Assembly (NCBI GenBank): GCA_964558905.1
Contig: CAZLGP010000143.1
Location: 47,070 to 111,069, forward strand
Length of the DNA stretch: 64,000 nucleotides
Direction of reading: 5' to 3'
From: an uncultured Thermoanaerobaculia bacterium
GTDB taxonomy: Bacteria; Acidobacteriota; Thermoanaerobaculia; Gp7-AA8
The notes beneath the pieces are model-generated. The model did not search any database and had not been told where the DNA came from. It saw nothing but the letters and a program-made list of their open reading frames with translations. How positions within the stretch are numbered: the stretch's first letter is position 1; each line of letters starts with the position of its first letter. Of the stretch, positions 1 through 64,000 are shown one piece after another. The position numbers and the translations under genes are program-made.

Positions 1-152
1 GACCACCAGGCCGGGCTGGCCTCGCGGATGCCGCGTTCCAATTCGGCACGGATTGCGTGGAACCGCCGCGCGCGTTGCGGTATGGCCGATTCCCATTCCC
101 GCAATCGCCTCACGAGCGTGTCGAGCTGCGGACGTGCTCTCGTCACTCTCAT
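1..152 (-). CDS. Partial hypothetical protein, 5' end of the next gene of the vWA/tubulin operon (MRVTRARPQLDTLVRRLREWESAIPQRARRFHAIRAELERGIREASPAWW...), truncated by the window edge
   Basis: ATG at 152, 7 bp after the stop of the helicase-like gene, with GAGG upstream; frame open to position 1; not in the ORF track because it is truncated. Confidence 0.55.
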   Translation of the reverse strand, partial: MRVTRARPQLDTLVRRLREWESAIPQRARRFHAIRAELERGIREASPAWW

Positions 153-159
153 CGCAACC

Positions 160-3051
160 TCACACGACCTGCCGCAGCAGGCCCAGAGCCGCCGAGCGCA
201 TCGGCGGCAAGTCGATGTTCGCCGCGAGCGCCGCGGGCGAGCGCAGGCAACGCGGGCATCCTTGATCGCTCTGACATGGACAGGCCGCGAGCCAATTGCG
301 GCCCCATTCGAGCAACTGAAGCAGGAACGCGTCTTCTTCACCGATTGCGTCCACGACTCCGATGCCGCCGGGATACAGGTCGACGACGGCGAGTCCGAAG
401 GCGGGGCGGTTCTGGACGAACTCGCCGGTCAGCGGGACGACTTCGAGGGCGTCGTCCTCAACGCCGAGGTGTACGGGCAGGACATCGCGCAACATCTGTG
501 CGAGCGACGCGAGCGCCACGACGTCTTGCTCGTCGGGAAAGCGAAGGATGAGCGCGCGTGTGGCGAAATTGCCGGACACCGCGCGCGCGAGACGATGCGT
601 CTCCGGGACAGGCGCGGCTCCGGTGGTCAGGTTCGGCGTGAGACGCAGCCAGCCCACCACGTCCTCCTGATAGACGAGCGATGCAGCGAGGCGCGTCAAC
701 AGCCGCGCGCTCCTGCCGACGCCGACCGGCGCATCGGAAGACTCGACGCTGTACACACTTGCGCTGCGGATGCGCCAGGTGACGCCGTACACGTCGTCGC
801 GCGTACATGGCACCCAGCCGTCGTGCGCGACACGATCTGCCGCGTTGCTCCAGTCGCTGATGCGGCAGCGCTGTCCGCGATGCATGAAAACGCGGTGGGG
901 ATAGGCCTGAATGGTGAGGCGCTCCGGATCGACGCGCATGCGCACGCCTTGATCGAGCTCATGGCCTGCGGACGGATCGCGGACGTCGATGAGTTTTGCG
1001 CCGACGGTATCGAGCGGGCGCCGTTCGCCGGTCGGCGGGCGCTGACTCTTGTATTCGTGCTCGCGCTGCAGCTCGTCGTTCTCATCGAGGAAGCGGACTT
1101 CACGGCGCGTCAGCCTCCCTTCGTTCGCGATCTCTTCGAGCGTGTGATGAATCACATCCTCGTTCCAGAGGAAGGTCTTGAGCAGGCCGCTTCGCGTGTC
1201 CGGCAACTCGTTGAGCGCGAGCAGCAGGTGTCGTCGAACGACGCCCGGCTGCGCGGCGGCCGACACGAGCCGGCGCGATGTGTCGAAGCCATCGCGTCCC
1301 TCGAGCGTCGACAGCAGATAGCTGGCGTAGGGATTGGCCGGCAACGTGATGCCGATGTGGTGCGGCAACGTCTGGCTCGCGGCGCGTCCGCCGTGGCTGA
1401 CGATGTCGACGAGGGAGAGGACCTCGTTTGGCTCGACGGTCCGGATTCGCGCGGACGCGTCCGCGCAGGCAGGTTCGAGACGTTCCTGCAGCGGCTCGCC
1501 GTCTACCGCGAGCTGGAAGAACGCGGAGGTCTCGGCATCGCTGATGTCGGGAGGCGTTTCGAGATGCGTTCGCCACTGCTCTTCGACGGAGACTTTCGCG
1601 GCGACGAGGGACGGGTGGCGATAGCGCTCGCCGACGTTGCGTCCGTCGCCTTTTGCGAAGTACTCCGCGTGCGATTCGAGCACGTGGAGCCGGACTTCCC
1701 GCGCGAAGCGCGGCTCGATGTGCACGTCATCGTCGACATGCAGCGGATGCGGCAGCAGGCGCCGCACGAACGCGCCGAGCTGCGCTTCTCCGTGCGGCGT
1801 GCTGCGCACGAAGGCCAGCGTCCGCACGTCGTGACGGCCCATGGCTTCGAACAGCCGGTGCAGGCGTCGCGAAATCGCCCAGAGATTTGCGGCGAAGACG
1901 CCCGTGTAGGCTTCGAGATGCCACCACACGATCAGGCCGAAGCGCTCGAGGAGCAGCGGATTCTTGAGCTGCGGCAGGAGACGGTCCGACAACGACTGTG
2001 CATCGGTGACGACGATGAGCGCGTCCATGCCGATCTCGCCGGTCGCTCCGGCAACGGCCACGCGATGTCCGGCCGGCACCCATCGCCGCAACTCCGCAGC
2101 GAGTGCAGAAGCGTCTCCCGACGTGACGATGAGCGTCGCCGCGTGGAATCGCTGGTCGAGCAGTTCCGCCGCAAGCGCAACAACCTCCGTCTGTCCGCAG
2201 TCGTCAGGACCGAAGACGAGGCGGCTGCGCCCGCGATCCTCGTCGGTCGCGTTCAGAAGGCCGTGAAGTGCTTCGATCAGCTCGGGAGCGATCTCCTTTG
2301 CACCGGCGGCGCGCAGCCGGTCGGGCAAATCGCCGGAGACCGCAGCGCGGGCGGGGCGGGCCGGCGAACTGGCGCGCCACGCCGCGAGCTGCCGGAGCTG
2401 CACTCCGCGCGCGCGCAACGCCTCGGGCCACGGCATGACGCCGGGCTGAGAGGGCTTCGGCGTTTCACTCTTTTTGCGTATTGCGGCGACGAATTCCCCC
2501 TCGCTCGAGGCGACACCGATGAGCGACAGCAGGAGCAACGCGACCGTGGTCCATGCCGCCGCTGGATACGCGGATGGACCTCCGCCGAGGTTGGAGAAGG
2601 CGAGCAACAAGATCAAAGCCAGCGGAATCGTCCAGACCAGGACCCACCGCCGCGAGCTACGGAAGCCGATTCCGCCGGCGAGCCAGCGCGCGGCGTCGCG
2701 GTCTGCCGGCTTTTCGCCGACGCCGAACAACAGCAACAGCGCCCACACCCCCAGCGGGAGGAGCAGCGCGGCGCGATACGACTGCGCGAGCGGCCAGCCG
2801 AAGATTCCGGTGAGATCGAAGTGCAGGTGATAGCCGGGCTGCCACATGGCGGGCACGAGAACGAGCGCGCCGGAGATGAGCACCGGCACACCGAGGAAGA
2901 GCACGGCGCGGACGACCACACGCACCCAGAAGTCGCCGCGGTCTCCAGCCGGACGGCGGCGGAGCAGCGCCGTGCGATCCGCGACGATCGCGATGATCGC
3001 GGCGACCAGCACCGTCGCGAGGGGAAGCACGATGGCGTCGAACGTCTTCAT
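160..3051 (-). CDS. Membrane-anchored SF2 (DEAD/DEAH)-helicase-like protein with degenerate ATPase motifs and C-terminal DUF1998-like Zn-binding domain
   Basis: About 5 N-terminal hydrophobic helices. Motif I position reads GPDDCGQT, motif II position reads WWHLEAYTGVFAANL, C-terminus DLYPGGIG...CPCQSDQGCPRC. The ATG at 3051 overlaps the upstream stop (ATGA). Confidence 0.8.
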   Translation of the reverse strand: MKTFDAIVLPLATVLVAAIIAIVADRTALLRRRPAGDRGDFWVRVVVRAVLFLGVPVLISGALVLVPAMWQPGYHLHFDLTGIFGWPLAQSYRAALLLPLGVWALLLLFGVGEKPADRDAARWLAGGIGFRSSRRWVLVWTIPLALILLLAFSNLGGGPSAYPAAAWTTVALLLLSLIGVASSEGEFVAAIRKKSETPKPSQPGVMPWPEALRARGVQLRQLAAWRASSPARPARAAVSGDLPDRLRAAGAKEIAPELIEALHGLLNATDEDRGRSRLVFGPDDCGQTEVVALAAELLDQRFHAATLIVTSGDASALAAELRRWVPAGHRVAVAGATGEIGMDALIVVTDAQSLSDRLLPQLKNPLLLERFGLIVWWHLEAYTGVFAANLWAISRRLHRLFEAMGRHDVRTLAFVRSTPHGEAQLGAFVRRLLPHPLHVDDDVHIEPRFAREVRLHVLESHAEYFAKGDGRNVGERYRHPSLVAAKVSVEEQWRTHLETPPDISDAETSAFFQLAVDGEPLQERLEPACADASARIRTVEPNEVLSLVDIVSHGGRAASQTLPHHIGITLPANPYASYLLSTLEGRDGFDTSRRLVSAAAQPGVVRRHLLLALNELPDTRSGLLKTFLWNEDVIHHTLEEIANEGRLTRREVRFLDENDELQREHEYKSQRPPTGERRPLDTVGAKLIDVRDPSAGHELDQGVRMRVDPERLTIQAYPHRVFMHRGQRCRISDWSNAADRVAHDGWVPCTRDDVYGVTWRIRSASVYSVESSDAPVGVGRSARLLTRLAASLVYQEDVVGWLRLTPNLTTGAAPVPETHRLARAVSGNFATRALILRFPDEQDVVALASLAQMLRDVLPVHLGVEDDALEVVPLTGEFVQNRPAFGLAVVDLYPGGIGVVDAIGEEDAFLLQLLEWGRNWLAACPCQSDQGCPRCLRSPAALAANIDLPPMRSAALGLLRQVV

Positions 3052-5534
3052 TCGAGCTCCAGAAGACACTGCGGGTCCACGCCCGACTGGAAGCGCAGCA
3101 GGTATCCGCGGCCGTTGTCCGCGGCGGTGAGGACGAACTTGTCGCTCATCCGCAACCCGATGAGCTCCGCCTCGATGCCGTCCAGCCGTTTCCAGAGCTT
3201 CGGAAGGAGGCAGTAGCGTTGGTCGGGCGGCAGTCCCTGCTGGGCCTCGAAGCGGAACGCCAAGCTGAAGCCGCTACGTTGATGAAGGAAGCCGAGCAGC
3301 TCGCGCGCGATGCGCTCCTGCTGCGGTCCTTTGCCCGGTTGCGCGAGCTCCTGCTGAAACGGATCCTTGTAGAGGCGGCTCAAGCGCTCGAGGAATGCAA
3401 GCGGCACGAGGAACGAGCGGCTGTAGCGGTCATCCCACTCGCCGAAAGGCGCGGCTTCCGCTTGTGTGGACCGATAGCGTTCCGGCCCAGGCGGATTGCT
3501 GCGGAGCATGGCCTCGAAGTCCTCGCCGCGTTCCATCGAGTAGCGGATCCCGGTGTCGTTGCGATCGAGCCGTCCCTCCTCGGGGCGCAGAGCCTCACCC
3601 GTGAAGCCGTGCAGGCGCAGAAACTCGCGAAGCTGATTGCTGAGCCAGAGCATCTCCCGCAACCGTTCGCGCAGGCGGCCGAGCACGCGTCCGAGCTCGC
3701 GCGACACTTCGCCGCGCACGCTCTGATGGATATTGAAGAGAAGGCGCTCGATCAGCTGGTCGACCGGCGCGCGCAACGCTCCGCCCTCGGCGATCCCGCT
3801 GCGAAGACGATCGACGAATCGTCCGCGATCGTCATCGCTGTAGAAGCGTCTCGCGCGATCGATTCGGCCAGCGATGCCTCGATGAAACGCCAGTGCGCCC
3901 GCCGCCCACGAGCCTGCGAAAAGCACGGCACCGACGACCAATCCGTTGTTGACCCGCTGGAGAGCGGCGTGCGCACGGTTGAGGAGGAAGCGCGTGACAT
4001 CCGGCGGCGGAATGTCGCTGAGGAGCTCGGTGATGAGCGGCGTCAGTCCCGCGGCGAGCACCACGCCGAGAAGCGGCCACCACCAGCGCAGACCTTCGAC
4101 ATCGACGCGCTCATGCTGAAATCGTCCGTACGTCTGATGGAGGTTTTCGATCTCGCGCAGCAGCTCCTCGGCCCGGTTGACAGGCGGCGGTTCGATGCTC
4201 TGCGGCGGAACCAGCCGCTTCAGTAGCGCCTCGAGCTCGGCGATGACCGCGCCGACGCCTACGGGCTCGCGGGAATCCTGCAGATCCGCGTCGATGCCGG
4301 CGCGCACGGCCGTCGGAAGATCAACGAGATGATTGCGCGCGATGTCGGACATGAGCGTGTGCGCGGCCGCAGAGACCCGAGCCTCGACGCGACGAAGGGC
4401 TTTCGCGTAGCGCTCGCGAACGCGCTCGGGCCAGTCCGGCATGTCGATCGGCAGCGCCGTCAGTTCGCGCTCGAGCGCCGTGAAATCTTCTTCGGCCTCA
4501 GCGCGCAGCAGATCGCCGTCAATCAGCTCATCGAGTGCTTCGGGCGCGAACGGCGCCAGCCGCTCGCGGAGACGTTTCGGCTCGCCGTCACTGCGGAGGT
4601 GTCCCGCGCCTGCGAGATATTCGAGCCAGCCGATGCCGAAGCGCGCCGCGGCGAGCGAAGCGAGGAGTCCGGCGCTGCGCTCCACGAGGCGGATGCCGAA
4701 CGTCGCGAGCGCGGAGTCGTGAGCGCCCGCGGGCTGATAGAGCCGTCGCAGGTCGCCGTCGCGCATTCCCTCGAACAGCAGGAATTCGAGAAAGAGACTG
4801 ATCTCGTCGATGCGATGAGACGGCTCCCGAATGCCGTCGTCGGTTCGGCCGTCGACGAGATAGAACCGTCCGAACGCGGGTTTCCCCATGTTCCGGCGCC
4901 GCTGCCAGAAATCGACCGACGAATGCAGCGCCTTGCGGACTGTGCGCGCGTTCTCGGCGCGGTCCCAGTAGTTCTCGAAGTCGAACAGAGCGATGAAGTT
5001 CAACGCCTCGGCGCCCTGGACGGCGCGTCGAAGGTTGGCGTTGTTCGCAAGCATCTCGACTCCGGGCAACAGCACGCGGTCGAGCGTGCCGATGACTTCG
5101 CGGCTCGTCGGCCGGGCGAGGACGATGACGTCGAGTCCGAGCGGCAGAGCGTCGTTGCGGCCTGCGCGTCCCGCGGCGGAGAGTAGAGTCTCCGCCGACT
5201 CGACGAGCGCCTGCGCGAGACCGTCCGCACCGGAGTCGCTGCTCACCTCACGAATCTGGCGATAGAGGTCGCGCATCATCTCCAACGCGCTTCCTTCGCG
5301 CGCATCGATGCGCTCGAGCTCGTCTGCCGTTGCGAGCGGATCGGGCAGCCAGAGGAGCGCGAGGTCCTGGAGATGGCGCTCGCTCGGCCCGCCGCCGCCG
5401 CGAGGCTCTTCCCACCGCAGCACGCCGCGCGGCGCGGTGCTCCCGAGCAGCCGGCGCAGGACGTCGAGACCGAAGGCCCCGAAGCCAACGAGGATCGTCG
5501 CGCGATGCGCGCTGATGTCGTCAGTGGTAGTCAT
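3048..5534 (-). CDS. Degenerate tubulin/FtsZ-like domain protein with helical region and transmembrane hairpin
   Basis: N-terminal TILVGFGAFGLDVL loop but no GGTGSG signature. Hydrophobic pair WWWPLLGVVLAAGLTPLI / GLVVGAVLFAGSWAAGALAF. ATGA overlaps at both ends. Start at 5534 preferred over the ORF-track start 6179. Confidence 0.75.
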   Translation of the reverse strand: MTTTDDISAHRATILVGFGAFGLDVLRRLLGSTAPRGVLRWEEPRGGGGPSERHLQDLALLWLPDPLATADELERIDAREGSALEMMRDLYRQIREVSSDSGADGLAQALVESAETLLSAAGRAGRNDALPLGLDVIVLARPTSREVIGTLDRVLLPGVEMLANNANLRRAVQGAEALNFIALFDFENYWDRAENARTVRKALHSSVDFWQRRRNMGKPAFGRFYLVDGRTDDGIREPSHRIDEISLFLEFLLFEGMRDGDLRRLYQPAGAHDSALATFGIRLVERSAGLLASLAAARFGIGWLEYLAGAGHLRSDGEPKRLRERLAPFAPEALDELIDGDLLRAEAEEDFTALERELTALPIDMPDWPERVRERYAKALRRVEARVSAAAHTLMSDIARNHLVDLPTAVRAGIDADLQDSREPVGVGAVIAELEALLKRLVPPQSIEPPPVNRAEELLREIENLHQTYGRFQHERVDVEGLRWWWPLLGVVLAAGLTPLITELLSDIPPPDVTRFLLNRAHAALQRVNNGLVVGAVLFAGSWAAGALAFHRGIAGRIDRARRFYSDDDRGRFVDRLRSGIAEGGALRAPVDQLIERLLFNIHQSVRGEVSRELGRVLGRLRERLREMLWLSNQLREFLRLHGFTGEALRPEEGRLDRNDTGIRYSMERGEDFEAMLRSNPPGPERYRSTQAEAAPFGEWDDRYSRSFLVPLAFLERLSRLYKDPFQQELAQPGKGPQQERIARELLGFLHQRSGFSLAFRFEAQQGLPPDQRYCLLPKLWKRLDGIEAELIGLRMSDKFVLTAADNGRGYLLRFQSGVDPQCLLELE

Positions 5535-8500
5535 GACACGTCGACGTCGAGGTGGCCGAAGAGGCTGTCCTCGGAGGCCGCGGCTTTCGGCAACCAATCG
5601 ATCTGCCGTCGGATCTCCTCCCGCACCGCCTCCAGGATGGGCCCGTCGAGAGCATCTTCCTGAGTCATGCGGCCATCGCTCTGCCGAAGCTCCATCTCGG
5701 TCAGACGCTTTCCGATGCGACCGAGAAGCTCTTCGCGGCGGGTCAGTTCGTCTTCCGGCGTGACTCCCTCGTGCGCGCCGCGGAGGTCCTTCTCGAGCTG
5801 CACCTGTACGTTCGGCAGCCGATGGTACTCGCCGAGCCGGTACAGAGCGGTCGCTAGGCTGTTGCCGAGGATGACCGGCTTGTCCTGACCGCTGCGCTGC
5901 CACGAGATGCCCTGGCCGGGAGTATGCGTGATGACGCGCGTCCCCAAACCATCCGCGAGCATGCTCAGCGCCCAACCCACGGCGATCTCGGAACGTTTGG
6001 GATTGAGGTTGGGGAGCGACTCCTCCCAATGAAAGTCCGTGTGCAGGTGATACGACCGGTTCTTGTCGGCCGCTGTATGCAGATACGCGTCCTCGATCTC
6101 GCCGACGACCGCGTCGAGGTAGTAGAGCGGAATCGGCAGATCGACGTCGTGCACGATGATGAGCCGCGGGTCGTGCCACGTGGAATCCTTGATCTGCCGT
6201 CCGCCGGTGGATAGCACGTCCTTCAGGCGGTCGACGAATTTTTTCGAGGCTTGCGCGCGGCCTGCTTCACCGACGCCCACGATCAGTTGCCGCGTGTGGT
6301 TCGTCTTCGCGCCGTCGTCGAGCACCTTCGTGTCGGCAGCGCTGACGCGTGCGAGCACGCCGCACATCTGCGCGAGCGCGCGGAACTTCTTCTCGCGGTA
6401 GTCGTCGATCTCCGCTTCGGTGACGGACTGGCCGGGTAGCTTGTCCGACCCGACGACGAGCGTGGCCTCGAGCTCGAGTCCGCGCACGAGATCGAGCCCG
6501 GGCTGCCCGACCTGGCCGAAGATCGTCGGACGCATGCGTGCACGTCCAAGCTCGCGCAGGGCGCGCTGCAGATCGGAAACCGTCTGGTCGATCGACTTCT
6601 CCGCCACGGTACCGTCGGCGCGTACGACCGGTTTGAGCTCCTGCGTGATCGTCGACGCGAGCAGCTGGCGGTCGAACGTCGAGATGTATCGCCCGTCGTC
6701 GAGGAAGAGCGCGCGGTAGACGCGATCCCAGATGCGCTGCCGCGGCTCGTCGAGCGTCTCGAACACCTCGACGCGCAGCGCGAGCGGCGGGACGAGCGCC
6801 GTCTCGCCGCGGCGCAGGCGCTCGGCTTCGCGCTCGAGATCCTGTACCAGCGAGTCCATGCGCGTGGCGAGACGCGCGTACTGGCGCGAGCGGCGCTGCA
6901 GGAATTCGAGCAGGGCGCGCAACTGCCGCAGGCGGATCTCGGCGTCGAACATCGCGCGGGCCGCACTCGCGATCTCGCGGACGACGGCCTGGGCCTCGTC
7001 GCGTGCGGCGAGGAAGTCCTGATCTCCTCGGAACAGGCCGCGTTTCTCGGCCGCGGCTTTGAGGGCTTCGAAGATCTCACGCTCCACGCGTTCTCGCACC
7101 TTCGGATTGCTGACGTCGCGGCTTTTCGCCTTCTCGAGTTGCTGCTGCGCGTCCGGGATCAGCGTGCGCTCGCACCGCTCGAGGAGGCGGACGACGAGAT
7201 AGCGCTCCGCGATCGGATCGAGCTTCAGGTCGCCGATGACCTCGCCTTCCGCTGCCGCGGCTTCGAGGCCGCGGACGTTCTCATCGACGATGAGCCGCGC
7301 TCCACGGATGTCTTCGAGGAGGCGGTTCACGAGCTCGATGTACTGGTTGACGCCTTCGCGGTGGAAGACGAACGCGCGCTCCTTGATGGAGACGCGGTTG
7401 AGCAGGTCACGGCGCGCTTCTTCGAGCTTGCGCTCGATGAGGCGGGACTGCGACTCGGCGTGAACCGGCTCGCCTTTGTCGTTGACGCCGGTCTGTTCAC
7501 CCTCGTCGATCGACTCGACGAGGCGGTACCAGTAGCCGTCGAGCATGTCCTGCGTGGCGTCCTGCCGCGCCATTTCCTGGACCGAAGCGACGAACGATTG
7601 GTTGATGGCGCGCTCGCGCCGGTCGTCGGCCATGTTGAGGAACTTCGGGTCGGAGTAATTGATGGCGAGCTTGGCGAGCGCGCGTGCGCGGTCGTCGGCG
7701 GGATTGTTCGGATCGACGCTGAAGGTGATCTGGCTGCGAATGGCCTGCGCGGCGAAGCGCGTCGAAACGTATTCGAGCAGCTCGTGGCCGGGCAGCACCA
7801 TCGCCGCGGCGCCGAACGCGCCGAAGTTCTTCGTATAACCCTGGCCGACGTTGCGGAGCTCGCCCGGGAAGTGTGTCAGCTCGACGAGGTTCTTCTCGTA
7901 GTTGTCGATCTCACTGGCCATGTTGTCGATGATCGGCGTGAAGATCTGCAGGAACGCCGCATCGGCGACGGCCGCCGCGGCGTCCGGCAGAGCGAGGTGC
8001 GACGGACGATCGAAAATGAACGAGAGGAAGCTCGGCCTCGTGCGCACCTTCTGGACGGCGCGATTGTTCTCGTCGCGGCAATAAACGAAGTCGGTGTACT
8101 TCCGACCGGCCTGCTGAACCTTCGGATATCCAAGCTTCGTGAGGTATTCGATCTCCTTGAGCGCCGCGTACGTGTTCGCGTGGATGTCGGGATGGAGCTC
8201 CGGCCCCACCTTGTCGAGCATCAGCGTCGACAAGAGGAGATTCGAGATGACGCGCGGCTGCAGGTTCTGCTCGCGAAGGATGGCGTCGATCAAGTATGCC
8301 ATCGACAAATAGTTGCCTGAGCCTGTGCCTCCGGCGAGGGTGCAGAAGAGATAGACGTTGTACTTCTCGGCGGCGCGCCAGGTGATCCCGGGCCGCAAGC
8401 TCTCGGCGATGAGCTCCTTGAGCCGCTGCTTGATTTCGAGCGACTGGATGAAGAAGCCGAGCCGTGACTCAACGCGGATCTGTCCCGCGCCGGGTGTTTT

Positions 8501-8824
8501 CCCGGATCGAGGCTCGTATCCGGGGTCGAGCCACTGCAGCGCCTGCGGATCTTTCGAACGCCGGAAGTGCTCGATCGCCTTCGCTTTGTCGAAGACGGAG
8601 AGGTTCAGGCGATTGCCTTGCGGGATGTTGCGCAGCCGGTGCTGATCGAGATCGTTCGTGTCGATCGACACGAAGCTCGTCAGCGGCCGGAGTTGGCTCT
8701 CCCAGTTCGGCAGGACGGCGGCGCGGCCGGCGATCCGGTCGACGATCCGCGAACCCGTCCCGCCGAGGCCGATGAAAAGGGTAGGGGCGATGGATCCCTG
8801 GCCGCTTCGATACTCTTCGCTCAT
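5531..8824 (-). CDS. Tubulin/FtsZ-like GTPase (Tubulin_2/FtsZl1-type) with long helical/coiled-coil C-terminus
   Basis: FIGLGGTG, SIDTN, GAGQIR, TLAGGTGSG and ANTYAALKE motifs; AGGAG ribosome-binding site before ATG 8824. Confidence 0.88.
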   Translation of the reverse strand: MSEEYRSGQGSIAPTLFIGLGGTGSRIVDRIAGRAAVLPNWESQLRPLTSFVSIDTNDLDQHRLRNIPQGNRLNLSVFDKAKAIEHFRRSKDPQALQWLDPGYEPRSGKTPGAGQIRVESRLGFFIQSLEIKQRLKELIAESLRPGITWRAAEKYNVYLFCTLAGGTGSGNYLSMAYLIDAILREQNLQPRVISNLLLSTLMLDKVGPELHPDIHANTYAALKEIEYLTKLGYPKVQQAGRKYTDFVYCRDENNRAVQKVRTRPSFLSFIFDRPSHLALPDAAAAVADAAFLQIFTPIIDNMASEIDNYEKNLVELTHFPGELRNVGQGYTKNFGAFGAAAMVLPGHELLEYVSTRFAAQAIRSQITFSVDPNNPADDRARALAKLAINYSDPKFLNMADDRRERAINQSFVASVQEMARQDATQDMLDGYWYRLVESIDEGEQTGVNDKGEPVHAESQSRLIERKLEEARRDLLNRVSIKERAFVFHREGVNQYIELVNRLLEDIRGARLIVDENVRGLEAAAAEGEVIGDLKLDPIAERYLVVRLLERCERTLIPDAQQQLEKAKSRDVSNPKVRERVEREIFEALKAAAEKRGLFRGDQDFLAARDEAQAVVREIASAARAMFDAEIRLRQLRALLEFLQRRSRQYARLATRMDSLVQDLEREAERLRRGETALVPPLALRVEVFETLDEPRQRIWDRVYRALFLDDGRYISTFDRQLLASTITQELKPVVRADGTVAEKSIDQTVSDLQRALRELGRARMRPTIFGQVGQPGLDLVRGLELEATLVVGSDKLPGQSVTEAEIDDYREKKFRALAQMCGVLARVSAADTKVLDDGAKTNHTRQLIVGVGEAGRAQASKKFVDRLKDVLSTGGRQIKDSTWHDPRLIIVHDVDLPIPLYYLDAVVGEIEDAYLHTAADKNRSYHLHTDFHWEESLPNLNPKRSEIAVGWALSMLADGLGTRVITHTPGQGISWQRSGQDKPVILGNSLATALYRLGEYHRLPNVQVQLEKDLRGAHEGVTPEDELTRREELLGRIGKRLTEMELRQSDGRMTQEDALDGPILEAVREEIRRQIDWLPKAAASEDSLFGHLDVDVS

Positions 8825-8849
8825 TGCGTTCTCCTGCACCGTTCGCGCT

Positions 8850-11225
8850 TCATGCGTTTCTCAGTTCGAAAAAGAGGCTGCCCGGGTCGTTGCGATAGAG
8901 ATCGCCGAACCGCACGACCGATTCATTCAGGGGGATCTGTTCCCATTCGCCGTCGCTCCGTCGTCGCCAGACGACCGAGCCGCCGGCCGGTGTAATGCGC
9001 ACCTGCCTGCGGTCGGCGCGCAATCGTGCGATGGCATTGCGCGGCCGGCCCGAGAGCCGGAAGTCGCCGCAGATGAAGATCCGCGCGTCGCGATAGAACC
9101 CGCTCGACGACCCGCGTTGTCCTCGAATGGGATGGAAGAAGCCCTCAGCGATGTCTTCCTCCGGCGAGAGGACGACGCCGAGCCGCGGCGAGAATCGCGA
9201 CGGCGACCAGAAGCCGTGGATCACGATCGCCGCGACGATCGTGCCGACTGCCGCCGCGAGTACCGGCCACCAGCAGTGCAGCCACGAGTCGGGGACGATC
9301 TCGGCGACGATGGGAATCGTCGTGCGAATAGGCTGGCCGTCCGGTCCGGTGGCAGCGATCACGATCTCGAACGAATGCGCCGCGGGATTTCCCTCCGGAC
9401 AGGCGCCGACGCGCAGCCGGACCGGCCATGTGCGCCGTCCGTTCTGCGAAAGCTTCAACGTGAGCGGCTGCCGGCCGAGCGCGGCCCATCCGTTGCCGGC
9501 ATCGAGCTCGAGGATCGAGCGCGTGCGGTCGAACTGGGTGCTGACGCTCAGTTCGAACTCTCCCCGCACCTCGGCGGAGGAAAGATCGAGCTGCCCCATG
9601 CCAGTGGAGTTGCTCGCGAGACTGCCGAACCGGATCGGCTCGGAGCGCTGGAAGCGCAGCCGCCCGAGCACGACGAGCGGCGCATTGACCGATGTCGCGG
9701 GGCCACCGCCGACGGGCTTGTAATCGAGATGAATCGTTCCGGTGTCCGGCGGCGTCCACCTGCGTGCGAAGACGCGATCGCCGGCCTGCCGGTCGCCTTG
9801 TTTCCCGTCGTCGCGAAGGTCGATCACCTCGCGGCCGGTTAGGACGTCGACGCGCTCGGGCGGGCGCAGTGTCTCGGCGGCCGCGCCGACGGGTTTGGCA
9901 GCGACCGCCAGGTCGATCGGACGCCCGACCTCCGCTCGTTGCGGCGTGTGGACCTCCAGGCGCCACGCCGCGTCGACGACGTTCGCGGTCAGACTGGTCC
10001 GGCGGTCGAGAAAGTTGCTTTGGAGATGGACGTTGAGCGTCTGCTCGCCCGAGCGGTCGAATGTTGTGGTCGCCGTGAGGATGCCGTCGCCGGCCTGCCG
10101 GTCGCCATTCGTTCCGTCGTCGCGAAACGCGACTTTGCGTCCGTCGATCTCGAGCTCGGCCTGCAGGCCGGGAATGGCGGCGGTGTCCTTGATCCGCGCG
10201 CCGGTCCGTTCGTCGAACAGCTCCACTTCGATGGGTGCGGCGGTGCCGCGCGGCACGGTCGGCGAGGAGACCAGGCGCAGGCCGACCGCCGAGTCCTGCA
10301 GCAGCATCCATCCCGCGCGGTCGCCGACGCCGACGCCGCGGAACCGCCAGCGCCCAGGCGAGGGCTTTTCCAGACGGACGATTCGATAGCCGCGCAGGAT
10401 TCCGTCAAGCCCGGTCGTGGCGCCGCCGCCCCGGTGGTTCACGTCGATCGCCGCCGCGCTCGGATTTCCTGGCACCGGGGCGATCGCGGTGATCGGCCCG
10501 TCGGCGGCTACGACGAGAAACGCCTCGCTGACATACGGCGCGACCTCGACCGAGACCTCACCCGAAACGCGTCCGGTCTGAACCTGCTTCGCGCCGAGGA
10601 AACGTTGATAGACGAGGGCCACGGCTTCGATCAGCCCCTGGGCGTCGAGAGCGGCGGTTGTGAAGTCGAACGCTGGATTCGCGTCGAATGCGCCGGCGCT
10701 GCCGCCGATGTTGATCGCCGCGACGATGGCGCCGCCGCGTTTGAGCGTGAGCATCTCGTCGGTGAGGACGCTCTCGCATCTTCCCAGGCCGCCGGAGTCC
10801 GCGATGATGAGGAGCATCCGCTGCGTGTCCGGATCCGGCGGCAGCAGCGAGATCGCCGTGCGGATCGGCGCCGCGAAGTACGTGCCGGTGTCGAACGTGA
10901 GCAGGCCGTCCAGCCGGCGCTTGAAGTTGCCACGGTCCCGTGGATCGAGACGCAGAACGAGCGAAGACGAAGCGCGCTGGGAGCAAGCGGAGGAGAACAA
11001 CGATTCCGGCGGCATGCGGATCACCGACAGCTCGTTGCCCGCGTCAACGAGATCGGAGAGGATCTGCGAGAGTTGCATCGTGTACCGCCGCGCGTCCGCC
11101 TGCTGCATCGATCCCGACGTATCGACGACGATCGCCAGGCGGCGATTCGTCGCACCGAGCGCGGATGCAGCCAGCGCGAAGGAGCTCAGCAGCGACAGCA
11201 GGGAAGCCCACGGGCGCCGCATCAC
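8850..11225 (-). CDS. Secreted/membrane vWA-domain protein with two DDG..GD..AGD repeats (choice-of-anchor-X-like), TM helix and cytoplasmic tail
   Basis: Signal peptide; MIDAS DTSGSM...T...D; DDGTNGDRQAGDG and DDGKQGDRQAGDR; TM WWPVLAAAVGTIVAAIVIHGFW; GTGATG start overlapping the upstream stop. Confidence 0.85.
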   Translation of the reverse strand: MMRRPWASLLSLLSSFALAASALGATNRRLAIVVDTSGSMQQADARRYTMQLSQILSDLVDAGNELSVIRMPPESLFSSACSQRASSSLVLRLDPRDRGNFKRRLDGLLTFDTGTYFAAPIRTAISLLPPDPDTQRMLLIIADSGGLGRCESVLTDEMLTLKRGGAIVAAINIGGSAGAFDANPAFDFTTAALDAQGLIEAVALVYQRFLGAKQVQTGRVSGEVSVEVAPYVSEAFLVVAADGPITAIAPVPGNPSAAAIDVNHRGGGATTGLDGILRGYRIVRLEKPSPGRWRFRGVGVGDRAGWMLLQDSAVGLRLVSSPTVPRGTAAPIEVELFDERTGARIKDTAAIPGLQAELEIDGRKVAFRDDGTNGDRQAGDGILTATTTFDRSGEQTLNVHLQSNFLDRRTSLTANVVDAAWRLEVHTPQRAEVGRPIDLAVAAKPVGAAAETLRPPERVDVLTGREVIDLRDDGKQGDRQAGDRVFARRWTPPDTGTIHLDYKPVGGGPATSVNAPLVVLGRLRFQRSEPIRFGSLASNSTGMGQLDLSSAEVRGEFELSVSTQFDRTRSILELDAGNGWAALGRQPLTLKLSQNGRRTWPVRLRVGACPEGNPAAHSFEIVIAATGPDGQPIRTTIPIVAEIVPDSWLHCWWPVLAAAVGTIVAAIVIHGFWSPSRFSPRLGVVLSPEEDIAEGFFHPIRGQRGSSSGFYRDARIFICGDFRLSGRPRNAIARLRADRRQVRITPAGGSVVWRRRSDGEWEQIPLNESVVRFGDLYRNDPGSLFFELRNA

Positions 11226-13480
11226 CGGTACTCCATGCGGAAGAGGAACGAGCCTCGATCGGTGATGAGGCGATAAACGTGGCGGACCGCCAGCGTGACC
11301 AATCCTCGGCGCACCGACGTCGGGTCGTCGTCACGCAGAGCCTCGACGCGTACGCCGCTGGCGGGACGGAACTGGAAGAGCTCCTTGTCCACCGGACGCA
11401 CACGTCCGAGGAGGACGTTCTCGCCAGGCGCGACGACGGAACGCTCGGCGACCCATCCGAGGAGGTTCGCCGTGGATGCCTCGTTTAACGTTCGCCCGGC
11501 AAGATCCGCCGACGATTCTTCGGCCGCGATCGAATAATGGAGATCTCCCGGAATCACCGGCCGGTCGCGCAGATACCAGAGCGGCGCCACGAGACCGAGC
11601 AGCAGCAGCGAGGGGATGAGCATGAAGCGCCAGCGCTCGTACAGCGTCGGCGGCGCCACCGGAATCTTCAGGCGGAACGGCTTGACGACTCCGAACTCGT
11701 CGTATGGATCGTCCATCAGAGTCGTAACGAGCGTCAGGCCAACCGGCCGTGCGGGATTTCCCTCGGACGGCTTCCCCATCTGCACGCAGAGCTTGTGCTG
11801 CGACAGCAATTCTTCCGGCGCGAGCTGGCGTCCTTTGAACCACGCCGAGGGTTGTGTGGCGGGGCTGCCTTCCACTTCGAGCGGAAGGCCGTCGAGCGTG
11901 AACGACGCCTGACGGAGCTCGCGTTGCAGCACGGCCGGATCGCTCACCGAGAGAACGGCGCGAACGGGATACAGCGGCCGCTCAGGATGCGGCAGCCGGC
12001 CGCCGTCGAGCTGAAATACGAACTGCGTGCAGGAATGATCCTGCCGTCCGAGCGCCGTGCTCGACACGGAGGCGGTGCTCGGCAGGGGAGCGATGGAGAC
12101 GGGCGGATGGACTTCGACGCGATGCGCGTACATGCCATCGAGCGAGCCGACGACGGCTTCGCCGCGGCGCACCTCGACTTCGAGGTAGCCGGCGTACATC
12201 GCGCCTGGCTTTTCCGGATCCTCCGGAAACTCGACGTCGACGTCGAAGATCCTTCCCTCCGGTGTCGGAGTGCCTGCGCCGACCGCGGCGTTGCGATCGC
12301 TTCGCCACGCGTAGGACGCGTTGCCGGTGCCGCTGGCGACACGCTCCCCGCACATGCGAAACGACAGGTCGACCGCTCCTGGGTCTCCCTGTGCTCCGCT
12401 GGCGGCGCGAACGCGAATCCGCAACGGAAACGGGTTGCCGGCCAGAGCGCGTTCCGTCTGCTGGAGCGGCGGCACGGGGAGGACGTCGACGGCGAGCCGC
12501 GTCGGCCGCAGCACCGCCACGGTGCCGGCGGCGGCATCAGACGCGAATCCGTAGCGGCCGGTATTCGGTTGGAGCACCCAGGTCAGCGAGTAGCTGCCGC
12601 CCGGGACGGCGGCGTTCAACACGCCGTCCGGGTTTTGCACGGTGCCGCCCGGTGGCGCCGACAACACGAGGCTCGGCGGCGTCTGCGCCCGCGGCGTGAG
12701 CACTGCCACGGAGACGCGCTCCGGCGTGGTCTGCGCTTCGAGATCGAGGTCCGCCGTTCCGGGGATGCGATGCGCGGTGTCGGGCGAGAAGCCGAAGCTG
12801 CGCGAGAAGATCTCCAGCATCTGCGCGAGGAGCTGCGTGCCGTTCGGATCCACCAGCGATGCGCCGAGAGACGTGCCCTGCGGCGACGTCAACATGCGCG
12901 TGAAGAAGTCCTGGTTCTTCGCCGCCTCGGCGCCGAAGGCGAGCACGTAGAGGCGGATCCCATGTTGCTCGATGCGCGGCGCGAGCTCGTCTCGAATGCG
13001 CTGCAACTCCGCTTCGCGTGTCGAACGCTCGGGAACGCCATCGGTGACCAGCACGATCGCGCGGATGTCGTGCACTCCGCCCTTCTTCTGCTCCAGATCG
13101 CCGAGGGCGGCGGCGATGCCGGGATAGAAGTAGGTCATGCGGGCCTGGTACGGGAGCGCCTGCACGGCCTGCACGAAATCGTTGCGGTGCCCCGTCTGCG
13201 CAGCGATCCGGCGCTGCCGGCTCACCGGCGGTGGCGCGGCCGGATCGAGCCATCGCCAGTCGAGATCGAACGGGATGACGTCGAACGTATCGCCGCGCGT
13301 CGTGTTCGGCGCAGCGAGGTCGTGCAGCAGGAGCGTCGACAGGATCGCCATCCGTCCGGGATCGTTGGCCTTCATCGACGCCGAGAGATCGAGCACGACC
13401 CGCACGTGGACCTGTCGTGCCCAGAGCGGCGCGGCGAGCATCGCGAACGCGAACGACAGCGCGATCAGCGCACGCTTCAT
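11222..13480 (-). CDS. Secreted/membrane vWA-domain protein with TM helix and cytoplasmic tail
   Basis: Signal peptide MKRALIALSFAFAMLAAPLWA; MIDAS DLSASM...MTYF...LVTDG; TM FMLIPSLLLLGLVAPLWY; ATGA overlap at 13477-13480. Confidence 0.85.
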   Translation of the reverse strand: MKRALIALSFAFAMLAAPLWARQVHVRVVLDLSASMKANDPGRMAILSTLLLHDLAAPNTTRGDTFDVIPFDLDWRWLDPAAPPPVSRQRRIAAQTGHRNDFVQAVQALPYQARMTYFYPGIAAALGDLEQKKGGVHDIRAIVLVTDGVPERSTREAELQRIRDELAPRIEQHGIRLYVLAFGAEAAKNQDFFTRMLTSPQGTSLGASLVDPNGTQLLAQMLEIFSRSFGFSPDTAHRIPGTADLDLEAQTTPERVSVAVLTPRAQTPPSLVLSAPPGGTVQNPDGVLNAAVPGGSYSLTWVLQPNTGRYGFASDAAAGTVAVLRPTRLAVDVLPVPPLQQTERALAGNPFPLRIRVRAASGAQGDPGAVDLSFRMCGERVASGTGNASYAWRSDRNAAVGAGTPTPEGRIFDVDVEFPEDPEKPGAMYAGYLEVEVRRGEAVVGSLDGMYAHRVEVHPPVSIAPLPSTASVSSTALGRQDHSCTQFVFQLDGGRLPHPERPLYPVRAVLSVSDPAVLQRELRQASFTLDGLPLEVEGSPATQPSAWFKGRQLAPEELLSQHKLCVQMGKPSEGNPARPVGLTLVTTLMDDPYDEFGVVKPFRLKIPVAPPTLYERWRFMLIPSLLLLGLVAPLWYLRDRPVIPGDLHYSIAAEESSADLAGRTLNEASTANLLGWVAERSVVAPGENVLLGRVRPVDKELFQFRPASGVRVEALRDDDPTSVRRGLVTLAVRHVYRLITDRGSFLFRMEYR

Positions 13481-15624
13481 GTGCGGCCCCTCGTGGCAAC
13501 GCGGAAATACGGACCGCGTTCGCCGATGCGGTACACGTCGCCCGCGTGCGCACGCCGTCCCTGCTCCGGCACGGTCTCCCAATCGCTGTCGAGCGTCTCC
13601 CGATACAGCGACATGCCGCCGCCGGGGTTTACGTGCGTGCCGGAGCGTTCGGCGCGCAGCGACGCGACCGCGCCCTGTGGACTGCCGGAGAGACGAAAGT
13701 CGGGATGGAGAAACGCCCGTGCGTCGCGGTAGAAGCCGATGCCCACGCCTTTCCACTGCCGGACGGGCTGCGCGGTCTGCTCTTCGAGCTCGTCGCGCTC
13801 GGGCACGTACACGACGGCCAGGCCGCCCTGGAAGCGCTGCGGCACGACGTAGCCGCCGATGATGAAGAGCAGCAGGAGGATGCCGAGGATCGTGAGGATC
13901 AGCCAACCCCAGCGCTCCCAGAACGACAGCCCGTGCACCTGCCATCGCAGACGAATCGGAACCGCGTGCTCCTTTCGGTCGCTGCCCGCAACGCGCAACT
14001 CGAGCCACGGTTCGCCGGATGCGGTGGACGACGGCGCGAGCCGCGTCGTCGAAAGACAGACTTCGAGACGATCGCCGGCGTTCGCGCTGACGGCAGCGCT
14101 GCCAGGCGTCAATTTGCCCGCGGGCAAACGAACCTCGAGCGCGTGGCCCGACGGAAGACTCCGGAGACGCCGCAATTCGAACGGAACTTCTCCCTGATGT
14201 TCAGCCGTGAAGGCGAGAGGCCGGCAGGCAACGGCTTCGACGCCGATCGTGCCGAGGTCGATGTCGAGCGGCGGGCCGGCGTAGCGGAAGCTTCCCGCGA
14301 CGTTGACGACGACGTCGACAGTGCGGTCGATGAAGGGGCTGCGCACGTGCAGGCGGACCGGCACTTTGCCGGAGCCGCGAAAGGTCACCGCGCCGGTGAA
14401 GCGGCCGTCGCCGGCGGCGGCATCAGAATTTGCTCCCTGATCCGACAAAGTGACGGTCTGTCCCTGCACCTCGGCCGTGAACGTTGCGTCGCGCAGCAGC
14501 TCAGGATCGGTGACGAGATGTCCTTTGCCGGCGCTGATCCCTCCGACCAATCGGACCGGAGTCCCAGCGAGCGCACGCTGCGGTTCGAGCAGCACCGGTG
14601 CGAGCGCCGAGCGCTGCACGACGGCGTAGGCGACGCCGGGGCCGCCTCCCGACGCGCGCACCGTCCAGCGTCCGGCGAGCGGCAGTTCGATGTGGGCGAC
14701 ACGGTAGGCGCCGGCGCCGACCCAGCGATCCGCTGCGTAGTCGGCGCGAACCGGCTGTTGCGGTCCGTCGATGGTGACGTCGCCCAGCGTGTCGTCGCCG
14801 TAGACGACGATCCACGCTTCCTCGACGTGCTGCTTCATCTCGAAGCCCGGCTGGACGGAGACGAGGTTGTCGATTTCGTACGGAGCCTGGACGATGCGCC
14901 GGAACGATCCGGCGAACGCCTTCATGATCTCCGCCGGCGTGGAGACGCGGCGCGGGGTGAGGCCGGCGGCGATTGCGAGGTCCGTGTCGCCGAGGCCGAA
15001 GACGATCGCCTCGACCGCCACGCCCTCGGCCGCGAGCTCGCCGATGGCGTGGCCCACGACGGGGGCACTCTCGGACCGGCCGTCGGAGAGCCAGATGACG
15101 GTGCGCGGAACGCCGGCGGCCCGGGAAGGGTCGTTGCGGTGCTCGTCGAAGATCCCCTGCGCCGCACGGAAGGCGAGGTGGAACATGCTGTTTGTCGAGC
15201 GTTGCTCGAGATGTCCCTCCAGCGACTGCTTGAAGGCCGCGTCGCCGCGCGCGGGACGGGCCAGTGAGCCGAGTTTCTTGCTCCGTGCATCGGCTTCCCA
15301 GTCCGTCGCCGCGTCCACCGTGTGGCATGTGCGCGAGGGATCCTCCGAGCACGGCACGAACGTGCCGGTGGGGCGGCTGGGGATCACGTCCTTGTCGTCG
15401 TCGAGGTCGAGCAGGCGGACGACGGCCAGATCGCCGGGCACGATGTCGGCGAGCAGCTTCGTGACGAGCAGCGACGCGCGCGTCGGGTCCATCCCGTCCT
15501 GGCGCATGCTCGTCGAGGTGTCGACGATGACCACCGCGTCGGCGGTGGTGGGACGCCGGTCTTGGGCGGAGATCGTCGCCGCGAGTCCGATCACTAGCAA
15601 AGCGCGCGCAGCCCTCAGGTTCAT
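13477..15624 (-). CDS. Secreted/membrane vWA-domain protein with anchor-X-like repeat, TM helix and cytoplasmic tail
   Basis: Signal peptide MNLRAARALLVIGLAATISA; MIDAS DTSTSM...WLSDG; DQGANSDAAAGDGRFTG; TM WGWLILTILGILLLLFIIGGY; GAGG before ATG 15624. Confidence 0.85.
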   Translation of the reverse strand: MNLRAARALLVIGLAATISAQDRRPTTADAVVIVDTSTSMRQDGMDPTRASLLVTKLLADIVPGDLAVVRLLDLDDDKDVIPSRPTGTFVPCSEDPSRTCHTVDAATDWEADARSKKLGSLARPARGDAAFKQSLEGHLEQRSTNSMFHLAFRAAQGIFDEHRNDPSRAAGVPRTVIWLSDGRSESAPVVGHAIGELAAEGVAVEAIVFGLGDTDLAIAAGLTPRRVSTPAEIMKAFAGSFRRIVQAPYEIDNLVSVQPGFEMKQHVEEAWIVVYGDDTLGDVTIDGPQQPVRADYAADRWVGAGAYRVAHIELPLAGRWTVRASGGGPGVAYAVVQRSALAPVLLEPQRALAGTPVRLVGGISAGKGHLVTDPELLRDATFTAEVQGQTVTLSDQGANSDAAAGDGRFTGAVTFRGSGKVPVRLHVRSPFIDRTVDVVVNVAGSFRYAGPPLDIDLGTIGVEAVACRPLAFTAEHQGEVPFELRRLRSLPSGHALEVRLPAGKLTPGSAAVSANAGDRLEVCLSTTRLAPSSTASGEPWLELRVAGSDRKEHAVPIRLRWQVHGLSFWERWGWLILTILGILLLLFIIGGYVVPQRFQGGLAVVYVPERDELEEQTAQPVRQWKGVGIGFYRDARAFLHPDFRLSGSPQGAVASLRAERSGTHVNPGGGMSLYRETLDSDWETVPEQGRRAHAGDVYRIGERGPYFRVATRGRT

Positions 15625-15631
15625 GCTCACC

Positions 15632-17113
15632 TCACACGCGCTGCTGTTTCTCATCGGCGAGCGTCGCCCGGCGGAAGGCGAGGATGACGTTGAACGCGAC
15701 GACGAGTAGGAAGAACTGGAAGATGTGCCCGGCCGCGGACACGAATTGCACGAAGCTGCTGGACGGAGCGAGATCGCTCCCGGCGGCATTGGTGATCATG
15801 TAATAGAGGTAGTCGAGGAGCTGCAACTCGGGCGTCGCGCCGTGGCCGTTCTGCCGCTCGAGGGACTCGCGTTGGAGCTTCGTCAGGTGATCGGGGATGC
15901 GCGTGAACTGCACCTCTGTCGTGAGCGCCCGGGCCAGTCCCGCGGTGGTGAGGCGCCGCGCATCGGGCGACGACCCGGCGGAGAGATACATGTTGCCCGT
16001 CCCCGAAGGCATGATCTGCCATTCGACGTTCAGCGGCGGACGGCTCGGGTCTTCGTCGCGCAACTTCGCGAAGACCGTCTCGACGAGCGCCTGCACTTGT
16101 TCGGCCCGCGCGCGCGACATCTCGTAGTTCGAGGCGAAGCCGGAGTTGGGCCTGTTGTCGGTGGCATGGGAGACGACGGCGATGCGGTAGCGGTCGAAGG
16201 CCGAGCGCGCGTAGATCGCGACGAGGTCAGACTTCATCTTGTAGACCTCTCTCGCGTTCCACGCCGTCTCATTCAGTTCGGCGGTGCATTCATCCGGCAA
16301 GTCGGCGTGTCTCAGTTGGTCCACGCGCCAGCCGTTCTCCGTTCCGTCGTCGTAGAACTCGGGACCGAACTGGCGGCTGCTCACCGCCTCCGCGCACCGG
16401 AGACTGGTCGATCCGAGAGGAAACGCGAGCGTGCGAATCGAGCCTGCGACGGCCTGCCGCGCGGTCGCGGACGCCTCGGGCGTACCGGGAAGATCGTTGC
16501 GATGGACCTGCCGTTCGAAGCTGGTGCCGCCCATCGCCTGGTCGTGAAAGGCGACGGCGAGTGCGAGGAACAGCATGACGTGCAGGCACGCGACGAGGAG
16601 GCCGCAGATGCTGAGGAAGCGATGCTGCAGGAGTTGGTCGATGACGCCTTGGCGAAACGGCGTGAGCGGCACCGTCGGCGTCCCATCGTCTTCCGTGGGC
16701 GCGTTCATGATCCATGACGTGAGCCGGTAGACGAGGCCGACCAGCAGGCAGGCGGCGAGCAGCGACGCCACCGACAGGATGTGCCGCTTCTCCGGACGGA
16801 GAAAGCCGGAGAACATGTAGACCGTGACGAGGATGTTCTTGATGACGTCGAACGTCGATGTTCCCAGCGTCAGAAGCTCGGGCTGTTGTCGGATGGTGAG
16901 AAGCCGGATCGCTCCGAAAATGATGAGGATCGACGGCGCGCTGAGGAGGATTGTGGCGAAGACTGCGTCGAACCGCGGGTTCCGCACGCAGTACGTGAAT
17001 GGGCCGAACATCGTTGTGATGAACGCCGCAAAGAGCATCACCAGTGCGGCGCGGTTCAACGAGAACGTGCTTGGCGCCTTGGCTGCGGGAACGATCGGCT
17101 GCGCTTCGGACAT
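15632..17113 (-). CDS. Multi-pass membrane protein with OmpA/MotB-like peptidoglycan-binding domain and C-terminal K-channel-like pore module
   Basis: About 5 TM helices, then SHATD...SNYEMSRARAEQV, then LLDYLYYMITNAAGSDLAPSS plus a final TM helix; GAGG before ATG 17113. Confidence 0.7.
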   Translation of the reverse strand: MSEAQPIVPAAKAPSTFSLNRAALVMLFAAFITTMFGPFTYCVRNPRFDAVFATILLSAPSILIIFGAIRLLTIRQQPELLTLGTSTFDVIKNILVTVYMFSGFLRPEKRHILSVASLLAACLLVGLVYRLTSWIMNAPTEDDGTPTVPLTPFRQGVIDQLLQHRFLSICGLLVACLHVMLFLALAVAFHDQAMGGTSFERQVHRNDLPGTPEASATARQAVAGSIRTLAFPLGSTSLRCAEAVSSRQFGPEFYDDGTENGWRVDQLRHADLPDECTAELNETAWNAREVYKMKSDLVAIYARSAFDRYRIAVVSHATDNRPNSGFASNYEMSRARAEQVQALVETVFAKLRDEDPSRPPLNVEWQIMPSGTGNMYLSAGSSPDARRLTTAGLARALTTEVQFTRIPDHLTKLQRESLERQNGHGATPELQLLDYLYYMITNAAGSDLAPSSSFVQFVSAAGHIFQFFLLVVAFNVILAFRRATLADEKQQRV

Positions 17114-17168
17114 GAAGATTCCTCTCTCCGGCAAAGACACCTTTTTTCGGATGAAGTTGAGCCGGACG

Positions 17169-18857
17169 TCAGGCGCGCGATCGGCGCCGTTTCACTAGCG
17201 CGACGACGGCCGCCAGTGCGACCGCGGCGGCCAGCCATTCCAAAACGCTCTTGCGCGTGAACGTCACTTCCGCGGGAACGAAGCGGATGTTGTAGGCCGG
17301 CCGGAGTCGTGCGCGATCGGCGATGACCTGCAGTCGATACGAACCGCTGCGGCGCGCACCTCGCAGCGTTCCCCGGAGAGTGCCGGGACCGGCCGAGCGG
17401 AGATCGAGGGCGGCATCGGCCGCACGGCCATCCCGCCAGAGCAGCGCTCGGAACAGACTCTCCTGCGATCCCATCGCGATCGCCCGCAGGTCGGCGACGC
17501 GCGCCGCTGCGTCGAAGCAGGCCACGTCGGTCTTCACGGGCAACCACGCGATTGCGCCCGAGGCGTTCACGCGGCAGTCGACGCGCTGGGCGGGAGAGAC
17601 CGAGAAGCCGGACCAGCGGTCGTGGAACACGTCCAGCCGGCGGCCGCCGTCGTCGACGGTCATCAGCTTCACGTCGGTCCAGTAGCGGCCCGGAAGCACG
17701 CACTCAGGGTCGTGCGCGCTGCGGAAGACCGCCCGCCCGAGGTCGGCGGCGCGATGCATCGTCACGGACGTGCGCTCGCCGTTCGGCAGTGCAAGGGCAA
17801 CTTGCAGCGCCAGCTTGTAACCTGGGATCTCGCGTAGCGGTTGTCCGTCCGAATCCAGCACCTGGTAGGCGAGTCTCACGCGGTCGTACTGCCGCAGCGG
17901 CTCCATCGGCGCGGGCTGCACGAGCAGTCCGCGCGGGAAGAACTGCTCCGAGACGATGCGCACGCGTGCATCGCCGTGCGACTTCCGAATGATCCAGCGG
18001 CCCGGCCGTGGCCGCGGCACGACATACGTCGCGAGGACGTCGCCGACACCCACGGCCTCCACCGCGTCCTTCCCGCTGCGGATCGGCGTGCGGCTGGCCG
18101 GAGGAAAGATCTCCACCACCGCGCCGGGCGAGCCGCGAAAGACGTCAAAAACGATCGTCTCCAGATACGGCGGTACGACGAGGGAAGCCGACGCGCGCGC
18201 CTCCGGCTCGACGGTACGTGTACCGATCCGTTCCGTGATCGCGCGGTGCGACTGCGCGAGGAACTGCGCCGGGTCGCGCGCCATCATCGAAACCGTGGTC
18301 GCGAGATCGCGCCACGTCGCGCGCTGGCGGTCGTCGAGGAGGAGCACGTCGAGCGAGATCCCCTCGACCGCGAACTTCGACGCCGCGAAGCGTTGCATGC
18401 GTTGGCGGTATGCGCGCATGTCCACGCCGCGCACGAACACCACGCCGTCGGTGAGCAAAACAATGGAACGCCGTCGCGCCGGATCGCGCGGCAGCGCGTC
18501 AAAGAGCTGCTTCGCCGTCGCGAAAGCGGCGAGCACGTTCGTCTGACCGAGGTTCACGGCAGGGAGCGCGTTGATGCGATGGCGAAGCTCTGCGAGATCG
18601 CGGGTGCACGATGCGAAGCCCACGTCGACGTGCGGAGCCGATCCGAATCCCACCACGGCGATGCGGTGATCGACGCGATTCGCGGTCGCGTTCCGCGCCA
18701 CGAGCTCGAGGGTCATCGAGAGGAACAGCGGCGCGAGGTGCCGGTCGCGGATCATGCTCGACGAGCGGTCCACGAGAAGGACCAAGTCGAGCCCTGCCTC
18801 GGCCCGCGCCGCGAGGCTCGGGAGGATCAGAAAAGCTAGAACGATGGTGCGTCTCAC
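17169..18857 (-). CDS. Secreted vWA-domain protein with C-terminal TM anchor and basic tail
   Basis: Signal peptide; DRSSSM, GQTN, LLTDG; ends WLAAAVALAAVVALVKRRRSRA. Confidence 0.85.
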   Translation of the reverse strand: MRRTIVLAFLILPSLAARAEAGLDLVLLVDRSSSMIRDRHLAPLFLSMTLELVARNATANRVDHRIAVVGFGSAPHVDVGFASCTRDLAELRHRINALPAVNLGQTNVLAAFATAKQLFDALPRDPARRRSIVLLTDGVVFVRGVDMRAYRQRMQRFAASKFAVEGISLDVLLLDDRQRATWRDLATTVSMMARDPAQFLAQSHRAITERIGTRTVEPEARASASLVVPPYLETIVFDVFRGSPGAVVEIFPPASRTPIRSGKDAVEAVGVGDVLATYVVPRPRPGRWIIRKSHGDARVRIVSEQFFPRGLLVQPAPMEPLRQYDRVRLAYQVLDSDGQPLREIPGYKLALQVALALPNGERTSVTMHRAADLGRAVFRSAHDPECVLPGRYWTDVKLMTVDDGGRRLDVFHDRWSGFSVSPAQRVDCRVNASGAIAWLPVKTDVACFDAAARVADLRAIAMGSQESLFRALLWRDGRAADAALDLRSAGPGTLRGTLRGARRSGSYRLQVIADRARLRPAYNIRFVPAEVTFTRKSVLEWLAAAVALAAVVALVKRRRSRA

Positions 18858-18890
18858 GAGGGAGAAGACACCGGGCTGTACGGTTTGTCG

Positions 18891-21800
18891 TTAGCGTTTC
18901 CAGGTTCCTTGCGGGTCACCGTGCAGCGTGAACGCGGCCCAGTACTTCGGATCGCTGAACCGCTCGCTCTTTTTTACCGCGAGCTGTGCCTGACGTAACG
19001 CGTCCGCCGCGTGCTCGCCTGCCGCGAGGCGGCGATAGAACTCGTTCATCAGACCCGCGGACGCCGCGTCGTCGATGTTCCAGAGCGTGGACAGCACGCC
19101 CGGCGTGCCGGCGTAAAGCAACGCCCGCGTGAGCCCCACGACTTCGTCGCCTCCGCTGCGTGCACCGATGGCGGTGCGACAGGCGGAGAGCACGACGAGA
19201 TTCACGCCGGACAGGTCGAGCGACGACAGGATCTCGTCGACGGTGAGGCTTCCGTCCTGGGAATCACCTGCGGCCAAAGCCACGCGGCTGAAGAGAGGAT
19301 TATCTGCGTCGTAGATCCCGTGCGCGGCGAGATGCACGAGATCGACTTTACCGTCCAGGCCATAGAGCAGCGACTCTCGCGCGTCTACGCCCAGGTGCGG
19401 CGTGGCGTCGAGAACTCCGGCGATTGCGTTTGCTTCGCGTTCTGCGCCCGGAAGCTTTCGCAGCCCCGGCAGAGGACTCGCCGGGTCGCCGAGGATGAGC
19501 GCAGAGCCGGTGACGGGCGTCTCCTTCGCACGTAGGAAGCGCAGCACGCTGACGCTCGGAGCGTAGATGAGCGTGTAGTCGTCGACGAGGTCGTGACCGG
19601 TCTCCTTGTTCCGCAGCGCCGCGAATGGCACGTAGTGCAGGACGCCGTGCGGCACGAGGATGAGCTTCGACGTCTTGATCTGCTTCGTGAATGGGGCGAT
19701 GAGCTGGTCGTAGGCCTGCTGCGCCGTTGCTGCCTCGCCGCAGAAACTCGGCAGCGTGACGCCGCGAGCGTCGCGATGGGAGCTGAACTGATCGGCCCAG
19801 CAGACGATGCGGCTCAGGGCCGGCGCGTCGATGGGCAGCAGCGCGTAACGGGTCTCGTTGCGGTCGATCGCCCAGGCGTGTACGTTCGTCGAGGTGACGA
19901 AGTAGCTGATGACCGTTGTGTCGGCGGAAATCTCCTGACGGACCGCGTCGATCCCCAGCGGCTCGACGGTCGTCAGCGCGGCGTACTCGGGGTTCGATGT
20001 CTTCACGCGAGTCATGACCGTGGCATACCGGTCGCGCTCGAGTTTGATGTCATCGGCGATCCGCCGCACATCGGCCGGCGCAGCGGTGTTGAGCTGCCGC
20101 TCGCGCTCGATGAGATCGGTGCGTAGTGCTTCGGCCTCCCGCACGAGACGCGGGTCGGCGCCGCGCTCGGCGTTCAGGCGGTGATTTCCGACGAGCTGCA
20201 GAAATGCGCGGGCGCGGGCGCGCTCCGCCTGCGCGAACGCTTCCTCGACCTTTCCGTCGCTCGCCAGCATCTGGACGAGCATCTCGAAGTACACCCGCCG
20301 GCTGCTGCCGAGATAGTTGGTGAGGTGTTCCTCCACCTTGACGTCGCTAGCCGAAGCCTCGAGCGTCTTCGCCGCATCCTTGAAGAAGCGCACGCCTTGG
20401 TCGCGGTTGCCTTCTCTCCAGTGAGTGACGCCGATGAGCGCGAGCAGGCCCGCGCGAATGTCGCCTCCCGGAACTGACGCCAGTGCCGCGGTGAGAGTGC
20501 GACGCGCTGCTGCATTCTCGTTGCGCGCAAGCTGCAGCCTCCCTTGCAGCATGAGCGGCATCCATCGCGCCATCTGCGGCAGATGCGTGTCGCCGGCAGT
20601 CGGCGGAGCGCCAGGCTCACCCTTGGCCAGCCGCGCAACCTCGCGGAGGATCTCCGGCATGTTTCCTAGTCCTAGCGTCTGCGTGTCCGGCAGGTCGCGG
20701 AACGCCTGGAGCGCCGCCTCGAAGTCCTCCGGCCTGCTCGGGCCGCTGCTGACGGATTCGAACGAGGCGATGAGATCGATCATCACCTCGGCGAGCTTGA
20801 AGCCGCTCTTCTTCGCCAGCGCGCGTGCATTCTCGATGGCCTGCGCCAGCGTGTCGCCGCCGCCGAGCATCATGTACACCTCGGCCAGCATGACCCACGT
20901 CGTCGATTCGAGGAGAGGCGCGTTGCTGGTCTGGTACAACGCTACGGCACTCTCCAGATATTTGGCCGCGGTGCCGTAGGTGCCCTTGAAGTAATGCAGC
21001 GTTCCGATGCCGGTGTGGAGCGATGCCTGCGCACCGGTGTCGCCGTTCGCCACCGCCATCCGCAATGCTCCTTCGAACTGCGCCAGCGCCTCTTCGGACC
21101 GGCCGGCCTTGTGCAGCAGATCGCCGCGCGTCTCGAGGATCTCCAGCTCCTTCTTCTTGTTTCCGGCGGCGCGGGCCGCGGTCAGCGCCCGCTGGTTCCA
21201 CTCCAGCCCTTCGTCGGTCCGGCCGCTGAGAATCTCGAGCTCCGCGAGCTTGCCGTACACCTTCATCTCGAGGAGAGGCTCCGGCGCGCGGATCAGGCCC
21301 TGGAGCGCTTTGGCGCCCTCGAGCGCTTTCAGGTATTGCTCGCGCGCCTCGTCCAGACGCCATTGCATCTGTCGCAACTCGCCCAGATGAGAGCCGATGG
21401 CGAAGTCGTGAAAACCGCCGAACAACTTCGATCCCGACGCAGCTTGCGTGAGCAGGGCCTCGGCTTTCGTGAGATCGCGTCCCGCATCGATGAGCGTGTG
21501 CGCGTAGGTGTCGGTGGCGATGACACTCATGAACTGCAGCAGGATCGGCTTGAAGAGTTGCGCTTGTCCGGCCATCGACTCGAGCATGTGCGTCGGCGCG
21601 CCGAAGACCGTTCCCAGAACCTCGAGCGTGTCGATCGAGAACGGCGCGGACGGGTCTGCGGCTTTGACGAGCACCGCCTGCGCGCGCTCGTGCACCGCAA
21701 TGGCGTCGTCCCATCGTCCCTCTCCGCTCTCGAGCTTCCCGCGAACGAAGAGGCTCATGGACGCGCCGAAGAAATCGCCGAGCGCTGTGTACTTGTCCTC

Positions 21801-22064
21801 AGCCTGCTGGAGCTCGGCCCGGGCGTTCGTTTCGTCGCCCAGCGTGAGGTCCGTCATGCCAAGCAACAGCCACAGTCCGGCCTCGGCGGATGCGTTCTTC
21901 TGCGCGAGGGCTTCGTCGCGCATCGCGAGAATCCGATGGCGCGCCTCGACCGCCTGTCCGGTCATGAGGAGCTGGCCGAGCTCCGCAAGCGAGTCCTTCT
22001 GCGCGGCCGCGGAGACGGAGCAAAGAAGCAACGCGGCACACGCCGCGGCGCGAAAACGAGTCAT
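18891..22064 (-). CDS. Exported TPR + CHAT-domain protease
   Basis: Signal peptide MTRFRAAACAALLLCSVSAAAQ; TPR-like helical repeats; CHAT motifs PHGVLHYVPF, HLAAHG, LSAC, STLWNIDD, YWAAF; ATGA overlap with the caspase gene. Confidence 0.9.
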   Translation of the reverse strand: MTRFRAAACAALLLCSVSAAAQKDSLAELGQLLMTGQAVEARHRILAMRDEALAQKNASAEAGLWLLLGMTDLTLGDETNARAELQQAEDKYTALGDFFGASMSLFVRGKLESGEGRWDDAIAVHERAQAVLVKAADPSAPFSIDTLEVLGTVFGAPTHMLESMAGQAQLFKPILLQFMSVIATDTYAHTLIDAGRDLTKAEALLTQAASGSKLFGGFHDFAIGSHLGELRQMQWRLDEAREQYLKALEGAKALQGLIRAPEPLLEMKVYGKLAELEILSGRTDEGLEWNQRALTAARAAGNKKKELEILETRGDLLHKAGRSEEALAQFEGALRMAVANGDTGAQASLHTGIGTLHYFKGTYGTAAKYLESAVALYQTSNAPLLESTTWVMLAEVYMMLGGGDTLAQAIENARALAKKSGFKLAEVMIDLIASFESVSSGPSRPEDFEAALQAFRDLPDTQTLGLGNMPEILREVARLAKGEPGAPPTAGDTHLPQMARWMPLMLQGRLQLARNENAAARRTLTAALASVPGGDIRAGLLALIGVTHWREGNRDQGVRFFKDAAKTLEASASDVKVEEHLTNYLGSSRRVYFEMLVQMLASDGKVEEAFAQAERARARAFLQLVGNHRLNAERGADPRLVREAEALRTDLIERERQLNTAAPADVRRIADDIKLERDRYATVMTRVKTSNPEYAALTTVEPLGIDAVRQEISADTTVISYFVTSTNVHAWAIDRNETRYALLPIDAPALSRIVCWADQFSSHRDARGVTLPSFCGEAATAQQAYDQLIAPFTKQIKTSKLILVPHGVLHYVPFAALRNKETGHDLVDDYTLIYAPSVSVLRFLRAKETPVTGSALILGDPASPLPGLRKLPGAEREANAIAGVLDATPHLGVDARESLLYGLDGKVDLVHLAAHGIYDADNPLFSRVALAAGDSQDGSLTVDEILSSLDLSGVNLVVLSACRTAIGARSGGDEVVGLTRALLYAGTPGVLSTLWNIDDAASAGLMNEFYRRLAAGEHAADALRQAQLAVKKSERFSDPKYWAAFTLHGDPQGTWKR

Positions 22065-24313
22065 GGTTGCGGTCTCCGCGGCGGAACCGAGTGAAAGGTC
22101 ACCCTCTCGAGCGACCAGTTGGTCGAGATGCGGATCGGCGGGTCGTTCGGACCGCCGCGCGTTCCCGACAGAGTGCGCGCGAGCAAACGCTCCAGTGGCG
22201 TCGGCGTCTGCCGACCCCCACTCCGCTTGTCCGCGGCTCGTACGCCGGACCACTCCAGACTCCCGAACGCAGGTAACGGCACGTCCGTCGAGAGCAGAAA
22301 GTAGGTGTCGGTTCCGTACGGCGCCGCGACGGTAAACGGCTCGGACTCGTTGAGCGGGATCTCAGCCTCCGCGTTGCGCACCGCCTTCGCGGCCGTCCGG
22401 GTCAGGGGCAGACGGTTCTCGACCGAGCCGGCGGTTGCGCGCGGAAAGAGCAGCGTGCTCGTGCCGGCGCTGTCGATGACGAACGCGTAGATGAAACGCG
22501 TGTAGACCTCGGTCGGGGCAGTGGGCTTGGCGCGCAGCACTAGATAGTGCCGGCGCTCGCCGAGGAGCACGCCGTCTTCGATGAGGACGTGATCGTCTGC
22601 TCTGCGAATGCCGAGGGTGTAATGGCTCGCGGCGCCAACCGGAGACGTCAGTTCGTGCCATCCATGAATGCGTTGCAGTCGCGTGAGTGCATCCTCGAGC
22701 AGGAACGACGATTCGGCTTTCGTCCACGCCGTGCGCACCGGCAGAGCGGCGCGGGTGGCATCGCTCGCGGAGACGTGAGGACGGATGAACGAGTATTCGG
22801 CGCCTTTCGCCGTGAGGCGTCCGGCGAGGACGTAGTCGGCGGTCTCCGGCCCCTGGGTGACCTCGATGCCTTCGACCACTGCGATTTGCGAGGCGAGCTT
22901 CGCCGGCACCGGCAGCTGCACGAAGACCGAGCTGCCGGAGCCGATTCCGTCCAGCGGCGTTGCCGTTCGCCGCGTACGGCCATCCGCGAACACTTCCCAT
23001 CCGCCGTCGCGCCAGCGGATGAGGTGCGTCGCCGTGGCCTCCGTGGGATCGGCGATCCAGGAGACGTCGTGTGCCGCTGCCGCCTCGCGCAGCTTTCGCG
23101 CGAGGCCGGAAGCGTCGTCCTCGGCGCGAGGAATCCAAATCCGCAAGGGTGTCGTAGGCGGCGGCGCCCACGCGGAGATCTCGAGCAGCGTTCCGGCGCC
23201 GAGAGGAGTGCGTGAGCGCGCCGGCGCCGAGGAGACCAGCCGGGCCACGGAGCTCGAGATTCCGGTGATCGACTCCACTTCGAGCCGCACGTCGGGATTG
23301 CCCGTCACGCGCAGCTCGCTGCCCGCGGTCACGCCGTTCGCCCAGCCGCCTCGTAGCTCGTACAATCCGTCCGGCCGGATCTTCTGGATTGCGATCACCG
23401 GGCGACGGTTCTGCCGGTCGATGCGCTTGCCGAGGAACGGACGGAGACGGACGGCGGGCGTTCCGGCAAGAACAGGATCCTGTCCCGGCCCACTGACGCT
23501 GAGTCGCGCCTCGATCCGGAGAAACGTGTCGCTCACCGGCTCGCCGCGCTCCGCGTCCTTCAGCGCGCGCGCGAGCGCCCATGTGAACGCACCACGGATC
23601 AAGCCGTCCGATGCGGGGATCTCATAGGCCCGGTCGAAATCCTGCGTTGCGGCCAGGACCAAGGCGCCACGGTTCTCGGGGTGTGGTGGGTTGGATGGAT
23701 CTGCGACATCGCGTTCATCCGGCTTCACGCCTCGAGCAACCAGCCCGGCCTCGAGACCGGCACGTGTTCCCGATCCGCTATGGCACGTGTCGAGGACGAC
23801 GGTCAGCTTCGCGCCTCGATCGAGGATCTTGTTGAAGATCTTGCGCAGATCTTTGTCCCGAATGTCCTCGGCGCCGAGGCGGGAGTCTGCGGGAACGAGA
23901 GACTCGTCGAGCTTGTCCTTCTCCGGCGAAAGCGAGTTGCTCACCTGCGAGCCGTGGCCGGAGTAGTAGAAGAGAACGACGTCGTCCTTGCGCACGCTCG
24001 CCTCGAGGCGCTTCAGCTCGCGAAGAACGCCGCTTCGCGTTGCCTGCTGATCGGTGAGGATGACCATGTCCTCGCGTTTGAAGCCGTACGTCGGGCCGAG
24101 AAGATCGCGCATCAGGTGCACGTCGTTGATCGTGCCTGCGAGGTTAGGCCACTCGCGCCCCGCCGCCGGAGCTCGCGAGCTCTCCGGCTTCAGCGTCGAG
24201 GCGCTGTAGTCGTTGATGCCGACAAGGAGGGCGTGCTTGCGCGCCGCCTCCGCATGCACCGTGAGGATCAAAAGCGTGGACAGCGCCGCGAGAACAGACT
24301 TTCGGCTTCGCAT
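22061..24313 (-). CDS. Exported caspase-family (Peptidase C14) protein with C-terminal DUF4384-like domain
   Basis: Signal peptide; ALLVGINDY, YYSGHG, LDTCHSG; C-terminal FIYAFVIDSAGTSTLLFP...PYGTDTYFLLST. Confidence 0.9.
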   Translation of the reverse strand: MRSRKSVLAALSTLLILTVHAEAARKHALLVGINDYSASTLKPESSRAPAAGREWPNLAGTINDVHLMRDLLGPTYGFKREDMVILTDQQATRSGVLRELKRLEASVRKDDVVLFYYSGHGSQVSNSLSPEKDKLDESLVPADSRLGAEDIRDKDLRKIFNKILDRGAKLTVVLDTCHSGSGTRAGLEAGLVARGVKPDERDVADPSNPPHPENRGALVLAATQDFDRAYEIPASDGLIRGAFTWALARALKDAERGEPVSDTFLRIEARLSVSGPGQDPVLAGTPAVRLRPFLGKRIDRQNRRPVIAIQKIRPDGLYELRGGWANGVTAGSELRVTGNPDVRLEVESITGISSSVARLVSSAPARSRTPLGAGTLLEISAWAPPPTTPLRIWIPRAEDDASGLARKLREAAAAHDVSWIADPTEATATHLIRWRDGGWEVFADGRTRRTATPLDGIGSGSSVFVQLPVPAKLASQIAVVEGIEVTQGPETADYVLAGRLTAKGAEYSFIRPHVSASDATRAALPVRTAWTKAESSFLLEDALTRLQRIHGWHELTSPVGAASHYTLGIRRADDHVLIEDGVLLGERRHYLVLRAKPTAPTEVYTRFIYAFVIDSAGTSTLLFPRATAGSVENRLPLTRTAAKAVRNAEAEIPLNESEPFTVAAPYGTDTYFLLSTDVPLPAFGSLEWSGVRAADKRSGGRQTPTPLERLLARTLSGTRGGPNDPPIRISTNWSLERVTFHSVPPRRPQP

Positions 24314-24351
24314 CGTGTCTGTATGGACACGAGACGAAGGGAGATGTTGTC

Positions 24352-26232
24352 ATGCAATTCCGTTGGGCACGAATGCTCTTCGTGTTCGGATGGTGCCTCG
24401 CCGGGGAAGGTGCGGCCGCTCAGAACATTCGCTCAGTGCGGCTGCCCGAAGCGGCGCCGCCGGAAATGCCGCGATCGTTCGACTCTTCGCAATCGGCTGC
24501 GATGTTCGTCGGGATCCGCGACTTCACGCACGATGCGGATCTCGAGAAAGTCCGCTATGCAGTGGACGACGCCATCGACCTTGCGTATGCAGTGTCGCTC
24601 GATCGCACGGTGCCGCTCGTGGCACCCGAGCGCATCGCCCTCGCACTCTCGGGCGAGCCACAGAAGGAAGCTTCCCGCCGCCGCCTGAAAAGGCTGACCG
24701 AACGCGGCGCGATCACCCATCCGGCTGGACAGACCGACATCGTCCAACTCATGGAGCAGCAGGCGAAGCGGGTGGGTAAGAAGGGTATTCTCATCGTCGG
24801 AATTGCGACCCACGGCTTCAGCGATGACGGCCTACATTACCTGATCGCATCGAACTCCCTGCTCCGTTATCGCGATTCTGCAGTGGCGACGCACAAGCTC
24901 CTCGACATTGCCGCTCGGTCCGGAGCGCCGCGCGCGCTCGTCTTTCTGGATGCGTGCCGGTCGCGTCTCACGGTCGGTGCGACGCGTGGCATCGACGAGA
25001 TCGACGATCGCTCGGCCGCGCCATTGGTCGATGGGCTCGCGCACTCCGCGGGCCAGATCATCTTCTACGCCGCTGCGCCAGGCGATTACGCGTACGATGA
25101 TGACAACCGACAGAACGGTGTCTTCACGGCCGCGTTGCTCGATGGCCTACATTGTGGAGCCGCGGCGGACGAAGAGGGGCTCGTCACTACGGATGCCCTC
25201 GCGGAATATGTCGGAGAGCGTGTCCGCGACTGGGTGCAGGCTCACCGCCACCGGACGGTCGCGCAGGGGATTCAGGCGACGGGAGGCAGCCGCATGCCCG
25301 TCGCGATGTGTGCTCCCTCGGCCGCGCCGACGCGTCCGCGGACCGTGCGGTTGCCGGGGCAGGCGGAGATTCAGGCTCTTCTGGATCGACTCCAGCTTTT
25401 CGCCGACGGCAGGCCTGCGACCGTGCAATCGGCAGGGACCATGTTCAGCGTCCTGAACGCCGCCGGCCTGCCGCTGTGGGGAACCGCCCTACGAGGCGAG
25501 ATCGCGCAGGCCGAGGTGCAGGACCTCGACGGCGACGGCACGAATGAGATCATCGTCGGAGTCGCAGGCGTCGGGGACGACGTCGGCAAAGTGCTGGTTT
25601 ACGACAGCGGCGGGAAGCTGCGCTGGTCGGCCGACACGACGACGACCTTCAATTACGACTCAGCGCGCAGTGGACGTCTCGCCGTGCGGGCATTCGCCAG
25701 CGGCGATCTGTATCGCACTGGCCGCCGGCAGATCGTGGTGCTCACGCTCGACTCTCAGGGGTGGTATCCATCACGGCTCTGCATCTTCGACGTCGACGGG
25801 GAATTGCTCGCTTCGTACTGGCATCCGGGGCATCTGAGTCGCGTTCTGATCGCTCAAGCTTCCGAGCATGAACCGCCGTGCATCATCGTGAGCGGCGTGA
25901 ACAACGATCTTGCCGCTCTGCTGGGCCTGGAGGGCTACGTCAGCACGGTGTTCGTGCTCGATCCCGCAGCGGTCACTGGCGAGGCTCCGCCGTACTTCGG
26001 TCGGTCGACGAAAGGATCGCAGCTCTGGTACGGCATCCTTGTTCCAACCCGGAACGTCGTCGAGCGGATGGAGATCGTCGACTTCGATCAGGACGGCCGC
26101 AATGAGATCTCGGTGTGGACGTCCTCGCGGAGCGTGTTCTATCTCTCGTTCGACGGCATGGTGCAGCGCGTGGCACGCTCGGACGGTGCGAGCGCGGGCG
26201 AGAGCGCTCGGTTCCACCTCGTGCGGGATTGA
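24352..26232 (+). CDS. Exported caspase-family protein with C-terminal FG-GAP/VCBS-like repeats
   Basis: Signal-like N-terminus; FVGIRDF, IATHG, FLDACRS, GVFTAALLDGL; DLDGDGTNEIIVG and DFDQDGRNEI; GGGAG ribosome-binding site. Confidence 0.85.
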   Translation: MQFRWARMLFVFGWCLAGEGAAAQNIRSVRLPEAAPPEMPRSFDSSQSAAMFVGIRDFTHDADLEKVRYAVDDAIDLAYAVSLDRTVPLVAPERIALALSGEPQKEASRRRLKRLTERGAITHPAGQTDIVQLMEQQAKRVGKKGILIVGIATHGFSDDGLHYLIASNSLLRYRDSAVATHKLLDIAARSGAPRALVFLDACRSRLTVGATRGIDEIDDRSAAPLVDGLAHSAGQIIFYAAAPGDYAYDDDNRQNGVFTAALLDGLHCGAAADEEGLVTTDALAEYVGERVRDWVQAHRHRTVAQGIQATGGSRMPVAMCAPSAAPTRPRTVRLPGQAEIQALLDRLQLFADGRPATVQSAGTMFSVLNAAGLPLWGTALRGEIAQAEVQDLDGDGTNEIIVGVAGVGDDVGKVLVYDSGGKLRWSADTTTTFNYDSARSGRLAVRAFASGDLYRTGRRQIVVLTLDSQGWYPSRLCIFDVDGELLASYWHPGHLSRVLIAQASEHEPPCIIVSGVNNDLAALLGLEGYVSTVFVLDPAAVTGEAPPYFGRSTKGSQLWYGILVPTRNVVERMEIVDFDQDGRNEISVWTSSRSVFYLSFDGMVQRVARSDGASAGESARFHLVRD

Positions 26233-26274
26233 GCTGTGGCCCCCCTGCAGCGGAGCCACAGCTCACGGCGAAGT

Positions 26275-27342
26275 CTAGTCCGTGATGATCGGGCAGATCG
26301 CGAGGTCATACGGACCTTTGCCTCGCGGGTTGAGGCCGAGCTGCTCGAGCAGTTCCGACGACCATCCCTGTTTCGGATGGAGAGAGTTCCAGTCGATTTG
26401 CGGCTCGGACGGGGACGGTGTCGTCGTGCGGTGCGGCACGAGGCGCGCGGCGTACGCCGGTGGCCGTTTCACGAGGTCGTAGAAGACCTGGAAGTGCTGG
26501 CCCGGCAGAGGCTCGGGAGCAGGAGCGGCGGGGTCGGGCTCCTCGTACGGCGGAAGGTTGAGGAGGGCGATCTCGACGACGCCGTTCACCGGATGCAGCT
26601 TCATCGCGCGCTGCTTCGAGCTGTCGTTGAAGTTCTGATCGATGATGTCCACGGAGTCGCCGGGCACGCGAATCTCTGCGGCCACCCAGTTCGCGACCGC
26701 CTGCGCGTACGGCGCGTCGGGCGCGTCGCCCAATGCCTTCCGGAAGTGTACGGGCAGCGCTTTGGAGTCGATCTTTACGAGCGAGTAGGTGAAGAGCTTT
26801 CCACTGCGCAGTTTGAGCCGTGCGGCGACGGTGCAGCCCGGAGGCGGTTCGGCGAGTGTGAGTGACTCCTTGAAGCCGTTCGATTCCGGCGCGATCTCGC
26901 TCAGGTCCGGAACCCAGGTGAAATCCTCCCGCTCCGCGGCTGTCCGCGGTACGGGGAGCAATGCGCCGTTGTCATCGCGACCTCGGACGCCGATTCGGAC
27001 GGCCAGCGGCTCGACCGGGCCGGCAAGCGTCAGATCGGAGCCCGACAGCGCCCACGCTCCGCCGCCCTGGAGAGCGTGGTTGAGCGAGGTTTCGGCCTGG
27101 CTGGCTGTTTTGTTGGCGAACAGATAGCCGGCGATCCCCTGTTTGTCGGGCGTCACGCACGTTCCTTCGCAGCGGCCCGCGCGCGCCAGGAGGATGGGAT
27201 AGTGATGCGGCAGTGTCGCACCGTCCGCGAGCGTGTACTCGTGCGGGGTATGGGCGAGGACGACATTCATCTCCGTGCCGTTGCTGTTCGGCACGAACGC
27301 GATGAGTCCACTGAAGAAAATTCGTAGAACGAATTCAGTCAT
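26275..27342 (-). CDS. Hypothetical protein (355 aa) coupled to the CHAT gene
   Basis: Coding-like codon usage; 6 bp downstream of the CHAT stop with AGGAG upstream; begins MTEFVLRIFFSGLIAFVP. Confidence 0.8.
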   Translation of the reverse strand: MTEFVLRIFFSGLIAFVPNSNGTEMNVVLAHTPHEYTLADGATLPHHYPILLARAGRCEGTCVTPDKQGIAGYLFANKTASQAETSLNHALQGGGAWALSGSDLTLAGPVEPLAVRIGVRGRDDNGALLPVPRTAAEREDFTWVPDLSEIAPESNGFKESLTLAEPPPGCTVAARLKLRSGKLFTYSLVKIDSKALPVHFRKALGDAPDAPYAQAVANWVAAEIRVPGDSVDIIDQNFNDSSKQRAMKLHPVNGVVEIALLNLPPYEEPDPAAPAPEPLPGQHFQVFYDLVKRPPAYAARLVPHRTTTPSPSEPQIDWNSLHPKQGWSSELLEQLGLNPRGKGPYDLAICPIITD

Positions 27343-27348
27343 GACCTC

Positions 27349-30300
27349 TTATCTCCTTCTCTCTTCCTGTCGAGGGGGAAAGGGGGATGAGGCGGATCCG
27401 ATCATCTGGAAGGCGCCCCATGCGCGCGGAGTCTTGCGTGTAGCCGCTGCGTCGCGCCACATTTCCAGTTGTGCGAGGCGCAGGGCCTCGTCGGCCGCGC
27501 GTCCGACGCTGTACTGGCGGTGAAAGCGGACCAGCAGCTCTTCGGTCTCCTTCTGTGCACTGATGTTCCAGAGCGTGCCGACCACTCCCGGCACGCCTGC
27601 GAAGACGAGCGGACGCACCAGCGGTGCGAGGCCGTCGGGCCCGACGGCCGCTCCGCCAGCGCTGCTGCAGGCAGCGAGGACGGCGACCCGCGCCTTCTCC
27701 AGCCGCAGATCGCGCAGCAGCCTCTCCGCGTCGAGCGTTCCCGCATCGTCTTCCGCCGGCGCCAGCAGAAAAAACGAGCGTGAGGGCGCATCCGGATTGG
27801 CCACGCCATGAGCGGCGATGTGAATGACACTGCTGCCGGGAACCAACGCCAGGAACCGGGGGATCGTGGCGCTTTCCCGCGTGAGTGGTTTGACGGAGAT
27901 CAGCGGCTTGTAAACGTCCGCGATGCGATCGATGCGCAAGCCGGGGACCGACTGTTCGAGGCCGCGGGCGAGGTCGTGCTGTTCGTCGAACGCCGGGTCT
28001 CCGAGGAGCAGGACGGATTCGGCGCGGCGCTTTGCAAGCTCTTCGTTCTGCAGCAGCGAGACGACGTAAAGCGTCGCACTGGCGGCGACGGAAACGAGAT
28101 GGCGCTCCATGACGTAGCGCTGGCCGTCGCTCAAAGCGGAAAACGGGAGTCCGTGCATGGCGCGGTCGGGTACGATGACGACGCGCGGTGGATTCGATTC
28201 GTCGAGCGTCTCGCCGATCTTTTCGAGCGGTGCTTTGAGCAGGGCCGCATACGGCTCGGTCAGCGCGAGCCGGAACTGTTCATCGGCCCTCGTCATCGCA
28301 TATCGCTGCAGAGACGCGGACCATTTTGCGATCGCGTCGTTTCCTACGTCGAGCGTCAGCCGTTCCGAATGGCCGCGGCGAATGATCCAGACATACGTCT
28401 TGTCGTCGAGGACACTGTACTGCAGGAGGTACGTGCGCTCCGGAAGCACGCGTTCGACGGTGCCCAGAGGTAACGGTGCGTCGTCCTGGGTAAGCCCTGA
28501 AAACGCGGGCGGAAGGATGTTCCGATGGCGGAGTGCATACAGCGTTTCGGATGCGCGCGACTCTTCCGCCTGGTTGAACGCCTGGGTGTCGTCGTGCTCG
28601 TCGACGAGCAGGCGAACGAGTTGCCGGTAGGCAACCTGACGCCGGGACAAATAGGCGTCCCACAGCGGATCGCGTTTTTGAGGCGTGCTCGACACTTCAA
28701 ACATGCCCCGCGCTTCTTCGCGCAGCGTCTGCACCGCTTCATCCACGTCCTTCAATGCCGCGTCGCGATCGGAGTCCAGACGATAAAGCTCCGCTCGTTG
28801 CAGTAGCAGCGACGCACGAAGGGACTGATAGTGAGTGTGCTGCACGTCCACAATGGCACGGCTGAGTAAGCGGATTGCCGCTGGACGATCTGTCTCCGCA
28901 ACGGCATGCGCCTCCGCCTCGGCAAGACGCGCTCGGAATCCAATCGGGATCGACGCGTCTTGAGGGTTGTCCGACGGGCCGGCCAGCCGCGCCGCCTCCG
29001 CTACGTCGGCGAGCGCACCATCACGATCGTTGAGCCGGGCGCGCATTGTGGCCCGAGCCCTGAATGCAATGCCCAGGTGACGTCGCAAACTGCGGACGAG
29101 TACCTCGTTCTCCGTCTGACTGATCTCGCCCTGGAGATACCGCACCGCCGCGTCCTGGAATCGCAGGCCGATCTCCGGGTGATTCATCTCGGCCGCGAGA
29201 CGCGCGGTCTCACCGAGAAGAAGATGGCGGGCGTTGAAGTCCGATGCGGAGCGACGGGTCAACAGGACCTGCCGCCACGTCTCGTCGATGCTGCCGATCT
29301 CGACGAACATGCCCAGCCGCCGGGATTGGACGCTGCCGAAGTTCTCGACGTCCTTGTTCTGGTCGTAGATCGCGAGTGACTTCGTATATTCGGCCAGCGC
29401 CTGAAAATGATTGCCTTGAACGGAGAGCATGAAGCCGCGGGCGCTATAGGCGCGCGCCAGGATGTACTTGTAGGAATGGCGTTCCGCCTCGCGCTCAGTA
29501 GCCTCGATCAGGCGCAGTGCCTCGACAGGACGTGATGCGGTCATCACCGTGATCAGACCGAGCATCGTGCCGAGACGCAGTGGACTACCCGCGCGCTCGA
29601 GGGCCTCCTTCGCGCGTTCGAAATCCGGCAGGGGCCTTCCGGTCAGGCCTCGCTGAATCGCGCGTGCTTCCGCAAATGCGAGATGACCCTGCTCGAGATC
29701 CGAGAGCGCCCGTGGATCGCGACAGGTTTGCACGCGATGCACGACGTCCTTCAGGTAGCGGTCGTGATTGAGCTTCTCCAGGACGTCCGCGATGGCTGAG
29801 GCGACAGCGAGCTTCTCGTCAGCCTCGCGGGTCTTGCCGGCAGCGGAAGCGACGCTCCAGTCCCGCAGAACTTCCTCCTCGACATAAGCCTGCGCGGACG
29901 AGCGAAACGGCGAGATGAGCGCCTCGAGCACGGTGGGATCAGAGCCACGCATCGCGTCCTCGAGACGGCCCACGTTCAGACGCCATTGAACTGCCTCGTC
30001 TCGTGCCCGTTGCGTGGAAAGCTCGCGCGCGTGGGCTCCGGCTTCGTCTTTCCATCCGCCAGGCATGTCGTTGGCGAGCGGCTGCCATGAGGTGATCGCC
30101 TGTTCGATGAACCCGATGCCCTCCTGGGCGAGCGCGGCATTGAAGCGAGCCTGGGGCAGCCGGGGCTCGCGCTGCAATGCCTCTTCCGCCGCCGCCAGCG
30201 CATACAGGTAGTCCGAGGGCTTGTCCTCACGGCGTGCGCGAGCCAGATGGGCGCCGGCGAGATCGCTGTACAGCTCCGCCGTCAGCTTCTCGGCCGCGAG

Positions 30301-30678
30301 CTCGCCAAGCTTCGTCACCGCCGCGTCGGTGCATGACGGCGCGTACGCGAGCAGTTCGACGGCGTCTTCGTGTGTTCGCATCATCGAGTCACAGCTACCG
30401 ATCTCAATGGACACGAATCGCCGCGGAGTGTTGGTGACTCTGCATCGGACGTTCAGAACGGTCGCGCCCTCGTCAGGCAGCGCGGCGCACGGCTGCCAGG
30501 CGCCGAACCCGCTCAGCCATGGCTCGACGACGCGTAACTGCTCTTCGCGCCCAACCGGACCCGTGTCTTCGGGCGGTGACGGGAGCTCCTTCTTCCTGCA
30601 GGCGTACAGAGAAATGCACAGAGCGACGAGGACAAACGTCCACCGCCACGGAAAGGAAAAAAAGTTCCGCAAAGCCAT
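27349..30678 (-). CDS. TPR + CHAT-domain protease with lipoprotein-like signal peptide
   Basis: VALCISLYAC|RKK lipobox-like sequence; CHAT motifs PDRAMHGLPF, HIAAHG, LAAC, GTLWNIS, WGAF; start either ATG 30678 or TTG 30696. Confidence 0.88.
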   Translation of the reverse strand: MALRNFFSFPWRWTFVLVALCISLYACRKKELPSPPEDTGPVGREEQLRVVEPWLSGFGAWQPCAALPDEGATVLNVRCRVTNTPRRFVSIEIGSCDSMMRTHEDAVELLAYAPSCTDAAVTKLGELAAEKLTAELYSDLAGAHLARARREDKPSDYLYALAAAEEALQREPRLPQARFNAALAQEGIGFIEQAITSWQPLANDMPGGWKDEAGAHARELSTQRARDEAVQWRLNVGRLEDAMRGSDPTVLEALISPFRSSAQAYVEEEVLRDWSVASAAGKTREADEKLAVASAIADVLEKLNHDRYLKDVVHRVQTCRDPRALSDLEQGHLAFAEARAIQRGLTGRPLPDFERAKEALERAGSPLRLGTMLGLITVMTASRPVEALRLIEATEREAERHSYKYILARAYSARGFMLSVQGNHFQALAEYTKSLAIYDQNKDVENFGSVQSRRLGMFVEIGSIDETWRQVLLTRRSASDFNARHLLLGETARLAAEMNHPEIGLRFQDAAVRYLQGEISQTENEVLVRSLRRHLGIAFRARATMRARLNDRDGALADVAEAARLAGPSDNPQDASIPIGFRARLAEAEAHAVAETDRPAAIRLLSRAIVDVQHTHYQSLRASLLLQRAELYRLDSDRDAALKDVDEAVQTLREEARGMFEVSSTPQKRDPLWDAYLSRRQVAYRQLVRLLVDEHDDTQAFNQAEESRASETLYALRHRNILPPAFSGLTQDDAPLPLGTVERVLPERTYLLQYSVLDDKTYVWIIRRGHSERLTLDVGNDAIAKWSASLQRYAMTRADEQFRLALTEPYAALLKAPLEKIGETLDESNPPRVVIVPDRAMHGLPFSALSDGQRYVMERHLVSVAASATLYVVSLLQNEELAKRRAESVLLLGDPAFDEQHDLARGLEQSVPGLRIDRIADVYKPLISVKPLTRESATIPRFLALVPGSSVIHIAAHGVANPDAPSRSFFLLAPAEDDAGTLDAERLLRDLRLEKARVAVLAACSSAGGAAVGPDGLAPLVRPLVFAGVPGVVGTLWNISAQKETEELLVRFHRQYSVGRAADEALRLAQLEMWRDAAATRKTPRAWGAFQMIGSASSPFPPRQEERRR

Positions 30679-30698
30679 CTCCTGGAAGAGGCGCAATG

Positions 30699-30727
30699 TT
30701 TACCGAATGAATGAGTTAGGCTATGAT
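30699..30727 (+). promoter_or_regulatory. Sigma70-type promoter for the ECF sigma gene (TTTACC-N17-TATGAT)
   Basis: -35-like TTTACC at 30699-30704, exact 17-bp spacer, -10 TATGAT at 30722-30727, 14 nt before ATG 30742. Confidence 0.6.
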
Positions 30728-30741
30728 ACCGGAAAGTCTGA

Positions 30742-31278
30742 ATGGGCGACGACGAGAAGCAGTTCGAGGAACTGTACAAGTTCTATCCCGGCGTCCTCGC
30801 ACTGCTGCGGCGCCTCGGATTTCCTCACGACGAAGCGGAGGAGCTCGCCCAGGAATCGTTCGTGCGTGTCTTTAGAGGCATGAAGGACTATCGCGGAGAC
30901 GCGCAGTGGGCTTATCTGGAAAAGACGGTCCGGCGCGTCGCCGCGAACGCGATCCGCGCGAAGAACGCGGGAAAGCGCCACGGGGAGACGGTCTCGGATG
31001 CAGTGCTGGCGATGCTGCCGGATTCCAGCGTGCCTTTGCCCGATGCGGGCTTGGCTCAGAGGGATGTCGTGAAGCGCGTGCGCGAAGCGATCGCAAAGCT
31101 CGAACGAATCGATCAGACGGTTCTCCTCTTGCGATTGAATGGCCGGTCGTATGACGAGATCGTAACGGGCCTCGGCATCTCGATGTCGGCCGTCAAATCG
31201 CGCCTGAACATCGCGCGCAGACGTTTGAAGGAACTGCTGGGCCATGACCCGGGGCTGCGGGGGAGTGATGATCACTAA
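30742..31278 (+). CDS. ECF-type RNA polymerase sigma factor
   Basis: Region 2 EAEELAQESFVRVF; region 4 VLLLRLNGRSYDEIVTGLGISMSAVKSRLNIARRRL. Confidence 0.9.
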   Translation: MGDDEKQFEELYKFYPGVLALLRRLGFPHDEAEELAQESFVRVFRGMKDYRGDAQWAYLEKTVRRVAANAIRAKNAGKRHGETVSDAVLAMLPDSSVPLPDAGLAQRDVVKRVREAIAKLERIDQTVLLLRLNGRSYDEIVTGLGISMSAVKSRLNIARRRLKELLGHDPGLRGSDDH

Positions 31279-32005
31279 ATCGCATTGGCAAGACGCCTAT
31301 CGTGACATTCTCGAGGACGGACGCGAGCGTATCCAGCCGCCGTCCGCGGAGAAGATCGAAGAGCTGCTGGAAGGAAAGTTGCCGGAAAAGGAGGCGGAGC
31401 TCGTTCGCGAGTCGCTCGCGTACTACCCGGAATTGCTGCGTGTCATGACGGAGCCGGTTCCCGCCGATCCGTCCAGCGTGGTAACGGATGAGGAGGTTGC
31501 GGGCGGTCTTGCGCGACTCAGACAGCGCATCCAGCGCGAGTCCGAGCCGGTGGGCATCCGCCGCCCGCGCCGTCCCTTTCGCCGCATCCTGATGCCTGCG
31601 GCCGCGGTCGTGATTCTGCTCGCAGGCGGCATTCTGGCCTACCAGCGAACACATCGGTTCGAGGGAACTTCGGTTCTGTTGTCTGCGGATGGCGAGCTTG
31701 CCGGGCCGAGCGCAGGCGGCCAGACGCCCCATCAGCTCTCCACCGAAACCGACTATCTGCTCGAGCCGGCGTTTCTGCCTGATCGTAAGTTCGCGGCCTA
31801 CAAGCTGGAGCTTCTCGACTTGTCCGGCGATGCCCCCCGCGTCGTCGAGTCCTGGACGGATGTTCGTCAGGAGCGCGACGGCTCATTCCCGGTCCCGCTG
31901 TCGACGAAAGGATTTATCGAAGGGCGATATCGACTGGTGCTCTATGGGGTGGACGACAAGCCGGTGCGACTCGCCACCTTCACAATCCGTCTCAGCCGGC
32001 GCTGA
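31268..32005 (+). CDS. Putative anti-sigma factor (N-terminal helical domain, single TM, extracytoplasmic beta-rich domain)
   Basis: Overlaps the sigma stop; TM ILMPAAAVVILLAGGILAY; position is typical of anti-sigma genes. Confidence 0.7.
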   Translation: MITKSHWQDAYRDILEDGRERIQPPSAEKIEELLEGKLPEKEAELVRESLAYYPELLRVMTEPVPADPSSVVTDEEVAGGLARLRQRIQRESEPVGIRRPRRPFRRILMPAAAVVILLAGGILAYQRTHRFEGTSVLLSADGELAGPSAGGQTPHQLSTETDYLLEPAFLPDRKFAAYKLELLDLSGDAPRVVESWTDVRQERDGSFPVPLSTKGFIEGRYRLVLYGVDDKPVRLATFTIRLSRR

Positions 32006-32395
32006 GTCCGCTGTCGTCGCGGTGACGCGCGGCGAGAACGTGGACGACGCCCTCGGCGAGCTCCCTCTGGCCGGCGCGCGGGCCGCGGAACACGCCGTCG
32101 CCGAGATGAATGCGGATCTTCTCCGCGTCGACAGCGCATCGCGCCTCCCACACCACATCCTCGCCCGCACGGATCACCCAGTCGGTGCAGAGGTGCTGGT
32201 TCCGTCCGCGTCGTCGAACGCCGCAATGACCATATGCACGTCCGCCGCATGCACGACCTGGTCGTCCCTCTCCGGCTCGCGGAGGACCGGGGCAGCCGGG
32301 CACTCGCCGCTCGGGCGGACCAGACGAGAAGGAGCGGCAGAAGGGGAAACCGGTGCGCCGGAGCATGGCGAGAACCGCCAACCGGCAACCGCCAA
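31992..32395 (-). pseudogene. Probable frameshifted remnant of a secreted Fn3-like-domain gene
   Basis: GC3-rich coding-like segments in two frames (...PVLREPERDDQVVHAADVHMVIAAFDDADG / NQHLCTDWVIRAGEDVVWEARC...ARHRDDSG) join at a single-base shift near 32200. Confidence 0.3.
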
Positions 32396-32421
32396 CCGTT
32401 TCGCATAAGCTTTGCGGCGCC

Positions 32422-33099
32422 ATGAAGGACCCCACCGATCTCGCCCTCGCCAACGCGGAGCTCGATGCGCTGGTCAACGACCGCGGCCTGCTCACTGGTC
32501 CGCGTCCGTCGATCGACCGCGACAAGCTCCAGCATCACCTGCGCGAGGCACTGCGGCTGCTGCACGTCGACCTCGAGAACGAGAACGTCCTAGACACCCC
32601 TCGGCGGTGGGCGGAGTCGCTGATCACGATGACCAGCGGCTACGACTTCACGGACATCAGGAAGCTGACGACTCTCTTCCGCAAGGCCTGCTCACGCGCG
32701 GACGAGCACTGCCAGAATCTGGTGATCATCGGCGGGACCTACAAGACCCTCTGCGCGCACCATATCCTGCCGTTCTTCGGCCACTTCATCATCGGCTACA
32801 TCCCGGAGCGGATGATCATCGGCGCATCGAAGATCCCCCGCATCGTCGAGGTGCACATGCGCCGGCTGCAGTCACAGGAGCATCTGGCGCACGACGTGGC
32901 CGACACCATCGAAAAAATCCTCGAGCCGCGCGGGATCGCGGTCTGGATGGGTGGCGTGCACCTCTGCATGGTGATGCGCGGCGTGGAGCAGGAGTCGTCG
33001 TTCATGGAGACCAACGTCCTCCGCGGCGAGTTCCTGAACGACGAGAAGACGCGGCAGGAGTTCATGTCGATCGTGAACCGCCGCGGAACGCGCACCTAG
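32422..33099 (+). CDS. folE: GTP cyclohydrolase I
   Basis: DTPRRWA, CAHHILPFFG, SKIPRIVE...RRLQSQE, HLCMVMRGV. Confidence 0.92.
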   Translation: MKDPTDLALANAELDALVNDRGLLTGPRPSIDRDKLQHHLREALRLLHVDLENENVLDTPRRWAESLITMTSGYDFTDIRKLTTLFRKACSRADEHCQNLVIIGGTYKTLCAHHILPFFGHFIIGYIPERMIIGASKIPRIVEVHMRRLQSQEHLAHDVADTIEKILEPRGIAVWMGGVHLCMVMRGVEQESSFMETNVLRGEFLNDEKTRQEFMSIVNRRGTRT

Positions 33100-33154
33100 C
33101 CAACCTAGCCGGCACGTCCGGCGGCGTGGGTGGGCGGGCGGCGCTCACGGGTGG

Positions 33155-33249
33155 AGTCTCAAAGTCGCAAAGTCGCAAAGTCTCAAAGATGGAGGTCGGC
33201 GCCTTTTCTTTGAGACTTTGAGACTTTGAGACTCTGAGACTTTGAGACT
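33155..33249. repeat. Inverted pair of 8-mer tandem arrays (AGTCKCAA)n ... (TTGAGACT)n
   Basis: Directly visible: 4 units at 33155-33188 and about 5 units at 33208-33249. Confidence 0.9.
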
Positions 33250-33357
33250 GGAAGACCCGAAGACTCCCTACCAGAGCGGTAGCTCCCGCCCTTCCCGCCG
33301 CCCGCGCCGCGCACTCTAGAACCGAGGCGCTCCGCGTACGTACACTGTTTACGCGCC

Positions 33358-36108
33358 ATGTCGCCGCGTTCCCGCTTTCTCCTCATCTTCGTCCTGACGA
33401 TCCTCGTCGTCGGCGCGGCCGTCGGCTACATGATCGGACACGCCCGCCACTGGCACGAACGCGGCTGGAGCGGCGTGATGTACCTCTCGAAGACGACGCC
33501 GCCGCAGGAAAGACTGGGGTTCCGCGGATACCAGGTGATGGCCACGGTGGCTGGAAGCCCGGCCGACGGGAAGCTCCGTTATCGCGACGAGGTCCTCTCC
33601 CTGAGCGGGATCGCGCGCGACGACCTGAAGCGGCTGGCGGCGCTCGACGCCGAGACCCGCCGCGGTTCGGTCGTCGTCTATCGGATCCGCCGCGGGGAGG
33701 CCGTGATCGACGTGCCGCTGCGGTTCGAGTCGCCGTTGCGTAGCCGGTTCGTGATCGTGCGTCACGCCGCGGCGCTGATCGTGGCGGTCACATTCCTCGC
33801 CATCGCCCTGCTCATCGTGGCGCGTGCGCCGCGCGATGCGCGTGCGACAGTCTTCTACGCTCTTGCCCTGGTCACCGCGGTGGCGATTCTGCTTTCCGCC
33901 GCTACGGTCTACGAGCAGTCCGGCGGCCGCGGGATCATGCTCTCGCCGTTTCCGACGTTGATGACGATCTACGTCGTCGCGGCCTGCGCGTTTGCTTATC
34001 CACCGCTCATCCTCCATCTCTGCCTGATCTTTCCCAGGCGCCGCCCGATCCTCGAGAAGAAACCGAAGCTGCTGCACTGGATCTACGCGGTGGCGCTGGT
34101 GGGCGTGCTGATGCTGACCTTCATGATGGCGTTCCTGTCACTCATCGACTGGAGCGACGTCGAGGGGAGCAGCCGGAGGATCGAACCGTACGTGCGGCCG
34201 GTTTTCCACGCGCTGAGCCTACTGCCGGTCCTGATCGGTCTGAACATCCTCTGGGCCGCGCGCCGGGAGGGCGTGATGCGCGCGATCACCGCGCGTCCGT
34301 TCCGCGTCGTCGGCGCGATCGGAGCGTTGCCGATTGCCCTCGCCCGCGGCGTGGGGATGCTCTTTTCCGACACCATTGCGGGGTTCCTCACGGTCCTCGC
34401 GATGGGAGTGCCCGTGCTGGCGCTCGGCACGTTCCCGCTCTTCGCGCTGGCCGCGCTCATCCAGAGCTATCGTGAAGCGAACGCGGAAGAGAAGCGTCAG
34501 GTCGCGTGGCCGCTGTGGGGGCTGCTCCTGACGATCGGCGTGAAGGTCCTGGCCGTGGTCTTCGCGGGCGGGCTCTCGTTGTGGCTGACGTTCACACAGC
34601 GGGACATGATTGCGTGGCGCGATACGCTCCAGACCCTCGGCATCATCCCCCTGCTCTTCACGCTCGCCATCCCTGTGTCCTTTGCGGTGGCGATTCTCAA
34701 GTACCGGCTGATGAACATCGATCTGATCATCCGGAAGACGGTCGTCTACGCGGTTCTCAGCGGCGCGATCGTCCTGATGTACCTCGGTCTGGTCGGCGGC
34801 CTGGGCTCGTTCCTCGTCTACGTCTTCGGAATGGAGAACCAGACCACGATGATCATCGGCTCGACGCTCGTCGTGGCCCTGTTGTTCGTGCCGCTGCGGA
34901 ATCGGCTGCAGCTCCTCGTCGACCGCAATCTCTTCCCGCACAGGTACGAGTACCCCGAGGCTCTGCGGGCGATCTCGGAGGAGAGCCGCACGAGCGACGA
35001 CGCGGGGGCGTTTCTGGCCTCGGCCGCGGAGAAGCTGCAGCAGGCGTTGCAGAGTCGAGCCATCGTCATCTTCGCGGAGCGTCAGGAGGAATACGTCGCC
35101 GCGGCGAAGGTTGGCGTCGCGGACTCGCTGGTTGGTCGTCTGCGCCTGCGGCACACATTTGCGGAGCTGCTCGACCGCCCGTTCGATCCGCGCCGCCGGA
35201 CGCTCCCCGAGGATGCTGCCGCGGCGCTGGCGCGGCTCGAGGCCGTGCTCGTCGTGCCGATCGGAGCACGCGGCTTCATCGCGGCGGCGCCGAAGCTCTC
35301 CGGTGGCGAATACGACGTCGAAGACATCGACTTCTTCCGTCAGATCGCCCAACAGCTTGCGCTTGGCGTCAACCGCATCCGCATGGTCGTCGAGGAGGCG
35401 GACTTCGATCACGCGCGGGCGATCCAGCAGGCACTGCTGCCGCGGGAGATGCCGCGCGTCGCCAACGTCGACGTCAGCGGCGTATGGCAGCCGGCGCGGA
35501 TGATGGGCGGCGATTACTACGATCTGCTGCCTCTGAGCGATACCGAGCTCGCGATCTGCATCGGCGACGTCGCCGGCAAAGGAATGCCCGCCGCGCTTCT
35601 CATGTCCGGCCTGCAGGCTGCCGTCCGTGCCTCGGCCAGCAGCTCGCCGCGCGATCTCTGTGAGCGAGTGCGCCGCGTGGTCGTCTCCAGTCTCTCCGGT
35701 GGACGCTTCGTCACGTTCTTCTACGCCACCGTCGATACGGCCGCGATGCGTCTGCGGTGGTGCAACGCGGGACACAATGCGCCGATCCTGGCTCGCGCCG
35801 ACGGCACGATCGTGCGTCTCGCCGAGGGTGGGCCGGCATTCAACCGGCTGTTTCGGGGAGCGTACGAGGAGCGCGAGATCGCGATCGCATCGGGCGACCG
35901 CATCGTCCTCTTCACGGATGGTGTCAGCGAGGCGACTGACGCCGCCGGCGAGATGTTTGGCGAGGAGCGCATCGAGGAGCTGGTGACGGATTGTCGTGAC
36001 CTGGCCGCTACGGAACTGCAACAAACCATCGTCGATGCCGCCAGCGTGTACAGCGGCGGCGAGCTCGAGGATGATGTCACCCTGGTCGTCGTCCGCGTCA
36101 CGGAGTAG
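33358..36108 (+). CDS. Membrane sensor PP2C/SpoIIE-type phosphatase (PDZ-like domain, multi-TM region, GAF-like domain, PP2C)
   Basis: GGDYYD, IGDVAGKGMPAAL, FTDGVSEA, DDVT; many TM helices. Confidence 0.9.
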   Translation: MSPRSRFLLIFVLTILVVGAAVGYMIGHARHWHERGWSGVMYLSKTTPPQERLGFRGYQVMATVAGSPADGKLRYRDEVLSLSGIARDDLKRLAALDAETRRGSVVVYRIRRGEAVIDVPLRFESPLRSRFVIVRHAAALIVAVTFLAIALLIVARAPRDARATVFYALALVTAVAILLSAATVYEQSGGRGIMLSPFPTLMTIYVVAACAFAYPPLILHLCLIFPRRRPILEKKPKLLHWIYAVALVGVLMLTFMMAFLSLIDWSDVEGSSRRIEPYVRPVFHALSLLPVLIGLNILWAARREGVMRAITARPFRVVGAIGALPIALARGVGMLFSDTIAGFLTVLAMGVPVLALGTFPLFALAALIQSYREANAEEKRQVAWPLWGLLLTIGVKVLAVVFAGGLSLWLTFTQRDMIAWRDTLQTLGIIPLLFTLAIPVSFAVAILKYRLMNIDLIIRKTVVYAVLSGAIVLMYLGLVGGLGSFLVYVFGMENQTTMIIGSTLVVALLFVPLRNRLQLLVDRNLFPHRYEYPEALRAISEESRTSDDAGAFLASAAEKLQQALQSRAIVIFAERQEEYVAAAKVGVADSLVGRLRLRHTFAELLDRPFDPRRRTLPEDAAAALARLEAVLVVPIGARGFIAAAPKLSGGEYDVEDIDFFRQIAQQLALGVNRIRMVVEEADFDHARAIQQALLPREMPRVANVDVSGVWQPARMMGGDYYDLLPLSDTELAICIGDVAGKGMPAALLMSGLQAAVRASASSSPRDLCERVRRVVVSSLSGGRFVTFFYATVDTAAMRLRWCNAGHNAPILARADGTIVRLAEGGPAFNRLFRGAYEEREIAIASGDRIVLFTDGVSEATDAAGEMFGEERIEELVTDCRDLAATELQQTIVDAASVYSGGELEDDVTLVVVRVTE

Positions 36109-36109
36109 G

Positions 36110-36574
36110 ATGTCCCGCATGCGGAAATCCCTGCTCCCGGTGCTGCTTCTGCTGTCTCTTACCGCTTCGATCTCTGCGCGCAAAGCGGATGCGACCAAGC
36201 CGCAGACGATGAGCGGAGAAGCGGTCGTGAGGAGCATCGGAGCGAACCGCATCGCCGTCCTGCTCGACACGAACGAGGACCAGGCGGTGGATCAGGGCTT
36301 CCTCCTCTCCTCCGACCTGCCCGTGTCGTCGACCAGCGCGCGCTGCCCAACGGCGAGCGTCGAGTTCACGGACGGTTACGTTCGCCTCACGTACGACACG
36401 AAAGTGGTCGAGCTCTACGTTGCCGGGTACCCGGAGCCGCCGGCCGTGCCCGGCAATAAGGACATCACCAAATTCGTCGGCTACGCGCTCCAGCACAGCA
36501 GCGGGACCAGTGGCTGCAATCTGGAGCGCGCGATGACCGATGCGGGCGCGTGCTTCGGCTACGGCAGAGAGTAG
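36110..36574 (+). CDS. Secreted hypothetical protein
   Basis: Starts 1 bp after the phosphatase stop; signal peptide MRKSLLPVLLLLSLTASISA; alternative ATG at 36119. Confidence 0.7.
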   Translation: MSRMRKSLLPVLLLLSLTASISARKADATKPQTMSGEAVVRSIGANRIAVLLDTNEDQAVDQGFLLSSDLPVSSTSARCPTASVEFTDGYVRLTYDTKVVELYVAGYPEPPAVPGNKDITKFVGYALQHSSGTSGCNLERAMTDAGACFGYGRE

Positions 36575-36600
36575 CCGGCACTTTCGACGAACTGTTCAGA

Positions 36601-36688
36601 GTGTCATCCTGCGCCGCGTAGACGGCGAAGGACCTTCTCCGTTCCATGATGGAAGGTCCTTCGCTGTCTACGCAGCTCAGGATGACAC
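36601..36688. repeat. REP-like palindrome (GTGTCATCCTG...GCGAAGGACCTT / AAGGTCCTTCGC...CAGGATGACAC)
   Basis: About 35-bp imperfect inverted repeat visible in the sequence. Confidence 0.85.
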
Positions 36689-36793
36689 GGCTTTCTGCCG
36701 CGCAGGCCAGGAGGGGGTTCCCTTCCGAAGCGTCCGGGACTAGATTTCCGTCACGAAACGTTCTTCGGCGTGCGCGCGTAAAGTAGAGAAGCC

Positions 36794-37459
36794 ATGGCCA
36801 TCGACAAGAAGAAGGTCCTCCGAGAGATCCGCATCTTCGTTCTCATGATCCTGATCGTCAGCTCGCTGCGGTCGGCGCTCGCCGACTGGAACGACGTCCC
36901 GACGGGCTCGATGAAGCCGACGATCCAGGAAGGCGACCGCGTCGTCGTCAACAAGCTCGCCTACGACCTCAAGGTCCCGTTCACGACGATCAAGATCGTC
37001 CAATGGGACGACCCGACGCGCGGCGACATCGTCGTGCTCTTCTCTCCCGTCGATGGGACGCGCCTCGTGAAGCGCGTCGTCGCAATTCCCGGAGACCAGG
37101 TCGAGATGCGCGACAATCAGCTCTTCATCAACGGCCGGATGGCGAGGCAGTCGCCGATCGCACTGACCTCCTCCGACGGGAGCTCGGCCGAGGTGCTCGC
37201 CGAGGATCTCTACGGCCACAACCATCAGGTCATGCTCACTCCGGAGATCCCCGCTGTCCGCTCCTTCGGTCCCATTGCGGTGCCGGAGGGAAACTACTTC
37301 GTTCTCGGGGACAACCGCGACAACAGCAATGACAGCCGCTTCATCGGTTTCATCGAGAGGCGGCGGATCGTCGGCAAGGCCGTCGCTGTGGCGTTCTCGC
37401 TCGATCGCTCGCGCTGGTTCATTCCGCGGATGGACCGCTTTTTCGAAGGTCTCAACTAA
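36794..37459 (+). CDS. lepB: Signal peptidase I
   Basis: GSMKPTI (Ser), VKRVVAIPGD (Lys), GDNRDNSNDSR. Confidence 0.93.
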   Translation: MAIDKKKVLREIRIFVLMILIVSSLRSALADWNDVPTGSMKPTIQEGDRVVVNKLAYDLKVPFTTIKIVQWDDPTRGDIVVLFSPVDGTRLVKRVVAIPGDQVEMRDNQLFINGRMARQSPIALTSSDGSSAEVLAEDLYGHNHQVMLTPEIPAVRSFGPIAVPEGNYFVLGDNRDNSNDSRFIGFIERRRIVGKAVAVAFSLDRSRWFIPRMDRFFEGLN

Positions 37460-37476
37460 TCTCGTCGCAGGAGAAA

Positions 37477-37947
37477 ATGTTCATGAGGAAACTCGCTGTC
37501 GTTGCCGTGCTCTGCATCGTGAGCCTGTCGCTCAGCGCTCAGATGAAAGTCCCGACCTCGCCGTCGCCGACCAAGAAGACGCCGCTCGCGGCATCGGGAG
37601 CGCGCGCCAACAACCCCGCGAACTTTCCCCGCATCAGCATCGAGGACGCGAAGAAGCTCTTCGCCGCAGACAGGGCGGTCTTCGTCGACGTCCGCTCGAA
37701 CGAGCAGTACACACTTGGCCACATCAAAGGCGCTCTGAGCATTCCCGGAAGCCAGCTCATCCGTCGCTTCAACGAAGTGCCACCCCGGAAGACGATCATC
37801 ACCTACTGCGCGTGCAGCGCCGAGCAGTCCAGCGGCCGCGCCGCCGCGGATCTCATGGCGCACGGCGTGAAGGACGTCTTCGCGCTCAAGGGTGGATGGA
37901 ACGACTGGAAGAACGACGGGCATCCCACGGCCGTCGGCTCGAAATAG
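37477..37947 (+). CDS. Exported rhodanese-like domain protein
   Basis: Signal peptide; FVDVR, GHIKGA, TYCAC, LKGGWNDW. Confidence 0.85.
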   Translation: MFMRKLAVVAVLCIVSLSLSAQMKVPTSPSPTKKTPLAASGARANNPANFPRISIEDAKKLFAADRAVFVDVRSNEQYTLGHIKGALSIPGSQLIRRFNEVPPRKTIITYCACSAEQSSGRAAADLMAHGVKDVFALKGGWNDWKNDGHPTAVGSK

Positions 37948-37961
37948 TCCTGGCACCATAG

Positions 37962-39269
<1,308 letters not shown>

Positions 39270-39275
39270 GCGTTC

Positions 39276-39356
39276 AGTAGGGTCAGACCCGGAAACTCTA
39301 CTTAAGCCGCCCACGCCGACCACCGCTTATGTAGAGTTTCCGGGTCTGACCCTACT
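39276..39356. terminator. 26-bp perfect inverted repeat (REP-like) between convergent eno and doc; probable bidirectional terminator
   Basis: AGTAGGGTCAGACCCGGAAACTCTAC ... GTAGAGTTTCCGGGTCTGACCCTACT. Confidence 0.75.
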
Positions 39357-39800
39357 TTAACTCGCGACGATCGACTTGGTGAGCGTGTCCTTCAGCTCCT
39401 GAAACACGTTCTCGGGCTGAATTCCCATCTCGCGGTAGGCGGCGGCGCGCTTGAGGAGCGTTTCGGCGGTCTTCTCGTCGAAGACGCGGGCATCGACGGT
39501 CTTGTCGTTCAGTTCGCAGAACGCGAGAAGCGAAGCGAGCGCGACGCGGCGGTTGCCGCCGCGGAACGGGCGCGCCTGCAGGAGCGCGAAGATGAAGGCC
39601 GCGGCTTTATCGGCGAAGCCGGGATAAGCCTCGCGGCCAAGAGTCGTGATCTGCGGCCTCTGTACGGCGTTGACGAGACCGAACTGAGACTCGACGACGC
39701 CGGGATGTGCCTGATTGCCGCCGAACTCGGTGCTGACCGCCTTGTGGAGCTCCACGACGTCCTGCACGGTGAGATACCGGATGCCCCGGCTGCCGTCAAT
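39357..39800 (-). CDS. Doc/Fic-family protein with degenerate active site; start codon uncertain (ATT 39800, ATC 39782, GTG 39767, or upstream ATG 40217)
   Basis: RYLTVQDVVELH...LVNAVQRPQ...AYPGFADKAAAFIFALLQARPFRGGNRRVA matches the Doc fold; the Fic motif reads RPFRGGNRR. Confidence 0.8.
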   Translation of the reverse strand: MDGSRGIRYLTVQDVVELHKAVSTEFGGNQAHPGVVESQFGLVNAVQRPQITTLGREAYPGFADKAAAFIFALLQARPFRGGNRRVALASLLAFCELNDKTVDARVFDEKTAETLLKRAAAYREMGIQPENVFQELKDTLTKSIVAS

Positions 39801-40224
39801 CGGTGAGCTTGCGGAAAGCGTTGGGATACTTCTTGAGAGCGCGCTTGAAGGCGGCGGCGATGGCGGCGTTGGTGAAGCCGGGGCCGGCAGTGTCTGGCGC
39901 GACCGCCGCGGCGGCTTGGCGGCCTTTGCCTTTTCCGCTGTTGCCGCCTTCTTTGGCTGGACTGCCTTTCTGGATACGAGCCGGACGGCTCTTTTCGGAG
40001 CTGGCTTGCTGCTTTTTGACGATTTTGGCCGCTTTGCTGCTTTCGCCGACTGCTTTGCTGCTGGTTTTGCCGGCTTTCCCGCTTTTGTCGGCTTTGCCGC
40101 CCGTTTTGCCGCCTTCGACGGCTTTGCCGCCCGTTTTGCCGACGGCTTTGGTACTGGCTTTTTTGGTCGCTGAGGCTTGGCTGCTTTTCGCTGTTTTGGC
40201 TTTTGCTTGGTCGCCATGCGTCAT
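39796..40224 (-). CDS. Lys/Ala/Gly-rich protein with C-terminal antitoxin-like helix (AFKRALKKYPNAFRKLTD)
   Basis: GAGG 7 nt before ATG 40224; the C-terminal 30 codons are GC3-biased in this frame; directly upstream of doc. Confidence 0.7.
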   Translation of the reverse strand: MTHGDQAKAKTAKSSQASATKKASTKAVGKTGGKAVEGGKTGGKADKSGKAGKTSSKAVGESSKAAKIVKKQQASSEKSRPARIQKGSPAKEGGNSGKGKGRQAAAAVAPDTAGPGFTNAAIAAAFKRALKKYPNAFRKLTD

Positions 40225-40242
40225 CTCAGTCCTCAGGCGACG

Positions 40243-40271
40243 AGTGTACCGCCGTTAAGTGACTGAGTCAA
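40243..40271 (-). promoter_or_regulatory. Sigma70 promoter TTGACT-N17-TACACT for the antitoxin-like/doc operon, overlapped by the palindrome TGACTGAGTCA
   Basis: -35 at 40271-40266, -10 at 40248-40243, exact 17-bp spacer; palindrome at 40260-40270. Confidence 0.7.
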
Positions 40272-40387
40272 TGGAGGTTACGCGTCGGTCAGTGTTTGAC
40301 CCACCGAAACTGGAGCATGATCACAGCACGTAAGTGATTGAAACGGTGCAACTTATCTGGATTGCAACCTGCCCCGAAACGTGTGCA

Positions 40388-40693
40388 TCAAACGCCGCTT
40401 GCCTGCGGGGTTGCAACGGCAGATGCGCCGGCTTCGCTGGTTTCCGCGACCTCCGGCTTGGCGTCGATCGCAAGAAGCTCCTTGGCTTTCGACGTGACGG
40501 TGAAGGTGTCGCCCTCGCCGGTCAGGAAGCCCTTTCCGACCAGTGAAGCGGCCGGCGCTTCGCCGAGTGCGCCCTCGGGATGCTTGATCGCCTTGAGCGC
40601 CTCGAGAGGAAGGGTGTCGGCGGTGAGCCGGCGGAACTCCTGGAGCACGCGGATCTCGGCGGGTGTGAGGCCATTCGGGAGGATGATCGGCAT
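40388..40693 (-). CDS. Small hypothetical protein (winged-helix-like)
   Basis: Coding-like codon usage; TATAAT 8 nt upstream of the ATG. Confidence 0.75.
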   Translation of the reverse strand: MPIILPNGLTPAEIRVLQEFRRLTADTLPLEALKAIKHPEGALGEAPAASLVGKGFLTGEGDTFTVTSKAKELLAIDAKPEVAETSEAGASAVATPQASGV

Positions 40694-40707
40694 GCGGCGG
40701 GATTATA

Positions 40708-40780
40708 AGTGCTGAGTGCTGAGTGCTGGGTGCTGCGTGGGTGGCCGGGACTCAGCACCCAGCACCCAGCACTCAGCACT
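40708..40780. repeat. Inverted pair of 7-mer arrays (GTGCTGR)n ... (YCAGCAC)n overlapping the nei stop codon
   Basis: Directly visible. Confidence 0.9.
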
Positions 40781-41556
40781 GGCACGCGGGACACCAGTAC
40801 GTCCCGCGCGCATCGGGTCCCTGCTTCGCGTACTGAATCTTCGCTCCGCACCGGAGGCACGGCTTTCCGCCGCGGCTGTAGACGTACTGCTTCGTTCGGG
40901 GGTCGAGGCGAAACGTCGTGACGCGGGCAGGCGAGCGCTTCGCGACGTTCGCGAGCATCACCTTTCTCGCGGTCTCCAGGATTCTGTCGAGTTGCTCGTC
41001 ATTCAGTTCGCCGACGCGTGCGAACGGGCTCACGCGCGCCATGAAGAGCACCTCGCTCTTGAATTCGTTGCCGATCCCGGACACGACGCGTTGATTGAGA
41101 AGCACATCGGCGATCTCGCTGTCGGCGCGCGCGCGGATGCGACGGCGCGCTTCGTCGAGATCAGGCGCGTTGCCGAGAAGATCGGGACCGAGGTTGCGGA
41201 GATCGTCCTGCCGTTCGAGGGAGCGCGAGTCGTGCAACTCCGCGACCGGCACGTTGAAGGCGACCGCCACCCAAGCATCCGTCTCCAGCACGATGCGCAT
41301 GTCGCCGCGCCGCATCCGCCAGCGCTCGCCCGGCTTGTAAATGTGCCACGAGCCGTTCATGCGCATGTGCGTCCGCAGATGCAGGTCGCCGGAGAAATGC
41401 ATGAGCAGGTTCTTCCCGGCGGCATCGACACGCTCGATGGTGCGGCCGGCGACGTCGACGCGGGCGAGTTGCGGGAACACGGTTTCGAACCGGGTCACGA
41501 TCCGGCCGGCCAGCGCCGCGTGCAGAGTCCGCGCGGCACGATGAATCGTGTCGCCT

Positions 41557-41564
<8 letters not shown>
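40773..41564 (-). CDS. nei: Fpg/Nei-family DNA glycosylase (endonuclease VIII-like)
   Basis: N-terminal MPEGDTI, H2TH SGIGNEFKSE, zinc finger CLRC...CPACQ; start overlaps the lhr stop. Confidence 0.92.
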
Positions 41565-46122
<4,558 letters not shown>

Positions 46123-46183
46123 TGTGAGCGATGTCACTTCGCTGGACAACCCGTGTGGCGACTGCAAGAATAGTAGCTCGTGC

Positions 46184-46337
46184 CTCATCCAGACTGCTTC
46201 CATGAGTGCTTTGCGGCGGCGGCGGACCGTCTGCTTCGTTGCCGCTCCTCACCGATGTCCCCGCATCGCCTCGTCGCGGCGCCTCGCATTCGGCCCACCG
46301 CCGCTCGCAAATCACCCATGGAAGCAATCCGGATGAG
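46184..46337 (-). other. About 154-nt long imperfect hairpin between divergent lhr and phosphodiesterase genes; candidate structured RNA or MITE-like element
   Basis: About 45-bp arms (CTCATCCAGACTGCTTCCATGAGTG... / ...CACCCATGGAAGCAATCCGGATGAG); most mismatches become G-U pairs on the minus strand. Confidence 0.6.
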
Positions 46338-46369
46338 TCCCCCATCGCAAAGAGAGTGAAGGACGGGAG

Positions 46370-47134
46370 ATGCGGCTCAAGGTGCTCGGCGCGTACGGAG
46401 CGTCGGATGCAGAACACAATCTGACCGGGTACCTGATCGACGACTGGTTCGCGGTGGATGCCGGCACCCTCACCTCGAAGCTGTCCTTCGCGCAGCAGAG
46501 CCGCGTCCAGGCGGTATTCATCACCCATCCGCACGCCGATCACATCCGCGATCTGCCGCATCTGATCCACAACCGGTTCTCCCAGCCGACCACACCACTG
46601 ACCATCTTCGCATCGAAAGACGTCCTCGAGCTGCTCATCCGCGACGTCTTCAACGGTATCGTCTGGCCCGACTTCTCCGAGATCGTCTCACCGATCAACA
46701 ACAAGCCCGCCGTGCAGTATCGCGCGCTCACGAATGGCAAGCGGATCGTCTTCAACGACGTCGGCATCACCGCCGTTCCCGTCGATCACCAGATCCCCGC
46801 CTCGGGCGTCCTGCTGGAGATGAACGGCCAGTCGATCGTCTTCACCGGCGACACCGGGCCGACCCAGGAGATCTGGAAGCGGACGAACAAGCTGGCGAAT
46901 GTCGTCGCCATCGTGACCGAGGCGTCATTCCCGAACGACCAGCAACAGCTCGCGGACGAGACAGCGCATCTGTCGCCGAACACTTTCGGCGAGGAACTGA
47001 AGAAGATCACCGTCGACGCGCCCGTGTACGCCAGCCACCGCAAGATCCCGTTCGAGCGCGAGATCGAATCGCAGATCAGGAATCTGCGCGATCGGCGCGC
47101 GCGGGTGTTGCTGGAGAAGAACTACACGCTGTGA
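46370..47134 (+). CDS. MBL-fold metallohydrolase, class II 3',5'-cyclic-nucleotide phosphodiesterase-like
   Basis: VDAGT, ITHPHADHIRDL, IFNG..WPDF-like FNGIVWPDF, VDH, FTGDTGPT, TEASFPN, HLSP. Confidence 0.82.
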   Translation: MRLKVLGAYGASDAEHNLTGYLIDDWFAVDAGTLTSKLSFAQQSRVQAVFITHPHADHIRDLPHLIHNRFSQPTTPLTIFASKDVLELLIRDVFNGIVWPDFSEIVSPINNKPAVQYRALTNGKRIVFNDVGITAVPVDHQIPASGVLLEMNGQSIVFTGDTGPTQEIWKRTNKLANVVAIVTEASFPNDQQQLADETAHLSPNTFGEELKKITVDAPVYASHRKIPFEREIESQIRNLRDRRARVLLEKNYTL

Positions 47135-47140
47135 GGCGGG

Positions 47141-47191
47141 AGTGCTGGGTGCTGAGTCACCAGCGCCCAGAGCCACGCAGCACCCAGCACT
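47141..47191. repeat. Inverted 7-mer element (GTGCTGR / YCAGCAC) between convergent genes
   Basis: Same unit as the 40708-40780 element. Confidence 0.75.
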
Positions 47192-49172
47192 ATCGAATCC
47201 CCAGCTCGCGATAGATCGCCGCCGGGTCATATACCTTCCCGTCCTTCACGACTCGCACCACACGCCGAATGTCGCTGATGTTCCGCGTCGGATCGCCGTC
47301 CACGATGATGAAGTCCGCGAGCTTCCCCGGCTCGATCGTGCCGAGGTCCTGATCGCGCTTCATCACCTGCGCGGGCACGAGGGTCGCGATGCGGAGCACC
47401 TCCACCGGCGGAATGCCCGCCTGCACATAGAGCTCGAGCTCGCGATGGAGCGTGAAGCCCGCGAGGCCGTCCGTGCCGGGAACGATCGTCACGCCCCCGC
47501 GATGCAGTTCTCCGATCAGCTCGACCATCTTCGCGTACGAGTCGCGGTAGCGCTGGTCCATCCCTTCCGGAACGGGCAGTCCGCCGGTGAGCAGATAGCG
47601 GCGGATCTGCGGCGGCAGGCGGTCCGCGAGCATCGCGTAACTCGGAGAGAGGGAGCCCGGTCGCGCGGTGAACATTCCTTCGAACACGGCCGCGGTCGGA
47701 TCGACGACCACGTTCTTCTCCCGCAGCTTCGCGATGAACGCCTGCACCTCGGCGGACGTCAGATCGAGATCGGCACCACGCTTCGCCGGCTCCGTGAAAC
47801 GCGCGGGCGTCCGCGTGTCGGTGACGTCCGGCATGAAGTTCAGCATGAGCATATTGATGTGCTGGATCTCGTCGTAGCCGGCGTCGACCGCGTTCTCGGC
47901 GCGCATTCCGGCCGGAATGTGTCCGCTGACTCGAAGGCCGTTCTCGTGGGCGTACTTCGTCAGAAACGGCACGAGCTCCGGCTTGATCGACGAGTAGATC
48001 TTCAGTCCTTCGTACTTGCGGCTGAGGAGGAAGTCGATGGCCTTCTTCGCTTCGTCCTCGGTCGCGGCGAGGAGGTTCGTCGGCCCCTGGAACGGTCCTG
48101 GCCCGTCGACGAGTCCCGCGAGGACGAGACGGGGGCCGATCGCCTCGCCGGCGTCGATCTTCTCTTTGAGCGCGACGATCGTGTCGCTGTCGTTGCCGAG
48201 GTCGCGGGCGGACGTGATTCCGGCGGCGATGTTCAGCATCCCATCGACGTCGCCCATGTGTACGTGCATGTCCCACAGACCGGGCAGCAGCACGCCGCCC
48301 TTCGCGTCGATGAATTCGCCGGCGCTGTACGGACTGTCGTTGCCGACGGTCGCGATGCGATCTCCGGAGGTGACGATCGTCGTTGGCTCGCTGAGCGTGA
48401 GTGTGCGCGGATCGAACACGCGCGCGTTCACGACGATCATGCGCACGGGGGAGATCGTCAGCCTCTCCGCGAGCTCCGCCGCCCGCGCCTGCGCTCGCGC
48501 GTCCTGTGCGTCGATGAGCTTCTTCGTGTCGCCTTCGAACCCCTCGCGAATCGCGGACGACCACGAGGAGACCGTGCCGAAGAGATTGAGGTCATCTTCG
48601 AGCCAGACCTCGTACGGCGTGAATCCGAGTCCGCCGATCTCGTATGCGGTGACGTGCGTGCCGCGGAGCGTTTCCTCGCCGGCCTTGCGGATCGTGGCCT
48701 TGCCGCCTGGATGCAGCGCGAGGCTTCCGCCGGCCTTCAACAATGCCCGCGCCAGCACCGCCGACTCCTCGGGCGGACCGTACATCGACGAGTAGAACGC
48801 GCCTGCGTTCCCTTCCCCCGACTCCGACGTGTTCCTCCACGTGACCGTATCGCCGGACGTGGTGAGTCGCTCTTCGACGGGTGTCTTCAGGTAGTCGTTC
48901 CCCGTCGTCAGGAGCGAGACAGGGATGCCACGCTCGTCGACACGCATCACCGTATGCAGCTTCGGTCCCCGGCCGCGGTCGTTGAACTCGAAATCGACGA
49001 TCGTCTCGTCGCCGCGCGTCGTGACGACCTGCGAGCCCGCCTTGTTCGTGCTCATCAGCACCGTGTAGCGGCGGGTCTGCTCTTCCTGCGGTTGCTGTTG
49101 CGTCGTCGTCGGCCGGCTCGCGCACGCGGCGGCGAAAAGAGCGAAAACCAGGAGTCTATTTGTATGCATCAT
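47190..49172 (-). CDS. Lipoprotein amidohydrolase-family protein
   Basis: Lipobox FAAAC; PGLWDMHVH, GLKIY, SGH, IQH, PGTDG, GTIEPGKLADFIIVDGDP. Confidence 0.88.
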   Translation of the reverse strand: MMHTNRLLVFALFAAACASRPTTTQQQPQEEQTRRYTVLMSTNKAGSQVVTTRGDETIVDFEFNDRGRGPKLHTVMRVDERGIPVSLLTTGNDYLKTPVEERLTTSGDTVTWRNTSESGEGNAGAFYSSMYGPPEESAVLARALLKAGGSLALHPGGKATIRKAGEETLRGTHVTAYEIGGLGFTPYEVWLEDDLNLFGTVSSWSSAIREGFEGDTKKLIDAQDARAQARAAELAERLTISPVRMIVVNARVFDPRTLTLSEPTTIVTSGDRIATVGNDSPYSAGEFIDAKGGVLLPGLWDMHVHMGDVDGMLNIAAGITSARDLGNDSDTIVALKEKIDAGEAIGPRLVLAGLVDGPGPFQGPTNLLAATEDEAKKAIDFLLSRKYEGLKIYSSIKPELVPFLTKYAHENGLRVSGHIPAGMRAENAVDAGYDEIQHINMLMLNFMPDVTDTRTPARFTEPAKRGADLDLTSAEVQAFIAKLREKNVVVDPTAAVFEGMFTARPGSLSPSYAMLADRLPPQIRRYLLTGGLPVPEGMDQRYRDSYAKMVELIGELHRGGVTIVPGTDGLAGFTLHRELELYVQAGIPPVEVLRIATLVPAQVMKRDQDLGTIEPGKLADFIIVDGDPTRNISDIRRVVRVVKDGKVYDPAAIYRELGIR

Positions 49173-49354
49173 CCGATCTCTCCCAGGCAAATGAGACAGC
49201 AGTGCGAACAGCGCGAATACGCCGCGCTCTCGGAGGATTCGTCGGCGGCGCAAGAGAGATGAAAGGATAAGGGAAAAGGTAGAAATGGCTGCGGTCGCGG
49301 CGCCCTCGTACCTTTCCCTTTGCCTTTCTCCGGAGACTAAAATGCCGGCCTCCG

Positions 49355-50239
49355 ATGCCGCGTCCTTCCGTCTCCGTCATCATCCACACCCTCAACGAGG
49401 CCGAGCAGATCGAGGAGTGCCTCCGCTCGGTCGAATGGGCGGATGAGATCTATCTCGTCGACTCCCTCTCCACAGACGGCACGGTGCAGCGCGTCCGCGA
49501 GAAGTTTCCTCTGGCGCGCGTCGAGGAGCGCGAATACCTCGGCGCCGCCTCGACCAAGAACTTCGCCATCGACCGCGCCGCATACGACTGGATCTTCGTC
49601 ATCGATGCCGACGAGCGCGTGACGCCCGAGCTACGCGACGAGATCCTCCGCACGCTCGCAGGTCCGCTGGACGTCTGGGCCTACTCTGTCGGCCGACGCA
49701 ACTTCATGCTGGCGAAGGAAGTCCGCTTCAGCGGCCTGCAGCGCGACCGCGTCACGCGTCTGTTTCACCGCGAGCACGCGCGCTATCCGAACAAGCGCGT
49801 GCACGCGGACCTGCTCGTGGACGGCGCCACCGCCGATCTGCGGCACAAGATGCTGCACTTCTACATCCGCTCGTTCGATCACATGATCGCGAAGATGACC
49901 CGCTACGCGAACTGGGGCGCCGCGCAGATGTTCATCGACGGGAAGACCACCAACGCATGGGGAATCTTCAGTCACGCCTTCACGAAGCTCGTCCGCGACT
50001 ACGTCTTCAATCTCGGCTTCCTCGACGGCGCCCGCGGTGTGATCTCCGTCGGCATGCACGTGTACTACACGTTCTGGAAGTACGCGAAGCTCTGGGAGCT
50101 CCAGCAACTGAAGCGGCTTGGGAAGCCGGTGCCTCTCCCAAAGCTCGACGAAGAAGGCGAGCGGTGGGAGCTGCCGTGGCTCAGAAGGCAGGGCGCAGAG
50201 GGGAGAAGGCAGGGCGCAGAGGGCAGAGGGCAGAAGTAA
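49355..50239 (+). CDS. Glycosyltransferase family 2 (LgtF/WaaE-like)
   Basis: SVIIHTLNE, VDSLSTDGT, WIFVIDADE; the C-terminal RRQGAEG repeats are encoded by a repeat element. Confidence 0.88.
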   Translation: MPRPSVSVIIHTLNEAEQIEECLRSVEWADEIYLVDSLSTDGTVQRVREKFPLARVEEREYLGAASTKNFAIDRAAYDWIFVIDADERVTPELRDEILRTLAGPLDVWAYSVGRRNFMLAKEVRFSGLQRDRVTRLFHREHARYPNKRVHADLLVDGATADLRHKMLHFYIRSFDHMIAKMTRYANWGAAQMFIDGKTTNAWGIFSHAFTKLVRDYVFNLGFLDGARGVISVGMHVYYTFWKYAKLWELQQLKRLGKPVPLPKLDEEGERWELPWLRRQGAEGRRQGAEGRGQK

Positions 50240-50284
50240 CAGCCGTCGTCTTCTTCTGCCCTCTGCCCTCTGCGCTCTGCCCTC
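50183..50284. repeat. Inverted 7-mer arrays (CAGAGGG)n ... (CCCTCTG)n overlapping the GT2 3' end
   Basis: Directly visible. Confidence 0.85.
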
Positions 50285-50288
50285 CAAA

Positions 50289-50378
50289 CTAATCCGCCGG
50301 GTCCACCATCACCCGCAACCCCTCGACCTCGCGCTAATCCGCCGGGTCCACCATCACCCGCAACCCCTCGACCTCGCG
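50289..50378. repeat. Exact 45-bp tandem duplication of the nfeD 3' end including its stop codon
   Basis: CTAATCCGCCGGGTCCACCATCACCCGCAACCCCTCGACCTCGCG at 50289-50333 and 50334-50378. Confidence 0.92.
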
Positions 50379-51605
50379 CACGCGCACGCGCGCTCCCTCG
50401 GCGATGTCCGATCGTGCGGTCGCGTTCCAGAGCTCGCCGTGCACGAAGACCTTGCCGTCCGGACCGAGAGCCGTGCGCGCCACGCCGATCTCTCCGACCA
50501 TGGCCTCGACGCCTGTGGCGACGCGATTTTTGTGCGCGCGCATCACCAGCGTCATCAGAAAGACCGCGATCGCGCCGACCGGGACGCTCACGATCAGCGC
50601 GGTGATCAGGTTCACGCGCATCTCCGGGATCGGTCCGTCCACGAGCAGCATCGCGCCGAAGATCATGCAGATCACACCTCCGGCGCCGAGTACGCCATAG
50701 GACGTGTACTTCGCCTCGAGGGCGAAGAGGAGAAACGCGGCGAGGATCAGCGCGATCGCGGCGAAGCGCGTCGGCAGGAGGTTCAGCGCGAAGGCAGCCA
50801 GGAGGATCGCGATCAGACCGACCACGCCGGGCAGGATCGCGCCGGGATTGTTGAACTCCGCCCACAGCGCGAGCATGCCGAGGGACATGAGGATGAAGGC
50901 GACGTTCGGATCCATGATCCACGAGAGCAGCCGCTGCTTGAGCGACATCTCGAAGTTCACGATCGGTTTGTTCGCGACGTTCAGAACGGTCGTCGTTCCG
51001 TTGAAGCGCTTGATGGTCCTGCCGTCGGCCCAGCGGATGAGCGACGGGATGTCCGCGGCCACCACGTCGATGAGCCTCAGCCGCAGGGCCTCGTCTTCGG
51101 TGAACGACTTCGCCTCGCGCACGGCGCTCTCGGCCACGGCGACGTTGCGGCCACGCCGCTGGGCGATGCTGCGCATGAACGCCGCGGCGTCGTTCTGCAT
51201 CTTCATCTTCAGGATCTCGTCGATCTTCTCGCCGCCGATGACCACCGGATGCGCGGCGCCGGTGTTGGTACCAGGCGCCATGGCCGCGATGTCGGCGGAC
51301 TCGAGGATGAAGAAACCGGCCGACGCGGCCCGCGAGCCGCTGGGACCGACCCAGACGAGGACCGGCACGGGCGACTTGATGATCTTCTCGACGATCGCCC
51401 TCATCGAGGTCTCGAGACCGCCCGGCGTGCGGAGCTCGATGAGCACGGCGTCGGCGTTGAGCCGCGCGGCCTCGTCCAGGGCGCGGCCGACGTACTCGTC
51501 GGAGATCGGGTGGATCATGTTGTCCAGCTCGACGCGGATGAGGTCCGCCGCGGCGGGGCCGGCGATGAGGACCAGGAGCACGGCGAGGACGACGACGTTT
51601 CTCAT
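50334..51605 (-). CDS. nfeD: Long-form NfeD (ClpP-class membrane serine protease domain, TM region, OB fold)
   Basis: LRTPGG, RAASAG (catalytic Ser), APGTNTGAAHPV, GKVFVHGELWNA. Confidence 0.9.
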   Translation of the reverse strand: MRNVVVLAVLLVLIAGPAAADLIRVELDNMIHPISDEYVGRALDEAARLNADAVLIELRTPGGLETSMRAIVEKIIKSPVPVLVWVGPSGSRAASAGFFILESADIAAMAPGTNTGAAHPVVIGGEKIDEILKMKMQNDAAAFMRSIAQRRGRNVAVAESAVREAKSFTEDEALRLRLIDVVAADIPSLIRWADGRTIKRFNGTTTVLNVANKPIVNFEMSLKQRLLSWIMDPNVAFILMSLGMLALWAEFNNPGAILPGVVGLIAILLAAFALNLLPTRFAAIALILAAFLLFALEAKYTSYGVLGAGGVICMIFGAMLLVDGPIPEMRVNLITALIVSVPVGAIAVFLMTLVMRAHKNRVATGVEAMVGEIGVARTALGPDGKVFVHGELWNATARSDIAEGARVRVREVEGLRVMVDPAD

Positions 51606-51661
51606 GTGCAATCGCTCCTCTCATGGGAACGCGACTGTTTTCACTTAGGATTCCTTCCGGC

Positions 51662-54349
51662 CTAACCCGGCGGCAGATACTCCGGCTGCGGCTCGTAGTT
51701 GAAGAACTTGGTGATGTCGTTGCGGAAGACGAGCTTGAAGTCGCCGATGGGGCCGTTGCGCTGTTTGGCGATGATGATCTCGGCGATGCCCTTCTCCTCG
51801 GTCTCCTTGTTGTACACCTCGTCGCGATAGATGAAGCAGACGAGGTCCGCGTCCTGCTCGATGGAGTTGTGAGCGACGATCTCGTTGGCGATGAAGTTCG
51901 CAGGTCCGGGAACAGTCAAGTCGAAAACTTCCTCCTCGCCGAGAGGCTCGATGGAAACGATCTCATCCCAATAAAGGTCGCTCTGAGCGAGTTTGCTCAA
52001 CGCCTCGCATTGCGTGGCCAGGGCTACTGCGGATGCGCGGTCGCGGCCGAGGTTCTGACGAAAAAGCGTCATCCCGGAATAGGCAGTCCCGATCGCCGCA
52101 TGCAACTGCCGATGCGTGATCTTGCCCAAAGTCATCGCCGGGCGAATGTGGAGTTGCCACACCTCGCGCGGAATGACGTCTCGGTTCGTGTTTTCAGTCC
52201 GATCCGATACTTGCTCCACGACTTGGCTGAGTGACGACGTCTTGTAGGCGCCGACCGCGCCGATGCGTTCGGCGAAACGGAGCAGTTGTGAGCGTCCGCT
52301 GATGATCACGTGATACTGGTCGCGGCCCTTTCCGGCTTGAGCATATCGACCGACACGGGCCTGAATGTCGACGCGCAGCAGCAGCGCCCGAAGATCGCGG
52401 GCGAGAGTCTCGCTGCTGGTCGCGTAATAGACGGCCGGCGCGCCCTTCGGGTTCGGTCGAATACACCCATCGGTTGCCCAAAGGTGGCGAATGAACCGCG
52501 CGATGGCCGCTTCGGGTTGCTGGAAGACAGCGGAGGGAATCCGTTTCTCCCACGAGCGTTTCCCCCAGACATCGCCGAGTGGCTCGAGCCATTCCGCGAC
52601 AGCGCTTCGCCGGCCGTGCGTATGATGCCTCGTGGACGCGAGATAGACCTGAAACCATGTGCGCTCGCGACGAATACGCGGCTGCACGTCAGAACCAAAG
52701 ATCCTGATCGAAAGATCGGCAACGACGTGCGCGAGGTCTTCCTCCCGCGTTGTGTATTGGATTGCATGCGTCGGCAGCGTGCAGCCGTCTCCGATCAGGT
52801 GGCCGAGTAGGGCCAGTTCCTCGTCCGAAAGCGTCTGGGTCGTTGGGGAGGGGACGCGGCGAGGAAGCGCCAACCGTTGCCCTGCTTCGAGCTCGTCGAG
52901 TCTCTTCCATCCATCGATCGTCAGGAAGCGGTGGTTGGCGGTCGCCTCGATGGTATTGCCCAGGCGGCTCGTGAGCTTGAAGACTCGCTTCACGCCGGTG
53001 GAAAACGCGCGTGACACCTCGGCGGGGACCAGCTTGTGCGTGTCCGGATCGACGGACCAGACCTGAAAGCCCGAAGTCCCTACGAGCTCGCGGATGGGAA
53101 CACGTCTGCCGTCGCTGGCGATCGTCACGAGAGCATCGCCGGTCAGGCATCCGGATTCGCGAAGGTCGGAGAGCTGCGGCCGGTGATCGCCGGTGCGTTG
53201 TTCGGGGCGGCGGGACAGCTGGGAGAGCGACAGGAGAGGGAGATTGAGCTCTTTGGCGATGGCCTTGAGGCCGCGCGAGATCTGGGAGATTTCCTGCTGG
53301 CGCGACTCGATCTTGCCTTTGACGGACATGAGCTGGAGGTAGTCCACCATGATCATGTCCAGGCCGGCTTCCATCTTCAGGCGCCGCGCCTTCGCGCGCA
53401 TCTCCAGCGGATCCATGGCGGGCGAATCGTCGATGTAGATCTTGCCCTTTGCGAGTCGGGACGCCGCGTCGGCCAGCTCGCGCCAGTTGCGCTCACTGAG
53501 CATGCCCGAGCGGATCAAATGATTCGAGACACCTGACTCCGAGGAGAGGATGCGCAGCCCGATCTGCTCCTTCGACATTTCGAGCGAGAAGACGCCGACG
53601 CCGTAGAGACGATCACCGCCATTGCGCGGCAGGCCGTCTTTGCCCGGCAACGCAATGGACTCGGCGATGTTCATCATGAATGACGTTTTTCCCATCGAGG
53701 GTCTTGCGGCGAGGATGATGAGATCCTGCGCCTGAAAGCCCGACGTCATCTCATTGAAGCGGTCGTAGCCGGTGGGAAGCCCGGTCACGAGGCGACCGGC
53801 GTTCGCGTGCATCTGCTCGATCGCGCCCATGTTCGTACGCGTGATGGCGCCGAGGCTGACGAACCCTTTGTCCGTGGCCCCTTCGGCGATCTCGTACAGA
53901 GATTTTTCGGCAATGGTCAGCACCTCGCTCGGCTCGCTCGGGGCATCCAGGGCCGCGCGCATCACGCTGTTGCCCATGAGAATCAGTCGCCGCAGCATCG
54001 ACTTCTCTTTGACGATCTGCGCGTAGCGCTCGACGTTGGCGACGTCGGGGACCATGTCCAGCAGCGAAGAGATGTACGCGACTCCGCCAACCTGATCGAG
54101 CTGCGCGTGCTTTGCGAGCTCTTCCTTCAGCGTGAGCGGCTCGATCTCCCGGCTCTGCTCCGCCATGCGGCGCATCGTCGCGAAGATCGTGCGGTGGGCG
54201 TCCTTGAAGAAGTCCTCCGTGTCGATCGTGCCGATGACTCGGTAGAAGGCGTGGTTGTTGATGACGATGGAGCCGAGGACCGCACGCTCCGCATCCGGGC
54301 TCTGCGGCATCGGCCGATCGAGTGTCACGTCGAGTTGTGCGACGGTCAT
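51662..54349 (-). CDS. dnaB: Replicative DNA helicase DnaB containing an intein
   Basis: AERAVLG, AARPSMGKT, VDYLQL, LSQLSR, SDLRESG|...|SIEQDAD, IIAKQRNGP. Confidence 0.97.
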   Translation of the reverse strand: MTVAQLDVTLDRPMPQSPDAERAVLGSIVINNHAFYRVIGTIDTEDFFKDAHRTIFATMRRMAEQSREIEPLTLKEELAKHAQLDQVGGVAYISSLLDMVPDVANVERYAQIVKEKSMLRRLILMGNSVMRAALDAPSEPSEVLTIAEKSLYEIAEGATDKGFVSLGAITRTNMGAIEQMHANAGRLVTGLPTGYDRFNEMTSGFQAQDLIILAARPSMGKTSFMMNIAESIALPGKDGLPRNGGDRLYGVGVFSLEMSKEQIGLRILSSESGVSNHLIRSGMLSERNWRELADAASRLAKGKIYIDDSPAMDPLEMRAKARRLKMEAGLDMIMVDYLQLMSVKGKIESRQQEISQISRGLKAIAKELNLPLLSLSQLSRRPEQRTGDHRPQLSDLRESGCLTGDALVTIASDGRRVPIRELVGTSGFQVWSVDPDTHKLVPAEVSRAFSTGVKRVFKLTSRLGNTIEATANHRFLTIDGWKRLDELEAGQRLALPRRVPSPTTQTLSDEELALLGHLIGDGCTLPTHAIQYTTREEDLAHVVADLSIRIFGSDVQPRIRRERTWFQVYLASTRHHTHGRRSAVAEWLEPLGDVWGKRSWEKRIPSAVFQQPEAAIARFIRHLWATDGCIRPNPKGAPAVYYATSSETLARDLRALLLRVDIQARVGRYAQAGKGRDQYHVIISGRSQLLRFAERIGAVGAYKTSSLSQVVEQVSDRTENTNRDVIPREVWQLHIRPAMTLGKITHRQLHAAIGTAYSGMTLFRQNLGRDRASAVALATQCEALSKLAQSDLYWDEIVSIEPLGEEEVFDLTVPGPANFIANEIVAHNSIEQDADLVCFIYRDEVYNKETEEKGIAEIIIAKQRNGPIGDFKLVFRNDITKFFNYEPQPEYLPPG
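51866..53149 (-). mobile_element. Full-length intein (428 codons) with LAGLIDADG homing endonuclease at the RESG/SIEQDAD site of DnaB
   Basis: Starts CLTGD, block B TANHRFLT, LLGHLIGDG and FIRHLWATDG, ends VAHN|S. Confidence 0.95.
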
Positions 54350-54406
54350 GGAACGATGGCGGCGATTCTAAGGACGGTTTTTCGCGAGCATCCTGCCGTC
54401 CGAAAC

Positions 54407-54479
54407 CTTTCCACAGCCCCTCCCGCTCCGTCTGCTCAGATGTGTGGCTCGAAAGCAAGTTTTCCACACCTGTGGAGAT
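54407..54479. promoter_or_regulatory. Cluster of DnaA-box-like 9-mers upstream of dnaB
   Basis: CTTTCCACA at 54407; TTTTCCACA at 54460 (matches TTWTNCACA); inverted ATCTCCACA at 54471-54479. Confidence 0.4.
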
Positions 54480-54609
54480 TCGAAGAAACGGGTTGACACC
54501 CGTTCGAGAGCAGGCGGTGGAATCGCTCCACGAACCGTAGAGTCCCTTCATCGGAATGACCCTCTCGCGGAACCTTGTTGGAGGGCGCGCGTCTCAGACC
54601 GGGAGAACC

Positions 54610-55512
54610 ATGAAACGAACTCTGCTCGCCTTTGCCTTCGCCGTCGCCGCCGCTCCGCTGTTCGCATCGGATGAACACAAGCTCATCGCCCGGGTCAACG
54701 GGCTGGAGATCACGAACGCCGACCTCGACGAGCAGTGGAGTCGCGTGCCCACGGAGCTCCAGGCCCAGTACCTGAAGACCGGCGGCAAGCGCGCCTTCCT
54801 CGAGAACTATGTCGCCAAGAAGCTCGTCGTGCAGGATGCGCTCGCGAGCGGGTTCGCCGAGAAGGTGGGCGTGCCGGATGAGCTCGACGCGGCCGCTGAG
54901 GCGGCCCTGTTCGACCGCTACGTGCGTGAGGTGGTGGCCGCCCCCTTCATCACCGAGGCGGAGATGCGCAAGGTCTACACCGGAAATCGCGCGCAGTTCA
55001 CCTCGCCGGAGCAGGCCCATCTCAGCATCATCCGGAGGCTGAAGAACGACAATCCCGAAATCGCGCGCGAGACGATGTCGAAGGTGATGATCGAGATCTT
55101 CTCCGCTCGCACGACTCTCGCCTCCCAGGTTGAGGCGGACCAGCTCCTCGATGCCCTCGCGGTGAAGTTCGCCGAGGTTGCAGAGCGGGTCTCGGACGAC
55201 CCGTCCGCAACGAAGGGCGGAGACCTCGGCTGGGTCGCGCTGCACACGTTCGACCAGAGAATCGCCACGGCCGGACGCTCGATGAAACCAGGGACGATCA
55301 GCGGCCTCCTCGAGAGCCGGGAGGCGTTTCAGATGATCCTTCTCCACGAGTACCGCCCGGCCGGCATCGAACCGTTCGAGACCGCGCAGGAGGCGATCCG
55401 CGAGTTCCTCATGGCCCGCGAATCGCGCAAGGTCATGCAGGCGGTGACGCAGAAGACCACCGAGCTTCGCGCAGCGGGGAAAGTCGAGATCTTCGCCGAG
55501 AATCTCCGGTAG
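54610..55512 (+). CDS. Exported parvulin-type peptidyl-prolyl isomerase (PrsA/SurA-like)
   Basis: Signal peptide; FAEVAERVSDDPSATKGGDLGW; GGAG ribosome-binding site. Confidence 0.88.
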   Translation: MKRTLLAFAFAVAAAPLFASDEHKLIARVNGLEITNADLDEQWSRVPTELQAQYLKTGGKRAFLENYVAKKLVVQDALASGFAEKVGVPDELDAAAEAALFDRYVREVVAAPFITEAEMRKVYTGNRAQFTSPEQAHLSIIRRLKNDNPEIARETMSKVMIEIFSARTTLASQVEADQLLDALAVKFAEVAERVSDDPSATKGGDLGWVALHTFDQRIATAGRSMKPGTISGLLESREAFQMILLHEYRPAGIEPFETAQEAIREFLMARESRKVMQAVTQKTTELRAAGKVEIFAENLR

Positions 55513-55739
55513 GCCGGCACGGCCGGCAGCGCTGGTTGCTCCGCCTTAACGGGCACGTACGGATGCACTCATCCGTCGCGGCTTCGGGCGGCGCAGCGCG
55601 CCTGACGTTTCTACCGCGCAGACTCGTAGCCGGCCCGGCCGGCAGCGTTGGTTGCTCCGCCTTCCGGCACGCTACGGATGCACTCATCCGTCCCGGCTTC
55701 GGGCGGCGCAGCCCGCCTGACGTTCTACGGCGCAGACTC
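55509..55739. repeat. Two tandem copies (117 and 114 bp) of an internally structured element
   Basis: Copies at 55509-55625 and 55626-55739, each containing the ACGGATGCACTCATCCGT hairpin. Confidence 0.88.
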
Positions 55740-55747
55740 CAAACGCC

Positions 55748-56035
55748 TTACGGCTTGATGTCGATATCGGGATCGTTCGTGACCCCGTTCGCGGTGATCG
55801 AGTACTTGTACTTCTTGATCTCGGCGAAGGTCCCGGTGGTACAGCAGTAATCCTTGTTCCCGTTGGCCCCGTACTTCACGTCCTTGTATCCCACGATGTC
55901 GATCTCGAACGGGAACTCGGCGCTCCAGCGTACTTTCTGATTGTCCTTCTTGACGACGATCGGATCCTGATCGGGTACGGGCAGGCCGTTCCTCATGGTG
56001 ATACTGACAACCTTGTCCGGCTGTTCCTGCGGCAT
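55748..56035 (-). CDS. Small beta-rich hypothetical protein ending in DPDIDIKP (DP-EP-like C-terminal motif)
   Basis: AGGAG ribosome-binding site; 23 bp downstream of the kinase; KYSITANGVTNDPDIDIKP. Confidence 0.75.
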   Translation of the reverse strand: MPQEQPDKVVSITMRNGLPVPDQDPIVVKKDNQKVRWSAEFPFEIDIVGYKDVKYGANGNKDYCCTTGTFAEIKKYKYSITANGVTNDPDIDIKP

Positions 56036-56058
56036 GGCGAAGCTCCTCTCTCTCTGGT

Positions 56059-58632
<2,574 letters not shown>

Positions 58633-58729
58633 GGCGACCGGGGGTCGGATTCTACCGGTGCGGTCAGTCACCGCGCTCGGATTTTCACGGGGCGTATAAT
58701 CGCCCCGCTTCCCAAGAGAGTCCGCTTCA

Positions 58730-59308
58730 ATGCGCCACTGGGCGCGCGCAGTCGCGATGGTCGCCTTGATCGCCGCTGGAACGCACGTGCTTCCGGAACA
58801 GAGAGGGCTCGTCCCTCTGGTGCCGTGGAAGGTGCTGCAACCGGGAGAGGTCCTTCACGCGCCGCTGGTGCTGTTCTGGATTCCGGCGTCACCCGAGACG
58901 ATGCGTCGCTCGACGATGCTCACCTCCCACAAGCTCACCCTCTTCTCCGGGCGGTGCGTGGCGATGCGCGTCGTGCGCTTCGATGACGGCGCGCGACTGG
59001 CGAAACTGCACGTCGAAGCGGAGCTCCCTGTCGCTGTCCTCGCAGACGCTAACGGCAACATCCTCGGCTCGGTGCAGAGCAACTACGGGAGACTGCCGGT
59101 GATCGCGGTCGAAGAGCTCGTGCGGAACGCGCTCGGCGAACGGGAGTCGCAGGCCGAGACCCTGCTCGATCAGGCCCGGGAGCTTGCCGCGCGGGGTGAC
59201 GTCGAGGGCGCACTCGATCTGTACGAGAAGGTGTCGGAGGCGCGATGCCTCTGCCCCCGTCAGGCAAAGGCCGCACAGAAGGCGCTGCGAAGGCTGGAGA
59301 GAAGGTAG
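58730..59308 (+). CDS. Exported hypothetical protein (thioredoxin-like region plus TPR-like helices)
   Basis: Signal-like N-terminus; coding-like sequence; upstream TATAAT at 58695. Confidence 0.65.
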   Translation: MRHWARAVAMVALIAAGTHVLPEQRGLVPLVPWKVLQPGEVLHAPLVLFWIPASPETMRRSTMLTSHKLTLFSGRCVAMRVVRFDDGARLAKLHVEAELPVAVLADANGNILGSVQSNYGRLPVIAVEELVRNALGERESQAETLLDQARELAARGDVEGALDLYEKVSEARCLCPRQAKAAQKALRRLERR

Positions 59309-59342
59309 GGGCACGCTGCGCGGTTGCTTCGCTTGCGGCAGG

Positions 59343-59400
59343 GTCGTCGAGTCTCCGAGGGGTATGTCTCGACGACTTGACGACTTGACGACACGACGAC
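59343..59400. repeat. Palindromic 8-mer element (GTCGTCGAG ... CTCGACGAC(TTGACGAC)n), related to the lhr inserts
   Basis: Directly visible between convergent genes. Confidence 0.75.
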
Positions 59401-59449
59401 GTGCCGCAAGGCGGAGCACCCGGCGCAGCCGTGCCGTGCCGGCCCCAGG

Positions 59450-60550
59450 CTACGCTGCTTCGAGGATTCTGACCGCGCGCTTCCAGTGGCGGCGCGAGCG
59501 CTTCACGTGACGGTGCGACGCCCTCTGCGCCTTCCGCCACGCCAGACCTTGGGCGCGCTGCTCGATCGCCTCGCGCCACCTCGCGATGGCGCGCTCGAGC
59601 TGGTCGCTTGCGACGCGCAACCTGCGCCGGGCCTCATCCGCGAGCGAGCCGGTGGCGGTCGCCATCTTCTGCTCGACGACCCGCAGCGCGGCGCTCATCC
59701 GTGCCTGCTCGATCTGCGGGAGCGGTGTCGTCAGCAGATTCGACGTCAAGCCGACGTGGCGCCCGAGGGCGATGAACCACTTCGCCGGGTCCCAGTGATA
59801 CCAGCGGATGCCGTTGCGGAAGTCGGCGGGGAATCGGTGATGGAAGGAGTGATAGCCCTCGCCGAGGGTGACCATGGCGACAAGCCAGTTGTCGCGCGCC
59901 GAGGCCTCGGCGTTGAACGCCGGCTTGCCGAGGTAATGGGCCAGTGAGTTGACGAAGAACGTCGTGTGATGGATGACGACCAGGCGCGTGAAGCCGCCCC
60001 AGAGCAGCCCGGCGAGCGGATCGCCGAACGCGGCGCCGATCAGCGTCGGGATGCCGAAGCCGCCGGCGATGAGGATGACCTTGTTCCAGCGGTGCTGCCA
60101 CATCACGATCGGGTTGGCCTTGAGATCCGGCGAGTTGGCGTACGTCTTGTCCGCCCCGGGGTTCTTGTAGAAGATCCAGACGATGTGCGCCCACCAGAAG
60201 CCGCGCCTGATGTTGTAGGGGTCCCAGTCCTTGTCCGCGTGCTTGTGGTGTACGCGGTGCTGCGACGACCACTCGAGGATCGAGTTCTCGGCGGCCATGG
60301 CCCCGAAGAAGGCGAAAAACCCCTGCACGATCGGATGGGCCTCGTAGCTCTTGTGCGAGAAGAAGCGGTGGTATCCGGCGCAGATCGACATGCCCACAGC
60401 CAGGTACATGCCGAGGGTGAGAAGCGGCATCCAGAGGCTGAATCCGCGGTAGTACGTATACGCGGCCGTGCCTGCGATCCCGATGACGGGCGTGAGGGTC
60501 AGGAAAAGGATGTTCACCCAGTCCTTCTTCAACTGCTGAGTTTCGACGAT
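59450..60550 (-). CDS. Acyl-CoA/lipid delta-9 desaturase (OLE1/DesC-like); start codon uncertain (ATC 60550 or TTG 60532)
   Basis: His boxes HRFFSH, HRVHH, HSFHH; GGAGGT 6 nt before an in-frame ATC. Confidence 0.88.
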   Translation of the reverse strand: MVETQQLKKDWVNILFLTLTPVIGIAGTAAYTYYRGFSLWMPLLTLGMYLAVGMSICAGYHRFFSHKSYEAHPIVQGFFAFFGAMAAENSILEWSSQHRVHHKHADKDWDPYNIRRGFWWAHIVWIFYKNPGADKTYANSPDLKANPIVMWQHRWNKVILIAGGFGIPTLIGAAFGDPLAGLLWGGFTRLVVIHHTTFFVNSLAHYLGKPAFNAEASARDNWLVAMVTLGEGYHSFHHRFPADFRNGIRWYHWDPAKWFIALGRHVGLTSNLLTTPLPQIEQARMSAALRVVEQKMATATGSLADEARRRLRVASDQLERAIARWREAIEQRAQGLAWRKAQRASHRHVKRSRRHWKRAVRILEAA

Positions 60551-60623
60551 GACGCCACCTCCAAGTGATCTGACGCGCCTGACAACCGCGGGTCGTGTTG
60601 CACTATTCGCGCCGCGAATGGTC

Positions 60624-62288
<1,665 letters not shown>

Positions 62289-62308
62289 GGCTGCGGATTC
62301 TACGTCGC

Positions 62309-62389
62309 TTGCCAGTTGCCCAGTTGCCCGTTCCCAGCAATCCCGGGCGTCAGGCGAAACATCACTGGCAACTGGCAACAGGCAACTGG
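62309..62389. repeat. Inverted 7/8-mer arrays (CCAGTTG)n ... (CAACTGG)n between divergent hutU and nth
   Basis: Directly visible. Confidence 0.8.
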
Positions 62390-62401
62390 TACCTTCGGTG
62401 C

Positions 62402-63133
62402 GTGAACCGGAAAGCGCGCGCCATCGAAGTCAATGCCCGGCTGAAGAAGCAGTATCCAGAAGCACGCGTCGAGCTCGACTTCAAGAGTCCGTTCGAGTTA
62501 CTGATCGCGACGATCCTCGCCGCGCAGTCGACGGATGCACGCGTGAACATCGTCACGAAGTCTCTGTTCCGGAAGTATCCGGACGCGCGGGCTTTTGCGA
62601 ATGCCGATCTCGTCGAGATGGAGACGGCGGTGAAGCAGACCGGCTTCTTCCGCAGCAAGGCCAAAGCGGTCATCAACTGTTCGAAGGCACTCGTGGAGCG
62701 CCACGGCGGCGAGGTGCCGCGAACGATGGAGGAGCTGGTGGAGCTCCCCGGCGTCGGGCGCAAGACCGCGAACGTGGTCCTCGGCAATGCGCTGGGCGTC
62801 GAAGCCGGCATCATCGTCGACACCCATGTCACCCGCCTCTCCGGACGCCTCGGCTTCACGAAAAGCGCCGATCCGGTGGAGATCGAGCGGGACCTGATGA
62901 AGATCGTGCCGCGCGGCGAATGGACCGCGTTCGCGAATCGGTTGATCCTGCACGGCCGGCGCATCTGCATCGCGCGCAAGCCGGATTGTCCGAACTGCGT
63001 GCTGAACGACATCTGCCCGTCATCGCAAACCCTGAGCGAGCAGCGCGAGTCGAAGGGTCAGCAGAGCCCCCGCATTGCGCGTACCGCGAAGCCACGGGGC
63101 AAGTCGGGTCGCGCGTGGAGGGGGCTCACCTGA
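62402..63133 (+). CDS. nth: Endonuclease III
   Basis: [13 protein letters not shown], Hh[34 protein letters not shown]; GTG start at 62402. Confidence 0.95.
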
Positions 63134-63165
63134 CCCTTCGACTCGCGCTGCTCGCTCAGGGTTTG
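63026..63165. repeat. 36-bp perfect inverted repeat (REP-like CCCTGAGCGA...GTCGAAGGG) overlapping the nth and yidD 3' ends
   Basis: Arms at 63026-63061 and 63130-63165. Confidence 0.92.
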
Positions 63166-63470
63166 TCGACCGTCCCCGCCGAAGTCCACGGCCCGCACCG
63201 CGCGATCCGCCACGCTGTCTTCGCCGCTCCCTTCCCGAACCCGTACTTTGCGATCGCCGCGCGCCCGTAAGCCGAGCACGTGGGCTGAAAGCGACAGGTC
63301 ACCCGTCCGCGCAGATGCGGCGAGACGTGCGCGCGGTATTCATCGATGACGAACAGCGCGCCGCGCGCGGCGAAGCCGTGCCCGTGCGGCACCGCGAAGT
63401 CGTGGATGGCAATGGCCACGACGAGCAGCAGTGCCGCCGTACCAATTCTGCGGAAGCGTTTACGCGGCAT
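63156..63470 (-). CDS. yidD: Membrane protein insertion efficiency factor
   Basis: CRFQPTCSAY...AIAKYG..KG...RIARCGPW..G.VD.P. Confidence 0.85.
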   Translation of the reverse strand: MPRKRFRRIGTAALLLVVAIAIHDFAVPHGHGFAARGALFVIDEYRAHVSPHLRGRVTCRFQPTCSAYGRAAIAKYGFGKGAAKTAWRIARCGPWTSAGTVDKP

Positions 63471-63843
63471 CGAGGAAGGATGAAGGATAAAGGATGAAGG
63501 AGATCGTCGTGGCGGTGTGGGATGCGTTCCGACGGATGCGGAAGTCCCGGTTAAGTGGTACCTGGGGCGCTCTGTCGCCCGCTACGCGGGCTCTTTTGGC
63601 CGGCCGCCATGTTCCCTCCGGCTGAAAGCCGGGGGCTATTCCCTCTTGCCCGCTACGCGGGCGCATTGACCGCTGCCGCGTTCGTCCTCCGCCTTCATCC
63701 CTCTTCATCCTTCCCCTTTCATCCTCCGGCCATCATCCTTCATCCTCCGGCCATCATCCTCCGGCCCTCATCCTTCCGGCCCTGATCCTTCCGGCCTTCA
63801 TCCTTCATCCTTCATCCTTCATCCTTCCGCCCTTCATCCTTCT
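63471..63843. repeat. Composite repeat: (AGGATGA)n at 63471-63500 and (TCATCCT)n at 63705-63843 enclosing a REP-like segment (GCCCGCTACGCGGGC twice, CCTCCGGCTGAAAGCCGGGGG)
   Basis: Directly visible. Confidence 0.85.
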
Positions 63844-64000
63844 TCGCCTCGTCCCAGAGCCGGTCGATCTCCTCGAGCGACATGCCCTCGAACGTATCCA
63901 CGCGCGACTCCATCGACCCGAACCGCCTCATGAACTTCCGGTTGGTCGACTGCAGCGCCTCCTCCGGATTCACGTTCACCTTGCGGGCGATGTTCGCGAT
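63812..64000 (-). CDS. mazG: 3' part of nucleoside triphosphate pyrophosphohydrolase MazG (partial)
   Basis: IANIARKVNVNPEEALQSTNRKFMRRF...MSLEEIDRLWDEAK, translated by hand; stop at 63812-63814. Confidence 0.8.
   Translation of the reverse strand: MANIARKVNVNPEEALQSTNRKFMRRFGSMESRVDTFEGMSLEEIDRLWDEAKKDEGRKDEG

Follow-up and report, generated by a model that had tools for sequence, protein, structure and literature searches.

Which part a helicase-like protein with degenerate catalytic motifs might play at the membrane, in an operon with tubulin-like and vWA proteins, is the question raised by a gene at positions 160..3051 of the 64,000-nucleotide stretch of DNA analysed here (the window). 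Like all features described below, unless stated otherwise, it lies on the minus strand. Its product is a membrane-anchored, catalytically degenerate protein of the MrfA/YprA fold, 963 aa long when counted from the ATG (stop codon at 160-162); the longest ORF reaches a GTG at 3069. The ATG overlaps the stop codon of the upstream gene as ATGA. The gene is real and not a chance reading frame, as evidenced by 70 clusters of full-length homologues, a dN/dS of 0.11 over the full length (versus an orthologue at 85% identity), a sign of strong purifying selection, and invariant synteny. About 100 full-length intact homologues, with aligned identities down to 37%, carry the same substituted motifs. 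Calculated by domain, the lowest dN/dS was obtained for MZB (0.057), followed by RecA1 (0.067). A plus-strand ORF of 1062 aa (28..3216) was rejected as an antisense shadow of the gene.

The N-terminal five-TM domain (aa 1-185, 2497..3051) was delimited by hydropathy, AF2 helices and near-invariant columns. Five hydrophobic segments were found by hydropathy (aa 1-25, 42-66, 91-112, 135-155 and 163-182) and are matched by five long helices in the AF2 model, in agreement with the first-pass annotation of the locus, which had described a membrane-tethered protein with about five TM helices. Near-invariant columns in this domain are W42, S60, G73, H75, L76, D79, P99, W123-G126, R134, W136 and W167. 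A conserved motif, G.HL.FDLT (aa 73-81), is located in a predicted periplasmic loop, and a second one, RWLAG (aa 122-126), in a predicted cytoplasmic loop. Since positive charges are clustered in loops 1 and 3, the predicted topology has the N-terminus on the outer side of the membrane and the helicase-like body on the cytoplasmic side.

The AF2 model of the 963-aa protein (pLDDT 86.7, pTM 0.76) found its best Foldseek match in MrfA (6znp_A, E=5e-26, approximately 770 to 820 columns, TM 0.54-0.66 normalised to MrfA), followed by Hel308, PolQ and Brr2. MrfA was also retrieved from the PDB with profile A1 (E=7.8e-10) and with the wider profile A2 (E=5.8e-47), and an additional HMM match was obtained to 9tu7_Y, a DEAD/DEAH helicase of 2108 aa. 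Pfam recognised MZB/DUF1998 alone (PF09369, 32.8 bits at a cut-off of 24.2 bits, aa 850-936) and was silent over the SF2-like core claimed earlier, but this core is substantiated by the Foldseek and profile matches to MrfA. In the predicted structure, the cytoplasmic body was confirmed to have the whole MrfA/YprA architecture, RecA1-RecA2-WH-OB-CON-MZB. The RecA1-like domain (aa ~205-435, 1747..2439) was assigned by its beta-alpha topology in the AF2 model and by an HMM alignment to MrfA 28-251. The RecA2-like domain (aa ~436-572, 1336..1746), assigned by AF2 and Foldseek, is the part that has diverged most; the HMM alignments skip it, and no match to MrfA was obtained for it at the sequence level. 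The WH/beta-rich OB/CON-like region (aa 573-843, 523..1335), seen in the AF2 secondary structure and by Foldseek, holds the invariant motif VDPERL..AYP..F....G.R (aa 707-728), and a stretch from residue 632 to 960 was aligned by HMM with MrfA 427-732. The MZB (DUF1998) domain (aa 844-963, 163..522), supported by PF09369 and an HMM alignment to MrfA 580-733, contains DLYPGGIG (aa 891-898) and the four cysteines of a putative Zn knuckle, CPCQSDQGCPRC (aa 924-935, 247..282), aligned to CPCHDGCPSC of MrfA. The knuckle had been described as intact, which is correct for the 963-aa protein but not for its family: it is missing in nine of 32 aligned members and in 27 of 107 overall and is, judged from the sequences, dispensable across the family.

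The positions of the catalytic motifs were set by profile alignments to MrfA and to membrane-anchored sister clades, not by eye. At the P-loop position (motif I), the degenerate sequence GPDDCGQTE (aa 281-289, 2185..2211) is found, with G286-Q287-T288 aligned to G-K82-T of MrfA and hence Q287 at the position of K82. The family consensus is PDxCGQxE, and the Lys is absent from all 32 aligned members. The GxGK[ST] of the sisters falls into the same column as GQT, and the GK of the sisters and of the consensus aligns with TASGKT of MrfA. No GK[ST] was detected in the entire 963-aa protein, and no GxGK[ST] between the TM region and WW in any of the 107 family members. Motif II is degenerate as well, although the YprA-type signature adjoining it is kept (WWHLEA-YTGVFAAN, aa 376-389, 1885..1926). 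In the HMMER alignment, W377-H378 occupies the position of D185-E186 of MrfA, W377-H378-L-E being aligned to D-E-L-H; WW is invariant in all 32 aligned members and carried by 107 proteins. The signature is followed by WAISRRLHRL, and the YprA-family segment after motif II, YTGVFAANLWAISRRLHR, is retained and aligned to MrfA by HMMER, with G384, V385, R395, R396 and R399 invariant. Further invariant columns are G286, E289, W376 and W377. Mapped from the same type of alignment, motif III (S222-A-T in MrfA) corresponds to V415-R416-S417 (1801..1809). A partial motif VI, S-H-G-G-R (1384..1398), was placed by position and pattern and not by residue-level alignment; the family consensus is QGGR with G555 and R556 invariant, the second Arg of QxxGRxGR is absent, and [QH]xGR is present in 91 of 107 family members.

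All motifs quoted in the first-pass annotation are present (GPDDCGQT, aa 281-288; WWHLEA, aa 376-381; YTGVFAAN, aa 382-389; DLYPGGIG; and the four-Cys knuckle). The loss of motifs I and II that it had read from them is upheld by the alignment to MrfA, and the loss of motif III is added here. The loss is common to all close homologues encoded in such operons. With Lys replaced by Gln, Asp-Glu by Trp-His and Ser-Ala-Thr by Val-Arg-Ser, ATP hydrolysis would, by established SF2 chemistry, not be coupled to translocation; mutants in motifs I, II and III of MrfA have been reported (PMC7797055). From these substitutions we infer that the 963-aa protein is ATPase-dead. Given the motif VI remnant (QGGR with R556) and the invariant E289, nucleotide may still be bound without being hydrolysed. 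As PDxCGQxE and WW are invariant and RecA1 is strongly constrained, the former ATP cleft appears to be a conserved structural or binding surface now and not a decayed one.

The gene immediately upstream encodes p830 (828 aa, 3048..5534), which shows ATGA overlaps with both of its neighbours and adjoins the gene of the 963-aa protein in every locus compared. An N-terminal FtsZ/tubulin fold, a long helical region and a 2-TM hairpin (aa ~490-554) were assigned to it. Its AF2 model (pLDDT 86.0) matched FtsZ and gamma-tubulin in Foldseek (prob 1.00, E=2e-3 to 1e-2, approximately 300 columns), while no GGTGSG loop was found in its sequence. On the basis of the model, we find this unannotated protein to be a predicted membrane-inserted pseudo-tubulin and its gene the tightest partner of the 963-aa protein gene. 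Further upstream, Tubulin_2 (FtsZl1, 1102 aa, 5531..8839; PF13809, E=4.9e-40, 138 bits) has an intact AGGTGSG loop. It is preceded by vWA protein D (8850..11225; Pfam VWA_2), which has a signal peptide, an extracytoplasmic vWA domain, a C-terminal TM segment and a cytoplasmic tail and is conserved in orthologous loci, and by vWA protein C with the same layout (11222..13489), assigned by TM segments, synteny and a Pfam VWA match below the cut-off (E=2.7e-4, 21.6 versus 23.8 bits). Altogether, four vWA proteins with TM segments were found. On the other side, the window edge cuts the gene of a coiled-coil protein of approximately 770 aa, cc772, of which the first 50 codons are included (1..152, ATG at 152-150); its start, MRVTRARPQLDTLVRRLREWESAIPQRARRFH, agrees with the consensus of the orthologous N-termini (alignment A3).

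The order of vWA genes, Tubulin_2, p830, 963-aa protein gene, coiled-coil protein, DO-GTPase and, probably, a GAP1-like protein is fixed and was found in approximately 25 loci of Acidobacteriota and Gammaproteobacteria. The window stops 50 codons into cc772, and the DO-GTPase is known from the orthologous loci. It is encoded two genes downstream of the orthologue of the 963-aa protein gene, matched DO-GTPase2 of Pfam in two loci (L004, 30.2 bits; L003, 34.8 bits; cut-off 27 bits) and has an intact P-loop (GPAAAGKT). The protein encoded downstream of the GTPase, p489, gave no Pfam match in ten orthologues, and its hhalign comparison with the GAP1-N2 protein (PF20013) of the sister locus L035 resulted in E=0.076 at a probability of <1%. 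The 'tubulin/vWA system' to which the helicase-like protein had been assigned does include it as an integral member, but is larger than described, with a coiled-coil protein, a DO-GTPase and probably a GAP1-like protein in the orthologous loci of most lineages. Upstream genes are variable and code for surface-exposed products, vWA proteins in most loci and TIR or pentapeptide proteins in others, and CHAT and caspase genes adjoin the operon. The distribution is sparse and patchy (29 loci among 185,579 species genomes, in Acidobacteriota and Gammaproteobacteria). This rare operon is probably a defence system, matching the predicted DO-GTPase/tubulin conflict systems. In a PADLOC scan of five proteins (the 963-aa protein, p830, Tubulin_2 and two vWA proteins), no defence model was matched; the sole signal was a weak one of the MZB region to the C-terminus of DruE (E=1.7e-4, 17.4 bits).

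The sister clades, whose identity to the 963-aa protein is only about 20%, give an indication of the order of events. In several of them (P0170, P0172, P0184, P0206 and P0190-192), a TM anchor is combined with GxGK[ST] and with an E-D pair at the motif II columns (D-Q in P0206), and Pfam gives weak DEAD matches; others (P0197, P0200, P0204 and P0186) have GR at the Lys position. The GxGK[ST] sisters resemble the 963-aa protein in length class, N-terminal multi-TM domain, MrfA-like body and operon slot and differ from it in GxGK[ST] and the acidic pair at motifs I and II. P0170 and P0184 come after Tubulin_2 and a gene of p830 size, with GAP1-N2 and DO-GTPase2 located downstream of P0170. With motifs kept and weak DEAD matches, these sisters are probably active ATPases, so that translocation driven by ATP was probably a feature of the ancestral module. 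Since membrane-anchored sisters at the same operon position have intact motifs, the motif loss appears to be secondary, and since they are already located beside Tubulin_2 and p830, recruitment seems to be older than inactivation. The protein had been proposed to be a repurposed helicase; the direction of this proposal holds, but recruitment came before inactivation.

It is rather likely that the 963-aa protein is an ATPase-dead inner-membrane subunit, structural or regulatory, of a membrane-associated tubulin machine and derived from YprA/MrfA. Most likely it serves at the membrane as an adaptor or sensor subunit without ATPase activity, where the adaptor or relay function is suggested solely by gene order. 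The five TM helices would hold the complete MrfA-like body at the cytoplasmic face, and tandem translation through the ATGA overlaps would link it to the active Tubulin_2 GTPase and the membrane-inserted pseudo-tubulin p830. Together with p830, it could form a platform in the membrane by which the Tubulin_2 polymer is tethered and positioned. A conformational signal might be relayed to or from the cytoplasmic GTPase switch, with either the extracytoplasmic vWA sensors or the conserved periplasmic loop of the protein itself at the other end. Single-stranded nucleic acid may still be clamped without being moved. In this lineage, the motor would be replaced by a static adaptor, leaving the two GTPases as the only energy consumers.

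A helicase gene on its way to a pseudogene might be suspected from the lost catalytic motifs and from the Zn knuckle missing in a quarter of the members. Decay of this kind is practically refuted by the low dN/dS over the full length (0.11), approximately 100 intact homologues with the same substituted motifs, conserved translational coupling and synteny, and the confident AF2 model. The invariance of the substituted residues, which are not random, including E289 and R556 at the arginine-finger position of motif VI, and the very strong constraint on RecA1 would also fit a non-canonical active NTPase, in which PDxCGQxE and QGGR bind and hydrolyse nucleotide in an unusual way and the motor is retained. 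No SF2 enzyme is known to us that functions with the Lys and the acidic pair missing. The P-loop Lys, the two acidic residues of Walker B and motif III have been lost together, two bulky Trp are placed at the Mg2+/water-activating site, and K82A and DE185-186AA are standard inactivating changes in MrfA (PMC7797055), which makes an active enzyme very improbable.

A static nucleic-acid sensor overlaps with the adaptor or sensor subunit preferred here and would refine it; we regard it as possible, if on the unlikely side. With the ssDNA channel of MrfA kept, the protein would bind nucleic acid at the inner membrane, e.g. injected phage DNA, without translocating, and trigger tubulin polymerisation or GTPase switching. 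The full DNA-encircling set of MrfA (WH, OB, CON and MZB) is kept at high model confidence, many Arg are invariant (R594, R607, R653, R691, R711, R720, R728 and R760), apparently active translocases are found at the same position in sister clades, and the cores through which DISARM, Druantia and Dpd sense DNA are YprA-family helicases (PMC12458937). The nucleic-acid sensor named in the first-pass annotation, however, drew no support from the tests made here: the mapped DNA-contact positions of MrfA are not conserved (H168 to Lys/Gln, K171 to Asn/Asp; numbering of PMC7797055), T(S/A)xxxA stands in place of motif Ia, PTKAL, and RecA2, which bears R298 and R333 in MrfA, has diverged most and shows no sequence match. 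A housekeeping machine for membrane remodelling or the envelope, in which the pseudo-helicase is a plain membrane anchor for a cytoskeletal filament, unconnected to nucleic acids or invaders, corresponds to the first interpretation of Tubulin_2/vWA operons (PMC2875224). It is in line with the majority of membrane proteins among the components and with the PADLOC result for the five proteins scanned, bar the weak DruE match. We consider it unlikely in view of the 29 loci scattered among 185,579 species genomes, the variable upstream genes including TIR, the adjacent CHAT and caspase genes, the DO-GTPase and the GAP1-N2 in a sister locus. Patchiness and genes of these types are hallmarks of predicted conflict systems (PMC7159879).

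MrfA of Bacillus subtilis (6ZNP, 6ZNQ and 6ZNS) is a soluble 3'-5' repair helicase (PMC7797055). The 963-aa protein shares with it the architecture of the body, the post-motif-II signature Y.GV....(V/L)(A/W).(V/I).RRL.R and an MZB domain in which both DxYPGGIG and the four-Cys knuckle are present, while it adds the 5-TM domain and differs in GKT to GQT, DELH to WHLE (preceded by a second Trp) and SAT to VRS. Its gene is not accompanied by an MrfB-type exonuclease partner; it is found together with genes for tubulin-like proteins, vWA proteins and the DO-GTPase. The DUF1998/MZB module is also shared with the YprA-family defence cores (DISARM DrmA/DrmB, Druantia DruE, Dpd and ARMADA; PMC12458937, PMC9142583). 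In contrast to the membrane-anchored 963-aa protein, which has no nuclease, methylase or active motifs, these helicases are soluble and catalytically active, and fusion or linkage to a nuclease or methyltransferase is frequent among them; helicase and partner models of DISARM, Druantia and Dpd were not matched by the five proteins in PADLOC, apart from the weak DruE match. A 2025 survey of the YprA family does not mention transmembrane or tubulin-linked branches.

A defence role of the system is predicted in the literature (Kaur, Burroughs, Iyer and Aravind 2020, eLife, PMC7159879). Common to the systems described there and the present loci are a DO-GTPase, membrane vWA proteins whose vWA domain is extracytoplasmic, and tubulin-domain proteins bearing helical or coiled-coil tails, of which each operon has two, like the version in Firmicutes; both are also located close to the membrane and often include enzyme domains that are inactive. 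Their tubulin theme was described as limited to Firmicutes and Actinobacteria, unlike the loci in Acidobacteriota and Gammaproteobacteria, where GAP1 is not recognisable by Pfam in the lineage of the window; a helicase or DUF1998 component is not mentioned in the main text and one supplement of that study. The FtsZl1/vWA operons of Makarova and Koonin 2010 (PMC2875224), for which membrane remodelling was proposed, likewise link Tubulin_2 to membrane vWA proteins, along with a diverged GTPase and a number of large membrane proteins that are uncharacterised. Their families B1-B9, compared here by description only, are given as 'membrane-associated' or 'large', and no helicase or Zn-binding domain is named.

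In a bolder and doubtful reading, YprA-like proteins with a membrane anchor serve as the gate at which a cytoskeletal immune machine of prokaryotes senses invaders, as active motors in some clades and frozen in an ATP-independent state here. Located in the inner membrane beside its pseudo-tubulin partner, the gate would capture incoming nucleic acid or a signal of the surface vWA sensors and then nucleate the Tubulin_2 polymer under control of the DO-GTPase, containing the invader or killing the cell. If this were true, the YprA lineage of DISARM, Druantia and Dpd would be linked to tubulin-based immunity, and a bacterial case of a motor turned static sensor would be at hand. In a clade of Lamprocystis/Chromatiaceae, p830 and the homologue of the 963-aa protein are encoded as a pair alone, with neither Tubulin_2 nor DO-GTPase nearby, and the pair may therefore have a tubulin-independent function of its own.

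The gene at 160..3051 on the minus strand encodes a protein of 963 aa and is the last gene of a minus-strand row in the window; its start ATG shares an ATGA with the stop codon of the upstream gene. An antisense open frame on the plus strand (28..3216, 1062 aa, rich in Arg, Ala and Gly) covers the same DNA. It has no homology support and was rejected as a real gene, since homology, Pfam, fold and synteny are all on the minus strand; it is a shadow ORF of the kind commonly seen in DNA of high G+C content (67% here). All motif strings quoted in the first-pass annotation are present in the protein, namely GPDDCGQT (aa 281-288), WWHLEA (aa 376-381), YTGVFAAN (aa 382-389), DLYPGGIG (aa 891-898) and the four-Cys Zn knuckle CPCQSDQGCPRC (aa 924-935; window 247-282, minus strand). 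The approximately five TM helices claimed there were recovered as five hydrophobic segments within residues 1-183, and five long helices of the AlphaFold2 model match these segments. Loops 1 and 3 of this TM domain are rich in Arg and Lys, so that by the positive-inside rule the N-terminus is probably outside and the large C-terminal body cytoplasmic.

MZB/DUF1998 at the C-terminus was the only Pfam match (32.8 bits, cut-off 24.2). Neither DEAD nor Helicase_C nor any other helicase model was matched at E<=0.1, and the helicase core was therefore identified via fold and profile searches instead. The AlphaFold2 model, built from an alignment of 32 homologues (A1), has a mean pLDDT of 86.7 and a pTM of 0.76. 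Four MrfA/YprA chains are its best PDB matches (6znp_A: E=5e-26, approx. 800 aligned columns, TM 0.54-0.66 normalised to MrfA), while Hel308, PolQ and Brr2 rank next with E values around 1e-8. The SF2-like core proposed earlier is thus carried by fold and profile matches, not by Pfam. Past RecA2, a WH-like part made of helices is followed by long beta hairpins and then by a C-terminal domain that is again helical; this predicted secondary structure agrees with the WH-OB-CON-MZB order of MrfA (PMC7797055).

The A1 profile aligned to MrfA in two stretches (E=7.8e-10), one of which puts the motif-II segment of MrfA on vvWWhleaytGVlaAnlWAisRRLhRL of the family. PDB residue numbers in this output are offset by +2 from those of the paper, so that W377-H378 corresponds to DE185-186 of MrfA. 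Motif I was placed via distant TM-anchored relatives (sisters) as a bridge, in a wider alignment (A2) including them. Here, C-G286-Q287-T288-E289 shares a column with GAGKS, GCGKT, GSGKT and SGKS of the sisters, and the A2 consensus tppgsGkseia is aligned to TPTASGKTLCY of MrfA (A2 profile, overall E=5.8e-47), which places Q287 at the position of MrfA K82. In the same A2-MrfA alignment, V415-R416-S417 is found at the SAT motif (S222). A QGGR motif with invariant G555-R556 is located where motif VI is expected, assigned by pattern only. The Walker A without Lys and the WWHLEA at the DEAH position described in the first-pass annotation are hence confirmed by the MrfA profile alignments. Canonical motifs elsewhere in the protein were also considered and rejected: GK[ST] is absent from the whole sequence, and the sole DE.[HD] strings (DEND 656 and DEQD 840) are both in loops outside the RecA domains, so that the motif-loss reading stands.

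PDxCG(Q/E)xE and VWW were found in all 32 aligned homologues, down to an identity of 37%. Among all retrieved proteins, 107 full-length ones contain WW....[YFW][TSA]G[VI]; the P-loop position reads GQ in 92 and GE in four of these, and GxGK[ST] upstream of WW was found in none of the 107. The motif loss is accordingly common to homologues in similar operons, and the substituted residues G286, E289, W376 and W377 are themselves invariant. Pairwise dN/dS (Nei-Gojobori) against an 85%-identical orthologue in locus L004 was 0.11 overall, with 0.067 for RecA1, 0.127 for RecA2, 0.093 for WH-OB-CON, 0.057 for MZB and 0.216 for the TM domain. These data indicate a functional gene in which the former ATP site belongs to the most constrained parts. 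The Zn knuckle, reported as intact, is present in this protein but is not universal, being absent from nine of the 32 aligned members and from 27 of the 107 overall. The knuckle-less members have non-Cys residues at A1 columns ~1085-1105, while the flanking DLYPxGIG and W..WL are kept. With the knuckle replaced in about one quarter of the members and its flanks retained, the Zn site seems to be dispensable for the function of the family.

In a profile search against 1.84 billion representatives, 310 proteins were retrieved at E<=1e-3. Beyond the core family, these are proteins of 940-1420 aa with approx. 20% identity to the 963-aa protein, nearly all with several N-terminal TM helices. P0170, P0172, P0184, P0190-192 and P0208 contain GxGK[ST] as well as an E-D acidic pair in place of W-H, whereas P0206 kept GxGK[ST] with D-Q instead of E-D. 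Several of the GxGK[ST]-bearing sisters gave weak Pfam DEAD matches. GR is present at the P-loop Lys position in P0197, P0200, P0204 and P0186. The existence of TM-anchored sisters with either GxGK[ST] or GR suggests that the membrane anchor is older than the ATPase inactivation and that the site degenerated more than once. Active-looking sisters are encoded in the same operon slot: the P0170 locus has the order Tubulin_2, 802-aa protein, P0170, GAP1-N2, 526-aa protein, DO-GTPase2, and the P0184 locus the order vWA, vWA, Tubulin_2, 859-aa protein, P0184. The GxGK[ST] sisters, as the predicted active form, and the GQxE and WW family, as the predicted inactive one, make up a naturally occurring pair.

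In the window, the gene is preceded by a row of minus-strand genes encoding vWA proteins (17169-18857, 13477-15654, 11222-13489 and 8850-11225), a Tubulin_2 protein (5531-8839, E=4.9e-40) with an intact AGGTGSG loop, and p830, an unannotated protein of 828 aa (3048-5534). An ATGA overlap was found at the Tubulin_2/p830 junction as well, in addition to that between p830 and the 963-aa protein. Each of the vWA proteins 13477-15654, 11222-13489 and 8850-11225 has a signal peptide and a vWA domain placed outside the cytoplasm, and a C-terminal TM helix connects this domain to a tail in the cytoplasm. The tails of 8850-11225 and 13477-15654 are alike, start with GFYRDAR.F...DFRLSG and have no Pfam match; this shared tail could be the part contacting the cytoplasmic machinery. 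Between the vWA genes, a 502-aa multi-TM protein (15632-17140, minus strand, ~5-6 TM segments) is encoded, for which no Pfam match was obtained, while OmpA-like proteins are reported for such operons by Makarova and Koonin (PMC2875224). A PADLOC scan of the 963-aa protein, p830, Tubulin_2 and two vWA proteins gave a single, weak match, to the DruE C-terminus. Bases 1-152 of the window hold the start of another gene, matching the N-terminus of a ~770-aa coiled-coil protein (cc772) that is encoded after the orthologue in the other loci.

The p830 family comprises 92 clusters, all annotated as 'hypothetical' and without Pfam match. In the AlphaFold2 model of p830 (pLDDT 86.0), the N-terminal ~300 residues match FtsZ and gamma-, alpha- and beta-tubulin (Foldseek probability 1.00, E=2e-3 to 1e-2). 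BLASTP revealed no similarity between p830 and Tubulin_2, the relationship being visible at the fold level only, and the GGTGSG loop is absent from p830. A two-helix hydrophobic hairpin (~aa 490-554) lies inside a long helical region; this helical part also gave weaker Foldseek matches to the alpha-pore-forming toxins SmhB and AhlB. Judged from the model, p830 looks like a membrane-inserted pseudo-tubulin. With a tubulin fold devoid of GGTGSG and a TM hairpin in p830, the operon therefore combines two GTPases predicted to be active (Tubulin_2 and DO-GTPase) with two NTPase folds, those of p830 and the 963-aa protein, that are embedded in the membrane and inactivated.

Orthologous loci were compared on five contigs found through proteins and in 29 loci from one-genome-per-species GTDB contigs. 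The order vWA, vWA, Tubulin_2, p830, 963-aa protein, cc772, DO-GTPase, p489 (the gene after the DO-GTPase) is invariant wherever the flank suffices. DO-GTPase2 Pfam matches above threshold were obtained in these loci (30.2 and 34.8 bits), and the P-loop GPAAAGKT is intact. The system is a Tubulin_2/pseudo-tubulin/DO-GTPase module that continues beyond the window edge. Its membrane-anchored YprA-like subunit appears to be ancestral, and the lineage studied here is an inactivated branch. The earlier core reading of a membrane-tethered pseudo-helicase in a tubulin/vWA system was right, but needs widening with respect to system, ancestry and branch. Pfam scans of ten orthologues each of cc772 and p489 revealed nothing consistent, and in hhalign comparisons with locus L035 neither p489 and the GAP1-N2 protein nor cc772 and the 526-aa protein matched significantly. 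The DO-GTPase in Thermoanaerobaculia (L004, 15221-16894) has a ~300-aa N-terminal extension that is a paralogue of the N-domain found in p489, the next gene downstream (16891-18360), both containing ERG(I/V)WGKVH..DF.WIA; outside Thermoanaerobaculia it is a stand-alone GTPase of 250 aa. The extension fits the GAP1-GTPase fusions described in the literature and is a candidate GAP1 only.

Makarova and Koonin defined FtsZl1, the present Pfam family Tubulin_2, in 2010. They described operons in which it occurs together with vWA proteins, a diverged GTPase and membrane proteins without a name, and proposed a role in membrane remodelling (PMC2875224). DO-GTPase/GAP1 conflict systems were defined by Kaur et al. 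in 2020, who emphasised that inactive enzyme domains are characteristic of them and described the theme of tubulin domain and membrane vWA as restricted to Firmicutes and Actinobacteria (PMC7159879). A helicase or DUF1998 component is not mentioned in the running text of either paper or in the supplements covered, and the host names of the family were not found in these supplements. Likewise, transmembrane, tubulin or vWA associations are not mentioned in the running text of a 2025 survey of the YprA family (PMC12458937), and no paper on this module turned up when the literature was searched for anti-phage systems combining tubulin-like proteins and vWA.

Hosts are found in Acidobacteriota (Thermoanaerobaculia, Holophagales, Bryobacterales) and Gammaproteobacteria (Methylococcaceae, Competibacteraceae, Chromatiaceae). 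Occurring at 29 loci in 185,579 species genomes, the family is both rare and patchily distributed. The gene slot upstream of Tubulin_2 varies, with vWA in most loci, and is an effector- or sensor-like variable position. A TIR-domain protein is encoded there in L003 (2015-3472) and a pentapeptide-repeat protein in L002 (1966-4203). In the window, the operon is adjoined by CHAT-TPR (18891-22064) and caspase (22061-24313) genes. Next come a caspase that carries FG-GAP repeats and is encoded on the opposite strand (24352-26232) and another CHAT protein (27349-30696); 18891-30696 is thus a cluster of predicted protease-type conflict genes. Since the distribution is patchy, the TIR and vWA neighbours vary and CHAT and caspase genes lie next to the operon, we favour a conflict role over envelope remodelling for the whole system.

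The YprA/MrfA helicases known so far are soluble enzymes that are driven by ATP and act in DNA repair and several anti-phage systems. In contrast, the protein studied here is membrane-anchored and its motor is predicted to be off. According to established SF2 chemistry it is not expected to hydrolyse ATP, and would consequently neither translocate nor unwind. Nucleic acid may or may not still be bound: the DNA-encircling domains are retained, whereas the family has Lys/Gln and Asn/Asp, respectively, at the mapped contact positions H168 and K171 of MrfA. Motif Ia differs as well, and no region has diverged more than RecA2. From the gene context, the protein and p830 may together provide the Tubulin_2 polymer with a platform at the membrane, which would couple extracytoplasmic sensing, via the vWA proteins or the conserved periplasmic loop G.HL.FDLT of the protein itself, to the cytoplasmic DO-GTPase switch.

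The YprA/MrfA fold, equipped with a membrane anchor, has thus become part of gene clusters of predicted function that are built on tubulin and GTPases. In this lineage it is under strong selection despite the predicted loss of the motor. If the system is defensive, the immune systems based on YprA-family proteins would come to include one that is cytoskeletal and bound to the membrane. At least two cultured hosts apparently harbor the module, Lamprocystis purpurea DSM 4197 (p830 and YprA-like pair) and Methylovulum psychrotolerans (p830 homologue). Together with the active/inactive pair and the co-translated pseudo-tubulin, they bring the FtsZl1/DO-GTPase systems, which were predicted in 2010 and 2020, within reach of experiments. 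In the Lamprocystis/Chromatiaceae clade, the pair of p830 and YprA-like protein occurs alone, with the same degenerate motifs (L025, 7411-12925, from L. purpurea DSM 4197, and L024, L029 and L031), and neither Tubulin_2 nor DO-GTPase is encoded nearby in these four loci. The Chromatiaceae pair adjoins AAA-ATPase_like/PD-(D/E)XK and efflux genes.

Follow-up and report, generated by a model that had tools for sequence, protein, structure and literature searches.

The locus described here raises the question of what three tandem vWA membrane proteins, g3, g2 and g1, do beside the gene of a tubulin-like GTPase of the FtsZl1 type, and in particular what their C-terminal tails are for. The window, which is the whole stretch of 64,000 nucleotides that was analysed, belongs to an uncultured Thermoanaerobaculia bacterium, and all positions given below are positions in this window. 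FtsZl1 operons were described in 2010 and 2020 without an experimental account of their function, and a search of the literature turned up no study of Tubulin_2/FtsZl1 function. On balance, we lean towards an envelope-spanning receptor arm, in which the tails serve as protein-docking modules, as the role of the three proteins in one subtype of FtsZl1 operon.

All three genes are encoded on the minus strand. The first of them, g3 (13477..15624, 715 aa), encodes a signal peptide, a vWA head whose translation contains the MIDAS sequence DTSTS (15508-15522), a choice-of-anchor X domain (14350-14454), a TM helix (residues 571-593, 13846..13914), which is the only internal window with a Kyte-Doolittle hydropathy above 1.6, and a type-3 tail (13480..13845). 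The second, g2 (11222..13480, 752 aa), encodes a signal peptide, a vWA head with the MIDAS sequence DLSAS (13376-13390, from the translation), a TM helix found by the hydropathy scan (residues 617-638, 11567..11632) and a divergent type-2 tail (11225..11566). The third, g1 (8850..11225, 790-791 aa), encodes a signal peptide, a vWA head with the MIDAS sequence DTSGS (11109-11123, from the translation), two choice-of-anchor X motifs (10026-10130 and about 9777-9818), a conserved stalk (about 9282-9689), a TM helix found by the same scan (residues 649-672, 9210..9281) and a type-1 tail (8853..9209). A conserved WLxCWWP motif precedes the TM helix of g1. Each protein thus has a hydrophobic, signal-peptide-like N-terminus and exactly one internal TM segment, and the tails are 119, 114 and 122 aa long in g1, g2 and g3, respectively. 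The first-pass annotation had given all three a signal peptide, an intact MIDAS, a beta-rich stalk, one TM helix and a tail of ~110 aa; the tails measure 114-122 aa. The signal peptide and the single TM segment suggest that the tail lies in the cytoplasm.

The stop codon of g3 and the start codon of g2 overlap in ATGA, and the stop codon of g2 and the start codon of g1 overlap likewise. The three genes therefore encode co-translated, that is, translationally coupled, membrane proteins. The database version of g1 has 790 aa, so that translation probably starts from the ATG at 11222 and not from the GTG at 11225. The stop codon of g1 is separated by a gap of 10 nt from the start of the FtsZl1 tubulin-like GTPase gene, which follows on the same strand (5531..8839, minus; Tubulin_2 match, E 4.9e-40).

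The heads were compared with known domain models. Pfam VWA_2 matched g1 with 28.8 bits, above the cut-off of 27, and Pfam VWA matched g2 and g3 with 21.6 and 19.2 bits, both under the cut-off. The DxSxS metal-site motif is present in g1, g2 and g3 and in 47 of 48 orthologues, which agrees with the intact MIDAS that had been claimed. The "DDG..GD..AGDG" repeats previously noted in two of the genes correspond to the NCBIfam choice-of-anchor X model NF041940 (a 37-residue profile with a cut-off of 25), with two copies in g1 (64.1 bits in two stretches) and one copy in g3 (26.6 bits); the scan of g2 with this model gave no match. The genes did not arise by recent tandem duplication followed by free divergence of the heads. 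They represent three orthologous groups of old origin that keep a fixed order, and even the vWA heads are conserved, with a mean identity of 54-61% among orthologues. A fixed structural role fits such conserved, non-hypervariable heads as well as a sensor role does. The variability comes from additional carriers of the tail with other heads, not from the core triad.

The tails of g1 and g3 are clearly related. In BLASTP, they share 44% identity over 105 aa (E 2e-22), compared with 25% identity over 491 aa (E 1e-18) for the ectodomains, and the earlier observation that the two tails align although the ectodomains have diverged is correct. The stretches that had been quoted for this are GFYRDARIFICGDFRLSGRPRNAIARLRADR (g1 residues 709-739, window 9009-9101) and GFYRDARAFLHPDFRLSGSPQGAVASLRAER (g3 residues 630-660, window 13645-13737). 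When the profiles of the type-1 and type-3 families were compared by hhalign, they aligned over 149 columns with a probability of 99.9% (E 1.4e-36), and the g3 tail is thus a paralogue of the g1 tail. The tail of g2 showed no significant sequence similarity to those of g1 and g3, which agrees with its description as more divergent. Homology of type 2 to types 1 and 3 is not claimed at the sequence level, since hhalign aligned only the TM and juxtamembrane region with a probability of 3-36%. A conserved tail common to all three genes had been proposed; this holds for g1 and g3, and g2 is not detectably homologous to them by sequence. In g1 (64.5%) and g3 (66.5%), conservation among 14-17 orthologues is highest in the tail, and the tail of g2 evolves faster than its head (43% vs. 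54%). The conserved tail residues are G40-F41-Y42-R43-D44-A45, D52 and R54, with S56 less strictly conserved.

No match to the tail beyond chance was found in Pfam, NCBIfam, PADLOC or the PDB sequences. A DUF5122 match to the isolated tail in the Pfam/NCBIfam scans (E 0.0065) was discarded as a chance match with nothing else to go with it, and so was a de novo protein, the sole match in a profile search of the PDB sequences. The tail is an undescribed, very divergent FHA-like family, which is new relative to Pfam, NCBIfam and PADLOC.

The FHA likeness comes from structure prediction. The AlphaFold2 model of the g1 tail is confident and all-beta (pLDDT 88.9, pTM 0.82), and in a Foldseek search of the PDB its top ~33 matches are all FHA domains, followed by SMAD MH2 and IRF, with weak E-values (best 8.4e-3, none below 1e-3) at a TM-score of about 0.5. 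Against FHA domains, the TM-score was 0.43-0.57 when normalised by the query and up to 0.68 when normalised by the target. The model of the g2 tail (pLDDT 80.1, pTM 0.73) has the same predicted strand order as that of g1, and FHA domains alone reach a TM-score of at least 0.4 against it (E 0.18-1). Judged by these models, the tails resemble canonical FHA domains, which are eleven-stranded beta-sandwiches (PF00498; for example APLF 5w7w/5e50, Rv0020c/FhaA 2lc1, Ki67 1r21, OdhI 4qcj, PNKP 2brf and ArnA 5a8i), in forming a beta-sandwich of ~100-120 aa with the same strand order. In contrast to canonical FHA domains, the tails have no sequence relationship to the family, lack the His and the NG, carry G-F-Y-R in place of GR and form the very C-terminal end of type-I membrane proteins. 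PF00498 gave no Pfam match to the tails at E <= 10; a search of the own genome with this model found 18 canonical FHA domains, the tails not among them, and hhalign of the tails against 16 of these canonical domains gave probabilities below 2%. The first-pass suggestion of an FHA-like tail therefore stands for the predicted fold (g1 and g3, more weakly g2), and it fails for membership in the FHA family by sequence and for most of the phosphothreonine-binding residues.

Such a fold could mean that the tails are classical phosphothreonine readers, which bind a core component or partner once it has been phosphorylated by a Ser/Thr kinase encoded elsewhere. The own genome has 48 Pkinase matches besides its 18 canonical FHA domains, and kinases have been noted in many FtsZl1 operons (Makarova and Koonin, PMC2875224). 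A loose alignment, which has no statistical support, also places GFYR opposite the FHA GR and RLSG opposite SxxH; the Arg of GFYR is nearly invariant and the Ser of RLSG is frequent. Nevertheless, the conserved His and Asn-Gly of the canonical FHA loops are absent from the tail family, the tails escape both the Pfam FHA model and hhalign, and no kinase or phosphatase was found within the operon. More than 30 kb separate it from the closest Pkinase genes of the contig, and no kinases were seen in the annotated relative loci. We consider this explanation very unlikely. In the docking explanation that we prefer, the GFYRDA and DFRLSG loops may instead form a peptide-binding surface that is non-canonical and probably phospho-independent.

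We next turn to the genes with which the tail is found. Related loci were gathered with an alignment of the type-1 tail. The order g3-g2-g1 does not vary among 17 loci from two phyla, Acidobacteriota and Gammaproteobacteria, with g2 invariably between g3 and g1, and the three tail types occur roughly 1:1:1 across the loci. Methylovulum psychrotolerans is a cultured carrier. Downstream of the type-1 carrier, 17 of the 19 informative loci have the FtsZl1 tubulin gene. Whether the tail is confined to tubulin-like operons had been named as a check, and 18 of the 19 informative genome loci tie it to this operon type. In one apparent orphan carrier, the tubulin gene is 23 kb off on the same contig. 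A true orphan carrier was found in a complete Thiohalocapsa genome, which has just a 30%-identical tubulin-like gene at a distance of 1 Mb, and some short metagenome contigs, too, bear a carrier on its own. In a class-level sample of 151 genomes, Tubulin_2 was present in 16 and the tail in only two, both with this operon type. The use of the tail as a marker of all tubulin-like operons was rejected, since 14 of the 16 Tubulin_2-positive genomes lack it; the tail marks just one subtype of FtsZl1 operon.

The operon in the window contains the components of an FtsZl1 operon, namely a Tubulin_2 gene, a vWA gene, an OmpA-like gene and a GTPase. The OmpA-like component is a weak OmpA/TssL-type match in a 502-aa neighbour protein, and the orthologous operon L001 encodes DO-GTPase2 (PF19993), of which the own genome has a homologue. 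The neighbours further include a pseudo-tubulin and a pseudo-helicase, as well as proteins of 772/789 aa and 536/590 aa with no Pfam match on record. PADLOC-DB 2.0 gave no match for g1, g2, g3, the tubulin or the pseudo-tubulin and no defence-system assignment; among the neighbour genes, it gave generic caspase/TPR matches and a weak DruE match.

Related operons have been reported. The vWA/FtsZl1 operons of Makarova and Koonin (2010, Biol Direct 5:33, PMC2875224) likewise combine Tubulin_2/FtsZl1 with flanking membrane or secreted vWA proteins that have an intact MIDAS, an OmpA-like protein and a GTPase. Neither the tail nor the g3-g2-g1 triad with its fixed order nor the portable module of TM helix and tail figures in their description, and the tail-bearing operons are one subtype of those operons. 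Kaur, Burroughs, Iyer and Aravind (2020, eLife 9:e52696, PMC7159879) described DO-GTPase / GAP1-N2 conflict systems, in which the tubulin theme belongs to Firmicutes and Actinobacteria and has FNIII-repeat and GAP1 components. The systems studied here are similar in the DO-GTPase2 of the relative's operon, the tubulin, the membrane vWA protein and the nearby caspase/CHAT proteases. They differ in their hosts (Acidobacteriota and Gammaproteobacteria) and in the pseudo-tubulin and pseudo-helicase partners, and the FHA-like tail is not described in PMC7159879.

The constancy of the triad can be read in another way. The three tails might bind only one another, types 1-3 forming a hetero-oligomeric cytoplasmic base that joins the receptors without contacting the tubulin core. 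Each of the three tail types is distinct and conserved in its own right, they keep the same order at roughly equal numbers, and their genes are translationally coupled. The additional carriers have type-1 or type-3 tails and never type 2, as if exchangeable positions surrounded a fixed core subunit. The tails would then resemble the cytoplasmic FHA-fold domains of type III secretion inner-ring proteins, and the Chlamydia T3SS-associated FHA protein CT664 (3gqs) is among the fold matches of the g2 tail. In inner-ring proteins of the YscD/EscD/PrgH type, which cross the membrane once, a cytoplasmic FHA-fold domain connects the periplasmic portion with the machine in the cytoplasm, and these domains have likewise lost the phosphothreonine-binding residues. 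Unlike the tails, they are N-terminal, and the proteins have ring-building motifs instead of vWA and no known tubulin-like partner. A purely mutual base leaves unexplained both the near-exclusive adjacency to one tubulin subtype and the direct abutment of the type-1 gene on the tubulin gene, and single orphan carriers occur. We regard it as rather unlikely; such a base is also compatible with docking of the tails to the core, and the two need not exclude each other.

The tail is rare. Its family comprises 239 clusters among 1.84 billion representative proteins, and, being tied to one operon type, it is not the generic domain of unrelated contexts that would have spoken against a dedicated role. 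We found 111 relatives of g1, 107 relatives with a g3-type tail and 19 close relatives of g2, each of about 750 aa. In 337 of 340 proteins, the tail domain ends no more than 11 residues from the C-terminus. Two proteins in which the tail seemed to be internal (P0277 and P0129) proved to be g3-g2 fusions. A candidate "Rosetta stone" fusion of g1 to the tubulin (P0048) was rejected as a single sequence with a truncated tail, probably caused by a frameshift. The TM helix and tail occur on at least eight types of exported head. For example, the vWA head is replaced by a beta-propeller, IgGFc-binding, NIDO, He_PIG or choice-of-anchor-L domain or by an exported CHAT protease, and the genes of the signal-peptide-CHAT-TM-tail fusions adjoin a caspase gene. 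Residues of about 513-790 of g1 are common to carriers with other heads. This indicates that the TM helix and the tail are a portable module, with which the membrane-proximal stalk travels in g1. Variable sensors had been proposed to converge on a common tail; varied heads are indeed joined to one TM and tail module, and the heads of the core triad are themselves conserved.

The same reuse might suggest that the module is a mere C-terminal membrane anchor or sorting tag for exported proteins, with no part in signalling or tubulin docking. The module always closes the protein at its C-terminus, unrelated exported heads are attached to it, an enzyme among them, and choice-of-anchor X or L domains, whose name refers to the alternative C-terminal anchors with which they occur, are found in the heads. 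An anchor, however, has no need of a confidently folded domain of 120 aa that is more conserved than the heads, and it accounts neither for three specialised paralogous tail types in a fixed order nor for the near-exclusive linkage to a single operon type. The operon showed no sortase-like gene. We give this explanation little credence.

For the receptor-arm explanation, we propose the following. The anciently diverged type-I membrane proteins g3, g2 and g1 would display a stalk and a vWA head with a MIDAS on the outer side of the cytoplasmic membrane and hold a ~120-aa all-beta tail with an FHA fold inside. The tails would tie the displayed heads to a membrane-associated core of tubulin, membrane-anchored pseudo-tubulin, pseudo-helicase and GTPase; it is gene linkage that points to the tubulin core as the docking site and to these proteins as candidate partners. 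Ligand binding or clustering outside may then signal to the polymer-forming core and to the proteases that go with it, an inward direction that we infer.

A more specific version would be an integrin-like outside-in receptor, in which ligand capture by the MIDAS heads, or by a swapped-in propeller, lectin-like or protease head, clusters the tails, an FtsZl1 polymer is nucleated or anchored at the membrane, and the GTPase/pseudo-helicase core together with the exported caspase/CHAT proteases is licensed. Such a signalling axis from receptor to cytoskeleton would serve in conflict or envelope surveillance. We consider this sequence of events unlikely. The analogy with integrins covers a vWA-type head that contains a MIDAS, legs made of beta-sandwiches (presumed in the triad), one TM helix and a cytoplasmic tail beside a cytoskeletal-family protein. 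In contrast, integrin tails are short peptides and not folded FHA-like domains, and homology is claimed for the vWA fold alone.

The tail is a likely communication element between the periplasmic and the cytoplasmic parts of FtsZl1 operons. It is also a sequence marker with which this subtype of FtsZl1 operon can be found, and its module is reused on other heads, including the CHAT protease type of the system itself. If the tails dock to the tubulin core, the triad would couple a transmembrane receptor to a protein of a cytoskeletal family, which is rare in bacteria.

Three consecutive genes on the minus strand, g3 (13477-15624, 715 aa), g2 (11222-13480, 752 aa) and g1 (8850-11225, 791 aa as read from GTG), have coupled reading frames and encode membrane proteins that are specialised paralogues of one another. 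The start and stop codons overlap as ATGA at the g3/g2 junction and as GTGA at the g2/g1 junction, and the tubulin-like gene (FtsZl1, Tubulin_2; 5531..8839, minus) starts 10 nt beyond the g1 stop. In the public collection g1 is a 790-aa protein starting from the ATG at 11222. This ATG, and not the GTG at 11225, is probably the start; the overlap with the g2 stop codon exists in both cases. In two metagenomic proteins, P0277 (1340 aa) and P0129 (1112 aa), g3 and g2 share one reading frame, and these fusions may be real or errors at the ATGA overlap.

FtsZl1 was defined by Makarova and Koonin (2010), who also pointed to vWA proteins with an intact MIDAS in its operons (PMC2875224). The first-pass annotation had described three vWA receptors with a signal peptide, MIDAS and one TM helix, and all of these were found. 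Each protein has a signal-peptide-like hydrophobic N-terminus and a single internal hydrophobic helix (residues 649-672 in g1, 617-638 in g2 and 571-593 in g3), followed by C-terminal tails of 119, 114 and 122 residues, respectively. Pfam detects the vWA domain in all three, above cut-off in g1 and below it in g2 and g3; DxSxS is intact in all three and kept in 47 of 48 orthologues. The DDG..GD..AGDG repeats ascribed to two of the genes are the choice-of-anchor X domain of NCBIfam, which occurs twice in g1 and once in g3 and is absent from g2.

Both tail motifs quoted earlier are present as written, and the tails of g1 and g3 are indeed alike (44% identity over 105 residues, E 2e-22) over diverged ectodomains (25%). 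The g2 tail, earlier called more divergent, gave no significant similarity to either in sequence comparison. In profile-profile comparison, the type-1 (g1) and type-3 (g3) TM+tail regions align over 149 columns (probability 99.9%, E 1.4e-36) and are, judged by sequence, homologous; alignment of type 2 (g2) with them was confined to the surroundings of the TM helix (probability 3-36%). The isolated tails had no Pfam match at E <= 10, the tail regions of the full-length proteins none in NCBIfam, the full-length proteins none in PADLOC, and the tail profile no real match among PDB sequences. When only tail regions were queried against a collection of 5.8 billion proteins, g1, g3 and g2 retrieved 111 (tail identity >= 49%), 107 and only 19 proteins, respectively.

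The tail had been guessed to be FHA-like, and structure prediction agreed at the level of fold. From 49 aligned tails of types 1 and 3, AlphaFold2 built a confident all-beta model of nine strands (pLDDT 88.9, pTM 0.82). The first ~33 Foldseek matches in the PDB were FHA domains, including those of APLF, Rv0020c, Ki67, OdhI, PNKP, ArnA, kinesins and MDC1, followed by SMAD MH2 and IRF domains, which belong to this fold class too; query-normalised TM scores were 0.43-0.57 at a probability of ~0.9-1.0, with E of only 8e-3 to 0.3. The type-2 model (24 sequences, pLDDT 80.1) has the same strand order, and its only matches at TM >= 0.4 (rmsd ~5 Å) were FHA domains (MU2, CT664, APLF, KIF13A and MEK1; E 0.18-1). 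A predicted FHA-like fold is thus well supported for types 1 and 3 and moderately so for type 2; in each protein this predicted domain lies on the other side of the membrane from the signal-peptide-exported head.

At the level of sequence, the tail is not an FHA. The Pfam FHA model found 18 domains in the window's own genome, the tails not among them, and hhalign of the tail profiles against 16 canonical FHA domains of this genome gave probabilities < 2%. One canonical FHA domain of the contig lies outside the window (C143:17287-17478). The (near-)invariant tail residues are P6, R8, G36, G40-F41-Y42-R43, A45, D52, R54, A62, L66, A68, R85, W92, G105 and F117 (tail numbering); in a loose alignment, the FHA 'GR' loop pairs with GFYR and 'SxxH' with RLSG. 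Neither a conserved His nor Asn-Gly is present, which leaves the family without most of the canonical phosphothreonine-binding residues. Although the genome encodes 48 kinases, one of which could serve classical phosphothreonine readers, the operon contains none, and together with the missing residues this makes such a role for the tails very unlikely. The nearest kinase on the contig is a Ser/Thr protein kinase domain (57826-58602, minus; C143:104895-105671) within a 931-aa frame, ~33 kb from the operon start. The most conserved tail motif lies in and just after the model loop of lowest confidence (residues 31-45), a position that may point to a ligand-binding loop. On these models, we consider the tails a domain family of the FHA fold that has diverged strongly and has not been described before.

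Among 1.84 billion representative proteins, the tail profile had matches in only 239 clusters at E <= 1e-3 (162 at <= 1e-10). The domain ends at most 11 residues from the C-terminus in 337 of 340 proteins, the exceptions being the g3-g2 fusions and one probable frameshift. A search of species-representative genomes yielded 23 loci, from Acidobacteriota (Thermoanaerobaculia, Holophagales, Bryobacterales and others), Competibacteraceae, Methylococcaceae, Thiodictyon, Thiohalocapsa and one Verrucomicrobia contig. The order type 3 - type 2 - type 1 is fixed in 17 loci. On the question of confinement to tubulin-like operons raised earlier, orthologues of the window's tubulin follow the type-1 gene in 17 of 19 informative loci, and pseudo-tubulin and pseudo-helicase then follow wherever enough downstream sequence exists. 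The triad is fixed in order and beside this core. The apparent exception L021 lies 23 kb from a tubulin gene on the same contig; the one true orphan, with an IgGFc-binding head, is in a complete Thiohalocapsa genome whose tubulin-like gene is 1 Mb away and only 30% identical. Three gammaproteobacterial loci (L012, L015 and L026) have 2-5 kb of extra sequence between the type-1 carrier and the tubulin gene.

When 151 genomes were sampled evenly across the class, Tubulin_2 occurred in 16 and the tail in two, the window's genome (only two tail-profile matches) and one of seven sampled congeners, adjoining the same tubulin type in both. Few clusters and operon-linked occurrence indicate that the tail is not generic; it marks one FtsZl1 operon subtype, with the patchy distribution typical of accessory systems. 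The window's genome also has a second, better-scoring Tubulin_2 gene without tail carriers (G000:C60:17938-18906) and, ~18 kb upstream of the window, a Tubulin_2 fragment that contains an in-frame TGA (G000:C143:28627-29136).

Variable sensors on a common tail had been proposed. Many heads do sit on the module, but those of the core triad are not hypervariable. Across 14-17 orthologues, conservation in g1 is highest in the tail (64.5%; vWA 57.8%, stalk 43.0%), as it is in g3 (66.5% against 61.3%), and in g2 the tail is less conserved than the head (43.1% against 54.1%), so these heads are conserved orthologues. Head diversity resides in additional carriers: SGL/NHL/Vgb-lyase-type beta-propellers, IgGFc-binding, choice-of-anchor L and an Invasin-D3-like region, with NIDO and He_PIG heads on type-3 tails. 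No other head was seen on a type-2 tail among the 19 g2-tail relatives. The common part of g1-type carriers begins at ~residue 513, so that besides the TM helix and the tail it takes in ~130 residues of the ectodomain next to the membrane. Two proteins from independent clusters (P0325 and P0349) consist of signal peptide, CHAT protease, TM and type-1-like tail, so the minimal mobile unit is TM+tail. P0325 (L054:1276-4449) adjoins a caspase gene, and the operon of the window begins with CHAT-TPR and caspase genes. The module, reused as a tether for other exported domains, thus anchors binding heads and also the system's own protease type, which suggests that the CHAT/caspase proteases of the operon have their site of action beyond the cytoplasmic membrane and that this tail can tether them.

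Extra carriers lie within the operon (L005, L015, L022 and L025) or beside a four-gene cassette converging on the operon end (L001:1929-9977, L002:909-9803 and L021:434-5415); they rarely stand alone. The cassette proteins (about 567, 393-461, 1075-1322 and 399-482 aa) have no Pfam matches. In these relatives a carrier with a non-vWA head comes next; the window's genome has the cassette (L053, G000:C143:35000-47300, just upstream of the window) without it. At L003:889-1494 and L004:356-880, an intact NHL/SGL-propeller carrier is preceded, at a distance of ~2 kb, by a frameshifted type-1 tail remnant; the carrier is found on 46 short metagenome contigs with no tubulin gene visible.

The size and conservation of the domain, its triple specialisation and its operon linkage count against a mere C-terminal anchor or sorting tag, which we hold to be very improbable. 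We propose that the tails are cytoplasmic docking modules that couple what is displayed outside to the membrane-associated core, probably by a non-canonical loop surface whose binding is probably independent of phosphorylation, and that occupancy or clustering outside would be relayed inside; taken as a whole, this docking and relay seems somewhat more probable than its negation. That the tails bind only one another and form a heteromeric base is rather unlikely, and such a base would be compatible with docking and possibly part of it. Kaur et al. (2020) assigned neighbourhoods that combine tubulin and vWA genes in Firmicutes and Actinobacteria to the DO-GTPase/GAP1-N2 conflict systems (PMC7159879). 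The orthologous operon has a DO-GTPase2 gene. Neither PMC2875224 nor PMC7159879 describes the tail, an FHA fold, the fixed triad or a portable module, and our literature search found no later functional work on Tubulin_2/FtsZl1. The tail with its TM helix is a real, well-delimited feature that ends the receptor arm of one FtsZl1 operon subtype on the inner side and is portable. With this family, the coupling of inside and outside in these unstudied tubulin-like systems can be tested directly.

Follow-up and report, generated by a model that had tools for sequence, protein, structure and literature searches.

Positions 18891-30672 of the window (the whole stretch of 64,000 nucleotides that was analysed, from an uncultured Thermoanaerobaculia bacterium) lie in a conserved, previously undescribed gene module that is centred on a stress sigma factor with its membrane-bound anti-sigma factor and occurs in one group of Acidobacteria from soil. 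The modules are nested. The invariant core consists of the sigma and anti-sigma genes, divergent from CHAT_E, p355 and caspB. caspC is an optional extra component. CHAT_A and a membrane-anchored vWA protein form a second optional block, through which the core is linked here to an envelope operon of tubulin-like (FtsZl1) and vWA genes. The features are listed below.

5531..8860, minus strand: Tubulin_2 (FtsZl1) gene; Pfam Tubulin_2 138 bits
17169..18857, minus strand: vWA protein; Pfam VWA_2 and VWA; N-terminal signal peptide, C-terminal TM anchor
18891..22064, minus strand: CHAT_A; Pfam CHAT 232 bits, TPR_12 62 bits; Sec signal peptide; dyad H915/C962
22061..24313, minus strand: caspB; Pfam Peptidase_C14 84.7 bits (cut-off 21.4); signal peptide; dyad H120/C177
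24352..26232, plus strand: caspC; Pfam Peptidase_C14 33.7 bits (cut-off 21.4); signal peptide; dyad H154/C202
26275..27342, minus strand: p355; leaderless all-beta protein; AF2 model
27349..30672, minus strand: CHAT_E; Pfam CHAT 176.7 bits; lipoprotein-type signal, Cys25; dyad H955/C1002
30673..30741, no strand: divergent intergenic region, 69 bp; conserved block of ∼40 bp
30742..31278, plus strand: ECF sigma factor, 178 aa; Pfam/NCBIfam matches above cut-offs
31268..32005, plus strand: putative single-pass anti-sigma factor, 245 aa; position, topology, ASD-like motif

Gene order was compared in 77 loci from Thermoanaerobaculia/Acidobacteriota genomes, with denominators that vary by feature. 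In 64/64 loci an ECF sigma gene is divergent from the CHAT gene, and 63/63 carry a gene for a single-pass anti-sigma factor. The lipoprotein CHAT gene lies immediately 5′ of p355 in all 73 loci and ends 5–42 nt upstream of it; in the window, p355 starts 6 nt past the CHAT_E stop. Directly downstream of p355, 59 of 63 loci carry a C14 gene for an exported metacaspase-like protein. The FG-GAP caspase type (caspC) occurs in 22/54 loci and the pair of TPR-CHAT and vWA (CHAT_A type) in 12/53, the vWA gene following CHAT_A in L001-L003. Even in three deep relatives, whose p355 is ∼24% identical, the sigma gene is still divergent from CHAT followed by p355, and two of the three have a zf-HC2 anti-sigma factor. 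The same genome carries a second five-gene core on contig C70 (29–45% identity) and a caspC paralogue on contig C60. The initial annotation had taken the four proteases to form a functional unit with their neighbours, but the four are not equivalent. The anti-sigma factor and the 355-aa protein are indeed invariant partners; the vWA protein, named too, lies outside the invariant core, to which only CHAT_E and caspB of the four proteases belong.

The same annotation had proposed four clan-CD proteases with intact dyads, and Pfam and motif alignments bear this out with two CHAT and two Peptidase_C14 proteins. The four genes thus encode genuine clan-CD peptidases with intact catalytic dyads. CHAT_A and CHAT_E exceed the gathering score of Pfam CHAT (PF12770) over the full model. 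On the CHAT profile, H955/C1002 of CHAT_E and H915/C962 of CHAT_A fall on the HG and AC motifs of Csx29 and separase, and the His and Cys are invariant in the 9 sequences aligned. CHAT_E is laid out as a lipoprotein-type signal, a helical scaffold and a CHAT protease domain. Its most likely start is the TTG at 30672, with AGGAG 6 nt upstream, a start shared by the orthologues. Its only TPR match is TPR_2 (E 0.047), and its N-terminal part appears helical-scaffold-like by homology to DdvA-like paralogues. CHAT_A starts at 22064, not 22253, and has a Sec signal peptide, a TPR_12/MalT-like TPR array and a CHAT domain; here the TPR-CHAT architecture is clear. Among the accessory domains named earlier, the TPR array of CHAT_A was confirmed (TPR_12 62 bits), whereas DUF4384 (14.9 bits, cut-off 27) and the FG-GAP_3 match of caspC (25.9 bits, just under the cut-off of 26.9) are sub-threshold.

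The PF00656 match of caspB is above the gathering score and places it in the C14 family. H120/C177 align with the YSGHG and D(S)CHSG motifs of Yca1 and AtMC9, and C177 coincides with the residue that was changed in the crystal entries C147G/A and C276A. The caspB model matched the metacaspase folds AtMC9, AtMC4 and GSU0716 (E 1e-14, Foldseek). Its pocket motif DESLVPAD aligns with DDVIYPVD of Yca1 and DEAIVPCD of AtMC9, and from this acidic S1 pocket motif we infer Arg/Lys specificity. Thus caspB has the fold, dyad and DE(S/T)xxPxD pocket motif in common with metacaspases/orthocaspases (Yca1, AtMC4/9, GSU0716). It differs from them by ∼450 aa of extra C-terminal beta-rich domains and by its place in a fixed sigma-linked module. 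caspC is also a C14 member, with a score above the gathering cut-off and a dyad, and consists of a signal peptide, a C14 domain and a C-terminal FG-GAP-like beta-propeller region. H154 lies in an ATHG motif within the Pfam match, and C202 aligns with C177 of caspB in a weak hhalign match of low probability. The caspase_w_EACC1 match of caspC (NCBIfam) reached 60 bits versus a cut-off of 140, and no sequence relative was found in the PDB.

Signal peptides were judged by n-, h- and c-region heuristics and by conservation across orthologues. All four N-termini have 2–3 basic residues, an uncharged run of 11–17 residues and AxA-type sites, and the sigma and anti-sigma controls were negative under the same heuristics. 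CHAT_E has a lipobox (LYA followed by C25), and the lipoboxes of the CHAT_E orthologues are LYAC, AFAC, TFAC, TTAC and AIAC. Across orthologues, the character of the signal peptides is kept and the sequence varies. Because three signals are Sec-type and one is lipoprotein-type, the four proteases are predicted to act in the periplasm or envelope of this diderm bacterium, in agreement with the extracytoplasmic location first suggested. Such a location is not unprecedented. N-terminal TM helices or signal peptides are predicted in ∼15% of prokaryotic metacaspases (PMC3501461), which caspB resembles in its predicted export, and, for a periplasmic TPR-CHAT, there is a solved structure from DdvA, an anti-sigma factor of M. 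xanthus (PMC11506125). In the present genome, ∼14 of 17 CHAT genes start with a signal peptide, an anchor, or an anti-sigma domain plus TM helix.

The caspB stop overlaps the CHAT_A start (ATGA), an arrangement of translational coupling. The same-strand gene string that starts with caspB has the Tubulin_2 gene in its distal part, and orthologous loci also run downstream to a Tubulin_2 gene, even with different intervening genes. For the vWA protein, a signal peptide is predicted, and residues 537–555 form the TM segment of its C-terminal anchor. With Tubulin_2 and vWA genes in one string, the locus resembles the FtsZl1/vWA operons of Makarova & Koonin 2010 (PMC2875224), which combine Tubulin_2, several vWA proteins and envelope-associated partners. 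That description is without caspase, CHAT and ECF sigma genes, whereas here these make up the 5′ end of the string.

The ECF sigma factor scored above the cut-offs of Sigma70_r2, Sigma70_r4_2 and Sigma70_ECF in Pfam and of TIGR02937 (57.4 bits, cut-off 42.9). The anti-sigma gene overlaps the end of the sigma gene. Its product has ∼105 cytoplasmic aa, one TM helix (residues 115–133 of the 253-aa ORF) and a beta-rich periplasmic domain of ∼120 aa. It had no Pfam match and an NCBIfam anti-sigma match of only E 0.0025; its assignment as a putative anti-sigma factor is by position, topology and the ASD-like motif EELLEGKLPEKEAELVRESLAYYPELL, which is without Zn ligands. In the intergenic region, the block TTTCCTATATCATGGCCTAACTCATTCATTCGGTAAACA is conserved in the window, L001, L002 and L003, whose proteins are just 53–77% identical. 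It holds a sigma-70-like TTTACC-17-TATGAT facing the sigma gene, a site not above the shuffle background.

The alignments show end-to-end homology between CHAT_E and the periplasmic portion of anti-sigma–CHAT fusions of the DdvA type, of which 3 to 6 are found elsewhere in the same genome. The architecture of a zinc anti-sigma domain, TM helix and CHAT was seen in paralogues C208, C186 and C41. CHAT_E is 25–27% identical over ∼1000 aa to the zf-HC2, TM and CHAT paralogues C208, C228, C41 and C145. The alignment runs from the anchor to the C-terminus, and the motif EPRLxGF..W directly after the anchor is common to CHAT_E and the fused proteins. The CHAT body of the fused paralogues must be periplasmic because a zf-HC2 anti-sigma domain and a TM helix precede it, as solved for DdvA (PMC11506125). 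CHAT_E itself is not a fused anti-sigma factor: its N-terminus is a lipoprotein signal peptide, and there is no such fusion in the window. Like DdvA-type proteins, it has an adjacent cognate ECF sigma gene (64/64 loci).

The reading that we favor, at about even confidence, is a "split DdvA" envelope signalling module in which a periplasmic CHAT protease cuts the neighbouring anti-sigma factor. CHAT_E would be a separately encoded, signal-activated site-1 protease. Clipping of the anti-sigma ectodomain would permit intramembrane proteolysis, and the freed sigma factor would upregulate the module together with, in this lineage, the FtsZl1/vWA operon. caspB, with the acidic pocket motif of Arg/Lys-specific metacaspases, and the optional proteases would perform limited proteolysis of periplasmic targets; vWA ectodomains are candidates. 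Control of an ECF sigma factor by a CHAT protease has two precedents, DdvA/DdvS (PMC11506125) and Csx29-Csx30-CASP-sigma (PMC10028731). In DdvA and in the present module alike, a periplasmic body of helical scaffold and CHAT with an intact His/Cys dyad is found beside an ECF sigma gene, and regulated proteolysis of a single-pass anti-sigma factor is presumed, a likeness that rests on the same-genome DdvA-like paralogues. They differ in that the present CHAT body is encoded on its own, as a lipoprotein, and the anti-sigma factor, also encoded separately, is small and lacks the Zn motif; the module always comes with p355 and an exported metacaspase-like protease, and it has no CBASS or CRISPR cargo. 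The proposed logic is also that of DegS-RseA-RseP-RpoE, in which an ECF sigma factor is set free once a site-1 protease in the periplasm has cleaved its single-pass anti-sigma factor. There the site-1 protease is a PDZ serine protease; here a clan-CD cysteine protease is proposed for that role.

Several points count against the split-DdvA reading. To our knowledge, autoproteolysis of DdvA itself is unproven. Sorting of the lipoprotein to the outer membrane, should it occur, would make it harder for CHAT_E to reach the small ectodomain of the anti-sigma factor. A search for an ECF-type promoter common to the upstream regions of CHAT_E and caspB gave none. In addition, the model leaves p355, the tightest partner of CHAT_E, unexplained. 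p355 had no match in Pfam, NCBIfam or PADLOC, and its superfamily comprises 954 representatives. The AF2 model (pLDDT 93.5, pTM 0.93) had no fold relative in the PDB or BFVD. A cruder signal-peptide regex did not distinguish p355 from true signal peptides; in the model, residues 3–12 form a core strand. Because it has no signal peptide, p355 should be cytoplasmic and is difficult to regard as a periplasmic substrate. In staphopain/staphostatin operons, the gene for a secreted cysteine protease is followed by that for a leaderless beta-barrel inhibitor. Similarly, CHAT_E is followed directly 3′ by a gene for a leaderless all-beta protein, and p355 might by this analogy inhibit CHAT_E, which is pure conjecture; p355 is three times larger than staphostatin and without a detectable fold relative.

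A sigma/anti-sigma pair adjoining the operon fits the proteases as output equally well as input. It is possible, at a lower level of confidence, that the proteases and p355 are the regulon of a pair that senses something else, and that they serve as envelope-remodelling or defence effectors, for example in vWA ectodomain processing or degradation of foreign periplasmic proteins. Divergence of a sigma gene and an operon usually marks the operon as a target of that sigma factor. The conserved intergenic elements are specific to the sigma/CHAT_E junction, and the downstream cargo is variable, both points in favor of an output. However, the homology of CHAT_E to the sensor-protease part of fused anti-sigma factors suggests a role in the switch itself, as does the invariant co-occurrence of CHAT_E with the sigma/anti-sigma pair even where p355 is ∼24% identical. 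Both readings can be true, as positive feedback.

The initial annotation proposed an extracytoplasmic proteolytic cascade with the TPR, DUF4384-like and FG-GAP domains as sensors; as a true zymogen cascade, each clan-CD protease would activate the one after it. Points in its favor are the presence of as many as four intact exported proteases in a single locus, the coupled caspB and CHAT_A genes, and two invariant Arg residues of caspB, R184 and R194, in the linker that follows the catalytic Cys, a feature of self-processing metacaspases. Nevertheless, we consider it unlikely. Nothing shows one protease activating another or points to cleavage sites, and two of the supposed sensor domains scored below threshold. 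With only two of the four proteases invariant, the conserved mechanism cannot consist of four steps.

A cytoplasmic cell-death or defence system (craspase, CATRA or vWA-MoxR ternary), with the N-terminal hydrophobic stretches misread, is very improbable. Csx29 is the best solved relative of the CHAT domains, and there were weak PADLOC matches to caspase, TPR and BovA models. In type III-E craspase, Csx29, a TPR-CHAT protease, cleaves Csx30 and CASP-sigma is released (PMC10028731), so a TPR-CHAT protease is likewise coupled to an ECF sigma factor via inhibitor cleavage, and the CHAT dyads align. Craspase, however, is cytoplasmic, RNA-guided and Cas7-11 dependent, whereas no cas genes occur among the Pfam-scanned ORFs of the window, and the Csx29 model NF041237 scored 42.6 bits versus 300. 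Nor does the locus fit the vWA-MoxR ternary and CATRA systems, which are cytoplasmic and combine a MoxR AAA+ ATPase with a vWA protein that has a C-terminal effector: the Pfam scans of the window's ORFs gave no MoxR or STAND match, and the vWA protein here has a signal peptide and a C-terminal TM anchor. The conserved signal peptides and lipoboxes and the topology fixed by the fused paralogues also oppose a cytoplasmic system. A chance neighbourhood of paralogues, conceivable in a 7.38 Mb genome with 17–18 CHAT and 6 C14 genes, deserves virtually no credence: four clan-CD genes per 12 kb have an expectation of ∼1.5e-4 by our own scan-statistic estimate, and the gene order and orientation kept across dozens of species-level genomes, the stronger argument, refute it.

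A more speculative reading, which we regard as unlikely, is a two-tier periplasmic relay of clan-CD proteases. The lipoprotein CHAT would sense an envelope or invader signal and activate the exported metacaspase. Both would destroy the anti-sigma factor, cut vWA receptor ectodomains and switch on a tubulin-like cytoskeletal machine, with p355, a new fold, as cytoplasmic guard or chaperone of the protease. If true, this relay would be an extracytoplasmic bacterial counterpart of the initiator/executioner logic of caspases.

The source sequence is a metagenome-assembled genome, and the G+C content of the window is 63-69%. The names of its homologues assign it to Thermoanaerobaculia (Acidobacteriota). 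Open reading frames were mapped with GC3 as a guide and then annotated with Pfam. The start of CHAT_A was corrected to 22064, where it overlaps the caspB stop in an ATGA. The start of CHAT_E was also corrected and is probably the TTG at 30672.

Genes of the window (position, strand, product)
5531-8860, minus: Tubulin_2 (FtsZl1) gene
17169-18857, minus: vWA protein, with further membrane and vWA proteins after it
minus: MZB-domain helicase-like gene, the last named of the minus-strand string
18891-22064, minus: CHAT_A, CHAT
22061-24313, minus: caspB, Peptidase_C14
24352-26232, plus: caspC, Peptidase_C14, between p355 and caspB
26275-27342, minus: p355, no family match
27349-30672, minus: CHAT_E, CHAT
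30742-31278, plus: ECF sigma gene, divergent from CHAT_E with 69 bp between
31268-32005, plus: single-pass membrane protein of 245 aa (putative anti-sigma factor), divergent from CHAT_E
beyond 32 kb on the right: housekeeping genes (GTP cyclohydrolase I, enolase, Lhr, DnaB, urocanase)

p355 and caspC are convergent with a 42-bp gap (26233-26274), and caspC and caspB are divergent with a 38-bp gap (24314-24351). In the window, caspC therefore splits the core (anti-sigma, sigma, CHAT_E, p355 and caspB) into separate transcription units. In loci without caspC, p355 and caspB lie on one strand, 40-450 bp apart. The DnaB gene (51665-54367, minus strand) carries an inserted intein with a LAGLIDADG homing-endonuclease domain.

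The initial annotation had described four apparently exported caspase/CHAT proteases with intact dyads. Each of the four protease domains scored above its Pfam gathering cut-off. In caspB, YSGHG and DTCHSG align with yeast Yca1 and Arabidopsis MC9, C177 matches the cysteine altered in the deposited C276A and C147G/A structures, and DESLVPAD aligns with the metacaspase pocket motif. Its AlphaFold model (pLDDT 81.5) matched metacaspase structures at an E value of 1e-14. AAHG and (S/A)AC, invariant in a profile of nine CHAT domains, align with HG and AC of Csx29 and separase. These two proteins were reached only by the profile; phmmer with CHAT_E against PDB sequences gave no match. Intact dyads are borne out by solved relatives for caspB and the CHAT proteins. 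The case for caspC is thinner: it scores 33.7 bits in Pfam, and hhalign matches it weakly, though with LDAC falling on LDTC. None of the proteases, nor p355 or the anti-sigma factor, reached the cut-off of a PADLOC or NCBIfam family.

Export is predicted by heuristics. Each of the four N-termini carries 2-3 basic residues and an uncharged stretch 11-17 residues long, with small residues at -3/-1; the sigma and anti-sigma controls were negative. The hydrophobic run of CHAT_E closes with LYA|C, followed by a Pro-rich linker, and the lipobox rule holds in 5 of 7 CHAT_E orthologues or paralogues. Among orthologues, the letters of the signal peptides differ and their character is kept. A permissive signal-peptide regex, run over 77 loci, picked up the N-terminus of p355 as well (73/76); this census did not discriminate and was discarded.

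In most CHAT genes of the genome the first element is a signal peptide, an anchor, or an HxxxCxxC anti-sigma motif with a TM helix after it. In CHAT proteins of the last kind, Pfam zf-HC2 scored above cut-off in three and just below in two, and a Sigma70_r2 gene lies directly upstream of one such fusion gene. Three to six proteins elsewhere in the genome, three of them above the Pfam cut-off, are DdvA-like, with zf-HC2, a TM helix, a scaffold of ~900 aa and CHAT.

DdvA-like proteins and candidates elsewhere in the genome (contig, position, strand)
C208:943-4212, minus
C186:14709-17912, minus
C41:13482-16772, plus
C228:16091-19402, minus
C228:24772-28020, plus
C145:14202-17360, plus

M. xanthus DdvA, whose periplasmic TPR-CHAT structure was solved in 2024 (PMC11506125), has the same architecture. 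The alignment of CHAT_E with the DdvA-like fusions starts at the membrane anchor and runs through to the C-terminus, ~1000 residues at 25-27% identity, and CHAT_E shares with them EPRLxGF..W just past the anchor. This alignment places the body of CHAT_E in the periplasm independently of the signal-peptide heuristics. It also makes CHAT_E a periplasmic module of the DdvA type, encoded apart from its anti-sigma factor.

The clustering of the proteases is not due to chance. The whole genome has 17-18 CHAT genes and 6 C14 genes, and the order anti-sigma<-sigma / CHAT_E->p355->caspB->CHAT_A->vWA is kept in orthologous loci at 77%, 57% and 53% identity. We used p355 as a marker to collect 77 loci from species-representative genomes and scanned them with HMMs built from few sequences.

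Features of p355 loci (denominators are loci with enough flank for the feature)
CHAT gene with its end 5-42 nt ahead of p355: 73/73
ECF sigma gene in divergent orientation: 64/64
anti-sigma gene: 63/63
same-strand C14 gene no more than 3.6 kb downstream: 59/63
caspC-type gene: 22/54
CHAT_A-type gene: 12/53
vWA gene: 13/51
all four proteases together: 5/53

Four loci have no C14 gene downstream; in three of them it lies past the anti-sigma gene, and the fourth has a caspC-type gene. Three loci from families elsewhere in the phylum, with p355 only ~24% identical, still have the sigma gene divergent from CHAT->p355, and two of them add a zf-HC2 anti-sigma gene. The same genome also has a diverged, stand-alone second copy of the core (29-45% identity) at C70:4876-13238, with all five genes: anti-sigma, sigma, CHAT, p355 and C14. 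This copy has a small lipoprotein gene between p355 and the caspase and is followed by no CHAT_A, vWA or Tubulin_2.

In the lineage of the window, Tubulin_2 is reached downstream even where the intervening genes differ. In one 53%-identical orthologous locus (L023:7676-20894), the interval from vWA to Tubulin_2 holds a Ser/Thr kinase, a Gly-zipper protein, a 944-aa HSP70, a GrpE-like protein and unknowns, and the Tubulin_2 protein bears a DZR zinc-ribbon. Two orthologous loci encode a coiled-coil lipoprotein of 178-185 aa between CHAT_A and vWA (L002:15411-15947 and L003:15345-15902). It is absent from the window, where this gap is 33 bp.

Searching for gapped dyads between the sigma and CHAT_E genes brought out a strong conserved element, CGAAnCGCGTATCTTA, shared by 24 loci. 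In 24 stand-alone-type loci (L037-L100), the element CCGCGAAnCGCGTATCTTA is placed 8-12 nt ahead of the CHAT start codon; it is also present at about 6190-6215 of C70. Its occurrences in 1.19 Mb number 25, of which 24 are confirmed at this position. The subfamily of the window has a different conserved intergenic block. No copy of the sigma/CHAT_E intergenic element was found upstream of caspB, and gapped dyads in these regions gave no convincing ECF-type -35/-10 pair. A terminator and promoter scan gave nothing above the shuffle background.

p355 (355 aa) matched no family in Pfam, PADLOC or NCBIfam. Clustered at 50%, its superfamily comprises 954 representatives, and it adjoins CHAT genes wherever checked. 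The AF2 model is mostly beta (pLDDT 93.5, pTM 0.93), and Foldseek against PDB and BFVD found no relative (best E 2e-3, TM about 0.1). C58, C62, C350, H47 and H283 are invariant. An N-terminal signal peptide was rejected, since the segment is nearly invariant, lacks the basic n-region in deep relatives (MPFTLDVIFTGL...) and forms a core beta strand or hairpin with pLDDT above 93. Staphostatins are cytoplasmic guards or chaperones for staphopains. By analogy, p355 could be a staphostatin-like cytoplasmic guard or chaperone of an exported protease; it could also act in the cytoplasm as a signalling partner for the sigma factor.

On the best-supported reading, the locus would be a split version of a DdvA-kind envelope signalling module, in which CHAT_E serves as site-1 protease for the neighbouring anti-sigma factor and is activated by a signal. 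Once released, the sigma factor would increase expression both of the module and of the FtsZl1/vWA genes attached to it, and caspB with the optional proteases may carry out limited proteolysis in the periplasm. Coupling of CHAT to an ECF sigma factor has precedents in DdvA/DdvS (PMC11506125) and Csx29-Csx30-CASP-sigma (PMC10028731). The rival reading, that the proteases are solely an output of the sigma factor, is less likely yet plausible. A protease-to-protease cascade, as first proposed for these genes, is less likely still; nothing specific spoke for it, and most loci can do without two of the four enzymes. Craspase is rejected, with no cas genes in the Pfam-scanned ORFs of the window and a Csx29 model score of 42.6 bits against a cut-off of 300, as are the vWA-MoxR and CATRA readings, with no MoxR or STAND match in the same ORFs.

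CHAT proteases have been tied twice to ECF sigma control, by craspase in the cytoplasm and by DdvA in the periplasm. In the main text of open-access articles, the DdvA and craspase papers were the only ones found to combine the CHAT domain with ECF sigma factors or with extracytoplasmic function. For DdvA, the role of CHAT as site-1 protease could not be tested, as the activating signal is not known and protease and presumed substrate form one fusion protein. The module of the window, a natural split version of DdvA, encodes protease and anti-sigma factor separately. It is found in at least 77 loci that vary richly in sequence, so co-expression can test the cleavage hypothesis directly and co-variation analysis can be applied to it. 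DdvA-like proteins were described only in Myxococcota and one Comamonas (PMC11506125); those of this genome show that they reach beyond Myxococcota. The p355 family is brought to light as a CHAT-paired family with a confident model and no fold relative. Exported prokaryotic metacaspases, predicted earlier (PMC3501461), gain a defined genetic context. The FtsZl1 paper (PMC2875224) lists vWA, OmpA, kinase and GTPase partners and no caspase, CHAT or sigma genes; the uncharacterised FtsZl1/vWA systems now gain a protease/sigma front end.
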